Part shown: in pieces, positions 1-64,000 of the stretch
Layout of the letters: every line of letters begins with the position of its first letter
How positions within the stretch are numbered: position 1 is the stretch's first letter
IMG/VR virus record: IMGVR_UViG_3300032288_004964
Coordinates: 124,001 to 188,000 of that record
Direction: 5' to 3' (one strand)
Length of the DNA stretch: 64,000 nucleotides
Translations under genes and position numbers: made by a program
The notes under the pieces: generated by a model
Told to the model about the DNA's origin: nothing
What the model saw: the letters and a program-made list of their open reading frames with translations, nothing else
Databases searched by the model: none

Positions 1-1608
1 GGAGGTACTAGTCTAACAGAAGATCCATATTGGTATTCTGGTCAATCTTTACCTTTAATAATTCATAAAGGTGGTGTTGCTGTAATTGGATATAATTGGT
101 ATTGGTCAGGTGTTGCTGATGCTTATTTTGATAGTGCTGTTGGATCATCAACAATATCATTTTTTGATAGTGCTATTGGATTTAGAACAAGACCTGGATC
201 AGGATCTTTTGTTTATAGTATGTTTGTTTATCCAGGATATGTTGTCTTTTCAGATGCTCTAACTAGTGGTTCAACTAAATCTCCTATGATTAGATCTCAA
301 GGATCTACTTCACATTCTACACAAACAACACCAGATTTTACTTGGTACAACAATGATCAAACTGGTATTTTTAGACCATCAGCTAATGTTATAGCTTTTA
401 CTAATGATGGTTCTGAGTCGGCTAGAATTACAGCAGATGGATCTGTTATTATTGGAACATCTACTGTTACTCCTACTCCTATTCATACACTTACTCTTTC
501 TGAATTACTACTTGGTTATTCTAGTATGTTTCCATCTGTTACTCCAAAATTAAATATTCTTGTTGGTAATTCAATCTCAAATTATGAAGAGCTTATGGTT
601 TTAAGAGGACTTAAAGGTTCTGTTAGTAATACATTAACAAGATTAGGTATTATTATGAAACTTTCTGATGAGTATGATGCTAATGAGTCTAGTAAAATGG
701 GTGGTATGATTTTAGAATCAACACAAGGATACTCTAATTCACCATCATTGTATTTGACTACTGCTAATTCAAAAAGATTGGGTATAGATTATTATGGTAA
801 TGTCCTTATTGGAACAACAACTCCATTTTCATTAGGTACTGGTCAGGATTCTTTATTTACTCTTAATGGTACAGCCAGTGTTACTGCTGTATATCATGGC
901 ACTGGAACTAATAATTGGCCATCTATATCTTTTAAAAATGACCAAAGCACTGGTATTTATTGGGCATCTCCTTATACAATTGGTTTCTCTACTGCTGGCT
1001 CTCAAAGAATGACAATCAGTAATAATGTTGGTATTGGTTTATCAAGTCCTACTTATAAACTTACCGTAAATGGTGTAATACAAGGCAAATCTATTACTTC
1101 AAAAGTAGTTAGTGGGACTACATTAAATGTAGGTGGTAGTTTTTATAATGGTGATGTGCATTTATTATTTGGTCAAGTAAATGGGTCTAATAATTCATTT
1201 ATACAATCTACTTCAGGTGATGTGACTTATAGTGGATCTAATATTGGTACAGCTTCTTACACATTGATGTTAAATCCAGGTGGTGGTGTAGTTCAATACT
1301 TGACTGGTAATCTTGTAGCTATATCAGATTCTCGTGAAAAGAGAGATATAAATTATACATTTAATTATGGCTTAGATGAAGTTAATTTATTAAAACCAGC
1401 CACATTCAAATATCTTAACTCTGATGAATCAGTTATGGGATTTGTTGCTCAAGATATTATGGATATAATTCCTGATTTAATTTCTAAATATAAGATATCA
1501 GAAGATGAGGATAGATTATCATTAAAGGAAACTTCAATTATGCCAATTTTAGTAAAGGCTATACAAGAGTTATCAGATAGAGTTAAATACTTAGAATCTA
1601 ATAATTAA
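1..1608 (+). CDS. Tail fibre/spike protein with C-terminal intramolecular chaperone (peptidase S74); 5' partial
   Basis: Frame 1 is open from base 1. Repeated NVGIG/NVLIGTTTP fibre motifs. C-terminal SDSREKRDI...GFVAQD...LVKAIQEL is typical of the S74 autocleavage chaperone. Confidence 0.85.
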   Translation, partial: GGTSLTEDPYWYSGQSLPLIIHKGGVAVIGYNWYWSGVADAYFDSAVGSSTISFFDSAIGFRTRPGSGSFVYSMFVYPGYVVFSDALTSGSTKSPMIRSQGSTSHSTQTTPDFTWYNNDQTGIFRPSANVIAFTNDGSESARITADGSVIIGTSTVTPTPIHTLTLSELLLGYSSMFPSVTPKLNILVGNSISNYEELMVLRGLKGSVSNTLTRLGIIMKLSDEYDANESSKMGGMILESTQGYSNSPSLYLTTANSKRLGIDYYGNVLIGTTTPFSLGTGQDSLFTLNGTASVTAVYHGTGTNNWPSISFKNDQSTGIYWASPYTIGFSTAGSQRMTISNNVGIGLSSPTYKLTVNGVIQGKSITSKVVSGTTLNVGGSFYNGDVHLLFGQVNGSNNSFIQSTSGDVTYSGSNIGTASYTLMLNPGGGVVQYLTGNLVAISDSREKRDINYTFNYGLDEVNLLKPATFKYLNSDESVMGFVAQDIMDIIPDLISKYKISEDEDRLSLKETSIMPILVKAIQELSDRVKYLESNN

Positions 1609-2283
1609 TTATATCTTCTCAAACCACCAATTAAAGTAGATATAATTATCTCCAACTAAGTTGTAATAGTCAGGTCCATATTTTACTATGATTTTATCAT
1701 TATGAGATCTGATTAACTCAATCTCAATTCCTTTTTCCATTTTTAGTTGTTTACCAGTTTCTGTTGAATAACAAACTACTTCATCATTTAAAAGTTTATA
1801 CATTCCTGGCTCGGGTTTTAACCAAGCTTTAATAGTTTTAATTATTAAGCCTTTTGTTTTAATAATCCATTCTTTAGATTGATATAAGTCAAAATCTTTG
1901 AAAACTTCAGATTTGAACTCTGGATTATTCATAATATTTTTAATAACTCCCCAGTATTCTTCTTCTCCTATTATAAAACTAACATAAACATCATAATTAA
2001 TATTATTAGATTTAGAAATTCTAATAACTTTCATGCTTTTTATATCTTGATCCTCAAGAGCTAATTTACTTCTTAGATTTCTATAAACATTTGTACCAGC
2101 AAGTTGATGTAAAATGTCATTAACTCTAGACATCGCTGCTCTAATACCATCTTGAAACTTGTCAAAGGCATTAAGTGATGACTTTGGATCATCAACATGT
2201 GTAGAAGCTTGAGCAGAATCTGGATTCATTCTTTGAAGGTTAAATTCCGTAAATTCTAAAATTAATTTATTCTTGCGTTTCAT
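1609..2283 (-). CDS. Hypothetical protein
   Basis: 224-aa ORF preceded by an AATATATA box. Confidence 0.7.
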   Translation of the reverse strand: MKRKNKLILEFTEFNLQRMNPDSAQASTHVDDPKSSLNAFDKFQDGIRAAMSRVNDILHQLAGTNVYRNLRSKLALEDQDIKSMKVIRISKSNNINYDVYVSFIIGEEEYWGVIKNIMNNPEFKSEVFKDFDLYQSKEWIIKTKGLIIKTIKAWLKPEPGMYKLLNDEVVCYSTETGKQLKMEKGIEIELIRSHNDKIIVKYGPDYYNLVGDNYIYFNWWFEKI

Positions 2284-2318
2284 AATTAAATATATATATT
2301 AAAATCTATAACTATAAA

Positions 2319-2636
2319 ATGAAAATTAGAAAATTTAATGAAGATGAAGAAGTAAATATTTCATCTGAAAGAGTTGATGAAATACTAAAAGAATTAAAAC
2401 AATTCTCATCACAATTAGGTGAAAATTCAAAAATGATGGAATCTCTTATTAATGAGCTTTCTAATTATAAATCAGATACTACTAAAGGTAATGATCAAAT
2501 AGATGATTCTATTGCATCATCACAATTTGTTAAATCAAATATTGATGATGCTATTGATAAAGTAGATAATGTGATAAATAACCTTATGGATTATAATGAT
2601 AAAGGTAGAAAATATTTATACACAGAAAATAAGTAA
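2319..2636 (+). CDS. Coiled-coil hypothetical protein with CTS-like N-terminus
   Basis: Starts MKIRKFNE; heptad pattern. Confidence 0.7.
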   Translation: MKIRKFNEDEEVNISSERVDEILKELKQFSSQLGENSKMMESLINELSNYKSDTTKGNDQIDDSIASSQFVKSNIDDAIDKVDNVINNLMDYNDKGRKYLYTENK

Positions 2637-2641
2637 TTAAT

Positions 2642-3451
2642 ATGAGATTAAAAGAATCATTAAAAGATTTAATAGTAAATTCCGTTTTATATACAATTAC
2701 TTTAATTAGAAGCCTTTTTGGTAAAATGGAAAAGAGTAACTCTAATATTACTTCTAAAATGGAGTTAATATTTGAGGATAATTTTCAATCATTTAATAAA
2801 GATGTTTGGAGAATTGGTCAACCTTGGGGTAAATTTCATCCAGGTTCTCCTTATCAATATTATGGAGATGAATCTGTTTTTATACAAAATGACTGTTTGG
2901 TATTAAATCAGATATATTCACCTAAACAATTAACTACTTGGGAAGATCCTAAAGTATATGATATACCTTACTCTGTTGGATTGATAACATCATATGAAAG
3001 TTATGGATATGGATTTTATGAATTTGAAGTAGAACTACCTTATGGTTCTGGATTATGGCCAGCAGTTTGGTTAAGTTGTGTTGATTCATGGCCTCCTGAA
3101 ATAGATATTATAGAAGCTTACTCTGATAATAAAGCTAATTATAAGAATAACTTACAATCAAATTTTCATTTCAATATGGAAGACAAAAAGGAGTCTTCTG
3201 GTGCTAGAAATCATCCAGTTAATGTTCCATATGATAAATTGAAATTGGGTTGCTGGTGGACTAAGGATTTCATTAAAATCTACTATAATGGACATCTAGT
3301 TAGACAAATTACATCTGATTATATTTTAAAATGGTTTAGAGATAAGAAAATGTTAATTATATTAAACAATGCTATTAGACCAGAATATACTAAGGATATA
3401 GAATCTCAAATTTCAGAATTTAGGATTTATAGTGTAAAAGTATGGAAGTAA
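2642..3451 (+). CDS. Glycoside hydrolase family 16 (laminarinase/beta-glucanase-like)
   Basis: GLWPAVW and WPPEIDIIE (ExDxxE catalytic motif); FEDNF and YGFYE segments. Confidence 0.85.
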   Translation: MRLKESLKDLIVNSVLYTITLIRSLFGKMEKSNSNITSKMELIFEDNFQSFNKDVWRIGQPWGKFHPGSPYQYYGDESVFIQNDCLVLNQIYSPKQLTTWEDPKVYDIPYSVGLITSYESYGYGFYEFEVELPYGSGLWPAVWLSCVDSWPPEIDIIEAYSDNKANYKNNLQSNFHFNMEDKKESSGARNHPVNVPYDKLKLGCWWTKDFIKIYYNGHLVRQITSDYILKWFRDKKMLIILNNAIRPEYTKDIESQISEFRIYSVKVWK

Positions 3452-3714
3452 TCATTGGAAGAAAATCAGATAGTTTGATTGAACAAGGTTATGTTTATGC
3501 TCCTTATATTCCAATTCAAACATCATCTGTTGTAAATGGATATGATTCTAAAAATACAAATAGAAAAAGAAAGATTAATAAGATATTTGGCTTAGGTTTA
3601 AATATTAAAGATGAATTCTTACCAAGTAAATCAATTACAAGTAGATACTCAACAAAGAATATAAATAGTAAATATTACGGAACTATAGAAATTAAAAACA
3701 CCACTCAAATTTGA
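3442..3714 (+). CDS. Small protein resembling the C-terminal segment of T4-like major capsid protein gp23, with an insertion
   Basis: GRK...EQGYVYAPYIP...F.P...ITSRY...YYG matches the gp23 C-terminal pattern GYKG..E.DAG.YYAPY...F.P....TRY (recalled from memory). Confidence 0.65.
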   Translation: MEVIIGRKSDSLIEQGYVYAPYIPIQTSSVVNGYDSKNTNRKRKINKIFGLGLNIKDEFLPSKSITSRYSTKNINSKYYGTIEIKNTTQI

Positions 3715-3725
3715 ATGGTGTTTTT
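3694..3725. terminator. Bidirectional intrinsic terminator
   Basis: AAAAACACCA-CTCAAATTTGAA-TGGTGTTTTT between convergent genes. Confidence 0.75.
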
Positions 3726-3744
3726 AATTTATTTCATATTTTAA

Positions 3745-4083
3745 TTATCTAATATATCCTGTTTTTTCTTCACCAGTTTTAAAGTTATAACAAGTTATTG
3801 AATCATGACCTGGTACAACAATAACATCACCAAATACAAATGGATTCATTATATCATATTCAAAAATAGCAACTTCAATTTTACCGTCTTTTACAATAAG
3901 TACAAACTCTCTACCTTCTTCATCAAATCCTTCTTTTAATTCAGAACCATCTGGTAATTTACTCAAATTTCTTCCAATTTCTATTTCACCTTCTATTTCA
4001 TCTGCTGTTAATGATCCTACTAATTTGAATCCTAAATCATCACCAGATTCCATGTCTTCGTTAAATTTTCTTAAGTGTTTCAT
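3745..4083 (-). CDS. Hypothetical protein with CTS-like N-terminus
   Basis: Starts MKHLRKFNED. Confidence 0.7.
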   Translation of the reverse strand: MKHLRKFNEDMESGDDLGFKLVGSLTADEIEGEIEIGRNLSKLPDGSELKEGFDEEGREFVLIVKDGKIEVAIFEYDIMNPFVFGDVIVVPGHDSITCYNFKTGEEKTGYIR

Positions 4084-4113
4084 ATTATTTTATTTTTTTT
4101 AAGTATTGAATCT

Positions 4114-4392
4114 TTATTTCAAATCACTAAGACTCATAATCATTTTTTTAGCTTTTTCGGAAAGACCATTTAAATATTGGTCAACATCTTGAATACTATT
4201 CACATCAGGATATCCATTTAAATCCATTTGCAAATTATCAAATGTAAACTCACCACTTAAACCTCCTTTTTTTAATCCATGTGCAAGTCCTCTATAATAA
4301 GCTTGTTCTATTAAATCGGAAATGTTTTTAATAGTTCTTTCTTCAGCTCTTACGAAGTTAATATCTTCATTGAATTTCTTTAAGTGTTTCAT
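4114..4392 (-). CDS. Hypothetical protein with CTS-like N-terminus
   Basis: Starts MKHLKKFNED. Confidence 0.7.
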   Translation of the reverse strand: MKHLKKFNEDINFVRAEERTIKNISDLIEQAYYRGLAHGLKKGGLSGEFTFDNLQMDLNGYPDVNSIQDVDQYLNGLSEKAKKMIMSLSDLK

Positions 4393-4409
4393 AATTTATA
4401 TTTTTTTTA

Positions 4410-4976
4410 CTAGAAATAAGTTTGTTCAAAGTAAAGAACTTCAAATTTATTCTCATGATTTACTAACATTATCGCATTTAATAAGTCAGAATATTCAGCA
4501 ACTGCATCATTTTGAATATTAACATATCCTTGAATAAAATTAAATGTAGCTGGATGAACATTAAGCGATGATTTTTGACCTTCTGAATATTTTCCAAAAA
4601 GACCATATTCCATTTCATAAGCTAAACCAACAATCTCAACTAAATTATTAAATGTTTTTGTAGTTGGAGCTTGTGGTATAACTGGAAGTAAGTTCCATTG
4701 TGTTAAATAATCTTGAAGACCTTTAGCATGTTCTAATTCTGAACTAGCTTCGGCTTCAAAGAAAGAAGCAGCTTTTTTATAGTTCATATTTTTACACCAG
4801 TTAGCAGCGTTTCTATAGAAATAGTGAGCAGTATATTCATCTCCAATTCTATCATTTAGCATTTTTTCAATTGCCTCTGGAAGTACATTAGGTTTAACTA
4901 CACCACCTTCCATTTTTGTTTCTTCTTCTTGTTGAACTTGTGCCTGAGCTTGTGTTCCGAATTTTTTAATTTCCAT
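4410..4976 (-). CDS. Ferritin (non-haem, FtnA-like)
   Basis: LNDRIGDEYTAHYFY...A.FF...ASSELEHA four-helix ferroxidase pattern; Q..AVAE helix. Confidence 0.8.
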   Translation of the reverse strand: MEIKKFGTQAQAQVQQEEETKMEGGVVKPNVLPEAIEKMLNDRIGDEYTAHYFYRNAANWCKNMNYKKAASFFEAEASSELEHAKGLQDYLTQWNLLPVIPQAPTTKTFNNLVEIVGLAYEMEYGLFGKYSEGQKSSLNVHPATFNFIQGYVNIQNDAVAEYSDLLNAIMLVNHENKFEVLYFEQTYF

Positions 4977-4987
4977 GTGTTTGTATT

Positions 4988-5518
4988 TTATTTATTGTAA
5001 GTCAATTTATAAATTGTTCTATAAAGTAAAGCAACAACTTCATCAATTAAATTATGTAGATGTGTGTCTTCTTGTTTAATACAAGTTCTTTCTGTTTTAA
5101 CAAACTCAACAACTTGTTTATAATATTCTAATTTATCAGTTGATTTAGTTTCCTTAGTATCAATTACATCATATTCTTCAATAAGACCGTACTGACCTTG
5201 ATAAGTTTCAACTATTTCATCAATGTGTTCAATTACACCAGTGTAATAAGCTTCTAATGCTAAGTGAGCGGCGTGTGAACCCATATCGCCTTTAACAGTC
5301 CAGTGATAAACTTGAGCCATCTCTCTACTTTCTAATAATTTGGAGATAAACTTAGAAACTGATCCAGCTTCTTTACTTTCTTCTTTTTTATCTTCTGCTT
5401 TCTCTTCCGCTTTTTCTTCAGAACCTTCTGGTAGATTTGCTTTTGGCATACCCGCCATCATATCTTGATCCTCATTTAACTTTTTTAGTGGTGTTTTAAA
5501 ATCTGAAAACTTTTTCAT
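4988..5518 (-). CDS. Dps/ferritin-like four-helix protein (phage type) with CTS-like N-terminus
   Basis: YHWTVKG...HLALEAYY...IDEIVE, a Dps-like HW...H...D...E pattern. Confidence 0.7.
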   Translation of the reverse strand: MKKFSDFKTPLKKLNEDQDMMAGMPKANLPEGSEEKAEEKAEDKKEESKEAGSVSKFISKLLESREMAQVYHWTVKGDMGSHAAHLALEAYYTGVIEHIDEIVETYQGQYGLIEEYDVIDTKETKSTDKLEYYKQVVEFVKTERTCIKQEDTHLHNLIDEVVALLYRTIYKLTYNK

Positions 5519-5562
5519 ATTGTTTATTATTTTTAATAGAGTATATATTATTTATTTAAAAT

Positions 5563-5602
5563 AAAAAATCCTCATAAGTATATATTAAAAACTTATGAGG
5601 AT
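5563..5602 (-). terminator. Intrinsic terminator with a late-promoter-like box in its loop
   Basis: 12-bp stem ATCCTCATAAGT/ACTTATGAGGAT followed by a U-tract on the minus strand. Confidence 0.65.
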
Positions 5603-5623
5603 ATATTTAATTAATGTAAAATA

Positions 5624-6106
5624 TTACATTTTTATTCCATTTAACCACTTATTAACTTGTTTTTCCGCCATATCACATATTTGTTCTTTGGTGAATCCCA
5701 TATGAGCCATTATATCGAATATCATTATTAAACAATCTGTGGATTCTAATAGAATATTATAGTTAATTCTACCTTCATCTTCTGTTGTTCTTTTATATCC
5801 TTTTAATTTAAGAATTTCTGCTGACAGTTCGCCATATTCTTCGCCTAATTTAAGACCTCTTTCAATTAAGCCATGTTTTTCATATTTAGAAGCGTTTATA
5901 ACTAAGTCATAAACATAATCAATTAATGTTTCAGAGATTATTTCTTCTTCTACTGGTTTTGACTTTCTTTCAAACTCTTCTATTAAGATTGTTAAAATTG
6001 AAACTTTATTAGACTCTTCTTTAGATAATTCTACTCCGTGAATAGACTCTAAATACTTTTGAGCCTGTTGATAATCATACTGATTTGTTATTGGTTTTAG
6101 TTCCAT
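5624..6106 (-). CDS. HigA-like N-terminal domain fused to MazG-like NTP pyrophosphohydrolase
   Basis: LKPITNQYDYQQA...ILTILIEEFE (HigA N-domain-like); KLGEEYGEL...ESTD (MazG EExxE...ExxD). Confidence 0.7.
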   Translation of the reverse strand: MELKPITNQYDYQQAQKYLESIHGVELSKEESNKVSILTILIEEFERKSKPVEEEIISETLIDYVYDLVINASKYEKHGLIERGLKLGEEYGELSAEILKLKGYKRTTEDEGRINYNILLESTDCLIMIFDIMAHMGFTKEQICDMAEKQVNKWLNGIKM

Positions 6107-6165
6107 AATTTGAAAATGTGAAAATTAAATTTAATATATACTATGTAAAAAATATAAGATTATAT

Positions 6166-6432
6166 ATGAAATATGTAAAAAAGTTTGAGTCATTTGTTTC
6201 TGAGAAGTTAGTTGCTACTCAACCAGCTCCTTCTAAACCAGAAGTTGCTCCTGATACAATTGAGAAGCCTGCAATGCCAGCTACTCCAACACCTATTAAA
6301 AGAGATAGAACATCTCCAGTTCCTGCTCCAGCAAAAATGGTAAAAGCAACTGCAATGGATGTTGCTGAAAGATTTATAGAACTTGTTAACAAATCAGGAG
6401 ATGATATTAAAAAATATACAGAGATAAAATGA
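6166..6432 (+). CDS. Pro-rich hypothetical protein with CTS-like N-terminus
   Basis: Start moved to ATG 6166 (MKYVKKFESFVSE), downstream of AATATATA at 6133-6140. Confidence 0.7.
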   Translation: MKYVKKFESFVSEKLVATQPAPSKPEVAPDTIEKPAMPATPTPIKRDRTSPVPAPAKMVKATAMDVAERFIELVNKSGDDIKKYTEIK

Positions 6433-7946
6433 AAAGCTTTGAACAATTTTTAAAAGAGGAAATTTCTATTAAAGGAAATAAAGGTATACCTTCTGATAAA
6501 ATTTCAGATATTGAAAGACAAGGTGCTGAAAAAATCAGAGGAGTTAACCCACAACAATTAATGGGTCAGATCATGGGATTTCTTAGACAATCTCAATCAT
6601 TTACAAGAGGTAAAGAAAAAGAATTAGAAAAACTTGCAAAAGAAGTTATTGAAGATGCTTTTGGATTAGTTCTTGCTAATGTGGATTTAGACATAAATAT
6701 GTTAAAAGATGGCAACAAAATTGCTGAATTCGCTAAGAAAGAAGATGAAGAGAAAAAAGAGGAAGAAGCTCAAGAAGAAGAGGAAGAAGAGGAAGAATCT
6801 CAAGAAGAACCTGAAAATGAAATTGACTTAGAAGCTCAACCATCAAGAGAAGAAATAAAATTAGCAGTAGATAAAAGAAAGATAATGAATAACATTATCC
6901 AAGGTGAAGCTAAAAACACAAAACATATTTTACACTCTGATAAATGTAAAGAAGGATTAGAAAGAATATATGGTGCTAAATGGAGAGAAATCTTTGATAT
7001 TTGGGACAATATGTCTAAAATAGCTGATAAGTTAGATTGGATTATTCCTATTCAACATAAAGCTAATATGATGGAAAATGCTCCAGGTGGTATGGCTGGT
7101 TGTGTTAGTTGTAGATTTCCTAAAAAGAAAAAGAAAACAAAAGACGAAGAAAAAACAGCTGAAGATATTATTAAATCATTAGAAGATGGTGAAGATATGA
7201 TGGATAAGCAAGAAGATATCAAAAAACTTTTAGGAGTAACTAAACCTACAATTAAAGCTAGAGGTATTGATTTCCCTATGTTATTACATGAAACTGTTAA
7301 AGGTATATATGAAATGATTGCTGATGTTGCAATGCCTAAGGGTAAGAAATTAGCAACAGAAGTTCACAGACAAACTTCTTCATTTGCTGATGAAGCTGAG
7401 GATTTCAGATATGGTCCTTACTTAGCACAAGATTTAACAGATTTTATTGCAAAGAACTCTAAAGTAGACAAATATCCAAATATTAAAGAATATGTATTCG
7501 GTAAATTAATTGATTCTAGTAGATGGTCTGATGAAGAATGTTTATTAAATCTTAAAAATGTATTTTTAGAAAGTCCTGAGGGTAGACAACTAATTGATAG
7601 CTTAATTGATGAGACTATTGAAGAATTAGATGAGTATAATAAACAAATGGCTGAATGGGAAGCTAAAAATAAAGATTATGAAGATTCTAAAAAGAATGAG
7701 CCAAGTATTGAAGAAGTTCCAGAGTGGTGGAAAGAAGAAGGTGATAAATCTGAAGAATCTGAAGAAGTAGATTATTCTAAAATGTCTCAAAGAGAAATTC
7801 AATCAATGATTGATGATGCTTTAGATTCCGGAGATTTTGAAGTAGTTAAAAAACTAAGTCAATATCTTAAAGAAGGAAAAGAAATCTATTTGAAAGAAAT
7901 AGAAAGAATTAATGAAAGTCATAAATTTCATACAAGAATAAAATAA
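6429..7946 (+). CDS. Acidic hypothetical protein with CTS-like N-terminus (candidate internal head protein)
   Basis: Starts MKSFEQFLKEE; poly-Glu tracts; contains LLHETVKG. Confidence 0.75.
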   Translation: MKSFEQFLKEEISIKGNKGIPSDKISDIERQGAEKIRGVNPQQLMGQIMGFLRQSQSFTRGKEKELEKLAKEVIEDAFGLVLANVDLDINMLKDGNKIAEFAKKEDEEKKEEEAQEEEEEEEESQEEPENEIDLEAQPSREEIKLAVDKRKIMNNIIQGEAKNTKHILHSDKCKEGLERIYGAKWREIFDIWDNMSKIADKLDWIIPIQHKANMMENAPGGMAGCVSCRFPKKKKKTKDEEKTAEDIIKSLEDGEDMMDKQEDIKKLLGVTKPTIKARGIDFPMLLHETVKGIYEMIADVAMPKGKKLATEVHRQTSSFADEAEDFRYGPYLAQDLTDFIAKNSKVDKYPNIKEYVFGKLIDSSRWSDEECLLNLKNVFLESPEGRQLIDSLIDETIEELDEYNKQMAEWEAKNKDYEDSKKNEPSIEEVPEWWKEEGDKSEESEEVDYSKMSQREIQSMIDDALDSGDFEVVKKLSQYLKEGKEIYLKEIERINESHKFHTRIK

Positions 7947-7952
7947 AAATAT

Positions 7953-9920
7953 ATGAAACTACATAAGTATAATCAATTTTTAGGTGAAAAGCCATTAAAT
8001 GAAAATCTTGATAAGGCTAAAAAGTTCTTAAAAGATAGATTTATTATATCTACAGCTGTTAAGGATTTAGATTTATTAAAAGGTGAGCTAGCTGCTCAAA
8101 TGGAACATGGTGAAAAAAGAACTTTAAGTTTAAAAGATTTTACACCAGAACAACAAGATGAACTTAGAAAAAAAATCAGAGAGATTAAACTTACTGATGA
8201 ACAGATAAGAAATATTGAAAGAGAACCTGATTTTGTTAAATTAAGAGAATTATTAAAAGATAATTTAGGTTATTTATATAACTTCACTTATATGTATTTT
8301 GTAGAAATGGTTTCTTTTGATGAGATTAAATCTATGTATGATAGAGTTCTTAGTTATGGTCAATTACTAGACAAACTTCCTAAGAAATTTGATGCTAACT
8401 TTATTGATCCAAATGTTCCAAACAATGCTGAAAAGTTAGTTGATGGTTTAGATACATTAGAAGATTATAAAAAGATTAAAAAAGTAGTTGATAAATTAAC
8501 TCCTGAACTTAAAAGAGATTATACAGCAGCTCCTGAAATGATTAAAGATGAATTTGCTCAAGTAGCAAGAGCATTTAATGATTTAGGTAAGAAAAGTGAT
8601 GGTACTATTGATGAGGTTGAAAGAGAAAAGTTATGGAAAACTTTCTTTGGTGAAGTTAGAATTATTGATTCTGATCAAGTAATTCACGGTAAAGCTTATA
8701 AGAAAGGTGATAAAAGGTATTTTGGTCCACTTTTTAGATATAAAAATATTAGAGAGTTTATTAAAGCCGCTCAAAATCACTTAAAAGCATCTGATAATAA
8801 AGATACTATCGCTTTCTATGATAAGATTAATAAATGTAATGAAAAGTTTGGATATTTAGGCGCTGATGTTATGTTTGATGAAGAAGGTATATTAATAATT
8901 GAAGTTAAATCATTCCCAGCTAATGTATTCTTAAACGGTCACACAAGACACTGTATTAAAGATTACATGAGTCAGTGGGATAATTATGTAGGTAATCATA
9001 ATAATAAACAATATTATATTTATAACTTTAATATTCCTCAATATAATAACTTATCTGTTATTGGTGTTACAATTGAACCAGCTCAAAGAATTAGAGCGGC
9101 TCACGCTAAAGATGATAGTAATGTAGCAGGAACAATTAAAAACATTCTAAAGAATTGGGAAAGTGAGTATAAAATAGATACTGATTTATTTACTAATGCT
9201 CTTAAATCAATGACTAAAGAAGAAATTGATAGAAGAGAAAGAGCTAAAGTAGCTGAAAGAGAAATTGTTAGAAAAGGATTAACAATTGAACAAATACTTA
9301 AATATGTAAAAGAAGACGGTGCTAATATTAATAAAGATAATGCTAAGGCACTTGAAAATGCAGTAGAAGAAGGTAATATAGAAAAAGTAAAGGTTTGCTT
9401 AGAATTGGGAGCTTCTCCTAACTTAAAACCTAAAGGACCAGATGCTATTATATCAAAAGCTAAAGGATTAGATATGATTAAATTATTAGTATCTCATGGT
9501 GCTGAATTAACTGGAGATGTATTCAATCAGGTTCTTAGTGATATGGAAGCTCTTGAATATTGCCTTAAAGCTGGATTGGATCCTAACTTTAGTGCATCAC
9601 TTCCTTTTAGAAAAGTTTGTAAAGGTTCTTGGAAAAACAAAGATGAAATTGGAGAAGGTTATTTTGAACCATTTAAAATGTTACTTAAATTTGGTGCTAA
9701 ATTAACTGATGATAGAGGTAGAAATATGATTATTAAATGGGCAGCTGAATATGGTAGGATAGATTTTATTAAGTATTTAGTAGAAAATGGTTTAGATAAA
9801 TCATTTACTGACGGTGACTGGAAAGAAGCTATTACTTGGATTAATCACGCAAGAAAAATGCCAGAGGCTACTAAGAATGAGGTTGTTAAATATTTACAAT
9901 CTAATATAAAAGAAAAATAA
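7953..9920 (+). CDS. Protein with C-terminal ankyrin repeats and CTS-like N-terminus
   Basis: GANIN..ALENAVEEGNIEKVKVCLELGASPN and WAAEYGRIDFIKYLVENG are ankyrin-like. Confidence 0.75.
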   Translation: MKLHKYNQFLGEKPLNENLDKAKKFLKDRFIISTAVKDLDLLKGELAAQMEHGEKRTLSLKDFTPEQQDELRKKIREIKLTDEQIRNIEREPDFVKLRELLKDNLGYLYNFTYMYFVEMVSFDEIKSMYDRVLSYGQLLDKLPKKFDANFIDPNVPNNAEKLVDGLDTLEDYKKIKKVVDKLTPELKRDYTAAPEMIKDEFAQVARAFNDLGKKSDGTIDEVEREKLWKTFFGEVRIIDSDQVIHGKAYKKGDKRYFGPLFRYKNIREFIKAAQNHLKASDNKDTIAFYDKINKCNEKFGYLGADVMFDEEGILIIEVKSFPANVFLNGHTRHCIKDYMSQWDNYVGNHNNKQYYIYNFNIPQYNNLSVIGVTIEPAQRIRAAHAKDDSNVAGTIKNILKNWESEYKIDTDLFTNALKSMTKEEIDRRERAKVAEREIVRKGLTIEQILKYVKEDGANINKDNAKALENAVEEGNIEKVKVCLELGASPNLKPKGPDAIISKAKGLDMIKLLVSHGAELTGDVFNQVLSDMEALEYCLKAGLDPNFSASLPFRKVCKGSWKNKDEIGEGYFEPFKMLLKFGAKLTDDRGRNMIIKWAAEYGRIDFIKYLVENGLDKSFTDGDWKEAITWINHARKMPEATKNEVVKYLQSNIKEK

Positions 9921-9921
9921 T

Positions 9922-9949
9922 AAAAAACCCACTCTAAAGTGGGTTTTTT
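9922..9949 (+). terminator. Intrinsic terminator
   Basis: AAAAAACCCACT-CTAA-AGTGGGTTTTTT. Confidence 0.8.
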
Positions 9950-9966
9950 ATTTGATATATACTTCA

Positions 9967-9974
9967 TATATTTG
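9967..9974 (+). promoter_or_regulatory. Bacteroidota-type -7 box TAnnTTTG
   Basis: TATATTTG 4 nt upstream of ATG 9979; same octamer found at five other gene starts. Confidence 0.55.
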
Positions 9975-9978
9975 TTAA

Positions 9979-10206
9979 ATGAAAACAGGTTCAAGGGATA
10001 TAAATGGTAATTGGGTTGATGAAACACCACAAGCCAAATTAAGAAATATGTTAGGCTCATTTTGGACTTTATCTGAAATTATAAATGATAATCCAGAAAT
10101 TTTAACAGATAAAGAAGGGTTAGAATTGATAAAACAACTAGCTAAAACTTGTGAAGATCATAAAGATATAATTACAAATCTAATTAGCGAAACATGCAAG
10201 AAATAA
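9979..10206 (+). CDS. Hypothetical protein
   Basis: 75-aa ORF with its own promoter-like box. Confidence 0.6.
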   Translation: MKTGSRDINGNWVDETPQAKLRNMLGSFWTLSEIINDNPEILTDKEGLELIKQLAKTCEDHKDIITNLISETCKK

Positions 10207-10253
10207 CTTGGGATATATACGGTAATCCTGTTCTTCTAGATATAGAAGAATAA

Positions 10254-11264
10254 CTACTTTTTAAGTATTTGATGACTCTGAAGTAGTTTATTAAAATCAA
10301 AATAGTCCTTTTCTATTATAAATAGAAAATTATAACCATTCATCACACAATACTTTTCCTTCATTATATTTTTATCCAAATCAATATTATAAGTATAACT
10401 TGATTTTATTTCAATTATCAAATTTAGTTTTTCTATAAAAAAATCAGAATGATATGTGTGATTAGTGTTATTTGATTCTAAGATATATTCAATCGATGGT
10501 CCATTTGAAATTAAATCTATAATATTATTATTTTCACAATAATTCAAAAAATCTAACTCATATGAACCCTGTGTGAATAACTCATCATTATAGTATATTA
10601 TTTTATAAGATGATAGTAATTGTTTTTTAAAAACATTACAATCTTTCATTGGGTTTGTGACACCGTAGTTTAATAAAAAAGAGTTCTTCTTTTTATTCTT
10701 AACCTCTTCTATTTTTGAAACATTATTTACTCCGTAGTTAATTAATAATCTATCAACCATTTTATTTTTTATTTCATCTGATTGACTTGGATGTTTAACT
10801 CCATATCTTCTAATCATTCCTTCGGTCATTAGTTCTCTAATCTTGAAAGGACTATCTACTCCATAATTTAAAAGTGTAGTTTTTGATTTTTTATCTTTTA
10901 TTTCTTTAGATTTAGATGGATTATCTACTCCATAGTTCTTTAAGAAGGTCTTTATTTTTTTATCTTGAAAGTCCTTATTTAGTGATAAGTTATTATTTTT
11001 AAAATAAAATGATCTTTTTTTTAGTCCACAAGTCTTACAACTATAAATTCCATTTCTTTTTACATTTAAATTATATTTTGAATATCTAATTTCAGATTCA
11101 CTATTACATAAATCACAAATAGCAATAATTTTTACTTGAGATGACTTTTTTAAATCAATCACTTTTATTTCAATCTCATCATTTGAAAAGTCATATCCTA
11201 AATTTGAATAGTTTTGTTTTAGACCAGATGTTACTTTAAATTTTATAAATTTATCCTTTATCAT
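10254..11264 (-). CDS. Putative free-standing homing endonuclease (Zn-ribbon, YGV.NP repeats, PD-(D/E)XK-like C-terminus)
   Basis: CDLC and CKTC; five NYGVDNPS-type repeats; YHSDFFI...IIEIKS. Confidence 0.7.
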   Translation of the reverse strand: MIKDKFIKFKVTSGLKQNYSNLGYDFSNDEIEIKVIDLKKSSQVKIIAICDLCNSESEIRYSKYNLNVKRNGIYSCKTCGLKKRSFYFKNNNLSLNKDFQDKKIKTFLKNYGVDNPSKSKEIKDKKSKTTLLNYGVDSPFKIRELMTEGMIRRYGVKHPSQSDEIKNKMVDRLLINYGVNNVSKIEEVKNKKKNSFLLNYGVTNPMKDCNVFKKQLLSSYKIIYYNDELFTQGSYELDFLNYCENNNIIDLISNGPSIEYILESNNTNHTYHSDFFIEKLNLIIEIKSSYTYNIDLDKNIMKEKYCVMNGYNFLFIIEKDYFDFNKLLQSHQILKK

Positions 11265-11281
11265 AAGGTATATATTAAAAC

Positions 11282-11995
11282 CTACATATTCCTTTTGAGG
11301 ATTTGATAGATAGTAAAACTATCATTAACATCCTCATATGGTTTGGGAACTGTTGAGATGCTTAAAATATCTGATTTTACTAACTTACAGTGTTTTGTCC
11401 AATAATCATCCCAGTTTTTATTTTCCACTATGGACATAAACATTTCGGTTTTGGTGAATTTTCCGCCAGAAATTCCTATTGCATTTCTCCAAATGAATTC
11501 CTGTCTCGGTTTCTTACCACCAACCTCTTTAATAATAGGTGGATAAGTTAATTTACAAGATTCTAATTTAAGCGTTGATGGCGAAAGAACTGTGATGTCC
11601 TCAGATACTTTATCAAATAACTTTTTTCTTAAAAGAGTTGAGAATGTAACTAAATCTATAATATCACCTGCAGTTGATGAAAATGAATAACCTTCAATTC
11701 CAATCTTTGTAGGTTTAGTAGGGTCAATATTATCTAAAATGTCTTTGATAATACCATCAGTTATTCTATCATAATCTTTTAACTTTATAAGTTCTCCCTC
11801 TGAATAATCTTCAAATTCTCTATATTCAATAAATCTATAAGTTACATATTGTTCAGCCATTTTGAACCATTTTTTGATTCCGGTTTTACCAAATGCTGAT
11901 GATTCTCTACAATAGTTAAACATCTTGAAAGTATCACCAGAAGTGACAACAAGAGCGGTTGATATTAAAGATGGGTCTATAGCGACAATATTCAT
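11282..11995 (-). CDS. RuvC-like Holliday junction resolvase
   Basis: IVAIDPSL.ST, IGIEGYS and D..DS acidic RNase H-fold motifs. Confidence 0.7.
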   Translation of the reverse strand: MNIVAIDPSLISTALVVTSGDTFKMFNYCRESSAFGKTGIKKWFKMAEQYVTYRFIEYREFEDYSEGELIKLKDYDRITDGIIKDILDNIDPTKPTKIGIEGYSFSSTAGDIIDLVTFSTLLRKKLFDKVSEDITVLSPSTLKLESCKLTYPPIIKEVGGKKPRQEFIWRNAIGISGGKFTKTEMFMSIVENKNWDDYWTKHCKLVKSDILSISTVPKPYEDVNDSFTIYQILKRNM

Positions 11996-12074
11996 AGTCT
12001 ATATAGTAAGATTCTACCCTTCTATCAACAAAGCGTTATTTTTATGATATGTGATTTTTAATATATAGATTATT

Positions 12075-12809
12075 ATGAAGTATATTAAGAATTTTAATCA
12101 AATAAATGAATTAGTTAAAAATGTAACTCTTATCAATAGTTACTGTAAATCAATTTATTCAGAAATTTTGAAAATTAACAGTGATGTTAAGATGGATATA
12201 GAAGATGGTAGTATTAAGAGACGTGCGTCCTTTACCGGTCTTAAAGCTCAAGATTCTTCAAATCTTAAGAGGATTTTAAATAAATGGAAATCTTCTTTAG
12301 AAAAAGAAGATATTATTTTATCTTTTCGTGAGCCAACAGAAGAATGGATATCGGTCAACCAACTTGCCATTTACTTTAAAAATAAAATGACTATTAGAGT
12401 TCATCCAAATAGATGGATATTCCATTTTACAAAAGAATCAAAAAAGAATGATATTATAAAGAATGGATTAATACCACATGCTACTGGTGATCCTGGCTCT
12501 GCAACAAAAGGTGGAAACTGGGAGTATCCAAAATCCATATTTGCTATGAATAGTTATGGTAAATCATGGGGAGGTGGACGTGTAATATTCGCTATTAAAA
12601 CTTCTGGATTAAAAAATAAATGGTGGTATGATTTAAATCTCTACGATTCTTCCTCCGGTACAGATGCTATTATGACATTTGAACCTATATCACCAGATAA
12701 CATATATGAAATAAACCCAGAACAATACCGTAGAATTTGCTCATTACCAATGATGGGGTTCTCTGGTGAATCTCTTGATAGAAAGGTGATGGAAATTTTG
12801 GAAAAATAA
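12075..12809 (+). CDS. CTS-tagged protein with putative ADP-ribosyltransferase-fold (KptA/Tpt1-like) C-terminal domain
   Basis: IFHFT...IIKNGLIP...IFA...IFAIKT...EPISPDNI; starts MKYIKNFNQINE. Confidence 0.5.
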   Translation: MKYIKNFNQINELVKNVTLINSYCKSIYSEILKINSDVKMDIEDGSIKRRASFTGLKAQDSSNLKRILNKWKSSLEKEDIILSFREPTEEWISVNQLAIYFKNKMTIRVHPNRWIFHFTKESKKNDIIKNGLIPHATGDPGSATKGGNWEYPKSIFAMNSYGKSWGGGRVIFAIKTSGLKNKWWYDLNLYDSSSGTDAIMTFEPISPDNIYEINPEQYRRICSLPMMGFSGESLDRKVMEILEK

Positions 12810-12813
12810 ATTA

Positions 12814-13227
12814 TTAGTGTTTTTTATAATTAAATCTGTTTTGATTCTCAGGAACATGACCTATTTTGGATATTACTAATTCATAGTAAGCATCAGTTGA
12901 TCCAAAGTCTGATGTATAAACTTCTAGCCCATATTGTTTTAATTGAGAACTAACATCTGATATTAATTCAAACACTTTTGGCTCAATATAATGAAGAACA
13001 GGCATATCGGATGGAAAATTAATTGTCTTATCATACAATTCAATTACAAAACAATTATCATCTTCTTCTATTAAAGATGATTGTAATGAGCTTTCAACCG
13101 ACCAATCTAAGTTAGGAAATTCATCAGTAATATAATACATTATTTCTCCTAATTCAGCATATGTAATACCAAAGTCATTTTGAAGAGAGAATTTTTCTAC
13201 TATAAACTGGTGAAATTTCTTTATCAT
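12814..13227 (-). CDS. Hypothetical protein with CTS-like N-terminus
   Basis: Start moved to 13227 (MIKKFHQFIVE), 4 nt after AATATATA; this removes the overlap with the next gene. Confidence 0.7.
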   Translation of the reverse strand: MIKKFHQFIVEKFSLQNDFGITYAELGEIMYYITDEFPNLDWSVESSLQSSLIEEDDNCFVIELYDKTINFPSDMPVLHYIEPKVFELISDVSSQLKQYGLEVYTSDFGSTDAYYELVISKIGHVPENQNRFNYKKH

Positions 13228-13264
13228 AATGTATATATTATTTTGATATTCCATATATTTATAG

Positions 13265-13272
13265 TATATTTG
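13265..13272 (+). promoter_or_regulatory. Bacteroidota-type promoter (-7 TATATTTG; TTTG 19 nt upstream)
   Basis: TTTG at 13242-13245 plus TATATTTG at 13265-13272. Confidence 0.65.
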
Positions 13273-13288
13273 TATAAATAAAACCACT

Positions 13289-13741
13289 ATGACAGGACAT
13301 AAATTAAATAACTCAGAAGCTCTTAAATTTATCTTTGCTGGTAAATCAATTGTTACTTTACTTAATTCAAAAACTGGTAATAGATTCACTTTTAAAATAA
13401 AAGCCGCTAAAAATTCTAATCTTTATTTTGTTAGTGTTTTAACTAATCCCGAAACCTACTCCTATATTGGAACTTGCACTGAAGGATTTTTTAGACACGG
13501 TAAGAAATCAGTGATTTCTAAAGAAGCTCAGTCTGTTAAAGTATTTGAATATGTTCTTAATAAATTAAAAATAAATAACCTACCCGACTTTGTTGAGGTT
13601 TGGCATGAAGGAAAGTGTGGAAAATGTGGTAGAACACTTACTGTTCCTTCAAGTATCATCACTGGAATCGGACCAGAATGTGCTAAATCCTTGTCTAAGG
13701 CAGATAAAAGAGACAACTTCCTTAAATTAATACTTTCATGA
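13289..13741 (+). CDS. DUF6011-like Zn-finger protein
   Basis: HEGKCGKCGRTLTVPSSI..GIGPEC. Confidence 0.75.
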   Translation: MTGHKLNNSEALKFIFAGKSIVTLLNSKTGNRFTFKIKAAKNSNLYFVSVLTNPETYSYIGTCTEGFFRHGKKSVISKEAQSVKVFEYVLNKLKINNLPDFVEVWHEGKCGKCGRTLTVPSSIITGIGPECAKSLSKADKRDNFLKLILS

Positions 13742-14196
13742 TAAAATTTATATTCTTAACTATTCCTTTTATTTTTGTTATTTTTTTCTTCTTTCTTAAA
13801 AAGAGGAGAAAATCTATTTCTTTTGAGATTAGATATGGTCTTAAATGTTATTCTTGCATGGAGGATCTAACAGAAGATGGGGATTATTTTTTGGGGTCTC
13901 ATTCTAAAGAAGAGATAAAGATATGTAAAGTTTGTAATAGAGAGGAAAAATTTAATACTTTACATGATAAGTTTAATGTTAATAGAGTAAAAAGATTTCT
14001 TCTTTCTAAAAAATCTGAAAAATTTCAAAATATTATTTTGATGTTATCAATTGTATTTATAGCTATAGATGCTACTTTAATTTACAGATATAATATTAGA
14101 TGGTTTTGGATATTTAATAGTATAGCTAACCTAATATTCTGGTTAATTTTCTTTCTAAGATACTATGTTACTACAATAAAAAAACCCTCTAATTAA
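13738..14196 (+). CDS. Membrane protein with CxxC...CxxC
   Basis: N-terminal TM, CYSC/CKVC, two C-terminal TMs. Confidence 0.65.
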   Translation: MIKFIFLTIPFIFVIFFFFLKKRRKSISFEIRYGLKCYSCMEDLTEDGDYFLGSHSKEEIKICKVCNREEKFNTLHDKFNVNRVKRFLLSKKSEKFQNIILMLSIVFIAIDATLIYRYNIRWFWIFNSIANLIFWLIFFLRYYVTTIKKPSN

Positions 14197-14207
14197 AGAG
14201 GGTTTTT
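14178..14207. terminator. Bidirectional intrinsic terminator
   Basis: AAAAACCCTCT-AATTAA-AGAGGGTTTTT. Confidence 0.8.
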
Positions 14208-14240
14208 AGGGCCGACCAATTTTGCCGACGATCCACCACC

Positions 14241-14453
14241 TTATTTTTCTAAACAAGGAAACTTATTTTTATCAATATAATTGACAACTCCTCTTATGAA
14301 TAACTCTTTTATGACTGATTCACAAGTGTATGTTTTGTCATAATAAAACTCAATGTTTTGTTTGACATTCTCCATACCCACTTTATATAAATCATCGACT
14401 GAAAAGTTTTTAACATTTCTTTGTCTTAGTAGTTCTTGAATTAAATGTCTCAT
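14241..14453 (-). CDS. Hypothetical protein
   Basis: 70-aa ORF co-oriented with uvsX. Confidence 0.5.
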   Translation of the reverse strand: MRHLIQELLRQRNVKNFSVDDLYKVGMENVKQNIEFYYDKTYTCESVIKELFIRGVVNYIDKNKFPCLEK

Positions 14454-14473
14454 TGAATTTAACTTATTTTTTA

Positions 14474-14650
14474 TTATTTTGATGCTTTTCCTTCAGCTGT
14501 TGAAGCCGCTCTATATGGAGTAATTAATTTCTTAATCTCACCTAAAGCCTTACGAGCATCTGCATCAGACTTCTTAGTTGTTTTGTTATGATTAGTATCA
14601 AATGATTCCCATAACTTTTTTAATTCTACATAAAGTTCTTGTTTGTTCAT
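14474..14650 (-). CDS. Histone H1-like (Hc1-family) small basic protein
   Basis: KKSDADARKALGEIKKLITPYRAAS resembles the Bacteroidota Hc1 RARK..L.K..K.YR..S pattern; start moved to MNKQ. Confidence 0.55.
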   Translation of the reverse strand: MNKQELYVELKKLWESFDTNHNKTTKKSDADARKALGEIKKLITPYRAASTAEGKASK

Positions 14651-14694
14651 ATTATTTATTTTATTTTTGTAACCCAATTAAGGGTTTGGTTTTA

Positions 14695-15927
14695 CTAACT
14701 AAAGATATCATCCGCATCTGCTGAATCAACAAATCCATTTGAATCATCATCTTCATCATCACCCATTACTTCATTAAATTTCTTTTCAACTTCTTCAATC
14801 TCATCTAATGATTTAAATCTGAAATAATCATTTACAATTGGTGCCATTTTTTCTAAAACTGTTGGTGTAAATATCTCAGCAGAAAATAGTTGTTTAGTTG
14901 GAACTGATTTATTTAAGTGATTTACATACCATCTGTTACCACCAGGTACAAAAGTCATTTCTCCTGTTTTCTTATCAACATCCATTTTACCACAAGCAAT
15001 TCCTATTTGATCAAAATACTCTGGTCTACAGAATGCGTCTAATCCAGTATATGGATTCATACCATGTGCAAAAGAGATATCAAATCTAATTTTCTTTGGT
15101 TTAGCCATACGGTTTTTTGATGTTTTGAAAAGAACTGAAATACCTGATTGACCTAAATCCATATCATCTTCTTCTCCTGTTTTTAGTTTAGATTTGCTCA
15201 TAAATCCAATTACTGATGCTGAATACAATAAACCATTACCTCCCTTTAATTTCTCGGCTGGATAGAGATCTAAAGTTAAGTATGTATGGTTACAAACGAT
15301 CATAGGTATTTCCAAATATCCTAAATCTGTATTAATAGATCTGAACATAGATCCTAAAGCTTTTGCTTTTGTCATATCTTGTTTAATATCACCTTTTAAT
15401 AAATCTGCTTTTTCTTTATTTGATGCCATTTGACCAAGTGAGTCAAGTACAATCATTAGTTTAGGTATTTCGTATCCATCTAACTTTTGTTGTTTTAAAT
15501 CATCAACTAGTTGTGTTAATAAAATATTAACATCTTCTACTTTATTAGATCTAATTAGTCTGAATTTTTCTAAAGATGGATCAATTCCAAATTTTGGTAA
15601 ATCTTCTAAGTCAATTGCTTGTTCAGTATCAATATAAATAACTGAATATCCTGCTTTCTGTGCGTGTTTAGAAACAGAATAAGCGATAAATGATTTACCT
15701 GCTCCTGATTCTCCAGCGAATGCTGTTATTCTATTAGTAGCCACACCACCACCTAATAATTTACCAGATAAAGCAGCGTCTAATAAATAAACTCCTGTTG
15801 TGATGAATTTCTTTTCTTTAATTTCTTTTTCAATTTGAATAGGAATTGATTTTGCTATATTATCTAAAATCGAACCAATCTTACTGAATTCGAATTTTTT
15901 TACTTCTTTTGCTTCCTTTTTAGCCAT
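14695..15927 (-). CDS. uvsX: UvsX/RecA-like recombinase
   Basis: Walker A GESGAGKS; YIDTE; IVLDSLG; NHTY; GG.GL.YSAS. Confidence 0.9.
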   Translation of the reverse strand: MAKKEAKEVKKFEFSKIGSILDNIAKSIPIQIEKEIKEKKFITTGVYLLDAALSGKLLGGGVATNRITAFAGESGAGKSFIAYSVSKHAQKAGYSVIYIDTEQAIDLEDLPKFGIDPSLEKFRLIRSNKVEDVNILLTQLVDDLKQQKLDGYEIPKLMIVLDSLGQMASNKEKADLLKGDIKQDMTKAKALGSMFRSINTDLGYLEIPMIVCNHTYLTLDLYPAEKLKGGNGLLYSASVIGFMSKSKLKTGEEDDMDLGQSGISVLFKTSKNRMAKPKKIRFDISFAHGMNPYTGLDAFCRPEYFDQIGIACGKMDVDKKTGEMTFVPGGNRWYVNHLNKSVPTKQLFSAEIFTPTVLEKMAPIVNDYFRFKSLDEIEEVEKKFNEVMGDDEDDDSNGFVDSADADDIFS

Positions 15928-15967
15928 TTTTAATTAATTATTTTTATACTTTATATATAAATTTTTC

Positions 15968-16023
15968 ATTCCCCCTTTTAACATTTTTATTAAAATACCT
16001 AAATAAAAATCAAAAGGGGGAAT
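15968..16023. repeat. Perfect 12-bp inverted repeat between divergent uvsX and endonuclease genes
   Basis: ATTCCCCCTTTT (15968-15979) and AAAAGGGGGAAT (16012-16023). Confidence 0.8.
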
Positions 16024-16043
16024 ATATTTTTAATATATACTAT

Positions 16044-17108
16044 ATGACTAAGCAAGAATTTCTATATAGAGCTAGAGAAAAACACGGATATAAATATCAA
16101 TATCCCAATCTAAGTGATAAAATTTTATCAAATGATGATATAGATATAATTTATAATGATGTTTTGTATAAGCAAAAAGTAGTTAAACATATAACTTTGG
16201 GTAGATGTCCTGAAAAAAATACACCTAAAAAAACAACAGAGGATTTTATTAGAGAGGCTGAGGAAGTTTGGGGTAAAGGAAAATATGATTACTCATTAAC
16301 AGAGTACAAGGGAGCTCTTAGAAATATTAAAGTTATATATGATGGTATAGTATTTAACCAAATAGCATCTACACACTTAAGATCTGCTCCTGAATTAAAT
16401 ATGAATAGAGATTGGTTTATTAAGAGGTCTCAAGATAAATGGGGAAAAGATAAATATGATTACTCTTTAGTTGAGTATAAACATTGTAAGTCAAAAGTTA
16501 AAATAATATATAATAAGACAGGAGAGGTATTTGAACAAACTCCACACTTACACTTATATAGAGCACCTGAAAATATTAAATTAGCTGTTAGAAAAACAAC
16601 AGAACAATTTATAAAGGAATCAAATATAGTACATGATAATAAATATTTATATGATAAGACAGAGTATATTAAAAATCAAATAAAAGTTATTATAACTTGT
16701 CCTATACATGGTGACTTCTCTCAAATACCACTTTCTCATATACAAGGTAGTGGATGTCCAAATTGTAATGAATCTAAGGGTGAGAAAGAAATTGCAAAGT
16801 TTCTCAATAAGTATGATATAAATTATGATAGACAACATAAATTTTCAGATTGTAAAAATATATTTCAACTACCTTTTGACTTCTATATTCCTTCTATTCG
16901 TACTTGTATTGAGTTTGATGGTAAACAACATTATGAACCAATTGATTACTTTGGGGGAGTAAAAGCTTATGAGTCACTTAAACTAAATGATAAAATCAAA
17001 TCTGACTATTGTGAAGATAATTATATTAGTTTAATTAGGATTAGATATGATCAGATTGATGATATTTGGAGAATACTTTGGGATAATCTAAAGGAACATA
17101 TTAAATAA
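16044..17108 (+). CDS. Putative free-standing homing endonuclease (KYDYS repeats, C-terminal very-short-patch/PD-(D/E)XK-like nuclease)
   Basis: Repeated F..RA...G.KYDYS.VEY; CPIHG...GCPNC; PFDFY...IEFDGKQH...D..K...LIRI. Confidence 0.75.
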   Translation: MTKQEFLYRAREKHGYKYQYPNLSDKILSNDDIDIIYNDVLYKQKVVKHITLGRCPEKNTPKKTTEDFIREAEEVWGKGKYDYSLTEYKGALRNIKVIYDGIVFNQIASTHLRSAPELNMNRDWFIKRSQDKWGKDKYDYSLVEYKHCKSKVKIIYNKTGEVFEQTPHLHLYRAPENIKLAVRKTTEQFIKESNIVHDNKYLYDKTEYIKNQIKVIITCPIHGDFSQIPLSHIQGSGCPNCNESKGEKEIAKFLNKYDINYDRQHKFSDCKNIFQLPFDFYIPSIRTCIEFDGKQHYEPIDYFGGVKAYESLKLNDKIKSDYCEDNYISLIRIRYDQIDDIWRILWDNLKEHIK

Positions 17109-17661
17109 TTTCCATATCTTCTATATTTCTTGTTACCCACATAGGAACAACAATTCTATCACCAGATTCTATAGTATTTACCTTATGTAAACACCTTTCA
17201 TCACTTGTAAATATAACAATAGAACCTTTTTTTGGAATACTAACATAGTTATCTATAACTGTTTCACCACCTTTGTAATTATCATTTATGTATGTTACTG
17301 ATGAATAATGTCTATTATTAAATTCACTTTGTTCATACCCATTATCTTTATGTAGTTCCATTCTTTTACCACATCTCCATAAAACAATATCTGTGAGAAC
17401 TGGAAATAATACTTCATTATATAAAGATGATGATATATCAGTAACTTTTCTTCTATGGTTGTCTAGAATTTCCTTTACTACTTTATCTTCAACTTTTTTT
17501 ATTGAAATTCTATCACCATCAAACCATGGTAGAGTATCTATGTTATAAGAGTCCTTTTTGCACTTATCTATCATAAAATTTGATAATATATCACATTCTT
17601 GTTCAGTTATAAAGTTATCAAATCTGTGTATTAAAGGATTGTTTGTTTCTACTTTAAACAT
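17101..17661 (-). CDS. 2OG-Fe(II) oxygenase (prolyl-hydroxylase-like)
   Basis: LHKD...YINDNYKGGE...LHKV..I.SGDR. Confidence 0.85.
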   Translation of the reverse strand: MFKVETNNPLIHRFDNFITEQECDILSNFMIDKCKKDSYNIDTLPWFDGDRISIKKVEDKVVKEILDNHRRKVTDISSSLYNEVLFPVLTDIVLWRCGKRMELHKDNGYEQSEFNNRHYSSVTYINDNYKGGETVIDNYVSIPKKGSIVIFTSDERCLHKVNTIESGDRIVVPMWVTRNIEDMEII

Positions 17662-18095
17662 TATTTCTTTTTTTCGTGTCTTTCTTTAGCTTCTTCTACT
17701 TTTCTTTTCATCTTATCTTTATAAGATTCTTCTTTTTCAACACCAAGTTCTTTAGCCTTTTTGTCATATTCTTTTTGAAGTTCTTTGATTCTTTTAGCTA
17801 ATTCTTCAAGTTCTTTTTTACTATTAGCATCAACTGACTCATTGAATTCTTCTTCTTTAACATCTAAGTCAAAATAGTTTTTTAGAACTTTAATAGTGTC
17901 TACATCATTTGCCATATACCATAATTCTGGTGGAAGTAAAGAAACTTTTTGATCAGCTATTAACTCACCTAATTCAGCTTCATTTGAAAATAATTCAGCT
18001 TCAGTTTCATTAATATCTAATTTAGCAGATCCATTTGTTTGAGGTCCGGGAACTTGTTTATTTTCATTTACAAACTGATTGTATTTCTTTATCAT
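17661..18095 (-). CDS. Hypothetical protein with CTS-like N-terminus
   Basis: Starts MIKKYNQFVNE; internal FNE-S. Confidence 0.7.
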   Translation of the reverse strand: MIKKYNQFVNENKQVPGPQTNGSAKLDINETEAELFSNEAELGELIADQKVSLLPPELWYMANDVDTIKVLKNYFDLDVKEEEFNESVDANSKKELEELAKRIKELQKEYDKKAKELGVEKEESYKDKMKRKVEEAKERHEKKK

Positions 18096-18766
18096 AATTC
18101 TAATTTATTTTGTGGCTTTATTTTATAGTATAAAATAACAGCTAATATTAAGATGTTAGTTGCGTAATTTAGAAGTAATGGTAGGTCTAATTTATCATAA
18201 ACATAAGCTAGTGCGAATATTTCACCAAATGCCCAAAGAAGAACAAATCCCCAAGATATACCATCAGAGTGTTTATCTTTATAAGATTGCCAAGCTTGTG
18301 GAATACCACAGATTGCTAAACAGATTGATCCTAACCAACCCATTATTTCAAATATAGTCATATTTTTAGCCATACTTGCTATACCAGCTTCAGTTAGTTC
18401 ATCTTCAACTTTTTGTTCAGGAACATTATATCCATATTCTGATTCAATATGAGAAGCCAATTTACCGTATAATTCAATAAATTTAGCAGAATCTTTACTA
18501 TTAATATTAGATTTAATTTCATCTAATATTTCTGATAATTTCTCATCTTTAGATTTCTCTTTTCTAATTGTAGATATTTCTTCAATTTGATTTTTATAAA
18601 CTTCTACACCATCTTTTTCAGTTTGAACTGACATAGAGGTTGGTGTTGTAGTTTGAGACATTGCTGGTGAAGTTGCGAGAGCACCCATTAGTCCGGCTGC
18701 TGCGATTCCTCTTCTGAAATCTATTTCTTCATTAATGAAGGTTTCATATGTTTTTAATTTCTTCAT
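18092..18766 (-). CDS. CTS-tagged protein with C-terminal PQ-loop (SemiSWEET-like) membrane domain
   Basis: MKKLKTYETFINE; GIPQAWQSYKDKHSDGISWGF plus three TMs. Confidence 0.75.
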   Translation of the reverse strand: MKKLKTYETFINEEIDFRRGIAAAGLMGALATSPAMSQTTTPTSMSVQTEKDGVEVYKNQIEEISTIRKEKSKDEKLSEILDEIKSNINSKDSAKFIELYGKLASHIESEYGYNVPEQKVEDELTEAGIASMAKNMTIFEIMGWLGSICLAICGIPQAWQSYKDKHSDGISWGFVLLWAFGEIFALAYVYDKLDLPLLLNYATNILILAVILYYKIKPQNKLEL

Positions 18767-18776
18767 AGTTTATATA

Positions 18777-20063
18777 TTAAAATTTGTGTGGGAAAATATG
18801 TCTCCATTCATGTCCTTGTGGGACATCTTTAGCTTTAACGCCGAATATCTTTTTTTCTGGACAAGTGTCTTTACCATCCATTAAGAAGTTATTATTACAA
18901 GCCCAAACTTCAGCAGTTCTATTTAGAATTTGACCAACTGAGAAAGGGAATCTCATTCCTGTTTCATTTTCAATATTGGTAATTCTACCGTCAGGATTCT
19001 TTTTAACAGTAATTATTAATCTTGGATTTCTTTTATTAGTGAATACTACTTCTCTTTCATATATAGATTCTTTAATTGGTTCATCACCTATTAAATCAGC
19101 CGCTTTATTCATATTAATTTTAATATTTTCAATTCTTTTAGCTTCTTTATCATTTTCATATACTGATTTAACTAACTCAGATAATTCTTTAAGTATTTTG
19201 GCACTAGCTTTACAATTTTCAGGATCACCCTCACAAATTACTTCTAATTTATAAAACTCTCCACTGTTATACTTACATAGGTTTTTACTTAGTAAAAAAT
19301 CCTGTGATCTGGTGTCAAATCCATTTGGTTTAGTAACACACCATATTCTTATAGGAGTGTCATCAAAATCAACTTTAAATTTATCTATTTGATGACTATT
19401 ATTTCCATATATAGCATATCCGTCATCATTTCTTGTAGTAGATTTTTCTATCTTATAAGGTGAGATACCTTTTACTTTTTTTAAACGAGCTATATACTCT
19501 AAGGCAATTTTATCATCTTCAGTTAATTTCTTAGAAAGGAAGTCAAAAAGACCTTCTTCTAATAAATCAGCAGCTGGGTTTATTTCAGTTTGAATTCTTT
19601 CAATTCTTTTTCTTTCTTTATCCTCTTTATAGATTTTGTCTATTAGATGAAATAGTTTTATGCGATAAGATTCTTTAGATCTAATTCTTTCACACAAACC
19701 AGTGTCATTTCCAATAAATAATTTCCATTTATTTACACATTTTTCTTCTTTTACAAACTCGCCAGTTATGGTGTTTACTAAGTTATGTCTATCATTTGAT
19801 ATAAGCAAATCAACATCATCAAATCTAACAACATATATTACACTGTAATATTCTGATTTAACTCTATTTTCAGTAGTATCTGCGGCATTTTGCATCCAAG
19901 CAGGTAACCTCATATCTTCACTCATTATATCATGAATTTCATATGGATTTTTATCTTTAACTTTTTCAAGACGATGTGTCATATCCAATGTGATTTTATC
20001 ATCATTGGTATCTTTCTTAAAATAATCTAAGAAACCTTCATCATATCTTTTTAAGTGTTTCAT
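18777..20063 (-). CDS. CTS-tagged multidomain protein with internal tandem duplication
   Basis: Start moved to MKHLKRYDEG; EG(F/L)..(Y/F)...DDKI.L...RL.KVK...PY...AADL occurs twice. Confidence 0.7.
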   Translation of the reverse strand: MKHLKRYDEGFLDYFKKDTNDDKITLDMTHRLEKVKDKNPYEIHDIMSEDMRLPAWMQNAADTTENRVKSEYYSVIYVVRFDDVDLLISNDRHNLVNTITGEFVKEEKCVNKWKLFIGNDTGLCERIRSKESYRIKLFHLIDKIYKEDKERKRIERIQTEINPAADLLEEGLFDFLSKKLTEDDKIALEYIARLKKVKGISPYKIEKSTTRNDDGYAIYGNNSHQIDKFKVDFDDTPIRIWCVTKPNGFDTRSQDFLLSKNLCKYNSGEFYKLEVICEGDPENCKASAKILKELSELVKSVYENDKEAKRIENIKINMNKAADLIGDEPIKESIYEREVVFTNKRNPRLIITVKKNPDGRITNIENETGMRFPFSVGQILNRTAEVWACNNNFLMDGKDTCPEKKIFGVKAKDVPQGHEWRHIFPHKF

Positions 20064-20080
20064 TAAACTATATATTATTT

Positions 20081-20953
20081 TTAGAAACAAGAAAGATATC
20101 TTTCACCTCTATCACATAATATAGTTATGATATTTCCTTCCATTTCTGGATATTTTTCTAACAATCTTTCTGATGCTAAGATATTAGCACCTGAGCTAAT
20201 TCCTACAAATAAACCTTGTTCTTTAGCTAATCTTATAGCTCTTTCTTTAGCATCCTCAGTTGAGATAACCATAATATCATCAACTTCTTTTAGATCAACT
20301 AAGAATTTAGAACCATCACCAATCCCTTGAATACCATGAAGTCCTGGTTGACCACCTGACATAACTGGCGATTCCGCTGGTTCAACTGCTACAACTTTCA
20401 TTTCGTGATTATACATCTTTAAAACACGAGAAGTGCCCATAAGAGTTCCTCCAGTTCCTGTTCCATCTACAAAAGCCGCAATTCTTCCTTTACTTTGGTG
20501 TAAGATTTCAACACCTGTTCCTTTTTCATGAGCTTCTATGTTTAGTGGGTTATGAAATTGATTAGGGTTAAAGTATCCATTTTCATAAGCCATTTTATCT
20601 CTTAAAGCAATAGCATCATCAAATTTACCATCTGGTACTTCAATTAGTTCAGCACCATAAAGTCTTAACATTTGTTTTCTTTCTTCGCTCATATTAGAAG
20701 GCATAATGATTATACATTTATATCCTCTTTCAGCTGCTATGAAAGCAAATGCGATTCCAGAGTTTCCAGATGTTGCTTCAATAATTGTATCACCTTTTTT
20801 AATAAGGTTATTCTTTTCAGCGTCATTTATTATATAAGATGCCATTCTGTCCTTTATTGAACCACTTGGGTTTTGACCTTCAAACTTTGCGAATATTCTT
20901 TCAGAGATTTTTATAAGTGGTGTTTGACCAACTACAGAGGATAATTTTTCCAT
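20081..20953 (-). CDS. cysK: Cysteine synthase (O-acetylserine sulfhydrylase)
   Basis: NPSGSIKDR (PLP lysine); EATSGNSG; GTGGT; HGIQGIG; GISSGAN; DRGERYLS. Confidence 0.92.
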   Translation of the reverse strand: MEKLSSVVGQTPLIKISERIFAKFEGQNPSGSIKDRMASYIINDAEKNNLIKKGDTIIEATSGNSGIAFAFIAAERGYKCIIIMPSNMSEERKQMLRLYGAELIEVPDGKFDDAIALRDKMAYENGYFNPNQFHNPLNIEAHEKGTGVEILHQSKGRIAAFVDGTGTGGTLMGTSRVLKMYNHEMKVVAVEPAESPVMSGGQPGLHGIQGIGDGSKFLVDLKEVDDIMVISTEDAKERAIRLAKEQGLFVGISSGANILASERLLEKYPEMEGNIITILCDRGERYLSCF

Positions 20954-21061
20954 TAATATGTTTATTTTTATGTTTTATATATCTAAATTATCATAGTTTA
21001 ATCAAAAAAAATTCCATGAGTAAAAGTTAAAAGGGAAAGTCCTTTTTATAATATATAACTT

Positions 21062-21892
21062 ATGAAATGGACAGACGAAGAAATTGAAATTTTAAAAAAC
21101 AACTATGAACAAGGTGCTAATTATCTGACTTCTTTATTAGAAAGAGATAGATCTTCTATACAACATAAATTAAATAGATTGAGACTCTTTGTATCTAAAG
21201 AAACAAAGTCAAAGATATCAAAAGTGAATTCATCTAAAAGAAAATTTGATGATTCATTTTATTCAGTTTGTGATATAACAAAAAATATTAATGAATACTC
21301 AGCTTATATTTTAGGATTCCTATGGACTGATGGATTTCTTCTGAAAAATAGAAAAACTACAGGTATTACAATTATTAAAGATGATATGATTGAGATAAAT
21401 TGGATATTTAACAAGTTTGGAACTTGGTATTCTCAAGATAGAGTTAGAAAGAATAAAAGAGAGTCTAGTACCTTAACCGCATATAATCCATATCTATTAG
21501 ATAGTTTAATTTCATATGACTTTGATAAAAAATCATATATATCTCCTGAAAAGTTATTTAGTTTAATACCACAAAAGTATTTAAAATATCTAATTAGAGG
21601 TATAATAGATGGTGATGGTTGCTTCTATCTGAATACAAAGAGATATACCTATCAATTAACTATTGCTTCTACATATGAACAGGATTGGTCATTTTATATA
21701 GACTTTTTTAATAAATTAGGATTTGAATTTAAAATACAAAAGAGAATAAATAAAAAAAGTAAATCTTCTATAATAAGATTATGTCAACGCCAAAAGATAT
21801 CTGATCTTTCTAAGTGGTTATATGATGGGTATGAGTTTGATAAAATTGGACTCTCAAGAAAATACAACAAATCTATTTTATTTGATAAATAA
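21062..21892 (+). CDS. Free-standing LAGLIDADG endonuclease
   Basis: AYILGFLWTDG and YLIRGIIDGDG; N-terminal WTDEE HTH-like segment. Confidence 0.85.
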   Translation: MKWTDEEIEILKNNYEQGANYLTSLLERDRSSIQHKLNRLRLFVSKETKSKISKVNSSKRKFDDSFYSVCDITKNINEYSAYILGFLWTDGFLLKNRKTTGITIIKDDMIEINWIFNKFGTWYSQDRVRKNKRESSTLTAYNPYLLDSLISYDFDKKSYISPEKLFSLIPQKYLKYLIRGIIDGDGCFYLNTKRYTYQLTIASTYEQDWSFYIDFFNKLGFEFKIQKRINKKSKSSIIRLCQRQKISDLSKWLYDGYEFDKIGLSRKYNKSILFDK

Positions 21893-21898
21893 TATCCT

Positions 21899-21906
21899 TA
21901 TATTTG
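21899..21906 (+). promoter_or_regulatory. Bacteroidota-type -7 box
   Basis: TATATTTG 4 nt before ATG 21911. Confidence 0.6.
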
Positions 21907-21910
21907 TAAT

Positions 21911-22516
21911 ATGAATATATGGTTTACATCAGACACACATTTTGGACACACTAACATTGCTGGTCCTAAAATTTCTAATTGGTCTTCAGGATACAGAAAC
22001 TTTAACTCTGTACATGAAATGAATATGACACTTGTTGATGGTATCAACAAATATGTTAAAGAAGATGATATACTTTATCATCTTGGTGATTGGAGCTTTG
22101 GAGGATCTCAAAATATATTTCAATTCAGAAATTATCTTATATGTAAGAATATACACTTGATTTTAGGCAACCATGATCAACATATAGTTGATAAAGAGAT
22201 AAACTATCATGATACATCATTTAATCCAGTTGAACTTTTCTCATCTGTTCAAGATGTTCTAACTTTAGATATTGGTAAAACAAAACTATTTTTATCACAT
22301 TATTCACATAGAGTTTGGTTGGGTAGTCATAAGGGTGTTATACATCTTTATGGCCACTCACACGGATCTATTCCCGATTATGGAAAATCTATGGATGTTG
22401 GTGTTGATGTTGCTTTTAAGAAGTTTGGAGAATATAGACCTTTTAATATTGGCGACATCACTAATATTATGTCAAAGAGAAGTATAGAGAAAATTGATCA
22501 CCACGGAGATATGTAG
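21911..22516 (+). CDS. Calcineurin-like metallophosphoesterase
   Basis: SDTH, LGD, GNHD, SHY, GHSH. Confidence 0.9.
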   Translation: MNIWFTSDTHFGHTNIAGPKISNWSSGYRNFNSVHEMNMTLVDGINKYVKEDDILYHLGDWSFGGSQNIFQFRNYLICKNIHLILGNHDQHIVDKEINYHDTSFNPVELFSSVQDVLTLDIGKTKLFLSHYSHRVWLGSHKGVIHLYGHSHGSIPDYGKSMDVGVDVAFKKFGEYRPFNIGDITNIMSKRSIEKIDHHGDM

Positions 22517-22517
22517 T

Positions 22518-22682
22518 ATGAGAAAATTAGAATCTGAATTATCCTATTATAAAGTTTTAATTAATTCTCAGTATGGTACAAATACCAGTACAACAATGTT
22601 AGATAAAGCCTATCAACTAAGAAGAAAAATTATCACTGTAAAAAATAGAAAAAATAAAATTAAAAAGATATTTAATATATGA
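22518..22682 (+). CDS. Small protein containing family-B DNA polymerase motif B plus R-tag
   Basis: KVLINSQYG (KxxxNSxYG); C-terminal NRKNKIKKIF; start moved to ATG 22518. Confidence 0.55.
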   Translation: MRKLESELSYYKVLINSQYGTNTSTTMLDKAYQLRRKIITVKNRKNKIKKIFNI

Positions 22683-23008
22683 TAGATAGATGGGATTGTC
22701 AAAGAGTTGTTTGTATAAAAGAATATAAAACTCTTAAAATAGGTAGTCATTATGATATTAAGGGTAGAGGTAATTTAGAATTTAATGCTGATAAAGAAGT
22801 TGGTGATAAAAGAGGATATGGATATTGTGTAGAAGATGGTCTCTATGGTTCCTACTCTGGTAAAAAAGATTGGTGGAAATTACCATATGCTGAGAAAGTT
22901 AAGTGGTATTATTTTACTGAGGAAGAAATGTCTGAATATTTTATAACAGAAGAAGAAGATTATAAAGTATATTTAAGAGACGAAAAACTAAAACAATTGC
23001 TTAATTAA
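22679..23008 (+). CDS. Hypothetical protein with C-terminal R-tag
   Basis: Ends LRDEKLKQLLN. Confidence 0.7.
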   Translation: MIDRWDCQRVVCIKEYKTLKIGSHYDIKGRGNLEFNADKEVGDKRGYGYCVEDGLYGSYSGKKDWWKLPYAEKVKWYYFTEEEMSEYFITEEEDYKVYLRDEKLKQLLN

Positions 23009-23009
23009 C

Positions 23010-23882
23010 ATGAAAGATATAAAAGGATTTTGTAAATTATTTGATTTAAGTATTCCCGAACATGATGAGTTTGATTATTATATCAATCAATTTGTTCGGT
23101 TAGAAAAGTTTAAACATATTAAAGATATGATTCCTCTCTATGAGAAAGCTGAAGAGGAATTTGGTGATATTTTTGCCTTAAAAATTGAAAAGTCTAATCA
23201 GATTGTTCAATTTTTACAATCAACTCGTGCCTTAAATGAGTTAAATGATGATAATTTAATACCTGATCTTCCTACTACAAAGAGCTTTCAATATTCAGAA
23301 GATAAAAAATATATCTCTATTGATATGAGAATGGCTAATTGGCAAGTTCTTAAAAAGTATGATCCTCACTTTGAGAATGAGTTAGGAGATAGTTATATTG
23401 AACTACTTAAAAAGTTTGATGTACCTGAGGTATTTTGGAATTCTAAGCAATTTAGACAATATATCTTTGGTAATATTAATCCTAAGCGACAAGGAAAAGC
23501 TCAAAGAGTAATGATTCAAGAAATACTTGATAAGTATAGTCATTTGAATTTAGAAGTAGCTTGTATTAAGAATGATGAGGTTATTTACTCATTTGACTCA
23601 TTTGATGATATTATTCAAATTATAAATGAAATAGATAGTAAAAGGTTTAAGATTAAACTTTTCACAGTAAAAAGAGTACAAGATTTTCGAATTAATTCTT
23701 ATATGGATGAAAGTGGAAACTTTCTATATAAAGAAATGATTGGATGTAACGGAAATTCATTCTTCTTATTACTTAAACAGTATATTTTTAATGAACCTTT
23801 AGACATAAGAGACCTTTATTTTAGGATGGATGGTAATTTAGCCATTTGGAAAGTAGATGGTCTAAAATTAGAACTAAAATGA
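23010..23882 (+). CDS. Hypothetical protein, possibly polymerase-palm-like
   Basis: ISIDMRMAN and IKNDE acidic motifs; functional call weak. Confidence 0.45.
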   Translation: MKDIKGFCKLFDLSIPEHDEFDYYINQFVRLEKFKHIKDMIPLYEKAEEEFGDIFALKIEKSNQIVQFLQSTRALNELNDDNLIPDLPTTKSFQYSEDKKYISIDMRMANWQVLKKYDPHFENELGDSYIELLKKFDVPEVFWNSKQFRQYIFGNINPKRQGKAQRVMIQEILDKYSHLNLEVACIKNDEVIYSFDSFDDIIQIINEIDSKRFKIKLFTVKRVQDFRINSYMDESGNFLYKEMIGCNGNSFFLLLKQYIFNEPLDIRDLYFRMDGNLAIWKVDGLKLELK

Positions 23883-24502
23883 TAGATATTTTTGATAAGA
23901 AACCGATTGATTTGGCAAATATTATTTGTCACTCTGGTGGTGCTGAAGGCTCAGATACTGCTTGGGAGAAAATTGGTGAAAAGTTTGGTGTTAAAACAAA
24001 AGCTTACTCATATAAAACTAAGGTACATACTTCACCAAACAAAGTAGAAATATCTGATGAAGATTATAAAGAAGGTATTTCTGAAGTCAATAAGGCAAAT
24101 AAGTTTTTGAATAGATATGGAATCCATAAATATATGAATCTCTTAGCACGTAACTGGGCACAAGTTAAATATTCTAAACAAATATTTGCAATAGGAACTA
24201 TTATTAAACCAGGTGAGAAGAATTCAAAGGGTTACTACAATAAAGGTAAGTATGATATAATTGATGGTGGTACTGGATACGCTGTTCAAATGGGTATTAA
24301 TAATGAAAGAGAAGTTTTTGTTTTTGATCAAGTAAGAGATAAATGGTTTAGATGGTCTTATTCTACTCTAAAATTTGTAGAGATTAAAGATATTCCTACT
24401 ATAACTAATAATGATTTTGCCGGTATAGGAACAAGAGAATTAGAACCAAACGGGTTGAAGGCAATTCGTGATGTATATGATAAATCCATAAAAAATAAAT
24501 AA
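23879..24502 (+). CDS. SLOG-superfamily (DprA/YpsA-like Rossmannoid) protein
   Basis: HSGGAEGSD...LLARN...GGTGYAV...VFVFDQ; start moved to ATG 23879. Confidence 0.65.
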   Translation: MIDIFDKKPIDLANIICHSGGAEGSDTAWEKIGEKFGVKTKAYSYKTKVHTSPNKVEISDEDYKEGISEVNKANKFLNRYGIHKYMNLLARNWAQVKYSKQIFAIGTIIKPGEKNSKGYYNKGKYDIIDGGTGYAVQMGINNEREVFVFDQVRDKWFRWSYSTLKFVEIKDIPTITNNDFAGIGTRELEPNGLKAIRDVYDKSIKNK

Positions 24503-24506
24503 TATA

Positions 24507-24977
24507 ATGACAAAGATGATTTTAACATCAGAAGGTAAAAAGAAGCTATTAGAAGAACTACACTTTTTATCAACAACAGAAAAAACAAGAATGATAAATG
24601 AACTTGCTGATGCTAGAGATAGAGGTGGTGTTTCTGAAAACTCAGAGTATGAAATTGCTAAAGATGAATATCAAAAACTACAAGTTAAAATAGTTAATTT
24701 AGAGGAAAAAATTGCCAATTCGGTTTTGATTAGCACTGCCGGTATTGATACTGAACAAGTTTCTGTTTTATCAACTGTAAAAGTTCTTAATAAGAAAACT
24801 AATACCGAAGTTAAATTCACAATAGTTACTGAAACAGAGATTGATATTAAAGCTGGTAAAATATCCTTAAATAGTCCTATTGCGGTTGGACTGTTAGGAA
24901 AAAAAGTAGGTGAAACTGCAAAAGTTGTTATCCCTGCTGGAACACTTGAGTTTGAAATTTTAGAAATAACTGCGTAA
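24507..24977 (+). CDS. greA: Transcription elongation factor GreA-like
   Basis: LT.EG..KL.EEL; ARDRGGVSENSEY; ISL.SPIA.GLLGKKVG...P.G. Confidence 0.9.
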   Translation: MTKMILTSEGKKKLLEELHFLSTTEKTRMINELADARDRGGVSENSEYEIAKDEYQKLQVKIVNLEEKIANSVLISTAGIDTEQVSVLSTVKVLNKKTNTEVKFTIVTETEIDIKAGKISLNSPIAVGLLGKKVGETAKVVIPAGTLEFEILEITA

Positions 24978-24978
24978 T

Positions 24979-25374
24979 ATGAAGATAAGTTTTGATTTTG
25001 ACGGAACACTAGATGATGAGTTTGATGGTGGATATAACATCTCAAAGGAAGAGATTCAATCACTTGCTAAAAAATATGTTGATGAAGGAAATGATGTTTG
25101 TATCATAACTAAAAGATATGACTCTAATAATAGACATATGGGTAAAGGAAATGAACACATTATTGTTTATGACTTAGCCAAAGAATTAGGAATTACTAAA
25201 ATTTATTTCACTAACAGAGAAATGAAGTTCTCACATATTCTAAATTTAGGAATTGAAATGCACTTTGAAAACTCTGAATATGAGGTTAGTTTGATAAATC
25301 TAGCTTGTAAACAGAAGGATCATAACTGTATAGTTGTTCACGTGGAAAACCCAAATTGGAGAGAATCTTTATGA
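24979..25374 (+). CDS. HAD-superfamily protein
   Basis: ISFDFDGTL. Confidence 0.7.
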   Translation: MKISFDFDGTLDDEFDGGYNISKEEIQSLAKKYVDEGNDVCIITKRYDSNNRHMGKGNEHIIVYDLAKELGITKIYFTNREMKFSHILNLGIEMHFENSEYEVSLINLACKQKDHNCIVVHVENPNWRESL

Positions 25375-26225
25375 AGATAATTAAAGCAAAATATTCTAAG
25401 GTAGATGTTACTGATATTATAAAACAAAAAGTTGTAAATGATAGACTTGTTATTAAAGTAGATAACAACATCTGTGGTGATCCTGAAGTTGGAGTTGTTA
25501 AGTCACTAACTATTGATTATGAATTAGAAGGTAAGTTGCTAACAAAATCATGTTTGGAAAACTCTATTTTGTCAATTCCTGATTCTAAATATGACAGACT
25601 TGGTATATTTTATTCTAATAATAACAATCCTGCAACTTATAAAACAATTAATGATTCTTTAGAGTCTATTAAAATTGCTAGTGAGGGAAAAGCTGATATT
25701 TTAACCTGTGTTTGGAATTCAATTCCAACAAATCCATTTATTCAAATAATTGCACAGACTAAAACATCATCACATCTAAATCAAGTTTTACAGATACTAC
25801 AATTACTATATACCGCTAGAAATATCAATCAGTATAAATATGTTTCCTTTTTAGAACATGATTGTTTATATCCTGTTGGTGTATTTGATTACCCTGACTT
25901 TGAAGAAGGATTAATATGTAATATGAATTATATCGGAGTTTGTAAAGGTGGTTGGCAAAAAAGAAATCAAGATGATAAACCTCTATCTCAAATTACTATG
26001 AAGTTTGATGATGCTATTAAACACTTTGAATCTATTTTACCCAATGCTATTTTAACAAACTCTGGATTAGTTGAACCTCAATTAAAAATCAAAGAATGGA
26101 GAAGTGAGAATTCATCGGTTCATGTTAATCACGGTCATCATTTTACATCACATTTTAGTATTTATAGTAAGAATAATTTAATTGAAGAACACTCTTATTG
26201 GGGAAGTTGGAGAAAATATTTATAA
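25371..26225 (+). CDS. Putative glycosyltransferase (GT-A-like) with N-terminal lectin-like domain
   Basis: AKY..DVT...GDP..GVVKSL.IDY N-domain; FLEHDCLY DxD-like motif. Confidence 0.55.
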   Translation: MKIIKAKYSKVDVTDIIKQKVVNDRLVIKVDNNICGDPEVGVVKSLTIDYELEGKLLTKSCLENSILSIPDSKYDRLGIFYSNNNNPATYKTINDSLESIKIASEGKADILTCVWNSIPTNPFIQIIAQTKTSSHLNQVLQILQLLYTARNINQYKYVSFLEHDCLYPVGVFDYPDFEEGLICNMNYIGVCKGGWQKRNQDDKPLSQITMKFDDAIKHFESILPNAILTNSGLVEPQLKIKEWRSENSSVHVNHGHHFTSHFSIYSKNNLIEEHSYWGSWRKYL

Positions 26226-26255
26226 ATAGTATCTTTGAATAATAATATATAATGT

Positions 26256-26732
26256 ATGATTAAATTCAGTCATATGATAAATGAAAGTGAAAGTTATAAA
26301 TTTAAATTAGGTTTAGATTTACATGGTGTTATTGATTCAATGCCTAAAGAATTTGCATTTCTAACAAATGCTATTGTTTCTGCTGGTGGTGAAGTACACA
26401 TATTAACAGGTGGTTCTTGGACACCTGAATTGGAAAACCAAGTAAAATCATATGGTATAAAATGGACTCACAGTTTTTCAGTTTATGACCATTTGATAAA
26501 AACTGCTAAAACTGTTGGTGAAATACAATTCCCGGATGGTACTATTCAAAAGAAATTTGAGAATGGTGTTTGGGATCATGTAAAAGCTGATTATTGTAGA
26601 GAGAACGGTATATCATTGCATATAGATGATACACTAATTTACAATGATTTCTTTACTACACCATTTGCTAGATTATGGACTCATACTAATACACCAAAGG
26701 GGTCACATAAAGATGTAAGACATTTAGATTAA
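26256..26732 (+). CDS. HAD-like protein with CTS-like N-terminus
   Basis: LGLDLHGVI...ILTG...K...HIDD; starts MIKFSHMINES. Confidence 0.65.
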   Translation: MIKFSHMINESESYKFKLGLDLHGVIDSMPKEFAFLTNAIVSAGGEVHILTGGSWTPELENQVKSYGIKWTHSFSVYDHLIKTAKTVGEIQFPDGTIQKKFENGVWDHVKADYCRENGISLHIDDTLIYNDFFTTPFARLWTHTNTPKGSHKDVRHLD

Positions 26733-26733
26733 T

Positions 26734-27210
26734 ATGATTAGTAGATGGTTTGATTTTGATCCGTTTGAAAGTAAGATGAAGAAGTCTGCGGGAGTTATTA
26801 TTATATTAAATGGACAAAAGGTTCTACTTTGTCATCCAACTAACTCAAGATGGTTTGGTACTTACTCATTTCCTAAAGGTGGACTAAATAAAGGAGAAAC
26901 AGAAATAGATGCTGCTATTAGAGAATTAAGAGAAGAATCATCAATTGTTATTGATAAATCTAAAATTACAAATCCAAATAGTCCTATTATTGTTGATTAT
27001 GTCAATAAAAAAGGTGAAAAAAAGTATAAACAACTTTATTTATATACAGTTTATATAAATGATATTTCTGAAATTGGATTAGATTCTGAAATAATTCCAA
27101 AAGAAAAACTACAACTATCCGAGATTGATTGGTGTGGATTTTTACCTAAACAAGAAGCCAAACATAGAATTTTCTATAGAGTTGTTCATCTGTTAGATAT
27201 GATAAACTAA
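26734..27210 (+). CDS. Nudix hydrolase
   Basis: PKGGLNKGETEIDAAIRELREES Nudix box. Confidence 0.88.
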   Translation: MISRWFDFDPFESKMKKSAGVIIILNGQKVLLCHPTNSRWFGTYSFPKGGLNKGETEIDAAIRELREESSIVIDKSKITNPNSPIIVDYVNKKGEKKYKQLYLYTVYINDISEIGLDSEIIPKEKLQLSEIDWCGFLPKQEAKHRIFYRVVHLLDMIN

Positions 27211-27246
27211 ATACTATTTTATAGTATAATAAATAAAAATATTATT

Positions 27247-27591
27247 ATGCTTGATAAAATTGAATTAGATTTAAATAATCCTATATTTGTCGCTTATGTT
27301 GATGTTAAAAATATGAGTAGACAATCGGCAGAAGAATATCTTATCAGAACTAAAGAAAATTTTGAAATTTACAAAAATATCACCGTTTGGACAATTGCTT
27401 CTGATCAAACTAAAATTGAATGTGTTTATGATGGTAAGTCCAAAATTAGAGAAAAAGAATTAAATGACTTAATAAAAGAAATAAATACAAGAATAGATAT
27501 AATGTCTCAATCACATTCTTTTGAAGATTTTAAGATAAATATCAGAGATTGGAGAATAAATAATATTATAGATGGCGATAACCAAAAATAA
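27247..27591 (+). CDS. Small protein with T4 portal (gp20)-like segment plus R-tag
   Basis: IFVAYVDVKNMSRQSAEEYL versus gp20 (V/I)(W/F)Y(V/I)D.GN(M/L)P..KAE.(Y/H); C-terminal IRDWRINNII. Confidence 0.55.
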   Translation: MLDKIELDLNNPIFVAYVDVKNMSRQSAEEYLIRTKENFEIYKNITVWTIASDQTKIECVYDGKSKIREKELNDLIKEINTRIDIMSQSHSFEDFKINIRDWRINNIIDGDNQK

Positions 27592-27977
27592 AACCGAATT
27601 AATTGATAGAACCATATCATTAGAATCCGCTATTGAAGAATACTTTAGTGAAGGATATGATGATTACTATTATGATGATTTTTACTATGGTTGTTGTTGC
27701 TCAGCCTGTAATGGTTATTATACTGATGATTTTGAATATTTAGAAGATGAGAAGTGTAATCTAATTTATTTATTTATTTAGAAGAGGTATATTAATGTCT
27801 TTTGGCAAAAAACCTCAGATTGGTAGAATGATTGATATGAAAACGGTTTATTCAAAGGATATAATGAGACAAAAAAATATAGATATAGTATTAGGTTTGT
27901 CAAAAGAGTTTCAAAAAATAACAATAGGTGATTTATATGAAGAATATAGAAATATTCAGGGGAAGTTGGACAGTTGA
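27572..27977 (+). pseudogene. Gene split by a (TTTA)4 tract (ORFs 27572-27781 and 27795-27977)
   Basis: Removing one TTTA unit at 27765-27780 fuses the two ORFs in frame (LIYLFRRGILMSFGK). Confidence 0.55.
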
Positions 27978-29031
27978 TTATGTTAGAAACAACCCTGATA
28001 AAATATTTGTTTATAGTGATAATACATTTAAACAAGGTAAAGTAGGTCAATCTATAATCCGTGATTTACCAAATACTGTTGGTCTTAGAATCAAAAAAGG
28101 ACCAAACACTAAATCGGCCGCTTTTTATACAGACACTGAATTTATACAAAATAGAAAATATATCTTTGAGGATATATTAAAGATTAAAAATTATTTGATG
28201 TTAGGTAAAACAATAGTTTTATCAGAACAAGGGTATGGTAAATTAGATGGGTTAGAAACTAAATGTCCAATAACTTACAAATATATTTGTAGATGTTTGA
28301 AAGACCACTTTCAATATGATAATGAAACTGGTAGAACTTGGATGAGAATTCCATCACATTCTGAGATAATGAATGCAAAAGAGTTTATAATTGAAACTCT
28401 GACATATCAAAAAAACTCAAAAATATTATTAGAAATAGGAATCAATAAAATATTTGATTCTATAAAAGAAAGAAAAAAGATAGCTGTTTCACATGAAGAG
28501 ATATTTAATAATGGTGATATAGTAAAATTTATTTCTAAATGGGGAAATGAATGTATTATTTGTAAAGTAGTAACTGAGTCATATCCAGTTATCTCTATTC
28601 CAAAAGAATATTGGTCATCTTTTGAAGGAATTCCTTATAACTTTTCATATGAAGATGCTAAAACCCAATATCAATTTCAATTTCAATATATTTGCACTGT
28701 AGATATTGCTGGAACTATGACATTTAGTGAAGAATTATTCACTGATCCTGATCCATCAAAAGCTCCTAAAAGAGAAGAACCTAAGAAAGAAAAACCAAAG
28801 GAAAAAGAAAAAATTAAAAAGGAAAATAAAGAAATTGAAAACCAAGTAGCTGCTTCTGATGTTGTATTTTTATTTAATAAATTACAATCAAAAATTGATA
28901 CATTAATAGAACAAAAAAATTCTATTACAATTGATAGTGATGTTTATGATAAGTTAAAAGAACATCTAAAAGATAAGAATATCAGTATAAAAGACTACAT
29001 AGAAAATCTAATAAAAACTTCTTTAAGTTAG
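27928..29031 (+). CDS. Multidomain hypothetical protein (phage FV(F/Y)xDN domain, ASCH-like middle, RHH-like C-terminus)
   Basis: IFVYSDN...GQSIIR; SITIDSDVYDKLKEHLKDKNISIKDYIENLI. Confidence 0.55.
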   Translation: MIYMKNIEIFRGSWTVDYVRNNPDKIFVYSDNTFKQGKVGQSIIRDLPNTVGLRIKKGPNTKSAAFYTDTEFIQNRKYIFEDILKIKNYLMLGKTIVLSEQGYGKLDGLETKCPITYKYICRCLKDHFQYDNETGRTWMRIPSHSEIMNAKEFIIETLTYQKNSKILLEIGINKIFDSIKERKKIAVSHEEIFNNGDIVKFISKWGNECIICKVVTESYPVISIPKEYWSSFEGIPYNFSYEDAKTQYQFQFQYICTVDIAGTMTFSEELFTDPDPSKAPKREEPKKEKPKEKEKIKKENKEIENQVAASDVVFLFNKLQSKIDTLIEQKNSITIDSDVYDKLKEHLKDKNISIKDYIENLIKTSLS

Positions 29032-29041
29032 AAAAATTCCT

Positions 29042-29049
29042 TATATTTG
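29042..29049 (+). promoter_or_regulatory. Bacteroidota-type -7 box for the tRNA
   Basis: TATATTTG 10 nt before the tRNA 5' end. Confidence 0.6.
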
Positions 29050-29059
29050 TATAAATAAT

Positions 29060-29129
29060 GGTCCGGTGGCCGAGTGTTAGGCGGAGGCTCGCAAAGCCTC
29101 ATACGGTAGCTCACAACTATCCCGGACCT
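29060..29129 (+). tRNA. tRNA-Cys(GCA), atypical
   Basis: Acceptor GGTCCGG/CCGGACC with U73; anticodon stem GAGGC/GCCTC with loop TC-GCA-AA; T stem GGTAG/CTATC; no encoded CCA. Confidence 0.75.
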
Positions 29130-29142
29130 CTAAATAATATTT

Positions 29143-29535
29143 ATGGGTAAGAAATTTAATAAGATAGAAAATTGGGCAAAATCTCATGGTTATACTGTAA
29201 GATTTTCAATACGTGATGAAGTCAATTATACCGACAAGGAAATAACTCTCCGTAATCACAAGAATAAAGATAAAATGATGTATTCACTTTTGCATGAGTG
29301 TGGACATATAATAGTATCTGATAAAAAATCCTATAACAAAAACTATAAAATCCTTAATAAAGGATATGTAGATGGTAGACACACTAAAGGTCTTCTTTAT
29401 AAGTATAAACAATTAAGAGAGGAGATACAAGCTTGTGAAAGTGGATTTAAGCTTTCTAAGAAACTTGGAATAAAAATAAACAAAGAAGACTATGATAAAT
29501 ATGCTTCTGTTTGTTTTAATACTTACACTAAATAA
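29143..29535 (+). CDS. Zinc metallopeptidase-like (HExxH, ImmA/IrrE-like)
   Basis: LLHECGH...EEIQA. Confidence 0.65.
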   Translation: MGKKFNKIENWAKSHGYTVRFSIRDEVNYTDKEITLRNHKNKDKMMYSLLHECGHIIVSDKKSYNKNYKILNKGYVDGRHTKGLLYKYKQLREEIQACESGFKLSKKLGIKINKEDYDKYASVCFNTYTK

Positions 29536-29537
29536 AA

Positions 29538-30104
29538 ATGGATAGATGGTATAGATTAACTCCAGATGAGTTAAAAAAGGAATTTAGAGATTTCAAGCTA
29601 AAAGTTATGGATGATGTTATTGTTTTTAACATCACCAATGATGCTATTGATAATTTAAGTGAAGAATTAGACTTTGTGAAAAATACATTTAGAGAAGATG
29701 ATATTTTAACTGGGTCTATAGCTCTTAGATTATTTGGCCTTTTACATAGAAGATCTAGCGATGTTGACATTCTAATCAAAGATAAGAATAGATACTCTGG
29801 ATATATTAAAGAAAGATATGGTGATGATGAAACATCTACACCAAATAGACTAGGATATCTAAATTTTAAATATAAGCCAGGTATTTTTTATAAAACAAAA
29901 GAATATGAGGTTGATTTTTTTGAAGATTTAGGATCTAATTTTACTGAAATACCTGTTGGTGATTTTTTATATACTAGATATATTAGAATTCATAATCCTA
30001 TTGAGATTTTGGATTTTAAAATGAAAATGGCTATTGATGGTAAATCTGACAAACACAATGAGGATTTAACTAATATATTTCTTGGAACTACCAGTTTAAT
30101 TTAG
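29538..30104 (+). CDS. Nucleotidyltransferase-fold protein
   Basis: LTGSIAL...SDVDIL...EVDFF (hG[GS]...DxD...D). Confidence 0.7.
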   Translation: MDRWYRLTPDELKKEFRDFKLKVMDDVIVFNITNDAIDNLSEELDFVKNTFREDDILTGSIALRLFGLLHRRSSDVDILIKDKNRYSGYIKERYGDDETSTPNRLGYLNFKYKPGIFYKTKEYEVDFFEDLGSNFTEIPVGDFLYTRYIRIHNPIEILDFKMKMAIDGKSDKHNEDLTNIFLGTTSLI

Positions 30105-30115
30105 TATATTTGTGT

Positions 30116-30754
30116 ATGCCAAAATATACAAACTATCGATATATTTACCCACCCCGTCCTAGAAATGCAATCCCTGATACAGAGTTAGATTTCTGGGACA
30201 ATGGATCTTTAGTTGCTCAACCAAAGTTAAATGGTTCAAATACTACCATCTATACTAATGGTGTTAAGCATATTGTTATGAACCGTCATAGTCAAAGACT
30301 GACCAACTTCCAACTTACTGATAATGAGATTAAAGATATTTACCGTGGAACTGGTGAATGGATGGTTATCAATGGTGAATATATGAATAAATCAAAATCT
30401 GATGAAAATAATCAGGTATTTAATCATAAGTTTGTTATCTTTGATATTCTAACATTTGATGGTGAGTATTTAGTTGGTGATACTTTTGAACAAAGAATTC
30501 AACTATTGGATAAATTATATGGTCAAGTAGATTCTGAAAAAGACTATCTTTATAAGATATCTCAAAATGTTTATCGCGTTAAATCTTATTATAATGGATT
30601 CAAACCTTTATTTGATAAATTGACTCAAATTGATATGATTGAAGGATTAGTGATGAAAAGAAAGAATGCTAAATTAGAATTAGGTACTTCTGAAAACAAC
30701 AATACTAAAAGTCAATTGAAGTCTAGAAAGTCTACAAAAAACTATAAATACTAA
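30116..30754 (+). CDS. ATP-dependent ligase adenylation domain (no OB-fold)
   Basis: QPKLNG (I), INGE (III), FVIFDIL (IIIa), EGLVMK (IV); TATATTTG box at 30105-30112. Confidence 0.75.
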   Translation: MPKYTNYRYIYPPRPRNAIPDTELDFWDNGSLVAQPKLNGSNTTIYTNGVKHIVMNRHSQRLTNFQLTDNEIKDIYRGTGEWMVINGEYMNKSKSDENNQVFNHKFVIFDILTFDGEYLVGDTFEQRIQLLDKLYGQVDSEKDYLYKISQNVYRVKSYYNGFKPLFDKLTQIDMIEGLVMKRKNAKLELGTSENNNTKSQLKSRKSTKNYKY

Positions 30755-30778
30755 CCACCTGAAATAGGTGGTTTTTTT
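30753..30778 (+). terminator. Intrinsic terminator
   Basis: AACCACCT-GAAAT-AGGTGGTTTTTTT. Confidence 0.8.
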
Positions 30779-30809
30779 ATTTTAATATATAAGAAAAACT
30801 TATATTTTA

Positions 30810-31376
30810 ATGAAAAGGTTCAGTAGTTTAAAACCAAAGGATGAATTTAAAGAAGGGAAAGAAAAGGTTCTTTTTTCTGATAAAAATCTAAAAATTGTTC
30901 AATTTGAAGATTGGTCTGTAATAAAAGACCGTGATATTGCTGTTTGTATTCCTTACTTAATTGATACTAATCAAATAATTCTAAGATATGAGTATATTCC
31001 TACATTTAAGTATGTAGATGGTCAAGAATATCATGTTACTTTAATCGGTGGTGGTATAGAAGTTGGAGAAAGTCCAGAAAAAGCTATTGTTAGAGAGTTA
31101 GAAGAAGAAGCTGGTATTGTTTTAAGAGAAGATTTTAAATTAGAAGAAATGAAACCTCTTTTTATGACTAAGGGAACAGCTAATAAATATTATCCTTATA
31201 TTTTAACTTTAACTGAAAGAGATTATCATGAAGTTGTTGCTAAAGGCGATGGTTCTAAAGTTGAAGATATTAGTAAATCAGTAAAGGTAGATGCTAAATA
31301 TATTAAGTCACTTAATCCATCAGATTTAATAACAGATTATATGTTAATGAAAATAAAAGAATATCTTAATCAATAA
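30810..31376 (+). CDS. Nudix hydrolase (ADP-ribose pyrophosphatase-like)
   Basis: GGGIEVGESPEKAIVRELEEEAG. Confidence 0.85.
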   Translation: MKRFSSLKPKDEFKEGKEKVLFSDKNLKIVQFEDWSVIKDRDIAVCIPYLIDTNQIILRYEYIPTFKYVDGQEYHVTLIGGGIEVGESPEKAIVRELEEEAGIVLREDFKLEEMKPLFMTKGTANKYYPYILTLTERDYHEVVAKGDGSKVEDISKSVKVDAKYIKSLNPSDLITDYMLMKIKEYLNQ

Positions 31377-32729
31377 TTATTTAGATAAGTATCTCTTTAA
31401 GTCTGAATTAATATCTTTATTTAAAGCTACTGAATCCACATCTCCCCAATCCGAAAAGTGTGGTTCCATAGAATAGTTAAAACCCATTTCTCCGCAATAC
31501 TCCTTGAATAAGTCTACTAAGTCTCTACCCTTTAAATATTCAGCATCTGTATTTTCAGTCCAATCATTATTAAATTGAATTATATAGAATGTCACCATTT
31601 CTTTATACTCTTTTCTGGTTTGATTGCCTTCGGCATCTTTTGTTGTATAATATTTAGTAACTTCTTTTTCTGTTTTAGTGTATGAAAATTCTTTTTCAAC
31701 TATTTCATCAAATTCATCAAGAATTTCTTTATAGTTTGAATCAACATGAGCATTCATTTCCCAGTCTCCAATAGTTTGTCTTACTTCTTGACAGATTTCA
31801 GAATCCTTACATAATTGCTTTAATGTTGTATAAAATCTTTCCTTTAATAAAAAATCAATAACTTCATCTTCTGATTTATCTTTAACACTTTCATATGCTT
31901 CATCTGAACACTCATCACCAATATGATTAATCATACTTTCTAATCCACCAACTTCTTTAATCATAGATTTTACTAATAAAACTCCATTTTCCTTATTTAA
32001 TGTATATTCAAACATTGATAGTGTATCTGGTTGATAATCATGACCATAGTAATTATCATACATATTCTCTTCACCTTTTATTAAAATATCTTTATAATCT
32101 GATTTTCTTGATAACATAGCATCTGCCATATCTTCTATATCAACATGAATATAAACATTATCACCTTTTACTTCACAACTACTTTCCCATTCATAATAAT
32201 CAACTAAGTCAGCTTGTGTGAATTTAACTAATTCTTTTTGTTTAACAAATAGTGCTATATAACCATCAGCTTCTAACAATTCTGGTTCAGATGAATTCCA
32301 ATTATCTGTAAAGAATAAACCTCCTTTAACTTGTATGCCTTCTATATCTCCAATACCACCATCTGTATCATGTATAGATATATCAGCATTAGCTTTTTCT
32401 TTTATTATACTATAAGCAAATTTGATAGAATCACTAACATCTTCATTAGATACTCTATCACTTTCAGATATTCTAATCCAGTAAGCAGGTCTAATAGAAT
32501 CACCGGCTAAAACTTTTTCAGTAAAGACATCTTTTTCGGTTGATGGTTTATTGTAATGATGTTGAGTTACTTTTTGACAAAAGCCAAATTCAACTTCTAT
32601 AATATATCCTTCATCATCTAAATCTCTTAGATAATCTTGAATCTCATCTTCTGTTATTTTCCAGATAGATTGTTCTTCTATATCTTCTTTAATAGATTCT
32701 TTTATGAAGTCTAAATACTTTTTAATCAT
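31377..32729 (-). CDS. Acidic hypothetical protein with CTS-like N-terminus
   Basis: Starts MIKKYLDFIKESIKE. Confidence 0.75.
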   Translation of the reverse strand: MIKKYLDFIKESIKEDIEEQSIWKITEDEIQDYLRDLDDEGYIIEVEFGFCQKVTQHHYNKPSTEKDVFTEKVLAGDSIRPAYWIRISESDRVSNEDVSDSIKFAYSIIKEKANADISIHDTDGGIGDIEGIQVKGGLFFTDNWNSSEPELLEADGYIALFVKQKELVKFTQADLVDYYEWESSCEVKGDNVYIHVDIEDMADAMLSRKSDYKDILIKGEENMYDNYYGHDYQPDTLSMFEYTLNKENGVLLVKSMIKEVGGLESMINHIGDECSDEAYESVKDKSEDEVIDFLLKERFYTTLKQLCKDSEICQEVRQTIGDWEMNAHVDSNYKEILDEFDEIVEKEFSYTKTEKEVTKYYTTKDAEGNQTRKEYKEMVTFYIIQFNNDWTENTDAEYLKGRDLVDLFKEYCGEMGFNYSMEPHFSDWGDVDSVALNKDINSDLKRYLSK

Positions 32730-32740
32730 AAACTATATAT

Positions 32741-32773
32741 AAAAAAAGAGAGACTATTTTGTCTCTCTTTTTT
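32741..32773 (-). terminator. Intrinsic terminator
   Basis: AAAAAAAGAGAGAC-TATTTT-GTCTCTCTTTTTT. Confidence 0.8.
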
Positions 32774-32794
32774 AGCTGTTCACTTTATTTAATT

Positions 32795-33796
32795 TTATAT
32801 TTTAGATAATAATTCTGCTTTTTTTGTTGAGAATTCTTCATCTGTTAGGATACCTGCTGAATGTAAATCGGCTAATTTTTTGATTAGATCGATAACATCA
32901 TCAGATTCTCTTTTTAAGATATCTTTTAACTTAACTCCATTTACTTTTACCTTACCTTGTAAGTTAATTTCCTGTTCTTTAATATCCTTAGTTTCAACTG
33001 GTTTTCTACTTTCAGGTAATATCTGAATAATAGTAGAAGCGATATAATTATTTTCAAAGTCCATATCAATTTCAGTGAATTTCTGCGAAGATGATGAACC
33101 CTTTTCAACTCTACCTGTTTCCATATCTGATAACATGTGAGCTGATATAGGAATTGTATTAAGGTTTGAATTATTTAATACATTACTTAAATTTACCGTA
33201 TTTGATGTATAAGTGCAATTTATATTATCACTGCTTGAATACATAGCTGTATCAGAAGTTGTGAATGTGTTATTTGTACCATACAAATTTCCACCAGTTG
33301 TTATTGTAGTACCAATTATTGGTGATGTTGTTCCATACCAAAGTGGTCTATATGATGGATAATAGGTTGGATAATATACAGGATACCATTTTTCAACAAT
33401 GATTTTATCCATTTTAGTTTTCCAATTATCTAAAGTGATAATATCCTCTTTATAGAAGAACACTTCTAAAAGACCATTGTTTTGAGTCGCATCTAATGAC
33501 TCTTGACTTCCATCTATTTGATATGTAGAAAAGATGAATTTCTTTTTATCATCAATAAAACAATCAAGATAGAATCTTTGACCTGGTTTTAAAACTAGTC
33601 CAGTTTTTGAGATTGATTGGCCGTTTAATTTAATATCAGCGAGAACTGAAACGGTTAGTGGGTTAAACAATTCAATTTCGAATTCTTCTCCGTCATTTAA
33701 GAATGTTTTTCCGTTTTTAATTGATTTTCTGCCTCGATCCTTAGGAGAGACAATCCATGCACTTGGTTTAGTGCTACTTTGAGCAATTTTTGCCAT
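32795..33796 (-). CDS. Hypothetical protein with C-terminal SHOCT domain
   Basis: IKKLADLHSAGILTDEEFSTKKAELL; ETGRVEKG. Confidence 0.75.
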   Translation of the reverse strand: MAKIAQSSTKPSAWIVSPKDRGRKSIKNGKTFLNDGEEFEIELFNPLTVSVLADIKLNGQSISKTGLVLKPGQRFYLDCFIDDKKKFIFSTYQIDGSQESLDATQNNGLLEVFFYKEDIITLDNWKTKMDKIIVEKWYPVYYPTYYPSYRPLWYGTTSPIIGTTITTGGNLYGTNNTFTTSDTAMYSSSDNINCTYTSNTVNLSNVLNNSNLNTIPISAHMLSDMETGRVEKGSSSSQKFTEIDMDFENNYIASTIIQILPESRKPVETKDIKEQEINLQGKVKVNGVKLKDILKRESDDVIDLIKKLADLHSAGILTDEEFSTKKAELLSKI

Positions 33797-33911
33797 AGTT
33801 ATTCATTTTATTTTTGACCTATATCTTTGATTCTTTTCAAAATCTCAGCGATATCCAATTGATACCCGACATAAGTTGTAGCGAACAGCTAATATTATAT
33901 ATTGAAAAAGT

Positions 33912-34457
33912 TTATTCTTGTTGTAAACTTGTTCCACATTTTGGACAAAATTTAAAATTATTATTTTCAGTTCCACAATTATAACAGAACTTAATTTCAA
34001 CCGTTGATAATTTTGTTTCCTTAATAGGAGTAATCAAATTCTTTTTTCTTGTCATAAATATTCCATTTGTTGGAATTGTTATTCTACCATCTCTTTTACC
34101 TGGAATAAATACTTGTGGATTTGATACAACCTGATAATCCCAGTAATCCTTTATCCATCTAGTAAATATTTTTGTTTTTTGATTAATTTGTTCTCTATTT
34201 TCACCATTTATAAAAATAATAGCATTTTGGATATTATTCATTTCAGCATATCCCATACTTAACTCTATTAATGTATTCATAATAGTAAAAACTTCTCTAG
34301 CATCACCATCTTCTTTTGATAATTTTATAAAATCAATTGTCCAAAAGCCGGATCCTGGTGCAGTTTCATGTATTTTTGCCATATACGAAATACCAGAATC
34401 GGTGGTATATTTGTAAATACCATCCCATTCCATTCCTCTATCAATAACATAACTCAT
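33912..34457 (-). CDS. Hypothetical protein with C-terminal zinc ribbon
   Basis: FCYNCGTE...FCPKCGTSL. Confidence 0.7.
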   Translation of the reverse strand: MSYVIDRGMEWDGIYKYTTDSGISYMAKIHETAPGSGFWTIDFIKLSKEDGDAREVFTIMNTLIELSMGYAEMNNIQNAIIFINGENREQINQKTKIFTRWIKDYWDYQVVSNPQVFIPGKRDGRITIPTNGIFMTRKKNLITPIKETKLSTVEIKFCYNCGTENNNFKFCPKCGTSLQQE

Positions 34458-34515
34458 ATATCTATATATTATTTATTTATTGTTACTAATAATTTTGTTT
34501 TTAGTGAAAATTCCG

Positions 34516-34523
34516 TATATTTG
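34516..34523 (+). promoter_or_regulatory. Bacteroidota-type -7 box
   Basis: TATATTTG with TTTG about 18 nt upstream. Confidence 0.6.
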
Positions 34524-34543
34524 TATAATTAATCTAAATAAAA

Positions 34544-35728
34544 GTGATAAACAAAGATAACTTCATATTTGAAACATTTTTGAAACTAACATCAAATACA
34601 TATCCATATGGATATGAAGAAGTATTAGCAGAAGAAATGATTAAATCAGGTCTTTTTCCCGAACAAATTCAAAAAGACCAACACGGTAACTATTTTATAA
34701 AAATTGGTGAATCTAGAACTGTATTTACCTCTCATTTAGATACCGCTTGTAAAGACCACACTTCTGTATCTCATGTTTTAAGAGGTAACATGATTGAGAC
34801 AGATGGTAAAACTATTTTAGGTGCTGATGATAAAGCTGGTATGACTATTATGTTATGGATGATGTTACATAATATTCCAGGTCTTTATTACTTTTTTATT
34901 GGTGAAGAAGTTGGTTGTATTGGATCTGGATTAGCTTCTAAATACGGAGATTTCAAAGGTAAATATGATAGAATGATTTCATTTGACCGTAGAGGTTTAG
35001 ATTCTGTAATCACTTATCAATCTTCTTCAAGATGTTGTTCAGATGATTTTGGTAAACAATTAGCAAAACAATTAAATAAATCAGGATTAGGATTAGCTTA
35101 TAAAACAGATGATACTGGTGTTTATACAGACTCTGCTGAGTTTGTTGATATTATTCCAGAGTGTACTAATTTATCAGTTGGTTACTATAAAGAACATACT
35201 ACAGGTGAGAAACAAGATATAGAACATTTAAAGAAATTAGCAAAAGCTTGTTTATTAGTTAATTGGGAAGAATTAGTTACCAAGAGAGATATGACTAAAA
35301 CCGAGTATAAATCTCATAACTATGGATATGGTTCATATGGAAGAAAAACAACACCATCACATAGATGGTCTTATGATAATGATAATGATAATTGGAGGAG
35401 TCGTGACTTTGGGACTAAAAAATCGGCTAGAAGAGATTATGGATATCATGATGATTGGTATGACCAAAGTGAGTCTTTTAAGAAACAAGGTAAGAAATAC
35501 TATGACAATGGAAGTGGACTAATTGATATCACTGAAAATAAAAAGATTGTTAATACAAACTCTAATAAAAGAGGAGATTCTTATGAGTGGATTATGTCTA
35601 AATTTGTTGGTAAACTAACAGAAGATGATTTAGATATTATAAAAGAACAATATTTGGATTTAGATAATAACTCAGATAAATTATTTTATACTTACTTAGT
35701 TCAGTATGTTAGCGAGCAAGATCAATAA
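34544..35728 (+). CDS. M20/M28-like zinc peptidase
   Basis: SHLDT, LGADDKAG, GEEVG, SFDRRG, YYKEHT. Confidence 0.85.
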   Translation: MINKDNFIFETFLKLTSNTYPYGYEEVLAEEMIKSGLFPEQIQKDQHGNYFIKIGESRTVFTSHLDTACKDHTSVSHVLRGNMIETDGKTILGADDKAGMTIMLWMMLHNIPGLYYFFIGEEVGCIGSGLASKYGDFKGKYDRMISFDRRGLDSVITYQSSSRCCSDDFGKQLAKQLNKSGLGLAYKTDDTGVYTDSAEFVDIIPECTNLSVGYYKEHTTGEKQDIEHLKKLAKACLLVNWEELVTKRDMTKTEYKSHNYGYGSYGRKTTPSHRWSYDNDNDNWRSRDFGTKKSARRDYGYHDDWYDQSESFKKQGKKYYDNGSGLIDITENKKIVNTNSNKRGDSYEWIMSKFVGKLTEDDLDIIKEQYLDLDNNSDKLFYTYLVQYVSEQDQ

Positions 35729-35921
35729 TATCTTTTGTCTTTATTATTTCATCTGGAGCATTCTTAATTTTAGAATTAGGAATGTTGTGTGTAACTTTAT
35801 AGGATTGTTTAGATACTTTCTCAAGTATTTTAACAGGTGTAATCATATCATTATACCAATATTCTATAAGAATGATATCACCTTCATTGTAAAAAGATTT
35901 ATATTCAAGTAAAAACTTCAT
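35709..35921 (-). CDS. Small SH3-like protein with CTS-like N-terminus
   Basis: MKFLLEYKSFYNE; AATATATA-GTTT-ATG. Confidence 0.6.
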   Translation of the reverse strand: MKFLLEYKSFYNEGDIILIEYWYNDMITPVKILEKVSKQSYKVTHNIPNSKIKNAPDEIIKTKDIIDLAR

Positions 35922-35935
35922 AAACTATATATTAA

Positions 35936-36865
35936 ATGTTCAAACGGCTTATTTTTAATTCAGAAATGATTGACTTCCTATCAGTTACTTCAGATAGAAT
36001 ATCTGATATTTTATTACATGGTGGTGGTGATTTAATTTCAGAAGAAGGAAACTTTATTAAAAAAGAAGATGATGATTTTCTATCTTATTTACCAAAATCA
36101 AAGTATAGTAAGGTAGATGAATTTGACCCTTATGATAAAGGTATAGGTAGAGTTAAAATAAGAATAGGTAGATTTATTAGAAAGTTTATTTCAGAAAAGG
36201 CTTTTAGTTCCTTTGCAATCAATGACCAATTGATTGAATCTTTTGTTAATTCTTTTAAGTCATATTTCAACTCTACTACAGACTCTATTAAAATAATAGA
36301 AGGTGATGAAATATTAAAATGGTATTTAGAGGAAAATTACTATACACCAAGTGGTAATAGATTTGGATCTTTATGGAATTCCTGTATGAGATATTATGAT
36401 CGTAATAATTATATGAGAATTTATGCTAAGAATTCTAATATCAAAATGGCTGTATTTTTAGTTGATGATAAAGTAAGATGTAGAGCTTTACTTTGGGATA
36501 ATGCTTTTGATCTTGATGGTAATAAACATAAGATAATGGATAGAATTTATTCTGTTTATGACCATGATGTTATCCTATTTAAAAAATGGGCAAGTGAAAA
36601 TGGATATATTCCAAAATGGGTTCAAAGTGCCAAATCCGAAAAGATTTTTGATGTTGGTGGTGTTGCAACTACAATTGATTTAATTGTTAAGTTAGAAAAT
36701 TCTAATTTTAGATACTATCCTTATTTAGATACATTTAAGTATTATAATGAATATAAAGGAACTTTCTCTAATAGTAGAAAGTGGAGTTATGATTATACAC
36801 TAGTTCAAAGTAATGGTTCTGTTGAACCAGAGCCTGAGCCAGATACAGAGTTTGATGAAAATTAA
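35936..36865 (+). CDS. Conserved phage hypothetical protein
   Basis: SCMRY...RALLW...MDRIY...PYLDTF. Confidence 0.7.
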   Translation: MFKRLIFNSEMIDFLSVTSDRISDILLHGGGDLISEEGNFIKKEDDDFLSYLPKSKYSKVDEFDPYDKGIGRVKIRIGRFIRKFISEKAFSSFAINDQLIESFVNSFKSYFNSTTDSIKIIEGDEILKWYLEENYYTPSGNRFGSLWNSCMRYYDRNNYMRIYAKNSNIKMAVFLVDDKVRCRALLWDNAFDLDGNKHKIMDRIYSVYDHDVILFKKWASENGYIPKWVQSAKSEKIFDVGGVATTIDLIVKLENSNFRYYPYLDTFKYYNEYKGTFSNSRKWSYDYTLVQSNGSVEPEPEPDTEFDEN

Positions 36866-36867
36866 AT

Positions 36868-36894
36868 AAAAAACCCACTTTTTAAGTGGGTTTT
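36868..36894. terminator. Bidirectional intrinsic terminator
   Basis: AAAACCCACTT-TTT-AAGTGGGTTTT. Confidence 0.75.
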
Positions 36895-36897
36895 ATT

Positions 36898-37707
36898 TTA
36901 TAAATTATTTTGATATTTATATTTTTCATATCTATCTACTAGATCTATTAAGAATTTATTTCTTACAATATCTTCTACTTCAAATCTATGACTATAAACT
37001 TCCTTTAATTGTGTCTTATAGTTTTGTTGGCTTTTTGTATCATCGGCTTTATAATCATATTCACCAGTTACAATTGAAATAAAATCTAAGAATTTAGAAT
37101 CTCTTTTTTTAATATCATATTGAGAAATATCACCCATCATTATTGCTTTAGAGTTTTTACCTAAACGGGTAGACCATAACATTAATTGATGCATGGTGCA
37201 GTTTTGAGCTTCATCTAATAACATAATAGCATCATCATAAGTAGTTCCTCTCATATAAGCGATTGGTTCAACAACAATTTCACCTATTGATTTCATAAAT
37301 TCAAATGTTTGTTTTCCAATAATTTTTTGAAATGTAGAAAAGTAAGATTGCATATATGGATCAGTCTTTTCTTCAATTGTTCCTGGTAAAAATCCTAAAT
37401 TCTCACCACTTTCTTGAATCGGTTTTGTTAAGATAATTCTTTCTATTTTTTTATCTGCTAATAAACCAAGTGCTGCATAACAAGCAACAAATGTTTTTGC
37501 TGTACCTGCTGGTCCTTGACAGATTGTTAAAGTGTTATTTCTAACTCCTTTATAAAGTTCAAGTTGTTTAGGAGTTAAAGAAATAATATTTTTAACTTTT
37601 TCCCATTCGGTTTTATTAATTCCTGTTTTTCTAGGAGTTCTACTTCGGTTAAAATCATCAACCATGCTGTCTATTTCCCTTTGGTTTTTTTGTTTTTCTT
37701 TACTCAT
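36898..37707 (-). CDS. phoH: PhoH-like ATPase
   Basis: GPAGTAKT; LGFLPG; AYMRGTTY; LDEAQN; GDISQYD; DIVRN. Confidence 0.92.
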   Translation of the reverse strand: MSKEKQKNQREIDSMVDDFNRSRTPRKTGINKTEWEKVKNIISLTPKQLELYKGVRNNTLTICQGPAGTAKTFVACYAALGLLADKKIERIILTKPIQESGENLGFLPGTIEEKTDPYMQSYFSTFQKIIGKQTFEFMKSIGEIVVEPIAYMRGTTYDDAIMLLDEAQNCTMHQLMLWSTRLGKNSKAIMMGDISQYDIKKRDSKFLDFISIVTGEYDYKADDTKSQQNYKTQLKEVYSHRFEVEDIVRNKFLIDLVDRYEKYKYQNNL

Positions 37708-37813
37708 TAGAAAGATTATTTTTTATTATATATTGGTGTTAATCAATTACCTTTTATATGTTGATAAGAAGTATAAAGTTTTAATATATAAGATAAAATT
37801 TGGCTTTTTATAG

Positions 37814-38029
37814 GTGAAAAGTGAAGATGATTTAATATATGATTTGATTTTTTCAGATAAAGTTGATTATAATATAGATATATCTGATTATTCTTCAGAT
37901 ATCTATAAACATAATGAATTTGTTGATAGAATTAAATCTATTCTGAAAAAATCAAAAGTTAAAATTTTAAAAAGTGCGGTTTTATTGGATAGTAAAACTG
38001 TAGTATGGGAATTAAAAGTAAAAAAATAA
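37814..38029 (+). CDS. Hypothetical protein
   Basis: GTG start after AATATATA. Confidence 0.55.
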   Translation: MKSEDDLIYDLIFSDKVDYNIDISDYSSDIYKHNEFVDRIKSILKKSKVKILKSAVLLDSKTVVWELKVKK

Positions 38030-38032
38030 CAT

Positions 38033-41000
38033 ATGTGGAAATTAGACGAATACAATAAGTGGTATAGACAAACAGACTCACTAACTAAAGAAAATTATGA
38101 CTATCTAAAACAAACATTAGATAGTGTTAGATTTTATAGTAAATGCTTAAGCGGTGCTACCTATTATCCAGTTAATGATTTAAATAATATCTATGATATA
38201 TTAGGATATTATGTTCCTAGGAATTGGTATGTAGTTAGTCCTTATGGTACACCTACTATACCTGCTACCTATCCAAGAGCAATTTCAGCCACGACTTCAA
38301 CAGAATATTTTGACAAATACTCCGAAGAATATGGACTAACATTAAAAAATCTATTTACTCCAAAAAGATTAATTGATGATTCTCTTAATAACTTTATATA
38401 TGTTGATGTTTGTAGCACTGAGGAAATTCAAAATATAGCTGATGTAAAGATTGGATTAATTATAGATGGTGTTACTTTAAAAGAAGGTCATAGAGTCTTA
38501 GTTAAAGATCAAAGAACAAATGTTACTTTATCTAATCTTATTGACCCTGATTCTTATTTTTATCCAACTAATTATTATGGAGCTGATAATCAAGCTGTTG
38601 GTTCTGTAGATACAGATTACTATTACTATAATGAGTTTAATGGTATTTATATTTATAAAAATAGTAAGTTGGTTAAAGAAACCGACTTAGATGTTTATGC
38701 TGATTGTGTAAGATATAGTATTTGTGTTAAGTTAGGTAGCACAAATAAAGATAAACAGTTTCATTTAACTAGAATGAGAGATGGTTATTATCCCACAACT
38801 TCAGAAAATTTACCAATTGAGTTTAAGGAAAAACACAATTGGATTATAAGAAATAAAGTTGATTACAATAATGTTCTTGATTTAAATTATTATGATATAC
38901 TAAAACATTCTACACAGACATATTATGATTCTGTAACAGATTTCACATATAGTATACCTGAAAGATTAATCGCAGTTGGAGAATTTGGTGGTATTATTAA
39001 CTATCAAAATGAAATAGAACACATTATAAATAATAAGTATAAAGTTAATATAAGAAGTATTACTGAAGTTAATGGGTATTATTGGACTTGTGGTGATGAA
39101 GGAACATTGTTAAAAGTTTCTAAAATAGACTTTAGTATAGAAAAATCAAATATTAATGTTTTATCATCACTTAGATCTATTTCATTTTTTAATGATTTAA
39201 GAGGTGTTTTAGTAGGTGATTTTAATATTATCTATTATACTGATGATGGTGGTCATAATTGGAATCAGATTAATGTAGATGATTTTTCTGGATATAGTTA
39301 CAATAAAGTTATTTACTATTCAATAAATAAATTTTATGTAGGTGGTGATTCTGGAGTTTTCTTAGAATTTATATTGACTAGCGGTGAATGGACAATAAAT
39401 AAGAAAAGAGTTGCCAAGTATATAGATGATGATGATGAGTATATATTAGTTGAAGATATTAATTCAATTGTTCCTTTTACTAGTAGTAATTGGGGATTAA
39501 CTTATTCTTATGGTACATCAAGTATACCATCTTATAAAGAAGGTTTAATGTTAGTTACTAATAATAATCATTTTATTGTTTATAATCTTAATGGGTTTGT
39601 GGATTATGACTTTCTTTATTTAGATTTTGGACCAACTTATAGTTACGGTGATATTAATTCAGTTACTTGGAAATCAGATACTAATGAGTTTTATTTTGCT
39701 GGTCAAGAAATATATTCTTTTGATATTAATAACTTTCAAACTATTGGAAGTTCAATGTCTAATATAATTTATGGTGCAACCGGAGCTACATTGTCACAAA
39801 ATGTTTATGCTAATTCAATTAGAGATTATAATCAATCTGTTCTATTAGTAGCTGGTAATAATTCTTTATTTGATTATGCTACTTATAGTTATTTAATAGA
39901 TGAGGTTTTAGATTCTACTTTTGGTGTTAGATTAAAATCTAAGTTATTATTTTTAGATTATGATATTGCTTCTAAGTTAAACTTCTTTGATGATCAACAA
40001 AACTATAGACTTCCTGATTCTGTTACTTTTTCAACATATTCAACATTCTCTACATCAACTTATCTTAACCTAAAACCTCTTAGTGGTGAAACTAATTGGT
40101 TAACTTACTGGTCTGATAGATTGAAAACATTTGAATATTATAGTAATTCTCCTTTAAGTGATTCATCTAAGGTAGAAATGTCTTTTACATTTAGTCATAC
40201 AAATAAAAATACATCTGTAACATTTACATCATCTATAGTTACAATAAGTTATAATGATATTTATAATTTAGCACCTCATATTGGAGACACCTCAACTTTT
40301 GGACCTGGTGTTACGGGATCTCCACAATTAAGTAGATATAATGGATATGGACTAACTGCTGTATCCGCACCAACATCATCACATTCTTTATTTCTATATG
40401 ATTATCTAATGATAATTAAATCTAATAGTTTAAATTACGTTGGAGTTGGTGATTTGGTTAGATTTGAGTCTGATGTTGTATCTGATAACTTCATTATTAA
40501 TAAAAAAGTTATAATAGGAACTCATAGTTATTTATATTTATACACTGAATTCAATCAAAATATATTAAATGATATTAAATCAAGTACTCAGTCTATTACT
40601 ATTACAAATTTAAATAAGTATGGTAACCTAAGTGAGTTAGAAACTAGATTTAATTTACATCCAATATCAAATGCTTATGAATTTTCTTACACAACAGCAT
40701 CTGTTACAGGTACATCATCATTGTTAAATCATATACAAATTAGTCCTAAGTTTAATTACTTAACATCATATTATAACTTAGCTTCGGAAGTTAATTTTTC
40801 AGGAATAACATATAGCATGTCTTATGAGGATACTTTCTTGAAATTTGGATATAAGCCAACTTATGATATATCCTCGTATTTAGAAAATATCAATAGTTTA
40901 TTATTTAGTCCATCCAAAGAATTTTTAGCTATGCCTAATTACAACTCTATTCCAGGTGTTGACTATCAATACTATACAGGATTTTCGGGATTAACTGCTG

Positions 41001-43183
41001 GTAATATTTATATAGATACTAACTCTTCAACAAATAAATTAGTATTTGGTGAAGATTTAAAATTAGAATGGCAAAGTTTATTACAATATACATATGTTGA
41101 TGTTAGTTTATCAGCTTGGTCTAATATATTGACATCTACCGGTTCTACAACATTTAATACTGATAAATTATTAATTATTAATAAATATGAAACAGATAAT
41201 TTCTTAGGAGGTGGTCAAAAAGCTTATATTATAGAATTTCATAAGAAATTAAATTATAGTTTATACTATGATATTGAGTTTGTTTCTATTACATCTAGAA
41301 GATTTTTATCACAGATTAGTAGTGATTTACAAGATTTGTCTAATACTCAAAGATCATCTTCTACTAAACAAATAGCTACTGGATATACTTATTCTAATTA
41401 TGAATCCGATTTAAACTTTAAGTTTCCTACAGATTCATATGCTAAGATTTTATTATCTGATTCAGATGTTATTGAGAATCTAAGTGGTGTTATATACACT
41501 GACTATAAAAATGAATTAGCACTTAATATAACTAAATTAGATAAAGAAGTTGAGGTTTCTATATTATCAACTACTAATTTTGCAACAGGTTCAAATAACT
41601 ATCTTTATATCGCATGTTCTGATAAACACGGTCTGAAAGAAGGAGATGGTGTTGTTTTAGAATTTACTGGAGGAACTGGTTCTTCTCAAGATTTAAATCC
41701 TCAGTATTTTGGATTTAATACAGTTGGTACTTTTCCCGGTGATGACTATAACTTATTTGTTTATACTCAATTTGGTGTACCTTCTTTAATAGGATCTGAT
41801 CCTGGTACTATTAAATATGTTAGAAAAGATCCTTTCTTTAACTATCAACCTGTTGATTTAATTGACTTAGGTGTTGATAGAAAAACTAAAATATCTATTA
41901 ATTTACAACCAGAAAATACTGATTTGGTTGGAAGTGTACATAAATTAGTTGATGTTGATTATACTAATTATAAATTTAAATTACTTGATGGATTAACACT
42001 TGATATTATTACTACCTTATATCCTTGGTTATTAGAAGCTGAGATATCAGATGCTATTATAGGAATGGATGCTAATATGAATTTAATTTGGTATACTGGT
42101 ATATGGTATTGTGGTAGATGGTTTGGTAGTTCTAATGGTAAATTAGCTACTTGGGTATCTGGTATATGGATATCAGGTGATTGGTATGGTGGTATTTGGA
42201 AATCAAATTCAATTACTAATAAGCTTATTTCAGTGGATATTCAAAAAGTATCAAATACTACAAATTCTAAATGGTATGATGGTAGATGGTATGATGGTGT
42301 TTGGGAAAATGGTACTTGGGAAAATGGTAGATGGTATGGTGGTACTTGGAGTACAGGTAACTGGTTTAATGGTATTTGGAATGATGGTACTTGGATAGAT
42401 GGTAACTTTACCGGTGGTGTTTGGGTTTTAGGAAAATGGAAGAATGGTATATTCAACACAAATAACAAACCTGCTTATTGGTTAGATGGAACTTGGGATG
42501 GTGGTGATTTTGAAAATGGCATTTGGTATAATGGTATCTGGGACCAAAAAAATAACAAAAAATCTAGATTTGGTGTTAAATCATTTAATAGCAGAACTTC
42601 TACATGGCATGCTGGTAAATGGGTCACTGGTGAATTTCATAGTAGATTAAATTTAAATGATCAAGGGTTACCTGATGTCTCATCTGTTCATAAGTTATCT
42701 ATTTGGAGAACAGGAATATGGTCAAGTGGTGATTGGTATGGTGGGATTGCATATAATATTAATTTTAGATCTGGTACATGGCATGGTGGTATTTTAGAAG
42801 ATATACAAATATGTGGTGTAGATACAACTGATAATACATTTCAGTTAAATGGTATATTTAAATTTAATATTGGAGATACCATAAAAGTCATAGATAATCA
42901 ATATGGAGGGTCTTTTTCAGTTTATGGTAGTAATGACATACCAACTACATATACGGTTTTATATCAAACAGAAGACGCTGCTGGTAAATTCTCAACAATT
43001 TATGTTGATGAAAATTTAACAGGAACTTATTCAATAACTGAAAAAGATTTGAATTTAAGAATTGCTAGTTACTTTGAAGGTTCTAATTGGAATTCTGGTA
43101 TCTGGATGAATGGAATATTTAATAATGGATTATGGGATGGTGGTATTTGGTACAATGGTGTATTTAATGGTACTTGGGGATAA
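38033..43183 (+). CDS. Large virion structural protein (BNR/YCF48-like propeller plus GxWxx pentapeptide repeats)
   Basis: IDGVTLKEGHRVLVKDQ; YTDDGGHNW Asp-box; many G-x-W-x-x repeats near the C-terminus. Confidence 0.7.
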   Translation: MWKLDEYNKWYRQTDSLTKENYDYLKQTLDSVRFYSKCLSGATYYPVNDLNNIYDILGYYVPRNWYVVSPYGTPTIPATYPRAISATTSTEYFDKYSEEYGLTLKNLFTPKRLIDDSLNNFIYVDVCSTEEIQNIADVKIGLIIDGVTLKEGHRVLVKDQRTNVTLSNLIDPDSYFYPTNYYGADNQAVGSVDTDYYYYNEFNGIYIYKNSKLVKETDLDVYADCVRYSICVKLGSTNKDKQFHLTRMRDGYYPTTSENLPIEFKEKHNWIIRNKVDYNNVLDLNYYDILKHSTQTYYDSVTDFTYSIPERLIAVGEFGGIINYQNEIEHIINNKYKVNIRSITEVNGYYWTCGDEGTLLKVSKIDFSIEKSNINVLSSLRSISFFNDLRGVLVGDFNIIYYTDDGGHNWNQINVDDFSGYSYNKVIYYSINKFYVGGDSGVFLEFILTSGEWTINKKRVAKYIDDDDEYILVEDINSIVPFTSSNWGLTYSYGTSSIPSYKEGLMLVTNNNHFIVYNLNGFVDYDFLYLDFGPTYSYGDINSVTWKSDTNEFYFAGQEIYSFDINNFQTIGSSMSNIIYGATGATLSQNVYANSIRDYNQSVLLVAGNNSLFDYATYSYLIDEVLDSTFGVRLKSKLLFLDYDIASKLNFFDDQQNYRLPDSVTFSTYSTFSTSTYLNLKPLSGETNWLTYWSDRLKTFEYYSNSPLSDSSKVEMSFTFSHTNKNTSVTFTSSIVTISYNDIYNLAPHIGDTSTFGPGVTGSPQLSRYNGYGLTAVSAPTSSHSLFLYDYLMIIKSNSLNYVGVGDLVRFESDVVSDNFIINKKVIIGTHSYLYLYTEFNQNILNDIKSSTQSITITNLNKYGNLSELETRFNLHPISNAYEFSYTTASVTGTSSLLNHIQISPKFNYLTSYYNLASEVNFSGITYSMSYEDTFLKFGYKPTYDISSYLENINSLLFSPSKEFLAMPNYNSIPGVDYQYYTGFSGLTAGNIYIDTNSSTNKLVFGEDLKLEWQSLLQYTYVDVSLSAWSNILTSTGSTTFNTDKLLIINKYETDNFLGGGQKAYIIEFHKKLNYSLYYDIEFVSITSRRFLSQISSDLQDLSNTQRSSSTKQIATGYTYSNYESDLNFKFPTDSYAKILLSDSDVIENLSGVIYTDYKNELALNITKLDKEVEVSILSTTNFATGSNNYLYIACSDKHGLKEGDGVVLEFTGGTGSSQDLNPQYFGFNTVGTFPGDDYNLFVYTQFGVPSLIGSDPGTIKYVRKDPFFNYQPVDLIDLGVDRKTKISINLQPENTDLVGSVHKLVDVDYTNYKFKLLDGLTLDIITTLYPWLLEAEISDAIIGMDANMNLIWYTGIWYCGRWFGSSNGKLATWVSGIWISGDWYGGIWKSNSITNKLISVDIQKVSNTTNSKWYDGRWYDGVWENGTWENGRWYGGTWSTGNWFNGIWNDGTWIDGNFTGGVWVLGKWKNGIFNTNNKPAYWLDGTWDGGDFENGIWYNGIWDQKNNKKSRFGVKSFNSRTSTWHAGKWVTGEFHSRLNLNDQGLPDVSSVHKLSIWRTGIWSSGDWYGGIAYNINFRSGTWHGGILEDIQICGVDTTDNTFQLNGIFKFNIGDTIKVIDNQYGGSFSVYGSNDIPTTYTVLYQTEDAAGKFSTIYVDENLTGTYSITEKDLNLRIASYFEGSNWNSGIWMNGIFNNGLWDGGIWYNGVFNGTWG

Positions 43184-43211
43184 AATTAAATTAGAAATTA
43201 ATATATAGTTT

Positions 43212-43568
43212 ATGATTAAAAAGTATTTTGAATATATTAAGGAATCTCAAGATGACAATAAATATCAAGAATTAGAGGATAAAGTTATTTCTTTAATTCA
43301 AGATACTGTTGATACTGAAAAACAATATGATTCTGTTGATTCTTTTGTTGATGCCTTTATAAAAAAAGGTGATGTTGAGATAAGAGGTTTGATAAAACAA
43401 GATGATCTTTATCAGTTTTACTTAGATTGGAGAAATGATATAGATGAAATACTAAATAATATCAATTTCTTTGATGAGGTACCAAGTAAGATGAATTCTA
43501 TTGGACTTTATGACTATATCATAGCTGGTGTTAAAAGAGCTGTTAAAGAAGTAGTTAAAATGATTTAG
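43212..43568 (+). CDS. Hypothetical protein with CTS-like N-terminus
   Basis: MIKKYFEYIKES; AATATATA-GTTT-ATG. Confidence 0.7.
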   Translation: MIKKYFEYIKESQDDNKYQELEDKVISLIQDTVDTEKQYDSVDSFVDAFIKKGDVEIRGLIKQDDLYQFYLDWRNDIDEILNNINFFDEVPSKMNSIGLYDYIIAGVKRAVKEVVKMI

Positions 43569-44002
43569 AATATCATTTTAATATAACTCCAAGTATCAAG
43601 ATGTAAATGATAATGATTTATAACTAAATATAAATATATTAATAGTTTTGATAAGATAACTATAAATCCTAAAATTTTATCAATAAGTGTAAATTCTATC
43701 GGTCTTTTTACTAAGTTTATAATTAGAGTAATTATAAATAAAGAAAGAAATACATACCAACTATTTGTTAGTAACCCTAAAATGGACCAAGTGAATTCAA
43801 ACATCATAAGTGATGAAAATGAGTTATATAGAATAGACTCTTCTTTACTTCTAAAATCTCTTTCTTTAGGTGTTTTACCAGTTACTTTTTTGAATTTTGT
43901 ATACCACTCTTTAATATTTGTTATTTGTTTAAATTTAACTAATATGGTAAGTAATGATACTACTATGATTAGTCCAAATGTGTAATATATGTGTCCTAGC
44001 AT
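43565..44002 (-). CDS. Membrane protein
   Basis: About four hydrophobic segments. Confidence 0.7.
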   Translation of the reverse strand: MLGHIYYTFGLIIVVSLLTILVKFKQITNIKEWYTKFKKVTGKTPKERDFRSKEESILYNSFSSLMMFEFTWSILGLLTNSWYVFLSLFIITLIINLVKRPIEFTLIDKILGFIVILSKLLIYLYLVINHYHLHLDTWSYIKMIF

Positions 44003-44111
44003 CTTAAATGATTTTTTATTTTATATATAAATAAGAAGAATAGTTTGCTATTTTTAATACAAACAGAAGTGTGAAATAAATATATATAGATAATAAAATT
44101 AATTTAATTAG

Positions 44112-46871
44112 ATGGCAAGTACACCACTTTATAAGAAACTTAAAGATAATGGCACAACCTTTTATTGTTTTCCAGGTGCTGCAGAAGATATATCAGCAGC
44201 TTATCAGAATCAAAATTATAAAATGTATTTTTCTAAATATGCTTTATTGAATTTTCCAAAACAAAATTTACAAAACATAGGTGGTACACAAGCTACTCCA
44301 ATTTATTGGGATTTTGATGTATTTAAAAAATCATCAAATGCTTCAATTTCAACAGACTACTCTGAGCAATTAGTTGAGTCATTAAGAAACTATGTGGCTA
44401 ACCAAGAGGTGGTTGTAAAAGAATCTAGATTGAATAATAGTCAGTACTATTATGATAATAATGAACCATATACTACCACCGAGAAAATATTTTGGAAGTG
44501 GTGTAAGAAATTAAATGTTATTCAGTTTGAACCTGCTTCTCCAAGTGATGAATACTTTTCAAATTTAGATGAGTTTTCAAGTGCTGATCCAAATGATGAT
44601 ACTTACTTTCCAGAGTATATTTGGAAAGAAAGAGAGATTGTAGATTGGCCTGTTTATACATTTTATGAAAGTTCAAATCAACCTGGGTATTTAGAAGCCG
44701 AATTTTATGCAACAACAAATTTTAGAGTAGGTGATATTGTTAAATTTACTGGTATAAGTTCTTTAACTAATACGGAAATACCTGGTATAGAATCAGATAC
44801 TTTACAAACAACTGTTACTGAATTAATAGCTGCTGGTGCTACACAAGGTCAAAAAGTTATCTTTGATATACCAACAAATGGCTTAGTTTCTGGAACTTAT
44901 TTTGAAAATGGTGATGGCTCTATTGGCTTAGTTTATAACAGATTAGTTCAGTATATTGGTGAGGTAAATGGTATTAATAATGTTCAAGAGGCTAACAGAT
45001 CATATACAGAAGTTTATGCTTTAGTTCCAGATCATACTGGTCAAACTCCTGATATTTTATTTAGATTACATAGTGATAATAATTATAAACCCAATTTAAC
45101 GTTCCCAATTATACCTAGTCAATATCAGCCTGAGATTATAGGAGCTGAATTATTCACATCTCCGATTGTTAACACTCCTCAAAATTACCCTGGTTCATAT
45201 TTTGGTCAGTTTGATACTGAAGATTACACATATGAAGTTTCTAATGGTGACTCTATTAGAAGAAGTGGAGATTATTATGGTGTTAGTGGTGATATAAATA
45301 ATCCTGTTATTGATGGATCAACAATAGATGGTGCTATTTTAGACTTTAATACTACACATTATGTTAAAATGAATATTAATAGTGGAACTATTCAAACATT
45401 TGACCAGTTCAATGCTATGGAGGTTAATAATTTACCACCTAATGATTTTGAATTTAATGCTATTCTATGGTATTATACTATTGAAGATATTAATGGAAAT
45501 ATTTCAACCAATTTATATGGTATATCATTTTTAGATAATCCAATGAATAATCCTGTTACAGAGGAAATTGGCATAAAACTACCAATTTATAAAAAGTTAG
45601 TTTCTAATGGAGTCCATGATGGTACTTCTTATGCTTTTAGTTTAAATTTAAGTTTTAATATAATTAATGAGAATCCACAAGATTCCTATAATCCACAATC
45701 AATTAATACTTTATTTGGTATGGATTTATTTAATACAGCTATGACTAGGTTGGCTTCAATTAATGATACATTCTTAACAATGGTTGCTGAAAATATTGAT
45801 ATTAAGACAGAGATAGATAATATCAGACAATTACTTTATACACAAACTGAACTTGATACAATAAACGCCAAGATTAAAAATCTTGAAAATTTACTAATAC
45901 TTTACAAGACAAATCAATTACAAACTTCGGATACAATTAAAGTTGTTCAACAAGAAACTCCAAGTTTTACAGTTCTAACTTTAGAAAACATTGATACTGG
46001 ATATAAAACAATTACATCAGTTAAAACTACTGACTTATATACAACAACTGGAGTAATTCCTATTAATGTATCAGTTCCTGAGAATAAGGATTTTTTTGTT
46101 AAAATAATTAACAATGATGAGGTTAATTTAACTCTACCCAATGAGGATAGATTAGTTGTTGTTTTAGATAAAGATTTGTCTTATAGACAATCGTGTCAGT
46201 TTGTAATTGATTCAACATCCACATCAACACAAAATAAAAAGCTTGATATTTATATTAAATATGTCTATAATCCTAACTCCAATATTTCAGCAGGTGAAAC
46301 AATTTATATAACTAACACTAATGTATTACCGGTTGAGACACCATTGATAACAAATATTGATTTACCGGTTGCTTTTAATAGTGTTACTCAACAAGCTAAC
46401 TTCTCATATGTAAGTGATAAGTTCAACTTTAATGTTGATTTAAATAATCCTATTATATTAAATGCTGGTAGTATTCTACAAGTTCCTCTTGATACAAATT
46501 ATGTGTTATTAAATAATACATTAAAGTCTGGAGATACACTTATGATGAATGACTTCTTAGTTGGTACTACTTCCGTGTTTAATTTCTCTGGTCAGTATGA
46601 TATTTCAAGTGTTGGTACTACAAGTTCCTATATTTATTTAGATATATCTAGTAATAATGAACTGGTTGCTTATGGAGCAAGTGCTACGCCAAAATATATT
46701 CATGATCCTAACGGATTTATGACACTTGGTACTTATTCAACAGAATTGTCAAATATTCCCTACTTTAGTTTAAATAAAGGATATAGATTTACAATTACTA
46801 GAATATCAGATTCAGATATTTCTTCAATAACTGATAGATATTTAATTCAAACTGAACATCTTTTAAAATAA
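44112..46871 (+). CDS. Putative virion structural (tail/baseplate) protein
   Basis: 919 aa; N/T/S-rich; short coiled coil; in the structural cluster behind a late box. Confidence 0.55.
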   Translation: MASTPLYKKLKDNGTTFYCFPGAAEDISAAYQNQNYKMYFSKYALLNFPKQNLQNIGGTQATPIYWDFDVFKKSSNASISTDYSEQLVESLRNYVANQEVVVKESRLNNSQYYYDNNEPYTTTEKIFWKWCKKLNVIQFEPASPSDEYFSNLDEFSSADPNDDTYFPEYIWKEREIVDWPVYTFYESSNQPGYLEAEFYATTNFRVGDIVKFTGISSLTNTEIPGIESDTLQTTVTELIAAGATQGQKVIFDIPTNGLVSGTYFENGDGSIGLVYNRLVQYIGEVNGINNVQEANRSYTEVYALVPDHTGQTPDILFRLHSDNNYKPNLTFPIIPSQYQPEIIGAELFTSPIVNTPQNYPGSYFGQFDTEDYTYEVSNGDSIRRSGDYYGVSGDINNPVIDGSTIDGAILDFNTTHYVKMNINSGTIQTFDQFNAMEVNNLPPNDFEFNAILWYYTIEDINGNISTNLYGISFLDNPMNNPVTEEIGIKLPIYKKLVSNGVHDGTSYAFSLNLSFNIINENPQDSYNPQSINTLFGMDLFNTAMTRLASINDTFLTMVAENIDIKTEIDNIRQLLYTQTELDTINAKIKNLENLLILYKTNQLQTSDTIKVVQQETPSFTVLTLENIDTGYKTITSVKTTDLYTTTGVIPINVSVPENKDFFVKIINNDEVNLTLPNEDRLVVVLDKDLSYRQSCQFVIDSTSTSTQNKKLDIYIKYVYNPNSNISAGETIYITNTNVLPVETPLITNIDLPVAFNSVTQQANFSYVSDKFNFNVDLNNPIILNAGSILQVPLDTNYVLLNNTLKSGDTLMMNDFLVGTTSVFNFSGQYDISSVGTTSSYIYLDISSNNELVAYGASATPKYIHDPNGFMTLGTYSTELSNIPYFSLNKGYRFTITRISDSDISSITDRYLIQTEHLLK

Positions 46872-46914
46872 AGATTTTTAATTTTAATATATACATTAAA
46901 ATTATTAATAACTT

Positions 46915-48060
46915 ATGGCAGGATGTGGATCATCATTATTTGGAAACAGTAGTCAATTCATTAAAATAAATGGTGGTGACTTTGTAGCTATACAAGGTTC
47001 CGATACAAGAGAAAGGCTTATAACATCTGATTTAAGAATGCCTTATAAGCAAATTTTAAAAAGCAGAGTAATCTTAAAAGTAGGACAAACAAATTATTTA
47101 CTTAATCATTTAGGTCTTGGTGATAATGCTACTTTTCTTTGTCTTAGAGCTACTTATGACCCAAAATCAGTAAATGAAGAAGATAACTATATTAACTGGA
47201 GCTATTATGATGATCCAACTAGAATAAATACATTTGCTCAAATGATGGTTCTAACTGGAAATTCAACACATAGAATTCCTCAACTTTATTTAACAAATCC
47301 AAGTACTAAATATACTGTTTTTATTGATGTTATGGTTGCTGTTATTGATGAAGAATATTCATTCTTCGGTGATGTATTAAATCAATCAGGTACATCTTTC
47401 ACAGGCTTAGAATATACAGATATTAAATCACATATTATTGGAGAATCAATAGTAATTAATGATAAAAATTCACCACCTAGACCTTTAATTTATATACTAT
47501 TAAACAGTATAAATTCTATAGAGAAAAGTGGAACTATATTAATAATTGATAACACAACATATGGTACTTTATTTTTGCAGTTCCTAACTGAGAATGATGC
47601 TTTTCAAGCACATTCATTATTAAATTATATACTTGAAAATCCATCTGTTGATATTGATAGTTTAAGTCCGGTGGGTGATTTAGTTGATCCGGTTCTTCAT
47701 TTTTATAGTAATGTAGGAGCATCTGCTTCTTTAGACTATATTGCATTTAATGGTGATATATATGGTGTTCCTTATAATACTTCAGATGGTTTTACTTTTT
47801 CTACTACTATATCATTGGCACAATCTGGTGTTTCTGGTTCTATAACTAGATCTAGATTAATTGACTTATTAATTGACTACATAGAAGATAATAGAGATGG
47901 TTATATGAACATGAATACATATAATTTAATTATTACTGGAACTAGCGGTGTTGTTACTACAGTTTCAAATCCTGGTACATATTCATTAACATTTGACTTC
48001 TCTGATATAGCACAAAACTATTTAGATGGAGTTATAGTAGATTTAAATATAACAGCTTAA
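46915..48060 (+). CDS. Putative structural protein
   Basis: 381 aa; beta-rich; structural cluster. Confidence 0.5.
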   Translation: MAGCGSSLFGNSSQFIKINGGDFVAIQGSDTRERLITSDLRMPYKQILKSRVILKVGQTNYLLNHLGLGDNATFLCLRATYDPKSVNEEDNYINWSYYDDPTRINTFAQMMVLTGNSTHRIPQLYLTNPSTKYTVFIDVMVAVIDEEYSFFGDVLNQSGTSFTGLEYTDIKSHIIGESIVINDKNSPPRPLIYILLNSINSIEKSGTILIIDNTTYGTLFLQFLTENDAFQAHSLLNYILENPSVDIDSLSPVGDLVDPVLHFYSNVGASASLDYIAFNGDIYGVPYNTSDGFTFSTTISLAQSGVSGSITRSRLIDLLIDYIEDNRDGYMNMNTYNLIITGTSGVVTTVSNPGTYSLTFDFSDIAQNYLDGVIVDLNITA

Positions 48061-48076
48061 AAAATAAATAATAGAA

Positions 48077-50365
48077 ATGAGTTATAGTTACGATAGATTC
48101 TTAAGACCGATAACATCAACCGATAGAAATATACAAATCTTAGATAATACTGGTATTATTAAATATACTATTAATCCATTTTCTGTCGTTGAGTCGATGG
48201 TTTCTAATAATTTATTAAAAATTAATATAAAGGGTGCTAGAATTATAACTATAAACTTTTCTACATCCAATGAAGCTAAGTTAGCTTTACCTAGATTACA
48301 ACAGCAAATTGATACATTAACTCAGAAAGTACCACTTGTAATTGATAAAGATATAAAAAATTATATAGATAGTGTAGTTGGAAATACTGGCACAAGTGGT
48401 TCATCTGGATCATCTGGTACATCTGGTGTTGATGGTACTTTTTATGGGTCAAGTGGATCTTCTGGTGTAAATGGCACATCTGGTGTTTCTGGTGCTACTG
48501 GTGCTACTGGATCTAATGGATCATCTGGTACATCTGGTACATCTGGTATATCTGGTGGATCTTATGATTATAGTAATGGAATAACTTTAACTGGATTAAC
48601 TGTTAGTTTAGGTGGTACACTTAGTCAAACCGTGATATTAAATGGTGATCTAAATGATTTACTTTTCACAGGATTTGATAACTTGGTTTTTACTAGTTCT
48701 GTATTTGATGTTGTTTCTGATCTTATTAGTTTAGATTCAAATGATTCTACTCAAATATTATCTATTAATGATATTACAATAAATGCTGGTGGTCAAATAT
48801 CTTTAAGTGGTGATTCTGGATTGGTTTCCATTGGAAATACACAAGGTTTAGTTTATCAATCTGATTATAAATTAGGATTTGTAACACACTCATTAGTTGA
48901 TAAGGGTTATGTGGATTTCGCAATTGAAGGTGTGTCTAAATACAGAGGAACTTCTAGTACTCAAATTGTTGTACCTGAAGCTGGATATGTTGTAACATTT
49001 ACTACACAAACTAATTTAGCTTATACACCTGGTGAAACTATTGTAATGTATGATACCTATCCAAACCTATATATGATTGATGATTATGTAGAAGATGGTG
49101 TTAGTGGTAATATAATAGGTACAGTTGATTCATATAATATACTTACTGGTAGTATATCAGTTGTTGTTGATTATTCAGAATCTATTGGTAATACATATAG
49201 TTATTGGTATATAAATTTAAGTGGTAAAACTGGTGTTGGTTTAATTGGAGCTACTGGAGCTACAGGTTTCAGTGGTACTAATGGTACTTCTGGTACAAGT
49301 GGGTCATCTGGTACAAGTGGATCATCTGGTACAAGTGGATCATCTGGGACATCAGGTTCTAGTGGAACATATGGTTCTAGTGGATCATCTGGGACATCAG
49401 GTTCTTCTGGTCCTTCTGGTTTATCTGGTACTTCTGGTACATCCGGTACTTCTCAAAATGTTTCTGCTAGTTATATGAGAGGTTCTCGTTCTACTCAACA
49501 AACCACTAATTTAACTATTAATAGTTTAGTTGCCTTTACCCAAACTGATAATTCAACTGGATCTGATATATCATTGAACACATCAACTGGTCAAATTACA
49601 CTTGCTGCAAATAGAACTTATAGATTATTAGCTCAAGTACCAACTTGGGAAGGATTGAGTGGTGCTAGACCATCTTTTAGATGGTATGATGAAACGTCAG
49701 CCTCTTATATAGGTAGTTTATCAGCCGCTTATAATCCAGGTGATGCTGGTGCTTATGGTGCATTTGGTGGCACATCCGATGTTGTTATCACAACAACACA
49801 AACAACAGTTGTTTCTTTTAGAATAGTTAATGGTACTAACTTATCTGGACTAGGTGGTAACGGTGATTTTAGTACAGGTGGTTCTTATCCTTGGTTTGAT
49901 ATTGAAGTTATATCTGGATATGTACCAATAGTTAATGATACAAGTTTATCTTTATCAGAAACACTTACAGTTACTGGTACTGCTTCTTTTAATGGATTAA
50001 CTGTTTTACAAGAAGTATCTGAAGTTATAAATTCAACACCTGGGGCTACTGCATCAACTGTTATATATGACTTCTCAACAGGTTCTAATTGGTATCATTC
50101 ATCTGCTACTACTAACTATACTGCTAATTTTACAAATATTCCAACAGATAATAATAGAGCAACAACTGTTACTATAGTTATAAATCAAGGTTCAACTGCT
50201 TATATACCAACTGCTGTTCAAATAGGTGGTACTCCATCAACTGTTAAATGGGCTGGTGGTACTGCTTCTGGGAATGCTAATCAAGTCGATATAGTTGGAT
50301 TTACATTTATTAGAAGTGGTAATGCCTGGGCTCAAGTCTTAGGACAAATAAACACTTTTGATTAA
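48077..50365 (+). CDS. Collagen-like (Gly-Thr/Ser-Ser) fibre protein
   Basis: Two G-X-Y tracts (GTS/GSS/GAT); C-terminal VKWAGG..GNANQVDIVG..QVLGQ domain. Confidence 0.75.
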   Translation: MSYSYDRFLRPITSTDRNIQILDNTGIIKYTINPFSVVESMVSNNLLKINIKGARIITINFSTSNEAKLALPRLQQQIDTLTQKVPLVIDKDIKNYIDSVVGNTGTSGSSGSSGTSGVDGTFYGSSGSSGVNGTSGVSGATGATGSNGSSGTSGTSGISGGSYDYSNGITLTGLTVSLGGTLSQTVILNGDLNDLLFTGFDNLVFTSSVFDVVSDLISLDSNDSTQILSINDITINAGGQISLSGDSGLVSIGNTQGLVYQSDYKLGFVTHSLVDKGYVDFAIEGVSKYRGTSSTQIVVPEAGYVVTFTTQTNLAYTPGETIVMYDTYPNLYMIDDYVEDGVSGNIIGTVDSYNILTGSISVVVDYSESIGNTYSYWYINLSGKTGVGLIGATGATGFSGTNGTSGTSGSSGTSGSSGTSGSSGTSGSSGTYGSSGSSGTSGSSGPSGLSGTSGTSGTSQNVSASYMRGSRSTQQTTNLTINSLVAFTQTDNSTGSDISLNTSTGQITLAANRTYRLLAQVPTWEGLSGARPSFRWYDETSASYIGSLSAAYNPGDAGAYGAFGGTSDVVITTTQTTVVSFRIVNGTNLSGLGGNGDFSTGGSYPWFDIEVISGYVPIVNDTSLSLSETLTVTGTASFNGLTVLQEVSEVINSTPGATASTVIYDFSTGSNWYHSSATTNYTANFTNIPTDNNRATTVTIVINQGSTAYIPTAVQIGGTPSTVKWAGGTASGNANQVDIVGFTFIRSGNAWAQVLGQINTFD

Positions 50366-50366
50366 T

Positions 50367-52847
50367 ATGTTTAGTAGATTATCATCATTTTCAGGACCAT
50401 TATCGCCTGTTTTTAGACTACCAGGTGGATTTACACTTAATGGTTTAATTTTAAGATATGTTATAGGAGATACTAACTCTTATTCAGGAACTAGTAGTGT
50501 CATCGACTTACAAGGTAATTCTAATGGAACTTTATACAATGGACAAGATATTGTTGGTATTGGTCCAACATATTCACTTAATGGTTACTTAAATTTTGAT
50601 GGAGTCAATGATTATATTATGACAAATACATCACTTAATTCTAAATTGTCACCAGCAAATACATCAACAATAATATCACATTTTATTTGGATATATCCTC
50701 AGGATAATGGTGTTATTGTCACTGAACAAGGTGATACATCTTTAAATGGTGTTGGTTGGCATGATTCACAAATTGAAATAGTTTCAGGAACATTAAAGTT
50801 TGGTGTTTGGAATGGTATAATTATATCTTCGTCTATTTCAATATCTTTATATAATTGGTACTATGTTGGCTTAACTTATGATGGAATAACACTAAGAGGT
50901 TATGTAAATGGTCAACTTGCCGGATCTATTACTGGTAGTAGATCAACTCCTCAATCAGCTGGTAATGGACTACATTATGCTATTGGTGCTAATGATGGTA
51001 CAAGTTTAGGTGACGGTAGTTATGCTAAAATGAAACTTGGTGATTTTCATGTTTATAATACAGCTCTTAGTCAACAACAAATTCTTAATAATTACAATGC
51101 TACTAAAAATGATTATATTTATACAGGTAGTATGTCTATTTGGATTGATGCGAATGACCCAGCGAGTTTTTCAGGTGGTTCAATTAGTGATTTGAGTGGT
51201 AATGGTTATACACACTCTTTAGTTGCTACTTCATCTACAATATTTGGTTTCAAGTCTTTTAATTGCACAGCGGTGTCAAATAATTATATAAGAGTAAACG
51301 GAACAGGTCCATTATTACCTACATCAGGTTATACATATGTTGCTTGGGCAAGAATTTCAGCAGATTCTTCTACATATAGAACATTATATAGAAGTTCTCC
51401 AAATGATCATGCTCTTTTAGTTCAAATAAATACTGATAATTTAGGATTTTGGGATAATGATTCAAATTCTTTTAAAGATTCTGGTTATGATGTAAGCTCA
51501 ATTGAAGAAAAATGGGTTCAATATTCGGTAGTTGGTGATTCATCTAGTAGTATATTCTATATAAATGATGTAGAAGTTGGTGCAACCAATTCCGGTGCTA
51601 GTGGTAATAGACATGATTACTTTGGTGGTATTGATGGACAACCTTTTGGTTATGTTGGTAATATGATGTTATATAATAAAAAATTATCTCAATCTGAAAT
51701 TAAACAAAATTATGATGCTCTTAAAAATGTTTATAAGAATGGTGATTTTGTAATTAGTAATATAGGTATATCTTTACTACCGTCTAATGCTGGTAGTACT
51801 ATTTGGTCCGATTCAAAAGGCAATTTTAATGCCACAATGTCAGGATCGCCATCATATAATAATACTGGTTATACATTTAATGGAACTTCTCAGTATGGTA
51901 GAATTGTTAGTTCTACAGGTATTACCGATTTTACAAATACAAATAATTATACTATCGAGGTATGGACTAAACCATCTTCAGGACAACCAAATTCAACAAC
52001 AACCATTTTGGAAAAATGGAATTTAGGAAATTCATCAAATTATCCTTATACATTAAGATTTACTGAAGGTTCAAGTACTGCTTATTTTGCTTGTTATGAT
52101 GGAACTAATTTCCCTCAAGGTACTTTAACCGGAGTTTCAGTAGGTAACTGGTATCAATTAGTTGGTGTTTTTAATTTCACCACTGATGTTTTAACAGTTT
52201 ATAAAAATGGTATTTCTGCTGGAACTGCAAGTTTAGTTGGGGTTGGTGGTTTAAGTAATACAAGTCCTGTGGGAATTGCTCATAGAGTAAGTATTGACGG
52301 ATCATCTGCTGAGTTTATGTTTAAGGGTTCAATTGGTATTATAAGAATTTATAGTTCTGCTCTCAGCGCCTCTGATGTATCTAAAAACTTTGAGGCAAAT
52401 AGAAATATTTATGGAATTTCAGACTCGATCACTACAACTACTACGACTGTTGCTCCGACAACTACAACTACTACGACTGTTTTTCAAGGTGGTCCAATAA
52501 GTGAAATCTCCGTTAATCTTGGAATTAATGGTGTTGTTTATACACTAGCTGATGGACATGATTTTGAAAGTGGTCCTTTCGAACAAATGTTTTCAACAAC
52601 TACACTAAATATGTTTACTGCGTTAACCAATTATTTAGGTGATACACCTAATGCTGAATTTAATTTAGATATTACTCAAGTATTTGATAATCAAGGAAAT
52701 CTAGATGGTTATTCAATTAATTTATATCTAAGTACCCCAGGGAATGGATACAATGTTGGTGATATTATAACCATACCTGGAAGTGAAATTGGTGGAACCG
52801 ATAACACTGATGATGACTTAATAATAACTGTTACTTCAATATCATAG
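50367..52847 (+). CDS. Multi-LamG (concanavalin A-like) adhesin/fibre tip protein
   Basis: Three repeats of FDG..DY/FNG..Y...W..V...Y.NG...YN.ALS..I..NY; Thr-rich linker; start at MFSRLS (or 50358). Confidence 0.8.
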   Translation: MFSRLSSFSGPLSPVFRLPGGFTLNGLILRYVIGDTNSYSGTSSVIDLQGNSNGTLYNGQDIVGIGPTYSLNGYLNFDGVNDYIMTNTSLNSKLSPANTSTIISHFIWIYPQDNGVIVTEQGDTSLNGVGWHDSQIEIVSGTLKFGVWNGIIISSSISISLYNWYYVGLTYDGITLRGYVNGQLAGSITGSRSTPQSAGNGLHYAIGANDGTSLGDGSYAKMKLGDFHVYNTALSQQQILNNYNATKNDYIYTGSMSIWIDANDPASFSGGSISDLSGNGYTHSLVATSSTIFGFKSFNCTAVSNNYIRVNGTGPLLPTSGYTYVAWARISADSSTYRTLYRSSPNDHALLVQINTDNLGFWDNDSNSFKDSGYDVSSIEEKWVQYSVVGDSSSSIFYINDVEVGATNSGASGNRHDYFGGIDGQPFGYVGNMMLYNKKLSQSEIKQNYDALKNVYKNGDFVISNIGISLLPSNAGSTIWSDSKGNFNATMSGSPSYNNTGYTFNGTSQYGRIVSSTGITDFTNTNNYTIEVWTKPSSGQPNSTTTILEKWNLGNSSNYPYTLRFTEGSSTAYFACYDGTNFPQGTLTGVSVGNWYQLVGVFNFTTDVLTVYKNGISAGTASLVGVGGLSNTSPVGIAHRVSIDGSSAEFMFKGSIGIIRIYSSALSASDVSKNFEANRNIYGISDSITTTTTTVAPTTTTTTTVFQGGPISEISVNLGINGVVYTLADGHDFESGPFEQMFSTTTLNMFTALTNYLGDTPNAEFNLDITQVFDNQGNLDGYSINLYLSTPGNGYNVGDIITIPGSEIGGTDNTDDDLIITVTSIS

Positions 52848-52986
52848 GAACTGATGAATCTGTTAAATAAAAAATTTATTTTTTAATTGATACTTATAAT
52901 ATAATGATATAGCAATTGTCAAGTAGCAAAAAATAGAAAAAATTAATATTTGAAATATAATATATAATAAAAAATAACAATAAAAT

Positions 52987-53220
52987 ATGCAAATATCATT
53001 AACAAATCCGAAGAAAGTAGTTTTACAAGAAGAAAAAAGTAAAACAGTAACGACACTAACAGTATCACGAATTGTGGACTTACCGAAGAAGAAAATGGTT
53101 AGAGCTTTTGTAGAAGAATTAGACGAGCCTGTAGTATTATGGGAAGGCGCGGCTTATGATTCAATTGGTCAATGGACTGATGCAAATGTTGAAGCTAGAT
53201 TAGCTGAATTGTATTCATAA
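52987..53220 (+). CDS. Small hypothetical protein (possibly fibre-associated)
   Basis: 77 aa with a late box and its own terminator. Confidence 0.6.
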   Translation: MQISLTNPKKVVLQEEKSKTVTTLTVSRIVDLPKKKMVRAFVEELDEPVVLWEGAAYDSIGQWTDANVEARLAELYS

Positions 53221-53238
53221 TCTCTTTTGAAACTAATT

Positions 53239-53265
53239 AAAACCCTCTTAAAAAGAGGGTTTTTT
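53239..53265 (+). terminator. Intrinsic terminator
   Basis: AAAACCCTCTT-AAA-AAGAGGGTTTTTT. Confidence 0.8.
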
Positions 53266-53270
53266 ATTTT

Positions 53271-53297
53271 AAACTAAATTGTAATAAATCATATAAT
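53271..53297 (+). promoter_or_regulatory. AAACTA-N15-TATAAT putative promoter
   Basis: Same architecture at 27204-27230, 44020-44046(-), 56273-56299(-) and 20974-20999(-). Confidence 0.55.
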
Positions 53298-53313
53298 AAA
53301 TAAAACTTTTTTA

Positions 53314-54195
53314 ATGTATTCAATATTTCACATAGAAGGAGGAATTGGTAAGAATATTTTAGCAACCGCAGTTATTGATTCCCTCAAGAAAACAGACCCA
53401 GAAAGAAAAATCATTTTAGTTTCAGCTTGGCCTCAAGTTTGGTTTAACAACCCAAACATTGAACAAATATTCCCAATGGGTCAAGTCGCTAACTTTTATA
53501 AAAACTTTATCAAAGACCAAGATGTAAAAATATTCCGTGTTGATCCTTATCATACAGAAGATTATATCCTAAATAAAAAACATTTAATTGAAATTTGGTG
53601 TGATTTAGTTGGAGCTAAATATGATGGAGAACTACCTAAACTTTACTTTTCACCTTTAGAGTTGGAAGGAATTAGATCAAAAATTTTACAAGGAGTAAGT
53701 AAACCTATTTTTTTACTACACACAAATGGTGGTGGTTCTGGTCCTAAATCAAGACCTTATTCTTGGTATAGAGACATACCAATGCAAAATGCTGTAGATA
53801 TTGTTAACTACTTCAAAAATGATTATCATATCTATCAACTTGGATATCAAGGACAATCTTTAATACCAGGTTGTAATAAATTAACTTTAGAAACTAGAGA
53901 AATTTTAGCAGCTCCTCTTTTTTCTAAAAAGAGATTATTAATTGATTCTTTTTCTCAACATGCTTCAGTTGCACTTGGTATGCAATCAGTTGTTTGTTGG
54001 GTTGGAAATAAACCTGAGGTTTTAGGTTATGATAGTCATCTTAATATAAAACCTGTTGCTAAACCCGTATTTGACACTTACCACTCATCTTACTTAGATG
54101 ATTTTGATATTGGAGGTAATCCAGTTCAATTCCCTTATGATAAATTGAAAGTATTTGATTCAAACGAAATAATAAATAAATTATTAACATTATGA
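53314..54195 (+). CDS. Glycosyltransferase, GT9/heptosyltransferase-like (GT-B)
   Basis: GGIGKNILAT.VI..LK...P; F.NNPNI; LLIDSFSQHASVALG. Confidence 0.7.
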   Translation: MYSIFHIEGGIGKNILATAVIDSLKKTDPERKIILVSAWPQVWFNNPNIEQIFPMGQVANFYKNFIKDQDVKIFRVDPYHTEDYILNKKHLIEIWCDLVGAKYDGELPKLYFSPLELEGIRSKILQGVSKPIFLLHTNGGGSGPKSRPYSWYRDIPMQNAVDIVNYFKNDYHIYQLGYQGQSLIPGCNKLTLETREILAAPLFSKKRLLIDSFSQHASVALGMQSVVCWVGNKPEVLGYDSHLNIKPVAKPVFDTYHSSYLDDFDIGGNPVQFPYDKLKVFDSNEIINKLLTL

Positions 54196-54998
54196 GAAAA
54201 ATTCATTATATAGGTGGTCTACCGAGAAGTGGGTCAACTTTATTAACAAACATTCTTTTACAGAATCCAAAATTTGCTACAACAGCAACATCTTCTCTTT
54301 TAGACTTTCTCTTACAAGTAAGAGATAATTGGAATAAATTAGAAGGACATAAAGTTTATGAAGAAGGCCAGGATAAATGGGCAGTTATCAGAGCAATTAT
54401 GTATAACTATCACAAAACTGATAAAGAAGTTATCTTCGATAAAAACAGAGGTTGGTCTACACATATTGAATTTATGGAAAAAGCAACTGGTGAAGGAGTT
54501 AAAATAATTGCTTGTGTTAGAAATCTTGAAGATATCTGTTCTTCTTTTGAAAAACTATTTAGAAAGAATAGAGCTGATGGTGAAATACACGGTGAATTTT
54601 CTAATCCTAAAATGAAAAATAGAGAAGGTAGAGTTGGTGTTTGGACATCAGATGAAGGAGTTATAGGAAGACCTTATATTTCTTTATTAGATACAATCCA
54701 AAGAGGTTTAGGTGATAGAATATTATTCTTCCCATATGAAGAATGGTCATCTAATCCTGACTTCTGGTTTAAGAAATTATATGAGTTTGTAGGTGAAGAA
54801 TATTACCAACATGATTTTAATAATATCGAACAAGTTATTAGAGAAAATGATGCTGGTTATGGTTGGGGATCTGATTTGCATGAAATTAAAAATGGTAGAT
54901 TATTACCAGCTAAATCAGATGCTATTGAAATATTAGGTAGAGATTGGTTTGTTAAATTACATGACACAGAATTCTGGAAGACTAAGAAAAAGAAATAA
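54192..54998 (+). CDS. PAPS-dependent sulfotransferase
   Basis: 5'-PSB loop GLPRSGSTLL; 3'-PB IIACVRN..DI.SS; YEE...P. Confidence 0.85.
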   Translation: MRKIHYIGGLPRSGSTLLTNILLQNPKFATTATSSLLDFLLQVRDNWNKLEGHKVYEEGQDKWAVIRAIMYNYHKTDKEVIFDKNRGWSTHIEFMEKATGEGVKIIACVRNLEDICSSFEKLFRKNRADGEIHGEFSNPKMKNREGRVGVWTSDEGVIGRPYISLLDTIQRGLGDRILFFPYEEWSSNPDFWFKKLYEFVGEEYYQHDFNNIEQVIRENDAGYGWGSDLHEIKNGRLLPAKSDAIEILGRDWFVKLHDTEFWKTKKKK

Positions 54999-54999
54999 T

Positions 55000-55032
55000 A
55001 AAAAAACCTCTCAAATTTGAGAGGTTTTTTTT
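55000..55032. terminator. Bidirectional intrinsic terminator
   Basis: AAAAAACCTCTCAAATTTGAGAGGTTTTTT palindrome. Confidence 0.85.
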
Positions 55033-55237
55033 ATTCATCCATTTTAATAAATTTATACCAAAATCTTTCATGTATAAAGTAGATAATAGGTTTTAAGACT
55101 AACTCACTAACACCTAATAAAGAAGCAATTTTAAGAGGTGCCCCTAACAATGTAGCTGTTATAACTGTTGTTAAAGTTCCTAAAATTCTATATGTTATAG
55201 TTTTATAAAGGTGTCTCTTTATAGCTTTATCCTTCAT
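55031..55237 (-). CDS. DUF2061-like small membrane protein
   Basis: RHLYKTITYRILGT...K.IIYFIHER.W. Confidence 0.8.
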   Translation of the reverse strand: MKDKAIKRHLYKTITYRILGTLTTVITATLLGAPLKIASLLGVSELVLKPIIYFIHERFWYKFIKMDE

Positions 55238-55685
55238 TTACCATTAGATTTTTTATTACATCTTCTTGTATAGACTCGTGAACCATTGTTCTCCAAGAAT
55301 CATCACCATTCTTAATAGAATCTCTGATTTTTGTAGCTGAGATAAATGCGATGTCACCTGGAGGTGTAAACTCATTTATTTCATAACCAACACCTCTTCC
55401 ATAATTAACAGATTCAATATCAGGGATAATCATTACTTTAACATCATCATTTTTAGCAGCATGATACTTCTCAATCATTTCTACTGTTTGTTCAGTTGTA
55501 AAAGGATTCTTTTCATCTGGTTCGATGTCTCTAACCATAATTAAAGCTGGTATACCTGCATCTAATTTTTGTTGAATTAATTCAATATGTCCATAATGAT
55601 AAGGTTGGTATCTACCTACAAAGATAGCATACTTTTTATCTGGATTCTTAGTGGGTTCTCCACCGTGATTTACTTTTGACCACAT
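55227..55685 (-). CDS. HxGH nucleotidyltransferase (cytidylyltransferase-like)
   Basis: FVGRYQPYHYGH; NPF; YGRGVGY; ISATKIR. Confidence 0.8.
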   Translation of the reverse strand: MWSKVNHGGEPTKNPDKKYAIFVGRYQPYHYGHIELIQQKLDAGIPALIMVRDIEPDEKNPFTTEQTVEMIEKYHAAKNDDVKVMIIPDIESVNYGRGVGYEINEFTPPGDIAFISATKIRDSIKNGDDSWRTMVHESIQEDVIKNLMVNEG

Positions 55686-55686
55686 A

Positions 55687-56268
55687 TTATTTGTTATTTT
55701 TTAATATTAACTCAGTAAGAAAGTTTACATTTTTTTCTAAATCTTCTTCTGTGTTATTTTTTAGTACTGTTGCATTTTGAGGAGTTTCAAAAGGAGATGA
55801 GATTCCTGTAAATTCTTTAATTTCACCAGCTCTTGCTTTTTTGTAAAGACCTTTAGGGTCTCTAGTTTCACAAGTAGAAAGTTCAGCATCAATGAAAATT
55901 TCCATAAATCCTTCACCAATAATTTCTTTAGCTTGGTTTCTATTCTTTTCAAATGGAGAGATAAAAGAACAGATTACAATTAGACCAGCATCATTCATAA
56001 GTTTACAAACTTCTGAAACCCTTCTAATGTTTTCTACTCTTGCTTCTTCTGAGAATCCTAAATCTTTGTTAAGACCCATTCTAGTGTTATCACCATCTAA
56101 AATATAGGTGTGATATCCCAAACTGATTAGTTTTTCTTCAACTAAATTAGCAATAGTTGATTTTCCTGAACCGGATAATCCAGACATCCAAATGGTACAA
56201 GCCTTTTGATTTTTGATAGATTCACGGTTTTCTTTTGTTGTTTTAAAATTGTGCGTAGTTATATTCAT
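55687..56268 (-). CDS. cysC: Adenylyl-sulfate (APS) kinase
   Basis: GLSGSGKST; LDGD..R; R.ENIRR; FISP; RDPKGLY.KAR.GEI..FTGI. Confidence 0.95.
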   Translation of the reverse strand: MNITTHNFKTTKENRESIKNQKACTIWMSGLSGSGKSTIANLVEEKLISLGYHTYILDGDNTRMGLNKDLGFSEEARVENIRRVSEVCKLMNDAGLIVICSFISPFEKNRNQAKEIIGEGFMEIFIDAELSTCETRDPKGLYKKARAGEIKEFTGISSPFETPQNATVLKNNTEEDLEKNVNFLTELILKNNK

Positions 56269-56371
56269 ATGAATTATATTTTACAGAGTCTATTTGTTTT
56301 AAAAAATCACATAAAAGAATTTTTTTACATTATAATTTTAATATATACTCTATAAAAAATATTTTTTAACT

Positions 56372-59300
56372 ATGCCAACACAAAGTTTAGTACTTAGAGG
56401 TTTAATCGGAAGAAGACTAACCATCGAAGAAATGGATGGAAACTTCACATATTTAGAGTCATTAGCTCAAGAACAAGGAGATCAACCAAATCATCAAATT
56501 GCAATAGGAACAGGCACTGGTCTGACTTCATCTGAAAATTTTACATTTGATTATGAGTGTAATAATTTAATATCAGGTAATAATACCATTTGTTCTTGTT
56601 CATCAGAATCTAGTATCATTGGTGGTAATAACAATTGTGTTACTTGTTCTTATGAATCTAGTATCATTGGTGGTCATAACAATTGTGTTGTTTGTTCAGG
56701 TGGATCAACAATCATTGGTGGTTTTAATAACACGGTTACCTACTGTGCTGATTATTCTTCAATTGTTGGTGGTAGAAATAATACTATAAATGGTAGTTGT
56801 TATTATAATACTTATTACTCTTCTATAGTTGGTGGTGAGTATAATACTATTGGTTTAGGATCTTGTGATGCTAGTATAATAGGTGGTTCAGATAATTCTG
56901 TTGATTATTCTTGTAAAGCTGGTATCTTTTCTGGTGTTAGTAGTCATATATGTGATTATTCAGAAAGATCTACTATCTTAGGAGGTTCTCAAGATAGAAT
57001 ATCAAATGAATCTTGTAGATCTACTATTGTTGGTGGTTTTAGAAACTGTATTGTTGATGGTTCTTGTAATTCATCTGTTATGTCTGGATGTTGTAATGAT
57101 ATCTGTTATGGATCAGACAACTCTGTGATATCTGGTGGTTATTGTAATGAGATATGTTGTTACTCTTGTGAGTCTTCTATTATTGGTGGTATTCGTAATA
57201 CAATTAATTGTCAAACTTGTCAATCTACTATTGTTGGTGGGTATTGTAATAGAATTTCAAGCAATGAAGGTTCTGTGGTTTTGGGTGGTCGTTATAATGA
57301 TGTTTGTTGTAGTTCAAACTACACTGTAATATCAGGTTCTAATAATAAAATTTGTTGTGAATCTTGTAATTCATCTATTCTTGGTGGTAATTTTAATATA
57401 GTAGACGGATATTCTTGTAATTCATCTATTATCGGTGGTCAATCTAACTGCATTTGTGGTTCTAATTATGTATCTGGTCCTTATTCTTGTAAGTGTGATT
57501 ATGGTTCTTGTAATTCAGTTATTCTTGGTGGATGTTGTAATCAAATAATTTGTGATTCAGACAACACATCAATTATTGGTGGATGTTGTAATCAAGTTGT
57601 TGGTGATGGTGGTTCTGGAAGAAACTCTATTGTAGGTGGTGCTGATAACACAATTTGTTATTCAGATCACTCGGCAATTATTGGAGGTGAACAAAACAAA
57701 ATTTATGGAGAATCAGATTATTCTGTTATTATTGGTGGATGTTATGGTTTTATTTATGAAACACAATACTCTGCTATAATTGGTGGATGTTGTAATACAA
57801 TATGTATAGGTGGTAATAATGGCAATGGATATGGTGTTATTTTAGGTGGTGGTTCCAATACTTTAAATTGCTATTCTAATAATTCTGGAATTCTAGGTGG
57901 ATATTGTAATACTATAGATTGTTACTCAACTAAATCATCAATTATTGGAGGTGAATCAAATTTAATTATTACAAGTGGTCTTACTGCTAGTGATAATTAT
58001 GGTGTTTATAATGTTTGTCTTGGTGGTAACTCAATTATTGGTGGTCTTACAAATAGTATCATTGATTCTGAAAACTCAGTTATCTTAGGTGGTACTGGTT
58101 TAACATTAGCTACTCAAAGTAACACTGTTTTAGTTCCTCACTTAAAAATTAATAATTTAGATGTTTGTAACTCAGATGATAGAATATTAGTATCTGATGC
58201 TTTTGGTAATATTAATTATAGAGAAGCTTCTACATTAGGTGGAGGTGGTTCATTCTATTCTTGTTGTAATACATTGGATAATACTTCGGTTTCAAATATT
58301 ATAGGCGGTTGTTATAACACAATATGTAATTCTTTTGAGAGTACTATAATCGGTGGTGAAAATAACTATTTATGTGAAGTTGGATTAGGATCTACTATTG
58401 TAGGTGGTATTTGTAATACAATTAATAATGGCGTAGATGCTTCTGGTATTTTTGCTGGTAGATGTAATAAAATTTGTGGAAATAGTGATGGAAATTATTA
58501 TTCAGCTATTATTGGTGGTTATTGTAACTTAATATCAGATGGTAATGAAAGTTCTGTAATCTTAGGTGGTTGTCGTAACTGTATATGTGATTATTCTTAC
58601 AATTCTATGATATCATCTGGGTGTTGTAATTATATATGTGAGTCTGATAGAACATCTATTATAGCGGGGCGTTGTAATACAATTTGTTGTTCTTCAGAGG
58701 ATTCTGTAATTATGGGTGGTTGTTATAATAGAATTGATAGAAACTCTGATAGATCATCTATTGTTGGTGGTGGTTGGAACTCAATTTGTACATATTCTTC
58801 TAGATCAGGTATTCTTGCTGGTTCTGGTAATCATATTTATGATGGATCTTGTCATTCTACAATTGTAGGTGGTCATTGTAACCATATTTATAATTATTCT
58901 TGTCATTCTACAATTGTAGGTGGTGAATGTAACACATTATATAATGACGCTATTAACTCTACAATCAATGGTGGATTTAGAAACTGCTTAGATAGTGTTT
59001 ATAACTCATCAATCTTAGGTGGATATAGAAACTGTGCTCACTATACAATCAACTCAACAATTGTTGGTGGATGTAGAAATATGATATATTATGGTTCTAA
59101 TGAAGGTGCTATATTAGGTGGTGGTTGTAATTCTATTTCTGGTAGTTCTTATCAAGCATCAATTGTTGGTGGTAGATGTAATGAAATAAACAATCATTCT
59201 CATGACTCTTCAATAATTGGGGGTTATAATAACTCAATTTATAGTTGTTCGGAAAAATCTACAATTGTTGGTGGTTTTGATAACTGTATTTGTTGTTCAA

Positions 59301-61402
59301 ATAACTCTGGTATAATTGGTGGTTATAATAATGAGATTTTTGAATCAAGTAGATCTTTAATCTTAGGTGGTTCAAATATGACTCTTAATAATGAAGATGA
59401 TACAGTTTTAGTAAATCGTCTTAAAATTGATACTCTTCAAAATGAACCAGGTGATACTAGAATTGTTACTGCTGATTCTGATGGTAGAATTAGATACAGA
59501 ACAGTTTCTGGTTTAGTTCCAGAATTTGGAGGTATTGTAAATGGCGCTACTAATTCAATGACTGGATTTATGAATAGTATTTATAACTCTAATAATGGTT
59601 CAGTTGTTGGTGGTTCTTATAATGGTGTAACATCTTCAAATTCATCTTCAATAATTGGAGGTGATGCTGGTGTAATTAGTTGTTCACCTGAATCAAGTAT
59701 TATTGGAGGTCAATGTAACACTATATGTTGTTACTCTTGTGACTCATCAATTATAGGTGGTTGTAACAACCACCTAAATTGTAGTTCTAGTTTATCATCT
59801 ATAATTGGTGGTGGTTGTAACACTATAAATTGTTTTTCTATTAGCTCAGCAGTAATTGGTGGTTATCGTAACTTTACATGTAATTACGCAATTGAATCAT
59901 CTGTAATTGGTGGTAGATGTAATAGTGTTTATAACACCTCTTGTAAATCATCTGTAATTGGTGGTTACTATAACTGTATTTATAATGGATCTTGTGAATC
60001 ATCTATTATTGGAGGTCGTGATAACTGTATTTATAACGGAGCTTGTGATTCATCTATCATCGGTGGTGAATGGAACAGAGTTGCTTGGGGTACTTATAAC
60101 TCAACAGTTATTGGCGGTGATTGGAATAGAGTATTCGATTCTTGTGGGGCATCAGTAGTTGGTGGAGCTGGTAATAGAGTAAATGAAACTTATAGATCTG
60201 GTATTTTTGAAGGACATTGTAATCATATTTGTTGTTATTCTGATGATTCTACTATTGTAGGTGGTCACTATAACTGTATTGAGTATTATTCTTGCCAATC
60301 TTCTATAATTGGTGGATGTTGTAATGAAATCTGTTGTACTAATTACGCTTCTATTGTAGGTGGTGCTTGTAACCATATCTGTCAGCGTTCTTATTATTCA
60401 TCTATACTTGGTGGATGTTATAACTGCGTTGTTGATTATTCTTGTTATTCATCTATCTTAGGTGGTGGAAGAAACTGTATTTATAACTCTGATTATACAT
60501 CTATAATTGGTGGTAGATACACTTGTTTAGATAACTCTGATTACTCATCTGTAATTGGTGGATGTTGTAATGGTATGTATAATTCAAGCTACTCATCTGT
60601 AATTGGTGGATGTTGTAATAGACAAACATATTCCGATTTAGCATCTATTGTTGGTGGATATTGTAACTGTATCTGGTCAGGTGATTGCTCAAGTATCATT
60701 GGTGGTTATGGTAATCGATTATGTGGTGGTTATTACGGTGATGACTCAAGAGGATCTTCAATTTTCGGTGGTAATTATAACTGTATGTATAATGGTGTTT
60801 GTAGATCTTCAATTATTGGCGGTTATAGTAATGAAATAAAATGTTACTCTTGTGATTCATCAATAATTGGTGGTTGTAATAATGGAATTTGTTGTGCTTC
60901 TTGTCAATCTTCTATTATTGGTGGTTGTAACAATTATATGTGCTGTTCTTGTAACTCAGTTATATTAGGTGGACAAGATTTAGATGTTTGTAATATAGAC
61001 AATACAGTATTCATGAATGGTACAACTTGGTTAAAACAAACAGTTGAGACATCATTTGAAACTACTGTAAGTGCTGCCACTTTTAGTGTTAACTTTTTAG
61101 AGGGTGGTATTAAATACTTATCATCATTAAGTAATGACTTCCAAGTTGACTTTACAAACTTTCCTGATCCTACTATTGCCAACTCTGTTATAACTTATAC
61201 ATTAATCTTAAATCAAGGTGTTACTCCTTATATGATTACTGGATTAACTATAAATGGTGGTGGTACTCAAACAATTAAGTGGAATGGTGGAAATGTTCCT
61301 ACCGGTAACGCTAATCAAGTTGATACAATAGGTTTAATGTTTGTTTATAATAGTACAGGTTTATTAAGTCAAGTATTGGGTCAAGTTGGAACATTTGCAT
61401 AA
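56372..61402 (+). CDS. Giant cysteine-rich repeat fibre protein (S-x-I-x-GG-x-x-N beta-solenoid)
   Basis: Dozens of 16-17-aa repeats; N-terminal LT..EMDGNF; C-terminal IKWNGG..GNANQVD..QVLGQ domain. Confidence 0.8.
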   Translation: MPTQSLVLRGLIGRRLTIEEMDGNFTYLESLAQEQGDQPNHQIAIGTGTGLTSSENFTFDYECNNLISGNNTICSCSSESSIIGGNNNCVTCSYESSIIGGHNNCVVCSGGSTIIGGFNNTVTYCADYSSIVGGRNNTINGSCYYNTYYSSIVGGEYNTIGLGSCDASIIGGSDNSVDYSCKAGIFSGVSSHICDYSERSTILGGSQDRISNESCRSTIVGGFRNCIVDGSCNSSVMSGCCNDICYGSDNSVISGGYCNEICCYSCESSIIGGIRNTINCQTCQSTIVGGYCNRISSNEGSVVLGGRYNDVCCSSNYTVISGSNNKICCESCNSSILGGNFNIVDGYSCNSSIIGGQSNCICGSNYVSGPYSCKCDYGSCNSVILGGCCNQIICDSDNTSIIGGCCNQVVGDGGSGRNSIVGGADNTICYSDHSAIIGGEQNKIYGESDYSVIIGGCYGFIYETQYSAIIGGCCNTICIGGNNGNGYGVILGGGSNTLNCYSNNSGILGGYCNTIDCYSTKSSIIGGESNLIITSGLTASDNYGVYNVCLGGNSIIGGLTNSIIDSENSVILGGTGLTLATQSNTVLVPHLKINNLDVCNSDDRILVSDAFGNINYREASTLGGGGSFYSCCNTLDNTSVSNIIGGCYNTICNSFESTIIGGENNYLCEVGLGSTIVGGICNTINNGVDASGIFAGRCNKICGNSDGNYYSAIIGGYCNLISDGNESSVILGGCRNCICDYSYNSMISSGCCNYICESDRTSIIAGRCNTICCSSEDSVIMGGCYNRIDRNSDRSSIVGGGWNSICTYSSRSGILAGSGNHIYDGSCHSTIVGGHCNHIYNYSCHSTIVGGECNTLYNDAINSTINGGFRNCLDSVYNSSILGGYRNCAHYTINSTIVGGCRNMIYYGSNEGAILGGGCNSISGSSYQASIVGGRCNEINNHSHDSSIIGGYNNSIYSCSEKSTIVGGFDNCICCSNNSGIIGGYNNEIFESSRSLILGGSNMTLNNEDDTVLVNRLKIDTLQNEPGDTRIVTADSDGRIRYRTVSGLVPEFGGIVNGATNSMTGFMNSIYNSNNGSVVGGSYNGVTSSNSSSIIGGDAGVISCSPESSIIGGQCNTICCYSCDSSIIGGCNNHLNCSSSLSSIIGGGCNTINCFSISSAVIGGYRNFTCNYAIESSVIGGRCNSVYNTSCKSSVIGGYYNCIYNGSCESSIIGGRDNCIYNGACDSSIIGGEWNRVAWGTYNSTVIGGDWNRVFDSCGASVVGGAGNRVNETYRSGIFEGHCNHICCYSDDSTIVGGHYNCIEYYSCQSSIIGGCCNEICCTNYASIVGGACNHICQRSYYSSILGGCYNCVVDYSCYSSILGGGRNCIYNSDYTSIIGGRYTCLDNSDYSSVIGGCCNGMYNSSYSSVIGGCCNRQTYSDLASIVGGYCNCIWSGDCSSIIGGYGNRLCGGYYGDDSRGSSIFGGNYNCMYNGVCRSSIIGGYSNEIKCYSCDSSIIGGCNNGICCASCQSSIIGGCNNYMCCSCNSVILGGQDLDVCNIDNTVFMNGTTWLKQTVETSFETTVSAATFSVNFLEGGIKYLSSLSNDFQVDFTNFPDPTIANSVITYTLILNQGVTPYMITGLTINGGGTQTIKWNGGNVPTGNANQVDTIGLMFVYNSTGLLSQVLGQVGTFA

Positions 61403-61419
61403 AAAAAATTAAGAAATAG

Positions 61420-64000
61420 ATGTTAAGTAAACTATCAACGCATTTAGGACCAGGTTCTCTCTTTTCAGGAGATGAACCACTAGTATTGGAATTTAGTAAT
61501 TCAACTTGGATAAGTACAAATGTTGGTACTTATTCATTAGTTGATGCTTGGAATGAATTTTTTGTAACCATAGAAACACCATTCAAAGATGTAAGTATTG
61601 ATGGTAATAAAATTTCACTAATTGGTGGTAAAGATTTAGAATTAAAAACTAGTTGTTTTAGTAGTAGTGACTTAGTTTCAATTAAAGATAATTCTAGAAT
61701 AATTACAACATTAGGTACTTATTCATTTGATGATTGTTCATTATTAACAGATGCTACCTTAAAAGGAGTTACTTATTCGTATGGTGGATCTTTTAGAGAT
61801 AATGTGAGTTTAACAACTATAATTCTTCCTAATTTACAAGAGATTTTAGGTGATGGTTATTTCTTTTATAATTGTGGATCTGTTAGTAACTTCAATTTAC
61901 CTTTACTTAATAGTATATCAGGTGTTTCTAACTTTTATAATTGTAATAGTATGTCAACTTTAAATTTACCTGTTTGTACTACTTTAGGTGATACAGTACT
62001 TAATAATGATAACTTTGATTCTATTACTGGTAAAACAATAGATTTGACAGTAACTCCTGAATTACTTACTTGTAATGGTGGTACTCCAGATGTTGATATA
62101 CAATATCTACAATCTAATAACACAGTAACTATTCATATACCAACTTCAATTACTTCATTTACTCCAACATCAGCTACTTTCTCAGGTACAACTGTTAGTG
62201 TTGTGGGTAAAGGATTCTACGCCATTGATTCAGTAAAAATAGGTGGAGTTGAAGTTGCGACTTATTCACTTGATAGTTTTACTAATTTAAGTTTAGTTAC
62301 AGGTACTGTTTCAGATGGTTCTGTTTCAATTACTGGTACTTATGGTTCAGCTTCCAAATCTGGATTTGAATGGGATGCTACCGTTAAGTTTAGTTATATT
62401 GCCACTCCTTTAAATGTTTTACCAAATACTTGGACTGATTTATCGTCTTACTATAAAGATTTAGAAATTAAATCAGGCGTATCACTTGATACACTATATT
62501 CAGTTTTATTTGATGGTAGTAATTCAGGATATGGAACTTCAAGTCAAATGACTGTAAAATACACAAATGGATTTACAATAGAAACTTGGGTTAATTTCTC
62601 ATCATTAACATCTGCTAATTATATAATGCAGTTTGTTGATCAAGATTATACAAATACTAATCCAGATTTAACTCTACTTACTATTGATAATGATTTAAGA
62701 ATTCAATCAAGTAATTCTGTTAGTTTTTCTACTAATATAACTGCTAATAAATTCATCAAGGCTGTTGTTACATATGATTCATCAAATGGTGAAACTAAAA
62801 CATATATAAATGGTCAATTAACAAATACTAGTACACTTAATTTATCCACAAGCTATAAGAAAACAATTGGTAAACTTTTTGTTGGTAATATAGGATCTAA
62901 TCAACCTATGAGAATAGGCATGTTAAACTTTGTAAATTATATACAAGATTCAACAACTATTCTTAATAATTATAACAATGAAAGAAACACTTATGATGAA
63001 GCTAAAGGAAGTTTCTTATTTAATTCATCAAGTAGTCAATACTTATCATCTAGCTCACCTGATTATGTAATTGGTACAAATAGCTTTACTTTAGAAGCAT
63101 TTGTTAAAACAACATCTCAAAGCGGTTATGATGGTGTGATTTCAATGTTAGATAACAATGCTCCATTTAATGGTGTTTCTATTAATATTTTTGATGGTAA
63201 TTTTGACTTCTATTCTAAAGGTGGTCAATATACTTCATATACTGCTTCTAATGATACATGGTACCATGTTGCTATAGCAAGAGATAATGGAACTATAAGT
63301 TATTTTGCTAATGGTAGATTGGTAGCTCAATACTCTGATTCTTATAATTATACTCTTCAAGATTTAGTTATAGGTAGATATTATACAGATCTTAATGACC
63401 ACTATATAGATGGTGTTATTGCACAACCTAGATTAACAATAGGCACTGCATTATATAATGGTACATTTAGTGTAACTCCTCCATTAACAAGCGGTTCTAA
63501 TACTAAATTATTATTATTAGATGCTTATAATAACCAATTATTAGATTCTTCTGGACTTACACACTCTGTTATCTCTAATAATAATGTTGGTTGGACAAGT
63601 AGTTTACCTTCAACTATAGGAAGTACTTATGTACAAGATGCTCTTCAGTTTTATGTAGATGCTTCATTAAATACATCTTATCCTGGTTCAGGTACAATTT
63701 GGTATGATATATCAGGAAACTCAAGAGATCTTTCTTGGGGTTATGGATTAACTTATGATTCTGCAAATGGTGGTAATATTCATTTTGATGGTACTAATAG
63801 AGCACTAAGTGGTTCTAACTATACAATTAACTTCTCTAATGGAATTACGGTTGAGGCGGTTGCTAAATATCATTCAGGTTTTTATGGTGGTGTATTTGCA
63901 TTCAATGGTGGTGGTGACTATATTAATGTTCAATTTATGTCTTCTGGTACACAACTTAGATTTGAGCTTGATGCGGGTCAATCCTTATACACAACTGGAG
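61420..64000 (+). CDS. Adhesin/fibre tip protein: BspA-like LRR, IPT/TIG and LamG domains; 3' partial (absent from the ORF track)
   Basis: ATG 61420 (MLSKLSTHLGP), frame open to window end; F.NC..L....LP repeats; ITSFTPTS...G..VSVVGKGF; FTIETWV/FTLEAFV...WYHVA. Confidence 0.8.
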   Translation, partial: MLSKLSTHLGPGSLFSGDEPLVLEFSNSTWISTNVGTYSLVDAWNEFFVTIETPFKDVSIDGNKISLIGGKDLELKTSCFSSSDLVSIKDNSRIITTLGTYSFDDCSLLTDATLKGVTYSYGGSFRDNVSLTTIILPNLQEILGDGYFFYNCGSVSNFNLPLLNSISGVSNFYNCNSMSTLNLPVCTTLGDTVLNNDNFDSITGKTIDLTVTPELLTCNGGTPDVDIQYLQSNNTVTIHIPTSITSFTPTSATFSGTTVSVVGKGFYAIDSVKIGGVEVATYSLDSFTNLSLVTGTVSDGSVSITGTYGSASKSGFEWDATVKFSYIATPLNVLPNTWTDLSSYYKDLEIKSGVSLDTLYSVLFDGSNSGYGTSSQMTVKYTNGFTIETWVNFSSLTSANYIMQFVDQDYTNTNPDLTLLTIDNDLRIQSSNSVSFSTNITANKFIKAVVTYDSSNGETKTYINGQLTNTSTLNLSTSYKKTIGKLFVGNIGSNQPMRIGMLNFVNYIQDSTTILNNYNNERNTYDEAKGSFLFNSSSSQYLSSSSPDYVIGTNSFTLEAFVKTTSQSGYDGVISMLDNNAPFNGVSINIFDGNFDFYSKGGQYTSYTASNDTWYHVAIARDNGTISYFANGRLVAQYSDSYNYTLQDLVIGRYYTDLNDHYIDGVIAQPRLTIGTALYNGTFSVTPPLTSGSNTKLLLLDAYNNQLLDSSGLTHSVISNNNVGWTSSLPSTIGSTYVQDALQFYVDASLNTSYPGSGTIWYDISGNSRDLSWGYGLTYDSANGGNIHFDGTNRALSGSNYTINFSNGITVEAVAKYHSGFYGGVFAFNGGGDYINVQFMSSGTQLRFELDAGQSLYTTG

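What the first reader, a model, noticed from the sequence alone, without database searches (positions are those of the whole stretch)
22518..22682. 54-aa peptide carrying the PolB fingers motif KxxxNSxYG
KVLINSQYG closely matches motif B of T4-type gp43 (KILINSLYG). The ORF is only a helical hairpin ending in NRKNKIKKIF, and no other polymerase motifs are adjacent. It could mimic the fingers helix.
Basis: partly seen in the sequence, partly recalled or inferred. Interest (0 to 1): 0.65.

Follow-up and report, generated by a model that had tools for sequence, protein, structure and literature searches.

The report
Small phage protein with polymerase-like motif
A real, conserved 54-residue protein of a huge freshwater phage carries the signature of the DNA-polymerase "fingers" helix, but it is a free-standing two-helix mini-protein with a reusable basic tail, not a missing piece of the polymerase, and its function is still unknown.

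Summary
The ORF (22518..22682, +) exists as described. It belongs to an unannotated family of at least 140 protein clusters, all 36-75 aa. Of 147 members, 125 keep K-x3-N-S/T-x-Y/F-G. The invariant Ser switches between the TCN and AGC codon families, so selection acts on the protein. AlphaFold2 gives a confident helical hairpin.

The ORF 23010..23882 folds as a family-B polymerase palm. That pairing is not obligatory.

The peptide is not a split-polymerase exon. A related complete 635-kb genome that carries the small ORF has a family-B polymerase split at the finger tip, and its C-terminal subunit has its own motif B.

Similarity to polymerase helix P is local and weak (hhalign P 6.5e-4, HMM 6.8 bits on T4 gp43 motif B, no database-level hit). 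The same strict pattern also occurs in a mini-ORF derived from the major capsid protein.

The C-terminal RKxKIxxIF tail is a module. It ends 16 otherwise unrelated mini-ORFs in the related genome (about 1 expected), and it sits inside a capsid-protein-fragment ORF in this window (3442..3714).

Best reading: a basic "head plus tail" binding mini-protein. Polymerase mimicry is possible but unproven.

The parts
22518..22682 (+). Small ORF, 54 aa, pI 10.3, two-helix hairpin. Member of an unannotated phage family of 36-75 aa proteins.
22551..22577 (+). Head motif K12-V-L-I-N16-S17-Q-Y19-G20 at the C-terminal end of helix 1 and the turn. Same pattern as family-B polymerase motif B.
22647..22673 (+). 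Tail motif R44-K-N-K-I-K-K-I-F52 at the end of helix 2, which is longer than helix 1 so the tail probably projects beyond it (inferred). The tail is a module shared with other mini-ORFs.
21911..22516 (+). Metallophosphoesterase. It lies immediately upstream in every close relative, with its stop 1 nt before the small ORF start or overlapping it.
22679..23008 (+). 109-aa ORF whose ATG overlaps the small ORF's TGA (ATGA). No family hit. Ends in a related tail (LRDEKLKQLLN). Present or absent between relatives.
23010..23882 (+). 290-aa family-B-polymerase-like palm plus short fingers protein (mini-PolB). Invariant D105, K146...Q150..F153-G154, D189-E190. Directly follows the small ORF in some relatives.
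21062..21892 (+). LAGLIDADG-type homing endonuclease gene between cysK and the phosphoesterase. Absent at this place in several relatives.
3442..3714 (+). Second mini-ORF of the same style. It is a free-standing copy of the C-terminal ~60 aa of the Gp23-type major capsid protein, with an inserted RKRKINKIF segment (3562..3588).

Best explanation
The ORF is a genuine gene of a huge freshwater phage with T4-type core genes. It encodes a very basic (net charge about +10) two-helix hairpin that acts by binding, not by catalysis. It is not a subunit-forming piece of the replicative polymerase. It is built from two parts. The head is helix 1, which ends in the invariant LKxx(I/L)NSxYG cap. K12, N16 and Y19 are spaced i, i+4, i+7 and so fall on one face, away from the L4/L8/L11/L15 seam that packs on helix 2. 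The tail is RKxKIKxIF, the last turns of the longer helix 2, which project beyond helix 1. This tail is a reusable handle that these phages attach to many different short heads. I infer that the tail docks the protein on a common polyanionic or hub partner (nucleic acid, ribosome or a shared protein). I infer that the K/N/Y face gives specificity. The likeliest specific target is a surface that normally meets polymerase helix P, for example the C-terminal helix N of the N-terminal subunit of the split polymerase. Shown: the gene is real and under protein-level selection, it forms a hairpin, it is always free-standing, the tail is modular, and the related genome's polymerase has its own motif B. 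Inferred: the binding mode, the partner, and any effect on replication.
For: The family is real and always small. One search found 79 homologues at E<0.01. One search returned 73 significant representatives of 36-71 aa and no long protein. Protein-level selection is shown by Ser codons from both codon families and by synonymous K, N, Y, G and R changes. The hairpin has pLDDT 89. pI is 10.3, with 13 K+R against 3 D+E. The ORF is not the missing fingers. The complete relative LR745206.1 carries the small ORF. It also carries a split family-B polymerase: a 513-aa N-terminal subunit with DFASLYP and a 474-aa C-terminal subunit that starts 33 aa before its own KLVLNGSYG and has YGDTDS. Pfam PF00136 covers profile positions 21-151 and 138 onwards in the two subunits. 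The tail is a module. The strict tail pattern is C-terminal in 16 small ORFs of LR745206.1 against 0.98 expected, with a maximum of 4 in 100 shuffles, and the flanking DNA is not shared between copies. The heads of other tail-bearing ORFs are pieces of core proteins. These include a Gp23 C-terminus (window 3442..3714, Pfam Gp23 positions 303-376, E 3.4e-5) and a PolB motif-A string that is 10/11 identical to the genome's own polymerase, next to an RNR-like string. Local likeness to helix P: hhalign P 6.5e-4 in register, against controls of 0.29 and 0.18. The HMM's best hit in T4 gp43 lies on motif B.
Against: No partner has been identified. The one complex prediction allowed, with the 290-aa neighbour, gave no verdict. 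No expression data exist: all runs that hold the DNA are DNA metagenomes. The NSxYG end could be no more than a helix C-cap and turn. T4 gp43 itself has a second LLNSMYG outside motif B, and a capsid-derived mini-ORF matches the strict pattern. The tail could be explained by codon bias in a 28% GC genome, although its position at C-termini and its codon variation argue against that.
Confidence: 0.55

Rival explanations
1. Helix-P mimic derived from the polymerase gene. The head would be a diverged copy of the 5' end of the gene for the C-terminal polymerase subunit. The peptide would compete with, or chaperone, that subunit for the exposed C-terminal helix of the N-terminal subunit, and so tune assembly of the split polymerase.
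For: The pattern is exact and conserved. The clade's polymerase is split at the finger tip, so helix P is the free N-terminus of a separate protein. hhalign gives P 6.5e-4 with K, N and YG in register and a 7-residue (two-turn) gap. The HMM's best match in T4 gp43 is motif B. Other mini-ORFs demonstrably copy pieces of core genes. Split family-B polymerases do reassemble from two polypeptides (PMC2988022, PMC13648687, PMC3061061).
Against: The similarity is far below database significance. The clade's own subunit has NGSYG, not NSxYG. Helix order and turn position differ from a fingers hairpin. No complex test with the polymerase subunits could be run.
Confidence: 0.2
2. Trans-acting fingers for the neighbouring 290-aa mini-PolB. 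The peptide would supply canonical K/N/Y residues to a palm protein whose own motif B is degenerate (K..xQY.FG).
For: The 290-aa protein is a family-B palm look-alike: Foldseek hits on Pol alpha at E 2e-4, VIA Z 8.2 on KOD residues 380-607, and Atlas PolB clusters at TM 0.53-0.61. It lies one gene away in the window and directly adjacent in L005/L006.
Against: LR745206.1 has the small ORF but no 290-aa homologue by tblastn. LR756502.1 has the 290-aa gene with no small ORF upstream. Distant 290-aa homologues in Salicola phage SCTP-2 and MT835533.1 have no such neighbour. Distant small-ORF members have no 290-aa gene within 6 kb. The 290-aa protein keeps its own invariant K146/G154 helix.
Confidence: 0.07
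3. Chance resemblance. The head motif would be only a helix cap and turn of a small nucleic-acid- or membrane-binding protein with no relation, by descent or by function, to polymerases.
For: The hairpin matches only generic hairpins such as ExoVII small subunit, ClpC M-domain and Skp. The strict pattern also appears in a capsid-derived ORF, and LLNSMYG occurs elsewhere in T4 gp43. A related 'N-(N/S)-x-Y-G, short linker, tail' arrangement recurs in other mini-ORFs.
Against: K12 one turn upstream is kept in more than 90% of members. There is the targeted hhalign and HMM signal. The genomic setting is rich in polymerase fragments and split polymerases.
Confidence: 0.15
4. Untranslated ORF, or a DNA- or RNA-level element that merely reads as a peptide.
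For: No RNA or protein data exist. The genome is AT-rich, so K/N/I-rich ORFs arise easily.
Against: The reading frame stays open with the same architecture in more than 140 clusters at 30-50% identity. The invariant Ser uses TCN and AGC codons. Start and stop are coupled to neighbours (ATGA). The tails do not share flanking DNA.
Confidence: 0.03

Closest known systems
Motif B (K-x3-N-S-x-Y-G) on helix P of the fingers of family-B DNA polymerases, e.g. T4 gp43 residues 557-565
   Same: Identical fixed residues and spacing, hydrophobic residues between K and N, and the motif at the C-terminal end of a helix of a helical hairpin.
   Different: No motif A or C, no palm, 54 aa in all. The motif lies on the first helix and is followed directly by the turn. 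Similarity is not significant at database scale.
Split family-B polymerases: gene 43A/43B of Aeromonas phages 25 and 44RR (PMC2988022), PhiKZ DNAP-N/DNAP-C (PMC13648687), engineered finger-tip split of Pfu polymerase (PMC3061061)
   Same: The phage clade that carries the small ORF has a polymerase split into two polypeptides at the finger tip. A separately encoded helix-P-like peptide recalls a third fragment.
   Different: Both halves of the polymerase are complete without the peptide, because motif B is on the C-terminal subunit. The known splits give two large subunits, never a 54-aa one.
C-terminal amphipathic membrane-targeting helices of MinD or FtsA (B. subtilis MinD end ...AKIKSFFG, read from a primer in PMC13537761)
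   Same: C-terminal position, K-I-K-x-(I/F)-F-(G/N) pattern, amphipathic spacing.
   Different: The tail is far more polar (mean Eisenberg hydrophobicity -0.6 against +0.37). Membrane binding is untested and doubtful.
Uncharacterised small early proteins of T4-type phages that act by binding or mimicry (own knowledge, not tested here)
   Same: Small size, location in runs of short co-directional overlapping genes, fast evolution with a few fixed residues.
   Different: No homology to any named one. PHROGs and Pfam give nothing.

Membership tests
Family-B DNA polymerase (Pfam PF00136) | Motif B K-x3-N-S-x-Y-G | tested here: met
   KVLINSQYG at residues 12-20. Conserved in 125 of 147 family members.
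Family-B DNA polymerase (Pfam PF00136) | Motifs A (DxxSLYPS) and C (DTDS) and a palm domain in the same polypeptide | tested here: not met
   54 aa, two helices only.
Family-B DNA polymerase (Pfam PF00136) | Significant profile similarity to the family | tested here: not met
   No Pfam hit at E 0.01. No PDB chain at E 10. Only small proteins among 1.84 billion representatives. Targeted tests are weak: 6.8 bits on T4 motif B and hhalign P 6.5e-4.
Subunit of a split family-B polymerase | The other subunits lack the part that the candidate supplies | tested here: not met
   In LR745206.1 the C-terminal subunit has KLVLNGSYG and YGDTDS, and the N-terminal subunit has DFASLYP. Tested in a relative, not in the window's own genome, whose polymerase lies outside the window.
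Subunit of a split family-B polymerase | Physical association with the polymerase | not testable with these tools
Head-plus-RKxKIxxIF-tail mini-ORFs of huge phages (class proposed here) | Tail motif within about 12 residues of the C-terminus of an ORF under about 90 aa | tested here: met
   R44..F52 of 54. 16 such ORFs in LR745206.1 against 0.98 expected.
Head-plus-RKxKIxxIF-tail mini-ORFs of huge phages (class proposed here) | Head derived from a segment of a core phage protein | tested here: inconclusive
   Clear for the Gp23-fragment ORFs and for the motif-A string. Only suggestive for this ORF.
MinD/FtsA-type membrane-targeting sequence | Hydrophobic face wide enough to insert into a membrane | tested here: not met
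   Mean hydrophobicity -0.6 against +0.37 for the MinD helix. This is a calculation only.

The most novel reading that the evidence does not exclude
Huge T4-type phages may keep a repertoire of 'bait-and-handle' mini-proteins. Each would be a short copy of a signature segment of one of their own essential proteins (polymerase helix P, polymerase motif A, the Gp23 capsid C-terminus, an RNR loop) joined to a common RKxKIxxIF handle. They could act as decoys for host immune sensors that recognise conserved phage proteins, as poisons for competing phages' homologous machines, or as assembly regulators. The ORF in question would be the polymerase-fingers bait.
Probability: 0.15. Interest if true: 0.85.

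Novelty: new variant of a known kind. Interest (0 to 1): 0.5.

Why it matters
If the head really imitates polymerase helix P, this would be a first example of a phage-encoded peptide built from a polymerase active-site helix. It would also give a handle on how split family-B polymerases assemble or are controlled. Independently of that, the shared RKxKIxxIF tail defines a testable class of mini-proteins in the largest known phages, whose thousands of small ORFs are otherwise unreadable. If the resemblance is chance, the value is cautionary. A five-residue catalytic motif can be perfectly conserved in a protein that has nothing to do with catalysis, and the same pattern arises here from a capsid protein.

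Tried and rejected
- **Complex prediction.** Complex prediction of the small family with the 290-aa family scored 0.00. This is no verdict and is not evidence either way.
- **Fold search of the hairpin against PDB.** Nothing below E 3, only generic hairpins.
- **tblastn of the peptide against 50,697 phage records.** No match, not even to the LR745206.1 homologue, so that blank is uninformative.
- **ESM Atlas feature search of the peptide.** No usable hit.
- **The search for related loci with the family alignment in IMG/VR.** Only one locus.
- **Relatives of the motif-A/RNR chimeric mini-ORF in IMG/VR.** None found, so that ORF may be a lineage-specific accident.
- **hhalign of the small family against the 290-aa family.** P 0.29, so the peptide is not a duplicate of that protein's own motif-B helix.
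- **Idea that the tail is the end of a mobile DNA element.** Rejected, because the flanks of the 16 tails share nothing beyond the 27 nt.
- **Idea that the tail is a MinD-like membrane anchor.** Weakened, because the tail is too polar.
- **Idea that the homing endonuclease gene is tied to the small ORF.** Not supported. The endonuclease is present or absent independently and sits beside the phosphoesterase.
- **GC-rich hairpin insertions of the kind seen in relatives' polymerase genes.** None in the window and none found in LR745206.1.
- **Expression.** No RNA run holds the region. DNA contigs only showed a recombination joint at 22494.

Full report
**What the window is.** The window has 28% GC and no tRNA genes. 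It encodes tail-fibre-like proteins, a UvsX/RecA homologue, GreA, a NUDIX protein, cysteine synthase and many proteins with no family. Its nearest GenBank relatives are two uncultured phage genomes of 642 and 635 kb, LR756502.1 and LR745206.1. The window is part of IMG/VR contig IMGVR_UViG_3300032288_004964 (385,333 bp), at roughly 124-188 kb. The DNA recurs in freshwater, lake, groundwater and plankton metagenomes.

**The observation.** An ATG at 22518 opens a 54-codon frame that ends with TGA at 22680-22682. The frame holds KVLINSQYG at residues 12-20 and ends NRKNKIKKIFNI. The upstream phosphoesterase gene stops at 22516. The next ORF starts with the ATG that overlaps the TGA. The strict pattern is expected 0.057 times in the shuffled window. 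One occurrence alone would therefore not mean much.

**It is a real gene family.**
- A sequence search gave 7 close homologues.
- A profile search gave 79 homologues at E<0.01.
- An exhaustive HMM search of 1.84 billion representatives gave 73 significant proteins, all 36-71 aa. None was a long protein and none was a polymerase.
- In a 72-member alignment N16, Y19, R44, K45, K47 and I48 are invariant. M1, L4, L8, K12, S17, G20, K42, K49 and F52 are kept in at least 90%.
- K-x3-N-(S/T)-x-(Y/F)-G is strict in 125 of 147 members.
- At the DNA level the invariant Ser is TCT, TCA, TCG or AGC in different genomes. K, N, Y, G, R, I and F also vary synonymously. This shows selection on the protein.
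- AlphaFold2 with the family alignment gives helices 2-17 and 24-51 at mean pLDDT 89.4.
- The protein has pI 10.3.
- Pfam, PHROGs, PDB sequences and the ESM Atlas give nothing.

**Neighbourhood.** In close relatives the gene order is phosphoesterase, small ORF, an optional 109-aa ORF, an optional 290-aa ORF, a DprA-like protein, an optional GreA, then a 131-aa protein. A LAGLIDADG endonuclease gene (21062..21892) lies before the phosphoesterase in the window and in L003/L004. It is absent at that place in L002, L005 and L007. More distant family members sit in runs of short, co-directional, overlapping genes with other neighbours. One locus has a tandem paralogue whose motif has decayed.

**The 290-aa neighbour is polymerase-like.**
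- The family is highly conserved: 468 hits, with the best 120 at 65-93% identity.
- It has invariant YxSxD105...ANW, S-K146-Q-x-R-Q-x-I-F-G154-N and K-x-D189-E190.
- Its model (pLDDT 86.5) matches family-B polymerases. Foldseek finds Pol alpha at E 2e-4 and probability 1.0.
- VIA-align gives Z 8.2 on KOD polymerase residues 380-607, which are the palm and fingers. All 50 top rows are family-B enzymes.
- Atlas PolB clusters match at TM 0.53-0.61.
- Its closest structural relatives are uncharacterised proteins of giant eukaryotic viruses, some annotated as R3H-domain proteins and one as a DEDDy exonuclease.

The two genes are nevertheless not an obligate pair:
- LR745206.1 has the small ORF but no 290-aa homologue.
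- LR756502.1 has the 290-aa gene with no small ORF before it.
- Distant 290-aa homologues lack such a neighbour.
- The one complex prediction gave no verdict.

**It is not a missing polymerase exon.** I fetched all of LR745206.1 and scanned it. Its family-B polymerase is split into two genes about 100 kb apart on opposite strands.
- The first is a 513-aa protein with the exonuclease domain and motif A (DFASLYP). Pfam PF00136 covers profile positions 21-151. It ends in a long helix.
- The second is a 474-aa protein that starts 33 residues before its own motif B (KLVLNGSYG) and carries YGDTDS. PF00136 covers positions 138 onwards.

The split is therefore at the finger tip. This resembles genes 43A/43B of Aeromonas phages (PMC2988022) and the engineered Pfu split (PMC3061061). 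The enzyme is complete without the small ORF. The same genome also has a 216-aa mini-PolB with DFNSLYP, KVTVNSYW and KKRY strings.

**How polymerase-like is the head?**
- hhalign of the family against the aligned N-termini of the C-terminal polymerase subunits gives P 6.5e-4. LKxxxNxxYG is in register and there is a seven-residue gap.
- Controls give P 0.29 against the 290-aa family and P 0.18 against capsid C-termini.
- The family HMM's best match within T4 gp43 lies on motif B, at 6.8 bits.
- These are targeted, weak signals. The HMM did not rank the polymerase subunit within E 10 among the ORFs of LR745206.1.
- The strict pattern occurs twice in that genome. The second case (KMVNNSYYG) lies in a 75-aa ORF whose sequence is a copy of the Gp23 capsid C-terminus. 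Full-length capsid proteins naturally end in similar strings such as K-K-V-V-N-N-R-F-F-G.
- T4 gp43 also has LLNSMYG in its exonuclease part.

The pattern is therefore not diagnostic of polymerase origin.

**The tail is a module.**
- The pattern (R/K)(K/R)x(K/R)(I/L/V/M)x(K/R/N/Q/E/S)(I/L/V/M)(aromatic or aliphatic) occurs 18 times in the ORFs of LR745206.1. Sixteen of these lie within 12 residues of the C-terminus of ORFs of 35-83 aa. Shuffles give 0.98 on average and at most 4.
- The DNA around these tails is unrelated, so they are not ends of a repeated element.
- One such ORF joins an RNR-like string (TIxPxGSVS) and a motif-A string (DFASLYPSTQR, 10/11 identical to the genome's own polymerase) to the tail. 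No relatives of that ORF were found.
- In the window itself, ORF 3442..3714 is a free-standing Gp23 C-terminus (Pfam Gp23 positions 303-376, E 3.4e-5). It shares the 11-residue string GYVYAPYIPIQ with full-length capsid proteins. It carries an inserted RKRKINKIF segment and is conserved at 67-79% identity in the clade.
- The 109-aa neighbour and many mid-size proteins end in a milder version, (I/L)RDxK(I/L)xx(I/L)(L/F).
- The tail resembles the MinD membrane anchor in pattern but is much more polar.

**Conclusion.** The ORF is a real, selected, free-standing mini-protein of a 'head plus common tail' kind. It most likely acts by binding. Whether its head was copied from, or imitates, polymerase helix P is open. 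I put that at about one in three for descent and one in five for a functional effect on the split polymerase.

Noticed in passing
L028:3103-3139, L050:3103-3139, L052:3103-3139, L043:1449-1485, L055 about 3115-3150, L056:3127-3166, L059:3127-3172 (IMG/VR relatives; not in the window): Genes for the C-terminal polymerase subunit are interrupted, inside the DNA that codes motif B, by 35-46 nt inserts. Each insert has a stop codon (immediately, or one codon after the break) followed by a GC-rich hairpin (CCCCC..GGGGG). The inserts occupy three or four different sites within about 30 nt. At three sites the flanking codons are a synonymous pair (CTT/CTA, GCT/GCA, GTT/GTA), so a take-off/landing bypass like that of T4 gene 60 would restore the uninterrupted protein. 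The site after TAT has no obvious landing codon. Known gene-60-type cassettes are reported only in topoisomerase genes (bioRxiv 10.1101/2022.08.31.505936)..
   Followed up: partly
L062 and L068 (about 1.6 kb between residues ~115); L065-L067 (about 360 nt near residues 85-114): Larger insertions occur in the same polymerase gene in other relatives. They may be introns, inteins or endonuclease genes.
   Followed up: no
window 23010..23882: This 290-aa protein family has a family-B-polymerase palm fold but no exonuclease domain or thumb. It is conserved at 65-93% identity among the best 120 of 468 hits. Its structural relatives are in Klosneuvirus, Hyperionvirus, Pandoravirus, Medusavirus and other giant viruses. 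Whether it is catalytically active is unknown (motif C reads N-D-E).
   Followed up: partly
window 3442..3714: Free-standing copy of the Gp23 major-capsid-protein C-terminus with an inserted RKRKINKIF segment. It is conserved in the clade.
   Followed up: partly
LR745206.1 232803..234344 (+) and 130568..131992 (-); 597241..597891 (+): The replicative family-B polymerase is split at the finger tip into two genes about 100 kb apart on opposite strands. The genome also has a separate 216-aa mini-PolB.
   Followed up: partly
window 21062..21892: LAGLIDADG-type homing endonuclease gene (PHROG endonuclease E 4e-20) present between cysK and the phosphoesterase here and in L003/L004. It is absent at that place in L002, L005 and L007, so this is an insertion polymorphism.
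   Followed up: partly
window 22494: Contigs from three other metagenomes are nearly identical to the window from 22494 onwards but differ completely upstream. This marks a recombination joint at the boundary between the phosphoesterase and the small ORF.
   Followed up: no
window 3745..4083 (-), 4114..4392 (-), 18777..20090 (-): Several unrelated ORFs begin with nearly the same N-terminal string (MKHL(K/R)(K/R)(F/Y)(N/D)E), and similar starts occur in L001. Many mid-size ORFs of LR745206.1 end with (I/L)RDxK(I/L)xx(I/L)(L/F). Shared termini on otherwise different proteins are unexplained.
   Followed up: no
window 20081..20953 (-), 24507..24977 (+): The phage encodes a full-length cysteine synthase (PALP, E 5e-69) and a GreA/GreB-type transcript cleavage factor.
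   Followed up: no
L008:5796-6026 and L008:6001-6216: Tandem paralogues of the small ORF (46% identical). The upstream copy has lost the NSxYG motif.
   Followed up: no

What the first reader, a model, noticed from the sequence alone, without database searches (positions are those of the whole stretch)
27247..27591. Portal (gp20)-like segment in a 114-aa tagged protein
IFVAYVDVKNMSRQSAEEYL matches the conserved YxDxGN(M/L)PxxKAExY stretch of T4-like portals. It is followed by a helix and the tag IRDWRINNII. The gene has its own AAACTA-N15-TATAAT promoter-like element.
Basis: partly seen in the sequence, partly recalled or inferred. Interest (0 to 1): 0.7.

Follow-up and report, generated by a model that had tools for sequence, protein, structure and literature searches.

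The report
Free-standing portal clip domain with tag
A conserved 114-residue protein of an uncultured 385-kb phage looks like a cut-out copy of the portal's "clip", the knob where the DNA-packaging motor and the neck dock, and it ends in a short tail motif that about 5% of this phage's small proteins share.

Summary
The ORF (27247..27591, +) is a real gene under purifying selection. It belongs to an unnamed family: 372 homologues, 159 clusters at 50% identity, all small stand-alone proteins of huge uncultured phages, with no Pfam, PHROG or PDB sequence match.

Family profile against portal profile gives 81-87% probability (P about 1e-5). An independent alignment of nine T4-like portals that excludes this clade gives 69% (P 4.6e-5) over 52 columns. 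These map residues 15-67 onto T4 gp20 284-357, which is the clip domain (279-358). 439 column-shuffled controls reached at most 24.5 against 38.2.

The AlphaFold model (pLDDT 87) has strand-helix-strand-strand, as the clip does, plus a helical hairpin. Portals recur among weak fold matches.

Residues 19-42 correspond to gp20 288-311, a peptide reported to bind terminase gp17 and inhibit packaging.

The "tag" is real: 24 of 434 genes end in R-D/N-x-K-I-x-x-I-L (0.5 expected).

The promoter-like element is at chance level. The Avs4-decoy idea could not be tested.

Most likely function (inferred): a soluble clip mimic that engages terminase or neck proteins.

The parts
27247..27591 (+). Gene for the 114-aa protein (P0001), a member of an unnamed family of small stand-alone proteins of huge uncultured phages
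   Evidence: ORF. 372 homologues. 159 clusters at 50% identity, all 41-190 aa. Conserved synteny GreA..SET..NUDIX-target-Cys/Tyr-rich gene..ligase. dN/dS 0.23-0.42.
27271..27435 (+). N-terminal clip-like domain (residues 9-63): strand 13-19, helix 25-39, strand 46-52, strand 56-61
   Evidence: AF2 model with pLDDT about 96 in this part. hhalign aligns family columns 16-67 to T4 gp20 284-357, and the clip domain is 279-358. ESM Atlas Portal_T4 cluster: 60 residues at 3.0 A.
27283..27342 (+).
   Evidence: N22 and M23 align with T4 gp20 N291 and M292. Residues 19-42 align with gp20 288-311, the gp17-binding peptide. The family consensus equals the own-portal tip in 10/11 positions.
27436..27585 (+). 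C-terminal helical hairpin (helices 64-88 and 92-113)
   Evidence: AF2 model. Only generic helical-hairpin fold matches. No similarity to the portal. Shared with a second small protein of the genome, G000:C1 206043-206381.
27541..27570 (+). C-terminal tag I-R-D-W-R-I-N-N-I-I (residues 99-108), an instance of the genome-wide motif hydrophobic-R-D/N-x-K/R-I/L-x-x-I/L-I/L
   Evidence: R100 99%, position 104 L/I 98%, position 107 I/L 90% conserved. 24 C-terminal instances in the genome against 0.5 expected. 9 against 0.5 in relative G001.
27204..27230 (+). AAACTA-N15-TATAAT promoter-like element: present, but not distinguishable from chance
   Evidence: Sequence read. Promoter-like sites at the shuffle expectation. 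The genome's enriched upstream motif is absent here.
27572..27977 (+). Downstream gene that overlaps the target's stop by 20 nt (acidic, Tyr- and Cys-rich). It is one 125-129-aa gene in relatives, but here it is split into 27572..27781 and 27795..27977
   Evidence: Alignment with L002 and L003 orthologues. The overlap is conserved in relatives.
22679..23008 (+). Second tagged gene in the window (109 aa, ends ...L-R-D-E-K-L-K-Q-L-L-N)
   Evidence: Tag scan.

Best explanation
The gene encodes a free-standing, shortened relative of the clip domain of the T4-type portal protein, fused to a helical hairpin that ends in a C-terminal motif used by many small proteins of this phage group.

Shown:
- It is a real gene under purifying selection, in a large family found only in huge uncultured phages.
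- Residues about 15-67 align with T4 gp20 284-357, the clip domain, and have the same order of secondary-structure elements.
- The loop-helix stretch (residues 19-42) is the counterpart of gp20 288-311, and it keeps N291 and M292 as N22 and M23.
- The tag is a genome-wide C-terminal motif carried by otherwise unrelated proteins.

Inferred:
- In T4 this clip tip and helix are where the large terminase gp17 docks, and later the neck adaptor gp13. The isolated 288-311 peptide binds gp17 and blocks packaging.
- By analogy, the protein most likely presents a soluble copy of the clip tip to a clip ligand, either the 713-aa large terminase or the neck adaptor.
- This would hold or time that ligand, or block that of a competing phage.
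- The tag would tie the protein to a partner or place shared with the other tagged proteins.
For: - Gene and family.
- Profile-profile match to own-clade portals: 80.7%, P 1.3e-5.
- Match to nine other T4-like portals without this clade: 68.6%, P 4.6e-5, 52 columns, family 16-67 against gp20 284-357. With the own portal added: 86.7%, P 4.4e-6.
- Nulls: 439 column shuffles reached at most 24.5, the reversed alignment 13.6, the real one 38.2.
- Genome-wide HMMER scan: the portal is the only non-self hit of the N-domain profile (E 1.8e-4). 2000 shuffled portals reached at most 9.3 bits against 18.0.
- Family consensus at the loop equals the portal tip in 10/11 positions.
- AF2 model: pLDDT 87, strand-helix-strand-strand plus hairpin.
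- Portals among fold matches: BFVD ranks 8, 9, 10, plus 'capsid assembly protein' entries of portal length at 21, 28, 46. ESM Atlas Portal_T4 cluster, 60 residues at 3.0 A. AFDB ranks 16 and 22.
- Published function of the gp20 clip tip: PMC4493910 and PMC12929587.
- Tag.
Against: - No Pfam Portal_T4 match for this protein, and Portal_T4 is not among the 25 families that most of the 103 members match (55 further weak families were not listed). No PDB sequence match to any portal at E <= 10.
- HMMER scores the clip-tip piece alone at only 5-7 bits. The reciprocal search (portal clip profile against the genome) ranks the target second among non-self hits, at E 0.43.
- Part of the 18-bit HMMER signal comes from a second, non-collinear portal stretch (146-192).
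- All fold matches have TM below 0.5.
- The loop is only moderately conserved. A close orthologue (L007) has N-L-S-S-E-T-A-N-E.
- T4's R295 and K296 correspond to Q26 and S27 here.
- The gene lies among non-structural genes, 115 kb from the portal.
- No binding evidence of any kind exists.
Confidence: 0.4

Rival explanations
1. Immune decoy. The clip-like domain imitates the part of the portal seen by host portal sensors (Avs4, Avs11). It soaks them up or blocks them without activating them.
For: Portal-like domain. The gene sits among early-type, non-structural genes. Avs4 and Avs11 sense portals, and Avs4 recognises portal monomers.
Against: Avs sensors are described as recognising whole folds over extended interfaces, not short motifs, and a 55-residue clip is a small part of a portal. 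No defence or anti-defence gene was recognised next to it. The Avs4-portal interface could not be read. No direct test was possible.
Confidence: 0.12
2. Portal-ring modulator. In portals the clip sheet is built from one strand of one subunit and two of its neighbour. A free clip could pair with portal subunits by the same strand exchange, so as to chaperone, cap or limit ring assembly, or it could form a small ring of its own.
For: Inter-subunit three-stranded clip sheet in T4. Same three strands in the model. Low pTM (0.53) despite high pLDDT, and a long helical hairpin that could oligomerise.
Against: AF2 closes the sheet within one chain. No oligomer or portal-complex prediction was run. 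The conserved tip motif is better explained by a ligand shared with the portal than by portal-portal contacts.
Confidence: 0.12
3. Unrelated small alpha/beta regulator, for example of DinI-like fold. The portal resemblance would then be convergence on a common strand-loop-helix capping motif.
Against: DinI (PF06183) is not among the 25 Pfam families that most of the 103 members match. Two independent portal profiles hit the same region far above the shuffled nulls. The alignment spans the whole clip, and conserved family positions (Y42, T46, W48, T55, G63) fall on conserved portal positions.
Confidence: 0.15
4. The tag defines the function. The protein is one of about 24 cargo or client proteins routed by the C-terminal motif to a common destination (capsid interior, a hub protein, a membrane or a compartment). 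The clip-like domain is merely the body of one such client.
For: The tag is the most conserved element of the family (R100 99%). It is shared by unrelated small proteins in this genome and in relatives. Tagged genes form tightly coupled arrays.
Against: The partner of the tag is unknown. In the model the tag's hydrophobic face packs against helix 2 rather than being free. This reading does not explain why the portal tip motif is the family consensus.
Confidence: 0.15

Closest known systems
Clip domain of the T4-type portal protein (gp20 residues 279-358; Pfam Portal_T4 PF07230)
   Same: Same order of elements: strand, tip loop, helix alpha6, two strands. Profile-profile alignment of residues 15-67 to gp20 284-357. 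N22-M23 correspond to N291-M292. Conserved Y, T, W, T and G positions coincide.
   Different: 114 aa instead of 520-570. No wing, stem or crown. About 15-20 residues between the helix and the hairpin are missing. No Pfam hit. It is encoded far from the structural genes, alongside a normal full-length portal.
Synthetic gp20 peptide 288-311, which binds terminase gp17 and inhibits T4 DNA packaging (cited in PMC4493910)
   Same: Residues 19-42 are the aligned counterpart, and they sit exposed at a strand-helix junction.
   Different: This is a natural, folded, conserved protein and not a peptide. The basic pair R295-K296 is Q-S here (Q-R in the family consensus and in the own portal). Binding is untested.
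DinI (RecA-modulating SOS protein, PF06183)
   Same: Same small strand-helix-strand-strand-helix topology. It is the best solved-structure match.
Phage-encoded molecular mimics and decoys (for example the DNA mimic Ocr; from my own knowledge, not tested here)
   Same: The concept is the same: a small early-region protein that copies the surface of another molecule to capture its ligand.
   Different: It would mimic one of the phage's own structural proteins rather than DNA or a host protein. I found no described portal-mimic family.

Membership tests
T4-type portal protein (Portal_T4, PF07230) | Match to the family HMM above the curated cut-off | tested here: not met
   No Portal_T4 hit for the protein at E <= 0.1, and Portal_T4 is not among the 25 families that most of the 103 members match at E <= 1. 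The genome's true portal scores 189.6 bits.
T4-type portal protein (Portal_T4, PF07230) | Full clip-stem-wing-crown architecture in a chain of about 500 aa or more | tested here: not met
   114 aa, and all 159 family clusters are 41-190 aa. The C-terminal half shows no similarity to the portal.
Portal clip domain (as a stand-alone homologue) | Sequence-profile similarity to the clip region, above controls | tested here: met
   hhalign 80.7%. 68.6% over 52 columns against portals excluding the own clade, and 86.7% with it included. Nulls reached at most 24.5 against 38.2. The portal is the only non-self hit in the genome-wide scan.
Portal clip domain (as a stand-alone homologue) | Three strands plus one helix in the order strand-helix-strand-strand, superposable on the clip | tested here: inconclusive
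   The order of elements matches. Portals recur among fold matches, but with TM <= 0.44. No solved portal appears in the listed PDB matches. Direct superposition on 3JA7 was not possible.
Portal clip domain (as a stand-alone homologue) | Binds the clip's ligands (large terminase, neck adaptor) | not testable with these tools
   The one complex prediction (target with terminase 1-460) returned no verdict. This needs a bench test.
DinI family (PF06183) | Family HMM match | tested here: not met
Avs4/Avs11 decoy (anti-defence) | Binds or blocks a portal-sensing STAND NTPase | not testable with these tools
   The interface paper is not held and no assay is available.
Gene with its own sigma-70-type promoter | A -35/-10 pair better than the background of the region | tested here: not met
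   70 sites found against 69.2 expected. This pair has 3/6 matches at -35 and a 15-nt spacer. The genome's enriched upstream motif is absent.

The most novel reading that the evidence does not exclude
Huge phages related to the 630-640-kb megaphages LR756502 and LR745206 use a short C-terminal peptide (hydrophobic-R-D/N/E-x-K-I/L-x-x-I/L-L, then stop) as a common address or docking signal on about 5% of their proteins. One of these tagged proteins is a domesticated copy of the portal clip. It acts as a soluble decoy for the packaging motor, the neck or a portal-sensing host immune receptor. Both the tag system and the use of a phage's own structural-protein fragment as a regulator or decoy would be new.
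Probability: 0.25. Interest if true: 0.85.

Novelty: new variant of a known kind. Interest (0 to 1): 0.7.

Why it matters
Portals are known as 12-fold rings of large subunits, and I found no description of a free-standing clip domain. If the protein does engage the terminase or the neck, it would be a natural, genetically encoded version of the gp20 288-311 peptide that blocks T4 packaging. That would give a handle on how very large phages time or police DNA packaging, or on how they hide the portal from host sensors.

Separately, the C-terminal motif shared by about two dozen unrelated small proteins points to an unrecognised sorting or hub-binding system in a widespread group of uncultured huge phages. 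It would turn many 'hypothetical proteins' into one testable class.

Tried and rejected
- Sequence libraries. Pfam, PHROGs and PDB sequence searches with the single protein and with profiles found nothing usable. The feature search of the protein atlas found only the protein's own kind.
- 'Antirestriction protein' label. JGI gives this name to two clusters, but no Pfam, PHROG or PDB sequence match supports it.
- First AF2 run. With 14 sequences it was poor (pLDDT 51). It was replaced by the run with 103 sequences.
- PDB fold searches. They were dominated by generic helical hairpins or weak DinI and thioredoxin-like matches.
- Covariation between each phage's portal tip and its family member. 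Only 7 genome pairs could be built, and the portal tip is almost invariant. One suggestive coincidence was found: LR756502 has L-P-R-Q in both. This was too little for a test, and ten further contigs held no portal.
- Reciprocal HMMER search with the portal clip profile: the target reached only E 0.43.
- Complex prediction of the protein with the N-terminal 460 residues of the large terminase: no verdict, so it counts neither for nor against binding.
- Promoter reading: rejected.
- T4-type late promoter TATAAATA: not present upstream.
- Literature on portal decoys or on the tag: nothing found. The Avs4 structure paper is not held.
- Paralogy as the origin of the tag: rejected. The tag-less bodies share no BLASTP similarity.
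- A nucleotide-level signal as the origin of the tag: rejected. Synonymous codons vary.

Full report
**Where the gene sits**

The window is bases 124001-188000 of a 385,333-bp virus record with about 28% GC. The ORF at 27247..27591 (+) encodes 114 residues. It lies in a run of same-strand genes that includes a GreA-like factor, two NUDIX hydrolases and an ATP-dependent ligase. The genome's true T4-type portal (567 aa) and its large terminase (713 aa) lie about 100-115 kb away.

**The gene is real and belongs to a large, unnamed family**

- A word-indexed search found 372 homologues. Most are 140-144 aa, with a low-complexity N-terminal extension that this subgroup lacks.
- An exhaustive profile search found 159 clusters at 50% identity. 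All are small stand-alone proteins of 41-190 aa, and none has portal length.
- The neighbourhood GreA - SET - NUDIX - target - Cys/Tyr-rich gene - ligase is conserved on contigs of up to 170 kb.
- dN/dS against four orthologues is 0.23-0.42.
- Among deposited phage genomes only the 642-kb and 635-kb megaphages LR756502 and LR745206 carry it. These came from a French lake and a Japanese subsurface sample.
- No Pfam, PHROG or PDB sequence match exists for the protein, for profiles of the family, or for its 103 diverse members scanned one by one.

**The portal resemblance**

This phage's portal carries I-P-I-K-G-M-S-R-Q-R-A-E-E-Q-I where T4 gp20 carries Y-V-D-T-G-N-M-P-A-R-K-A-A-E-H-M. The target has Y-V-D-V-K-N-M-S-R-Q-S-A-E-E-Y-L. 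Pairwise BLASTP gives only 8/13 identities (E 0.009), and a typical 143-aa member gives E 0.59. On that basis alone I would have called it chance. Profiles change the picture:

- The family alignment (A3, 103 sequences) against an alignment of own-clade portals gives hhalign probability 80.7%, P 1.3e-5.
- I then built an independent alignment of nine T4-like portals that excludes this clade: T4, RB43, KP179, SP1, Bue1, S-RIM2, S-SCSM1, P-TIM68 and Cygsa01. It gives 68.6%, P 4.6e-5, over 52 columns that pair family positions 16-67 with T4 gp20 284-357. With the own portal added the probability is 86.7%.
- As controls, 439 column-shuffled versions of that portal alignment scored at most 24.5 (median 13.6) and the reversed alignment 13.6, against 38.2 for the real one.
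- In an unbiased HMMER scan of all 1410 six-frame ORFs of the genome, the N-domain profile hits only itself and the portal (18.0 bits, E 1.8e-4; next ORF 7.1 bits). 2000 shuffled portals reached 9.3 bits.
- The family consensus at the loop, G-[LM]-S-R-Q-R-A-E-E-x-I, equals the portal tip in 10 of 11 positions.

**Caveats on that resemblance**

- HMMER's 18 bits come from two non-collinear pieces (portal 146-192 and 284-305). The tip alone gives 5-7 bits.
- The reciprocal search with a portal clip profile puts the target only second among non-self hits, at E 0.43.
- No portal appears in the PDB sequence searches.
- The loop is only moderately conserved, at 40-60% per position.

**What the matching portal region is**

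In the T4 portal structure the clip domain is residues 279-358, three beta-strands and helix alpha6, exposed outside the capsid. Its tip residues N291, M292, R295 and K296 face the terminase gp17. The double mutants N291A-M292A and R295A-K296A abolish packaging, and M292I is cold-sensitive. A 24-residue peptide, 288-311, binds gp17 and inhibits packaging (PMC4493910). After packaging, the C-terminal arm of the neck adaptor gp13 inserts between alpha6 helices of neighbouring clips and contacts R295 and K296 (PMC12929587).

By the alignment, target residue n corresponds to gp20 residue n+269 through the strand, loop and helix. N22-M23 are therefore N291-M292, Q26-S27 are R295-K296, and residues 19-42 are the counterpart of the inhibitory peptide. 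The aligned block (284-357) is essentially the whole clip domain, with about 15-20 residues missing between the helix and the hairpin.

**Fold**

With the deep alignment, AlphaFold2 gives pLDDT 87 (about 96 for residues 10-60). The elements are strand 13-19, helix 25-39, strands 46-52 and 56-61, then helices 64-88 and 92-113. A first run with 14 sequences was poor. The N-domain thus has the clip's order of elements.

- Portals recur elsewhere. In BFVD, entries named portal stand at ranks 8, 9 and 10 and 'capsid assembly protein' entries of portal length at ranks 21, 28 and 46, with probabilities of 0.80-0.97.
- In the ESM Atlas a Portal_T4 cluster aligns 60 residues (7-67) at 3.0 A. That is slightly better than a DinI cluster (57 residues, 3.1 A).
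- In the AlphaFold DB clusters, portals stand at ranks 16 and 22.
- All TM-scores are below 0.5, so the fold evidence is supportive and not decisive.

**The tag**

The last helix ends in I-R-D-W-R-I-N-N-I-I. R100 is 99% conserved across the family, position 104 is L or I in 98%, and position 107 is I or L in 90%.

- Scanning the whole genome, 24 of 434 crude genes end, within 8 residues of the stop, in [RK]-[DENQ]-x-[KR]-[ILVM]-x-x-[ILVM]-[ILVM]. Only 15 matches lie elsewhere in 118,523 residues, so 0.5 would be expected at C-termini (Poisson 1e-31).
- I chose the pattern after seeing three examples. The test of C-terminal against internal positions is independent of that choice.
- Codons vary synonymously, so the constraint is on the protein.
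- With the tag removed, the 24 proteins share no BLASTP similarity. The ten of them scanned have no Pfam domain above cut-off.
- Many tagged genes sit in tightly coupled arrays.
- A relative at 61% identity (G001, 396 kb read) has 9 such ends against 0.5 expected. Tagged neighbours occur in five other relatives, LR756502 among them.
- One tagged protein of this genome (206043-206381) shares the whole C-terminal hairpin with the target but has a different N-terminal body.
- I could not identify the tag's partner.

**The promoter**

The element AAACTA-N15-TATAAT is there (27204-27230), but sigma-70-like sites occur at exactly the shuffle expectation. The genome's own strongly enriched upstream motif, TTAATATATA, stands before 152 of 434 genes (11.5-fold), including the portal and the terminase. 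It is absent upstream of this gene. The gene is probably co-transcribed with its upstream neighbours.

**How it most likely works**

Shown: a conserved small protein whose N-domain is a relative of the portal clip, carrying a clade-wide C-terminal motif.

Inferred: it offers a soluble copy of the clip tip to something that normally binds the portal clip, and the tag ties it to a partner shared with the other tagged proteins. The most likely such ligand is the large terminase or the neck adaptor. I put about 0.75 on the clip relationship and about 0.4 on the whole statement.

Rivals are a decoy for portal-sensing Avs proteins, a modulator of portal ring assembly through the clip's inter-subunit strand pairing, an unrelated DinI-like regulator, and a tag-defined client protein. 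The single complex prediction with the terminase gave no verdict and is not evidence either way.

**Comparison and novelty**

It is not a portal. It fails the Pfam model and lacks wing, stem and crown. It resembles one portal domain. I found no described free-standing clip domain or portal mimic. I therefore class it as a new variant of a known kind. The tag system is the more novel, and unexplained, element.

Noticed in passing
G000:C1, whole genome (window instances: 22679..23008 and 27247..27591): Genome-wide C-terminal motif, hydrophobic-R-D/N-x-K-I/L-x-x-I/L-L then stop, on 24 of 434 genes (0.5 expected). The carriers are unrelated small proteins of 70-249 aa, often in tightly coupled arrays at 191.9-195.9, 206.0-207.2, 233.8-234.9, 252.9-253.5 and 365.6-371.8 kb. 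It is also enriched in relative G001 (9 against 0.5) and seen in LR756502. The partner is unknown.
   Followed up: partly
G000:C1 206043-206381 (L127:1044-1382) and G000:C1 339449-339823 (L128:977-1327): Two further small proteins end in R-D-W-K-[IL]-x-x-I-L-K. The first shares the target's whole C-terminal helical hairpin (E 2e-4 to the family profile) but has a different N-terminal body.
   Followed up: partly
window 27572..27781 and 27795..27977: The gene that overlaps the target's stop by 20 nt is a single 125-129-aa gene in relatives (acidic, Tyr- and Cys-rich, then a conserved C-terminal part). Here it is split into 69-aa and 60-aa ORFs. This may be a frameshift, a pseudogene or a natural split.
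   Followed up: partly
G000:C1, upstream of 152 of 434 genes (for example the portal at -28 and the terminase at -31): A strongly enriched upstream motif, consensus ATTTAATATATAnTA (11.5-fold). It has two preferred positions, about -30 and about -12 from the ATG. It is probably this phage's main promoter element. No Shine-Dalgarno-like signal is evident.
   Followed up: partly
L001 (own portal), residues 146-192: The family N-domain profile also matches a second portal stretch, in the wing (I-T-x-W ... V-E-I-I-Y-D-D, 9 bits). It is non-collinear with the clip match. It may be chance or an internal similarity within the portal.
   Followed up: no
G000:C1 317023-317340 (-) (inside L129): A 105-aa ORF is the best non-self hit of the portal clip profile (12.2 bits, E 0.01). 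It might be another clip-like fragment.
   Followed up: no
P0052 and P0086 clusters (homologues of the target): JGI names these family members 'antirestriction protein'. The Pfam, PHROG and PDB sequence searches gave no match that supports that name.
   Followed up: yes
window 48077..52847: Two large neighbouring proteins carry collagen triple-helix repeats (762 aa) and Laminin_G_3/concanavalin-like domains (829 aa). They are probably fibre or receptor-binding proteins. Proteins of 1716 and 1676 aa nearby have no Pfam match.
   Followed up: no
BFVD entry A0A8D9FQH8 (uncultured marine phage, 324 aa): This is the best viral fold match of the model (E 1.3e-4, 103 columns). It is an uncharacterised longer protein that may contain the same domain fused to something else.
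   Followed up: no

What the first reader, a model, noticed from the sequence alone, without database searches (positions are those of the whole stretch)
48077..64000. Two paralogous fibre-plus-tip pairs with matching coupling modules
The collagen-like fibre (48077) and the Cys-rich fibre (56372) have unrelated shafts but homologous ~100-aa C-termini (L(Q/K)(E/Q)..E...DF.N.P...T..(I/L)NQG.T.Y...KW.GG...GNANQVD..G......QVLGQ..TF). Each is immediately followed by a LamG protein with a matching N-terminus (MFSRLSSFSGP / MLSKLSTHLGP). Inference: a plug-and-socket interface that lets shafts and receptor-binding tips be swapped, analogous to gp37/gp38.
Basis: partly seen in the sequence, partly recalled or inferred. 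Interest (0 to 1): 0.65.

Follow-up and report, generated by a model that had tools for sequence, protein, structure and literature searches.

The report
Conserved phage fibre-to-tip connector
Two tail-fibre genes of a 385-kb jumbo phage end in the same ~130-residue knob, and each is followed by a lectin-like tip gene starting with a matching short peptide; the same arrangement recurs in thousands of environmental phage fibres and probably joins interchangeable host-binding tips to fibre shafts, though binding itself is not yet shown.

Summary
The collagen-like fibre (48077-50365) and the Cys-rich fibre (56372-61402) share only their last ~135 residues (38% identity, E 1e-17). Each is followed, after 1 nt and 17 nt, by a Laminin_G_3 protein whose first ~15 residues match the other's.

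The pairing is a widespread rule, not a local curiosity:
- A profile of the C-terminal module finds 6,046 protein clusters.
- In 212 of 212 homologues examined, the module ends 0-3 residues from the C-terminus.
- In about 100 loci from cyanomyoviruses, roseobacter podoviruses, an actinophage and jumbo-phage relatives, the next gene starts within about 20 bp and opens with a related Ser/Gly-rich peptide.
- Module and peptide stay 60-80% identical while shafts and tip payloads (LamG, SPRY, RCC1, YHYH, glycine-rich, DUF7483) are exchanged.
- Some marine podoviruses also carry two tandem pairs.

The module folds confidently (pLDDT 94.6) as a beta-sandwich knob. It has no Pfam family and no solved relative.

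Physical binding was not demonstrated: the one complex prediction gave no verdict. Two close relatives lack the tip gene.

Verdict: this is most likely a conserved fibre-tip junction that works like gp37/gp38 but is not a member of that family.

The parts
48077..50365 (+). Fibre 1, 762 aa: N-terminal region conserved in relatives, collagen-like G-x-y runs (aa 102-162 and 388-459), C-terminal module
49943..50365 (+). C-terminal module of fibre 1 (aa 623-762, the 'socket'): predicted beta-sandwich knob ending at the stop codon
50367..52847 (+). Tip 1, 826 aa from ATG 50367: N-terminal peptide followed by three Laminin_G_3 stretches and a Thr-rich linker
50367..50426 (+). N-terminal peptide of tip 1 (the 'plug', first ~20 aa, MFSRLSSFSGPLS...)
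53239..53263 (.). Bidirectional terminator-like hairpin closing the fibre 1 / tip 1 unit
56372..61402 (+). Fibre 2, 1676 aa: 8.2% Cys, 68 repeats of 16-17 aa, C-terminal module
60980..61402 (+). C-terminal module of fibre 2 (aa 1537-1676, the 'socket')
61420..64000 (+). Tip 2, cut by the window end (956 aa in the genome, to window-equivalent 64290): N-terminal peptide, BspA-type LRR, Laminin_G_3 domains
61420..61479 (+). N-terminal peptide of tip 2 (the 'plug', MLSKLSTHLGPGS...)

Best explanation
The shared ~125-140-residue C-terminal module is a conserved distal-end knob of trimeric phage fibres. The 15-20-residue N-terminal peptide of the protein encoded immediately downstream is its docking partner. 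The fibre's N-terminus anchors it to the virion. The shaft (collagen-like or Cys-rich repeats) is a spacer. The knob at the free C-terminus holds the tip protein, whose LamG, LRR or other binding domains contact the host surface. Because the knob and peptide are kept while shafts and payloads are exchanged, the junction lets phages swap receptor-binding tips. Shown: the homology, the strict terminal position, the adjacency, the conservation across phage groups, the mosaic pattern and a confident beta-sandwich fold. Inferred: the direct contact, its stoichiometry, and that the tips bind host receptors.
For: The two modules are homologous at E 1e-17. A profile finds 6,046 clusters at E<=1e-3. 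In 212 of 212 homologues the last module ends 0-3 aa from the C-terminus, in hosts of 155-2982 aa whose shafts carry different Pfam families. In about 100 loci the next gene starts -1 to about +20 bp later and opens with a related peptide. The core pattern occurs in 90 of 105 downstream genes against 10 of 612 control ORFs. The carriers are unrelated virion types: T4-like cyanomyoviruses, roseobacter and freshwater podoviruses, an actinophage and jumbo phages. The module is therefore the only constant neighbour of the peptide. Among jumbo-phage relatives the module is 61-78% identical and the peptide 60-85%, while shafts are 8-54% and payloads fall to 6-7%. In 63 non-redundant podovirus pairs the module is 67% identical, the peptide 61% and the payload 24%, and this holds when payloads are unrelated. 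Payloads are binding-type domains: LamG, SPRY, RCC1, YHYH, Gly_rich_2, DUF7483. S-PM2 p177 and p176 are both annotated as virion structural proteins. Tandem double pairs occur in podovirus loci, and there the two fibres share an N-terminal motif. The module model has pLDDT 94.6. Its best solved match is the end of the triple beta-helix plus C-terminal knob of the trimeric Pa223 spike, Z 8.4.
Against: No direct evidence of contact exists, because the complex prediction returned no verdict. The fibre 1 homologue in L012 and the fibre 2 homologue in L022 have no adjacent tip gene. Nine fibres carry extra internal module copies followed by more shaft, so the module can act as a plain structural node. 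In about half of the podovirus tips the first ATG lies 8-20 codons upstream of the peptide. The fold matches are only moderate, Z 5.6-8.4.
Confidence: 0.6

Rival explanations
1. The module is only a C-terminal trimerisation and folding nucleus, or terminal knob, for diverse trimeric shafts, as gC1q is for collagen stalks. The downstream protein is a separate fibre that attaches elsewhere on the virion through its N-terminal peptide. Adjacency would then reflect a co-inherited adsorption cassette.
For: Collagen stalk plus C-terminal jelly-roll-like knob is the C1q/TNF layout, and the best fold match includes a TNF-like trimeric knob. Internal copies exist within single fibres. Some fibres lack an adjacent tip gene.
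Against: The peptide travels with the module across phages whose tails and baseplates are unrelated, so no other constant attachment partner is apparent. There is one peptide gene per module gene, always immediately downstream, including in double-pair loci. A folding-nucleus role does not exclude a docking role.
Confidence: 0.2
2. The downstream proteins are fibre-assembly chaperones, like Tfa or T4 gp38. They bind the module transiently during folding and are not part of the mature virion.
For: In many phages the gene after a fibre gene encodes its chaperone, and start and stop are tightly coupled here.
Against: The proteins are 200-1400 aa and made of lectin-like or adhesin-type domains. 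The S-PM2 homologue p176 is annotated as a virion structural protein. The scans of the window's tips and of ten relatives' tips listed no chaperone family.
Confidence: 0.08
3. The similarities are compositional or due to chance, with no functional link.
For: The N-terminal match in the window is only 11 residues, and BLAST does not report it.
Against: The modules match at E 1e-17, thousands of homologues exist, and about 100 independent loci show the same adjacency.
Confidence: 0.01

Closest known systems
T2/T6/S16-type long tail fibre tip: gp37 distal fibre plus gp38 adhesin
   Same: A separate adhesin is encoded directly after the distal fibre gene. It sits on the fibre's C-terminal end through its own N-terminal part and is exchanged modularly between phages (abstracts of PMC3157838 and PMC12032242, as listed). 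Several relatives' tips carry glycine-rich domains, and one is annotated as a gp38 adhesin.
   Different: No tip scanned returned a gp38 family. The attachment element here is a ~15-20-residue peptide, which I compare from memory with gp38's larger attachment domain. The window's payloads are LamG/LRR. The module family spans myo-, podo- and jumbo phages of cyanobacteria, roseobacters and actinobacteria.
T4 gp10-like XD domains of branched receptor-binding complexes (CBA120 TSP4/TSP2, G7C gp66)
   Same: A small trimeric beta-sandwich domain in one receptor-binding protein holds another one (PMC8825819). The module's fold matches TSP4 residues 79-180, T4 gp9, CpaA and StcE at Z 4.6-5.7.
   Different: The matched domain is XD1, described as a spacer; the docking domains are XD2 and XD3. 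Those domains lie near the N-terminus and create branches at the baseplate. Here the module is at the extreme C-terminus and extends the fibre. No sequence relation was found.
Pa223 gp52 capsid spike and C1q/TNF-type terminal knobs
   Same: It is the best solved fold match: Z 8.4 over 121 residues, covering the end of a triple beta-helix and the C-terminal knob of a homotrimer. Collagen stalk plus globular C-terminal head resembles C1q.
   Different: Only 7% identity. No partner protein is known for the gp52 knob. The Caprin-2 C1q domain matches only at Z 2.6.
Tail fibre assembly proteins (Tfa-type chaperones)
   Same: Encoded immediately after the fibre gene and act on its C-terminal end (my own knowledge).
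   Different: The downstream proteins here are large, multi-domain and lectin-like. The S-PM2 homologue is annotated as structural.

Membership tests
gp38 adhesin (Pfam GP38) | Match to the gp38 family profile | tested here: not met
   Pfam scans of both window tips and ten relatives' tips list no gp38 family.
gp38 adhesin (Pfam GP38) | Adhesin bound to the tip of the distal fibre in the virion | not testable with these tools
   Only adjacency and the S-PM2 'virion structural protein' annotations are available. The complex prediction gave no verdict.
T4 gp10-like XD docking domains | Fold of the XD2/XD3 jelly-roll domains that bind partner trimers | tested here: inconclusive
   The match is to the XD1 region (TSP4 79-180, Z 5.7) and to gp9, CpaA and StcE, not to XD2/XD3.
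T4 gp10-like XD docking domains | Position near the N-terminus or baseplate end, creating branches | tested here: not met
   The module ends 0-3 residues from the C-terminus in 212 of 212 homologues.
C1q/TNF-like trimeric knob | Jelly-roll fold of the globular head | tested here: inconclusive
   The Pa223 gp52 match covers the end of its beta-helix and its TNF-like knob, Z 8.4 at 7% identity. The C1q domain 4oul matches at Z 2.6.
C1q/TNF-like trimeric knob | Homotrimer | not tested
   Only a monomer was modelled. Trimer formation is inferred from the collagen repeats.
Collagen triple-helix repeat (PF01391) | Profile match above the curated cut-off, with G-x-y runs | tested here: met
   Fibre 1 scores 52.8 bits against a cut-off of 27.2 and has 7, 13 and 24 triplets.
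Laminin_G_3 (PF13385) | Profile match above the curated cut-off | tested here: met
   Tip 1 scores 127.4 bits (3 stretches) and tip 2 scores 83.9 bits (2 stretches), against a cut-off of 27.6.
Tail fibre assembly chaperone (Tfa-type) | Small protein matching a chaperone family profile | tested here: not met
   The Pfam and PHROG scans list no such family. The tips are 826 and 956 aa.
C-terminal intramolecular chaperone (Peptidase_S74) | Profile match | tested here: not met
   Pfam finds only Collagen in fibre 1 and nothing in fibre 2. The model's listed secondary-structure elements are all beta strands.

The most novel reading that the evidence does not exclude
The module and peptide form a near-universal, self-contained fibre-tip connector of aquatic tailed phages (over 6,000 clusters). 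The tip's N-terminal peptide would complete or clamp the trimeric knob at the fibre's free C-terminus. Any shaft carrying the knob could then accept any tip carrying the peptide. That would explain rapid host-range turnover in cyanophages and roseophages and give a portable handle for retargeting laboratory phages.
Probability: 0.4. Interest if true: 0.75.

Novelty: new variant of a known kind. Interest (0 to 1): 0.55.

Why it matters
Receptor-binding proteins of marine and freshwater phages are mostly unannotated. The module has no Pfam family. Two of its three PHROG matches (phrog_5906, the best, and phrog_29506) are families of unknown function; the third, phrog_9017, is labelled only 'tail fiber protein'. 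It has no solved relative, yet it marks the distal end of thousands of fibres, and the gene after it is then the likely host-recognition protein. If binding is confirmed, this gives three things: a simple rule for finding adhesins in metagenomic phages, an explanation for how tips are exchanged between unrelated shafts and virion types, and a defined junction for swapping tips in culturable model phages such as S-PM2, S-H38 and CRP-3.

Tried and rejected
- Complex prediction: three copies of the fibre 1 module with three copies of the first 40 residues of tip 1 scored ipSAE 0.00 and 0.01, and the controls were not run. The tool's verdict is 'no answer', so this counts neither for nor against binding.
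- Fold of tip 1's first 260 residues from a 7-row alignment gave pLDDT 45.5 and is uninformative.
- Profile search of solved structures found nothing better than E 0.3.
- A third plug-like motif at genome position 225980 (minus strand) is internal to a 1380-aa ORF and was rejected.
- My first loose motif pattern was unspecific (71 of 612 controls) and was replaced.
- Programmed read-through or frameshift fusing fibre and tip was rejected: in the window the two tips lie in different frames relative to their fibres (coordinates), and the gaps across loci are variable.
- No natural module-then-peptide fusion protein was seen among the 150 best profile hits.
- Papers on S-PM2, phiTE and Pa223 describe neither the module nor its partner.
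- L014 and L015 are weak matches followed by a subtilase-like gene and were not counted as family members.
- The reads tools were not used.

Full report
**Setting.** The window is bases 124001-188000 of a 385,333-bp IMG/VR virus record, estimated 95% complete, with about 28% G+C. It is a tailed phage. It encodes a UvsX-like recombinase and a further tail-fibre-like protein, and the proteins studied here match tail-fibre PHROGs. No tRNA gene lies in the window.

**The observation.** The region holds four plus-strand genes:
- fibre 1, 48077-50365, 762 aa;
- tip 1, 826 aa from ATG 50367;
- fibre 2, 56372-61402, 1676 aa;
- tip 2, from 61420, cut by the window end, 956 aa in the genome.

Fibre 1 has collagen-like G-x-y runs and matches Pfam Collagen. 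Fibre 2 is 8.2% cysteine and is made of 68 repeats of 16-17 residues.

BLASTP finds a single significant similarity between the fibres. Residues 628-761 of fibre 1 align with 1538-1675 of fibre 2 at 38% identity, E 1e-17.

Both tips match Laminin_G_3, and tip 2 also has a BspA-type LRR region. The tips share a short N-terminal peptide (MFSRLSSFSGP / MLSKLSTHLGP). BLAST does not report it, and otherwise the tips share only weak LamG-level similarity.

Tip 1 starts one base after the fibre's TAA, and tip 2 starts 17 bases after. No terminator-like site was reported at either fibre-tip junction. A terminator-like hairpin follows tip 1 at 53239-53263.

The own genome has exactly two modules. Under the stricter core pattern, four of its 377 ORFs match, two of them the tips. 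The third hit of the earlier scan is internal to a long ORF.

**The module is a large family with a fixed position.**
- It has no Pfam family.
- It matches phrog_5906 (unknown function) and phrog_9017 ('tail fiber protein') only weakly.
- It has no sequence relative among solved structures.
- A word-index search found 79 homologues of 420-1198 aa whose shafts carry different Pfam families or none.
- A profile search of 1.84 billion representatives found 6,046 clusters at E<=1e-3 and 4,402 at E<=1e-10.
- Structure searches find the fold only in tailed-phage fibre proteins, all uncharacterised.

**The pairing is conserved.** In cultured phages the module sits at the end of a fibre-like protein, and the next gene begins 4-200 bp later. 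These phages are Actinomycetia phage DSL-LC01, Synechococcus phages S-H38, S-BM3, S-CREM1 and S-PM2, Roseobacter phages CRP-3 and CRP-738, and a freshwater podovirus. In each, the next gene opens with a related Ser/Gly-rich peptide such as MPIIASFSG..., MPFLASFGGGSARGF... or MPIFATSTG....

IMG/VR relatives of fibre 1 (L007-L011, and the more distant L013) are followed after -1 to 2 bp by MLSRLSSFSGPLS-type LamG proteins. The same holds for two metagenomic contigs.

In 81 loci of the CRP-3 class, every resolvable downstream gene carries the peptide. About half of them carry it behind a short conserved leader.

A core pattern occurs in 90 of 105 downstream genes against 10 of 612 other ORFs in the same loci. 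Several of those ten belong to second pairs.

Loci L066, L087/L088 and L101/L102 carry two tandem fibre-plus-tip pairs, the same layout as the window. In L087/L088 the two fibres share an N-terminal motif, which places the virion anchor at the N-terminus and the module at the distal end.

There are two exceptions. The fibre 1 homologue in L012 and the fibre 2 homologue in L022 have no adjacent tip gene.

**Mosaic structure.**

| Comparison | Module identity | Peptide identity | Shaft identity | Payload identity |
|---|---|---|---|---|
| Window and jumbo-phage relatives | 61-78% | 60-85% | 8-54% | as low as 6-7% |
| 63 non-redundant podovirus pairs (means) | 67% | 61% | not measured | 24% |

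In the podovirus set, module and peptide stay at 67% and 61% even when the payloads are unrelated.

Payloads include Laminin_G_3, SPRY, RCC1, YHYH, Gly_rich_2, DUF7483 and CBM_4_9, and no Pfam family covers the peptide. The junction is thus the conserved element, while shafts and tips are exchanged around it.

**Structure.** The module folds with pLDDT 94.6 as an all-beta sandwich preceded by about 28 extended residues.

The best solved match is the Pa223 capsid spike gp52, Z 8.4 over 121 residues. The matched part is the end of a triple beta-helix plus the C-terminal TNF-like knob of a homotrimer.

Weaker matches (Z 4.6-7.4) are a Klebsiella phage KP1 baseplate protein, CBA120 TSP4 residues 79-180, CpaA and StcE. 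T4 gp9 and gp10 appear only in the Foldseek list. This set corresponds to the XD1 domain, which is described as a spacer rather than as the XD2/XD3 docking domains. These scores are in the range where only a common arrangement may be shared, so I do not claim membership.

**Mechanism.** The most likely reading is that the module is the distal knob of a trimeric fibre. The N-terminal peptide of the downstream protein would dock on it, so the lectin-like tip becomes the host-binding end. The supporting argument has four parts:
- The peptide and module are inherited together across phages with unrelated tails, so the module is the only constant candidate partner.
- The module is more conserved than the shaft, which does not suit a receptor-binding surface.
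- The payloads are diverse binding-type domains.
- In S-PM2 both proteins are annotated as virion structural proteins.

Direct contact is inferred, not shown. The one complex prediction returned no verdict, and the fold of the tip's N-terminus was of low confidence.

The main rival is that the module is only a trimerisation nucleus or knob and the tip attaches elsewhere. The internal copies and the tip-less relatives fit that view. A transient chaperone role for the tip is less likely given its size, domains and the S-PM2 annotation.

**Comparison and novelty.** Functionally this resembles the gp37/gp38 arrangement, and more loosely the gp10-like anchor-branch systems. It fails the tests for membership of either. 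I found no paper describing the module or the pairing, though the search is limited to the held library. I rate it a new variant of a known kind: a previously undescribed, very widespread fibre-tip junction whose binding step still needs an experiment.

Noticed in passing
window 53314-56268: Sulfation-type genes lie between the two fibre-tip pairs: a sulfotransferase (54192-54998, Sulfotransfer_3/1), an APS kinase (55687-56268, minus strand, E 2e-65), a cytidylyltransferase-like protein (55227-55685, minus strand) and an unassigned 293-aa ORF (53314-54195). They suggest phage-encoded PAPS supply and sulfation of a fibre or a host surface molecule.
   Followed up: partly
L022 and L007 (IMGVR_UViG_3300032321_002024, 262 kb): The closest relative keeps the Cys-rich fibre 2 homologue (81% identical module) but has no tip gene after it. 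The next ORF corresponds to the gene that follows tip 2 in the window's genome. Its fibre 1 homologue has a 1275-aa tip ending in a Gly_rich_2 domain.
   Followed up: partly
L012 (IMGVR_UViG_3300042878_001826): The fibre 1 homologue is followed directly by the MRRILF... protein that in L010/L011 comes after the LamG tip, so the tip gene is absent there.
   Followed up: no
P0084-P0089, P0055, P0102, P0216: These fibres carry two or three copies of the module, internal as well as terminal. In P0084 the copies are separated by long repeat regions of a recurring unit.
   Followed up: partly
L066, L087, L088, L101, L102: These marine podovirus loci hold two tandem fibre-module plus peptide-tip pairs. 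In L087/L088 the two fibres share an N-terminal motif (MAFVVADRVKETTTTTGTG-like).
   Followed up: yes
L024-L103, about half of the loci: The first ATG of the tip gene lies 8-20 codons before the peptide, giving a conserved leader (..PKKxPLYAP) ahead of ML(A/S)TFGGGS. It is unclear whether translation starts at the upstream or the internal Met.
   Followed up: no
window 1-1608: An ORF open at the window start (462 aa from its first ATG at 220) matches several tail-fibre PHROGs, including the long tail fibre distal subunit. It is a third fibre type without the module.
   Followed up: no
window 38033-48060: Three large ORFs just upstream of fibre 1 (1716, 919 and 381 aa) have no Pfam or PHROG match. 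They may be baseplate or fibre-anchor proteins.
   Followed up: no
window 61642-62010 (tip 2, aa 75-197): A BspA-type leucine-rich repeat region (LRR_5, E 2e-10) precedes the LamG domains of tip 2. Tip 1 has none.
   Followed up: no
window 58091-58210 and 59459-59575 (fibre 2, aa ~574-613 and ~1030-1068): A ~40-residue non-repeat segment (..TVLV..LKI..L.......RI...D..G.I.YR..) occurs twice and splits the Cys-rich repeats into three blocks.
   Followed up: no

Follow-up and report, generated by a model that had tools for sequence, protein, structure and literature searches.

A phage gene cassette predicted to form PAPS and transfer sulfate, with a candidate minimal ATP sulfurylase

A giant freshwater phage carries a set of five genes that most likely converts sulfate into the activated donor PAPS and uses it to sulfate a target, which may be the virion, the host envelope or DNA. 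The small 152-aa HxGH nucleotidyltransferase (NT) of this set belongs to a widespread, unnamed family that looks like an unrecognised minimal ATP sulfurylase, a reading to which we assign a probability of about 0.6. It is inferred from comparative genomics and not from an assay, in a family for which no enzymology exists for any member.

Organization of the cassette

We analyzed a window of 64,000 nucleotides, positions 124,001 to 188,000 of the IMG/VR record IMGVR_UViG_3300032288_004964. An earlier note, based on the sequence alone, had described a glycosylation-sulfation cassette of two convergent operons between two fibre modules: a GT9-like glycosyltransferase plus sulfotransferase, and CysC plus an HxGH nucleotidyltransferase plus DUF2061. 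This observation was confirmed, as the five genes are real and form two convergent units separated by a hairpin. The features of the region are as follows.

52987-53220 (+), small 77-aa ORF upstream of the + unit, without Pfam or NCBIfam hit
53239-53263, bidirectional terminator-like hairpin separating the upstream genes from the + unit (11-bp stem with 4 GC pairs, T-runs on both strands)
53268-53297 (+), promoter-like site for the + unit, consensus match only (TTTAAA-18-TATAAT, 10 of 12 matches)
53314-54195 (+), 293-aa putative GT-B / GT9-like glycosyltransferase, weak assignment
54192-54998 (+), 268-aa PAPS-dependent sulfotransferase, overlapping the previous ORF by 4 bp
55000-55031, bidirectional terminator-like hairpin between the convergent units (14-bp stem flanked by A-runs and T-runs, with T-runs on both sides)
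55031-55237 (-), 68-aa DUF2061 membrane hairpin protein, its start overlapping the NT stop by 11 bp
55227-55685 (-), 152-aa HxGH nucleotidyltransferase, candidate minimal ATP sulfurylase (sulfate adenylyltransferase)
55687-56268 (-), 193-aa APS kinase (CysC)
56273-56302 (-), promoter-like site for the - unit, consensus match only (TTAAAA-18-TATAAT, 10 of 12 matches)

Promoter-like sites were not enriched over shuffled sequences. Upstream of the cassette lie a collagen-repeat tail-fibre-like protein (48077-50365) and a Laminin_G_3 virion protein (50358-52847), while downstream we found a 1676-aa Cys-rich repeat protein with no family hit. A fibre module is therefore shown on one side and only plausible on the other. 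The cassette is conserved in relatives, so it is not a chance arrangement, and a homologue of the 77-aa ORF lies close to it in 10 of 48 viral loci.

Family assignment of the encoded proteins

Profile searches identified three of the proteins well. The 193-aa protein is a bona fide APS kinase, matching APS_kinase (PF01583) with 219.8 bits, TIGR00455 with 240.8 bits (cutoff 138.7) and PRK03846 with 248.2 bits (cutoff 163); it matches solved APS kinases at E 1e-54 and contains the P-loop, L-D-G-D-N-x-R and F-x-S-P (FISP) motifs. The 268-aa protein matches Sulfotransfer_3 (PF13469; 49.1 bits, cutoff 27), Sulfotransfer_1 (PF00685; 39.7 bits, cutoff 22) and phrog_27463 (E 1.8e-41), and both PAPS-binding motifs are intact, the 5'-phosphosulfate loop P-R-S-G-S-T and the 3'-phosphate motif R-N-L-E-D-I-C-S-S. 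Its best PDB match was protein-tyrosine sulfotransferase, over the PAPS loop only (E 0.05). The 68-aa protein matches DUF2061 (PF09834; 48 bits, cutoff 23.1); its relatives are 145-148 aa and carry an extra N-terminal domain of about 80 aa that is missing here.

The "GT9-like" label of the 293-aa protein is only a lead. There was no Pfam, NCBIfam or PDB sequence hit, none of 15 family members hit PF01075 even at E 10, and an hhalign comparison with a weak PF01075-hit paralogue gave a probability of 0.5%. The AlphaFold model (pLDDT 48) was too poor to search. The only support is that the ESM Atlas places the protein in viral clusters whose feature and structure neighbours carry PF01075 (TM 0.75-0.81).

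The 152-aa protein matches CTP_transf_like (PF01467; 33.5 bits, cutoff 21) and was modelled by AlphaFold with pLDDT 95.5. Its closest solved relatives are archaeal NMN adenylyltransferase (NMNAT; E 1.3e-6, Z 14.2 to 1f9a) and PPAT (Z 12.9), not Sat. However, it scores far below the cutoffs for archaeal NMNAT (TIGR01527 / PRK01153; 46.1 bits against 181.2, and 51.2 against 127) and for PPAT (27 against 103), and below cutoff for all NMNAT and PPAT equivalogs. The ATP-binding motifs G-R-x-Q-P-x-H-x-G-H (here G-R-Y-Q-P-Y-H-Y-G-H) and I-S-x-T-x-x-R are present and nearly invariant in the family. In contrast, about 25-30 residues of archaeal NMNAT between its fourth strand and the R-G-Y-E-V segment, which includes its NMN-binding residues, have no counterpart: HMM alignments jump from 1f9a residue ~71 to ~109 across only about 10 family positions, and the pairwise alignment skips 1f9a residues 101-123. 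They are replaced by a nearly invariant, family-specific N-Y-G-R-x-V-G-Y (N-Y-G-R-G-V-G-Y in the window), containing the G-R-x-x-G-Y motif.

The NT is not a member of the Sat family. The window NT gave no PF01747 hit at E <= 0.1, with only a sub-threshold hit (21.6 bits, cutoff 24.3) in one fused relative, P0128, and no Sat chain appeared in profile-versus-PDB sequence searches. The Sat motifs Q-x-R-N-P-x-H-x-x-H and G-R-D-(H/P)-A-G were not found in the NT or, by motif scan, in the window. The HxxH Rossmann-like catalytic fold is nevertheless shared, as the model aligns with residues 151-347 of T. thermophilus ATP sulfurylase 1v47 over 131 residues at Z 10.1 and 21% identity, and with other Sat structures at Z 7-8. 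The NT belongs to the same superfamily as Sat but derives from its archaeal NMNAT/PPAT branch.

Genomic context of the nucleotidyltransferase family

To examine the function of the NT, we compared the neighborhoods of its relatives. Among representatives at 50% identity, NT homologues are fused to genuine APS_kinase domains in both orders (APSK-NT in P0121, P0123, P0129 and P0134; NT-APSK in P0128, P0131, P0150 and P0155). In 58 of 80 species-representative cellular loci the NT is fused (44) or adjacent (14) to APS kinase, and in 47 of 48 viral loci an APS_kinase-family ORF is fused to or abuts the NT. DUF2061 is adjacent to the NT in 46 of the 48 viral loci, whereas the sulfotransferase is present in 19 and the GT-like gene in 14, next to the sulfotransferase. 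In phages the conserved core is APS kinase, NT and DUF2061, with the sulfotransferase and glycosyltransferase as variable add-ons. Synteny with fibre genes, which the earlier note had proposed to check, holds only in the window's close lineage.

A 74%-identical copy in the same well-supported clade was found in a Nitrospiraceae locus (L017), which reads Rrf2/CymR-like regulator, sulfite reductase (+TusA), thioredoxin-dependent APS reductase (TIGR02055; 273 bits, cutoff 235) and NT. This is a sulfate-assimilation operon with the NT in the ATP-sulfurylase slot and without APS kinase, although the evidence rests on one MAG contig. CysQ-like Inositol_P genes lie near the NT/APSK module in 6 loci, abutting it in the three archaeal ones (L045-L047) and 0.8-3.4 kb away in the three Bacteroidota ones, and sulfotransferases lie next to it in loci L007, L009, L013, L138 and others.

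A crude motif search found no Sat-type motif pair in 2.25 Mb of loci plus the window, and no CysD, CysN, CysH or CysQ homologue occurs in the window or in the 48 viral loci. The exception among the loci is the Acidobacteriota locus L006 (and its duplicate, L010), in which a true CysD and CysN lie divergently next to an NT-APSK fusion, and where the NT is at best redundant. In the Dadabacteria / Thermodesulfobacteriota lineage, the NT stands alone beside housekeeping genes (Leu/Phe-tRNA transferase, class-I glutamine amidotransferase), with no sulfur gene within 10 kb. As only 64 kb of a genome of at least 385 kb, about a sixth, was examined, a canonical sulfurylase elsewhere in the phage or in the host cannot be excluded.

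Proposed function and alternative explanations

Based on these data, we propose that the region is a phage-borne sulfate-activation and sulfotransfer cassette. The - unit would be a self-contained PAPS-supply module, in which the NT adenylylates sulfate (ATP + sulfate > APS + PPi) and the adjacent APS kinase immediately pulls this unfavourable reaction forward by making PAPS. The kinase step is shown by strong homology and the sulfotransferase function at the family level, and the latter protein, with both PAPS-binding motifs, needs PAPS locally; catalysis by the NT is inferred, supported by genomic context only. The translationally coupled DUF2061 protein may be a membrane anchor or a sulfate entry route, which is speculative. 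The + unit would be a lineage-specific acceptor module that uses PAPS to sulfate a glycan or another acceptor. In this view the NT family appears to replace Sat or CysDN. The interpretation of the earlier note was partly supported: its central inference of a minimal ATP sulfurylase completing sulfate to APS to PAPS agrees with comparative genomics, but its link to Sat-type enzymes requires the correction given above, and its sulfated glycan on fibres or on the host surface remains a hypothesis.

It is possible, although unlikely, that the NT is an accessory partner of APS kinase that binds or hands over APS, or runs a side reaction on APS or PAPS, with APS supplied by a canonical Sat or CysDN of the host or from elsewhere in the phage genome. 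The CysD and CysN genes of L006 and the unseen part of the phage genome are in favor of this. In contrast, the catalytic motifs are nearly invariant, the NT of L017 follows APS reductase in the absence of APS kinase, and canonical sulfurylases are absent from all loci except L006 and its duplicate.

With respect to the target only, it is doubtful but possible that PAPS is used to sulfate hypermodified phage DNA, for example a glycosylated hydroxymethyl base, rather than virion fibres or the host envelope. In phage locus L125, DUF2061, a short APS kinase and the NT directly follow a Tet_JBP dioxygenase, a Sulfotransfer_2 protein and a weak TET-associated glycosyltransferase, next to ParB and the terminase; in locus L005 the cassette lies near two Dam-type methyltransferases, and phage DNA glycosyltransferases are often GT-B. 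However, the TET island is not conserved in the relatives of L125, the cassette sits among structural genes in the window and its closest relatives, and no sulfated DNA base is known. A more far-reaching combination, which we consider improbable, is that APS kinase, NT and DUF2061 constitute a portable, complete sulfate uptake-and-activation kit built around a third, minimal class of ATP sulfurylase, and that in at least some phages it feeds a sulfotransferase acting on glycosylated or hydroxymethylated phage DNA, which would be a new kind of DNA hypermodification rather than sulfation of a surface glycan.

It is also unlikely that the NT is an NMN, NaMN or other phosphate-ester adenylyltransferase (NadM/NadR-like NAD salvage, PPAT-like) without a link to sulfate activation. 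Its best sequence and structure matches are of this type, and NAD salvage genes are common in large phages (PMC11662467). Nevertheless, the equivalog scores and the missing NMNAT segment speak against it, the systematic fusion or adjacency is to APS_kinase and not to an RNK-type kinase, a Nudix domain or NAMPT, and the recurrent neighbors are sulfotransferases, CysQ and APS reductase. Least likely is a pathway like that of Campylobacter jejuni, in which Cj1415-Cj1418 make CDP-phosphoramidate 3'-phosphate, a PAPS analogue (PMC11800397), so that the NT (as Cj1416) would make a different NDP-X such as a nucleoside diphosphoramidate precursor, the CysC-like kinase (as Cj1415) would 3'-phosphorylate it and the "sulfotransferase" would transfer a non-sulfate group: class-I glutamine amidotransferase genes do lie next to the standalone NT in Dadabacteria, but no glutamine kinase or Cj1417-type hydrolase is in the cassette or the viral loci, the kinase passes the APS-kinase equivalog cutoff by 100 bits, the transferase matches PAPS sulfotransferase families, and L017 links the NT to APS reductase and sulfite reductase.

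Comparison with known systems and implications

ATP sulfurylase is the entry step of all sulfate assimilation and sulfation, and only two enzyme types, Sat and CysDN, are recognised. If the NT family does this job, a third type of 130-150 residues would exist in phages, Bacteroidota, Nitrospirota, Dadabacteria, CPR bacteria and archaea. These proteins are currently annotated only as "cytidyltransferase-like" or hidden inside "adenylyl-sulfate kinase" entries, and metabolic reconstructions that score organisms as unable to activate sulfate would need revising. Huge phages would carry their own complete PAPS supply, combined with different acceptor modules, which points to sulfated virion, host-envelope or DNA modifications that nobody has looked for.

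Sat-type homo-oligomeric ATP sulfurylases (PF01747; e.g., T. thermophilus 1v47, yeast 1j70) catalyze the proposed reaction and are often fused or adjacent to APS kinase, but contain about 350-570 aa and a PUA-like N-domain that the NT lacks. Archaeal NMNATs (M. jannaschii MJ0541, 1f9a; M. thermautotrophicus, 1ej2) and bacterial PPAT are of similar size to the NT, whose genomic partners are sulfur-activation genes and not NAD or CoA genes. Bifunctional PAPS synthases (animal PAPSS, APSK-ATPS; fungal and bacterial Sat-CysC, e.g., Aquifex 2gks) follow the same two-step logic with fusion in either order, although the adenylyltransferase half here is a different, much smaller family. The GTPase-coupled CysDN/NodPQ sulfurylase, with NodH-type sulfotransferases, likewise represents dedicated PAPS-supply genes inside a sulfated-glycan gene cluster, but has an unrelated fold (PAPS_reduct-type CysD plus the GTPase CysN) and was found beside the NT family only in L006. 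The C. jejuni pathway shares 3'-phosphorylation, by an APS-kinase homologue, of the NDP-X made by a partner nucleotidyltransferase, but it needs a glutamine kinase and a hydrolase, which are absent here, and the transferred group and the transferases also differ. Among the cysC auxiliary metabolic genes of large phages and giant viruses, an APS kinase encoded by a large phage has already been reported as common (PMC13172472); that report treats cysC alone, and the constant NT and DUF2061 partners and the sulfotransferase link were not described in any paper that we could find. We found no evidence for the suggestion of the earlier note regarding Bacteroidota glycan-uptake systems, although a Bacteroidota link of the host is consistent with the nearest cellular CysC-NT pairs.

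Gene content of the probable sulfation cassette

The window has a G+C content of 28-31% and carries phage genes, including a UvsX-like recombinase, tail-fibre proteins and a homing endonuclease. It is part of IMGVR_UViG_3300032288_004964, a viral contig of 385,333 bp, and the public DNA runs that hold the stretch are freshwater, lake and groundwater metagenomes; the genome is therefore that of a huge freshwater phage. Between 53271 and 56299, five ORFs were found at the positions reported in the earlier note, organized as two convergent units, and the observation made in that note is confirmed. The features are as follows:

53239-53263: hairpin which, together with promoter-like sites, bounds the units
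53314-54195 (+): 293-aa ORF, labelled 'GT9-like' in the earlier note
54192-54998 (+): 268-aa ORF, sulfotransferase family, overlapping the previous ORF by 4 bp
55000-55031: hairpin with a 14-bp stem, flanked by T-runs on both strands, on which the two units converge
55237 to 55031 (-): 68-aa DUF2061 protein, whose start overlaps the stop of the nucleotidyltransferase by 11 bp
55685 to 55227 (-): 152-aa nucleotidyltransferase (NT)
56268 to 55687 (-): CysC, APS kinase

CysC passed the curated APS-kinase equivalog cutoff by about 100 bits (TIGR00455 at 240.8 against 138.7) and matched solved APS kinases at E 1e-54. The 268-aa protein matched Sulfotransfer_3 and Sulfotransfer_1 above their thresholds and shows both the 5'-phosphosulfate loop (P-R-S-G-S-T) and the 3'-phosphate motif (R-N-L-E-D-I-C-S-S); it should therefore use PAPS. 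Its only similarity in the PDB is to tyrosylprotein sulfotransferases over the PAPS loop (E 0.05), which says nothing reliable about the acceptor. The 68-aa protein is a DUF2061 membrane hairpin. In nearly all relatives (for example at 8449-8886 of locus L001) this protein is 145-148 aa and carries an additional N-terminal soluble domain of about 80 aa, which this phage has cleanly lost, so that only the two-helix hairpin remains. A homologue search and an ESM Atlas search with DUF2061 returned only viral DUF2061 proteins and gave no functional clue, while the papers that mention DUF2061 appear, judging from their titles and abstracts, to concern unrelated topics.

The label 'GT9-like' for the 293-aa protein could not be confirmed statistically. 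No hit was obtained in Pfam, NCBIfam or the PDB for the protein itself, and none for its 15-member family, either in a profile search against the PDB or when Pfam was searched with all 15 members at E 10; an hhalign comparison with a neighbouring paralogue that is itself a weak GT9 match also gave nothing. AlphaFold on a 15-sequence alignment produced a model with pLDDT 48, which was not used for fold searches. The ESM Atlas places the protein in purely viral clusters whose feature and structure neighbours carry PF01075, with TM 0.75-0.81, and its N-terminus bears an informal resemblance to the GT9 N-terminal signature. We treat it as a probable GT-B glycosyltransferase.

Sequence and predicted structure of the nucleotidyltransferase

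The 152-aa NT matched CTP_transf_like, and its nearest characterised relatives are archaeal NMN adenylyltransferases (1f9a, E 1.3e-6), followed by PPAT, although it scored far below every NMNAT and PPAT equivalog cutoff. The AlphaFold model, built on a 40-sequence alignment, is confident (pLDDT 95.5). Foldseek against the PDB listed only PPAT and NMNAT among the top 50 matches, and Sat appeared only with a wider structural aligner, in which the model superposed best on NMNAT (Z 14.2) and PPAT (Z 12.9), with the catalytic domain of Thermus thermophilus ATP sulfurylase at Z 10.1 and 21% identity over 131 residues. The NT therefore shares the superfamily with Sat but is not a member of the Sat family, having no PF01747 hit and no Sat motifs. 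In the family alignment, the ATP-side motifs F-I-G-R-W-Q-P-x-H-x-G-H and I-S-A-T-x-I-R are nearly invariant, as is a family-specific I-P-D-I-E-S-V-N-Y-G-R-x-V-G-Y. In HMM alignments to NMNAT, about 25-30 residues between strand 4 and the R-G-Y-E-V segment have no counterpart; in the archaeal enzymes this segment includes the NMN-binding residues. A smaller, anionic acceptor held by the invariant Arg is a reasonable reading, although it is an inference.

Genomic context of the nucleotidyltransferase family

The main evidence on function comes from the genes beside which relatives of the NT are found. An exhaustive search of 1.84 billion cluster representatives identified 1188 relatives, many of which are about 300-380 aa; of ten such proteins scanned, eight are fusions with genuine APS_kinase domains (140-230 bits for most), and both orders, APSK-NT and NT-APSK, occur. 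In cellular species-representative genomes, queried with a 7-sequence alignment, 80 loci were compared: 44 have the NT fused to APS kinase, 14 have the kinase within 500 bp, 1 has it 3.5 kb away, and 21 have no APS kinase within 10 kb. Loci L058-L088 (mostly Alphaproteobacteria) carry APS-kinase-NT fusions of about 260-290 aa whose NT half scores lower and lacks the exact G-R-x-x-G-Y motif, and they may represent a sister subfamily. In 48 loci from viral contigs, an APS_kinase-family ORF is fused to or abuts the NT in 47, whereas the 48th is cut off by the contig end; in many phages the kinase is a short form of 148-152 aa (Pfam 68-73 bits), and in others it is full-length. In addition, among phage records (H3-H13 in our search), siphophages of Xylella, Xanthomonas and Stenotrophomonas encode a 230-aa kinase + NT fusion (phrog_10255, annotated 'kinase' or 'adenylylsulfate kinase'), e.g., Xylella phages Salvo and Sano near 15.6-16.1 kb, although both halves match the window's CysC and NT only weakly. 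In the one record whose hit also overlaps a neighbouring gene (H3, Stenotrophomonas phage Bhz60), that neighbour is a DNA methyltransferase.

Sulfotransferases and glycosyltransferases recur as neighbours in loci L006, L007, L009, L013 and L138, and CysQ-like inositol-monophosphatase-family genes occur in six loci from Bacteroidota and Methanosarcinales. NT, APS kinase, CysQ and a sulfotransferase together make up the full PAPS cycle, with the NT where Sat or CysDN normally stands. The most telling locus is L017, from the Nitrospiraceae MAG NP85, in which the gene order is a Rrf2/CymR-like regulator, a sulfite reductase with a TusA domain, a thioredoxin-dependent APS reductase (TIGR02055 at 273 bits; cutoff 235) and then the NT. 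This is an assimilatory sulfate-reduction operon that lacks only an ATP sulfurylase, although the argument rests on one MAG contig. The NT of L017 is 74% identical to the phage protein and lies in the same well-supported clade (99/97).

Canonical sulfurylases are almost never found nearby. CysD was detected only in the Acidobacteriota locus L006 (retrieved a second time as L010), a Sat motif pair was found nowhere in 2.25 Mb, and nothing resembling CysD, CysN, CysH or CysQ occurs in the viral loci or in the window, which covers 64 kb of a genome of at least 385 kb. Contrary evidence also exists. In L006 a genuine CysD and CysN are divergently adjacent to an NT-APSK fusion, and there the NT is redundant or does something else. 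In chromosomes of Dadabacteria and related Thermodesulfobacteriota (L016, L018-L028, L030, L031 and L035, around position 10000), the NT (about 68% identical) stands alone next to a Leu/Phe-tRNA-protein transferase and a class-I glutamine amidotransferase, with no APS kinase within 10 kb. This arrangement is uninformative, although it faintly recalls the Campylobacter jejuni phosphoramidate pathway, in which a nucleotidyltransferase, a hydrolase and a CysC homologue cooperate.

Proposed function and alternatives

Weighing these observations, we estimate a probability of about 0.6 that the NT is a minimal ATP sulfurylase. The earlier note had inferred that this protein may be such an enzyme, completing the route from sulfate to APS to PAPS, and its interpretation is partly supported: this key inference gains independent comparative evidence but remains unproven, while neither the GT9 label nor a target on the fibres or the host surface has been established. 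The identities of CysC, the sulfotransferase family and DUF2061, and the association of the NT family with APS kinase, are shown by sequence comparison, whereas catalysis of APS formation by the NT and the nature of its acceptor are inferred from context and alignment alone. The principal alternative, which we regard as unlikely but not negligible, is an accessory role next to a canonical sulfurylase. An unrelated NMNAT-like function is less likely still. A NadR/PnuC-like NAD salvage reading of kinase, NT and membrane protein was considered and rejected, since the kinases match APS_kinase and not the RNK-type family AAA_28, and DUF2061 is a two-helix hairpin. Of the three alternatives that were weighed, NDP-X synthesis of the Cj1416 type is the least likely.

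PAPS synthesis combined with sulfotransfer is a known kind of system, and cysC is already reported as a frequent auxiliary gene of large phages (PMC13172472); what differs here is the presence of a candidate new class of a central enzyme. Literature searches for a small or novel ATP sulfurylase, or for a phage sulfotransferase together with cysC, found nothing relevant, and we found no paper that describes the small nucleotidyltransferase as a sulfurylase, the trio of APS kinase, NT and DUF2061, or a phage PAPS-plus-sulfotransferase cassette. Public annotation calls these proteins 'cytidyltransferase-like' or, for the fusions, simply 'adenylyl-sulfate kinase'.

Architecture of the module in phages

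Across the 48 viral loci the invariant set is APS kinase, NT and DUF2061, with DUF2061 present in 46 and the two exceptions being truncated contigs. A sulfotransferase lies within 10 kb in 19 loci and the GT-like gene in 14, whereas the fibre-type neighbours of the window recur only in its close lineage. Other lineages attach different modules. The viral locus L115 carries a GT2/DUF5672 protein, and in L094 (9040-9999) and L115 (9025-9990) the APS kinase upstream of the NT carries a C-terminal HAD-type hydrolase domain, which could be a pyrophosphatase or a PAP phosphatase that pulls the pathway forward. In L125 (6668-12000), from a smaller phage, the order is ParB, a weak TET-associated glycosyltransferase, Sulfotransfer_2, a Tet_JBP dioxygenase, DUF2061, a short APS kinase, the NT and then the large terminase. 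This hints at sulfation linked to DNA hypermodification and raises DNA as a possible target; however, the island is not conserved in the relatives of this phage (L128-L137), and we therefore give it low weight for the window. The trio therefore behaves as a portable PAPS-supply kit, whereas the acceptor chemistry is variable. Given that DUF2061 travels with the supply genes rather than with the acceptor genes, we think that its role lies on the supply side, as a membrane anchor or a sulfate entry route, although this is speculation.

Origin, expression and flanking genes

The phage NT groups with CysC-NT pairs of uncultured Bacteroidetes single-cell genomes (76-78% identity for the NT and 54-57% for CysC), and also with Flavobacteriales MAGs. 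The possibility that the single-cell loci L012, L014 and L015 are phage contigs was rejected, since they share only CysC and the NT with the window. The grouping fits gene exchange with a Bacteroidota host, without proving the host. One lake metatranscriptome contains contigs of 85-90%-similar relatives that cover the sulfotransferase end, the NT and CysC; as DNA carry-over cannot be excluded, this does not prove transcription.

Downstream of the cassette, at 56372-61402 (+), the window encodes a 1676-aa protein with 8.2% Cys, 14% Ser and 15% Gly, which has about 59 copies of a 16-17-residue unit (S-S-I-I-G-G-x-x-N-type) and no Pfam or PHROG hit. It is probably a solenoid fibre or adhesin, and a homologue (29-59% identity) lies near the cassette in 14 of 48 viral loci. 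Just upstream of the cassette, a 77-aa ORF without an assigned function (52987-53220, +) recurs beside the cassette in 10 viral loci. A homing-endonuclease-like ORF with PHROG hits is present at 10254-11264 (-), in the replication and recombination region near UvsX.
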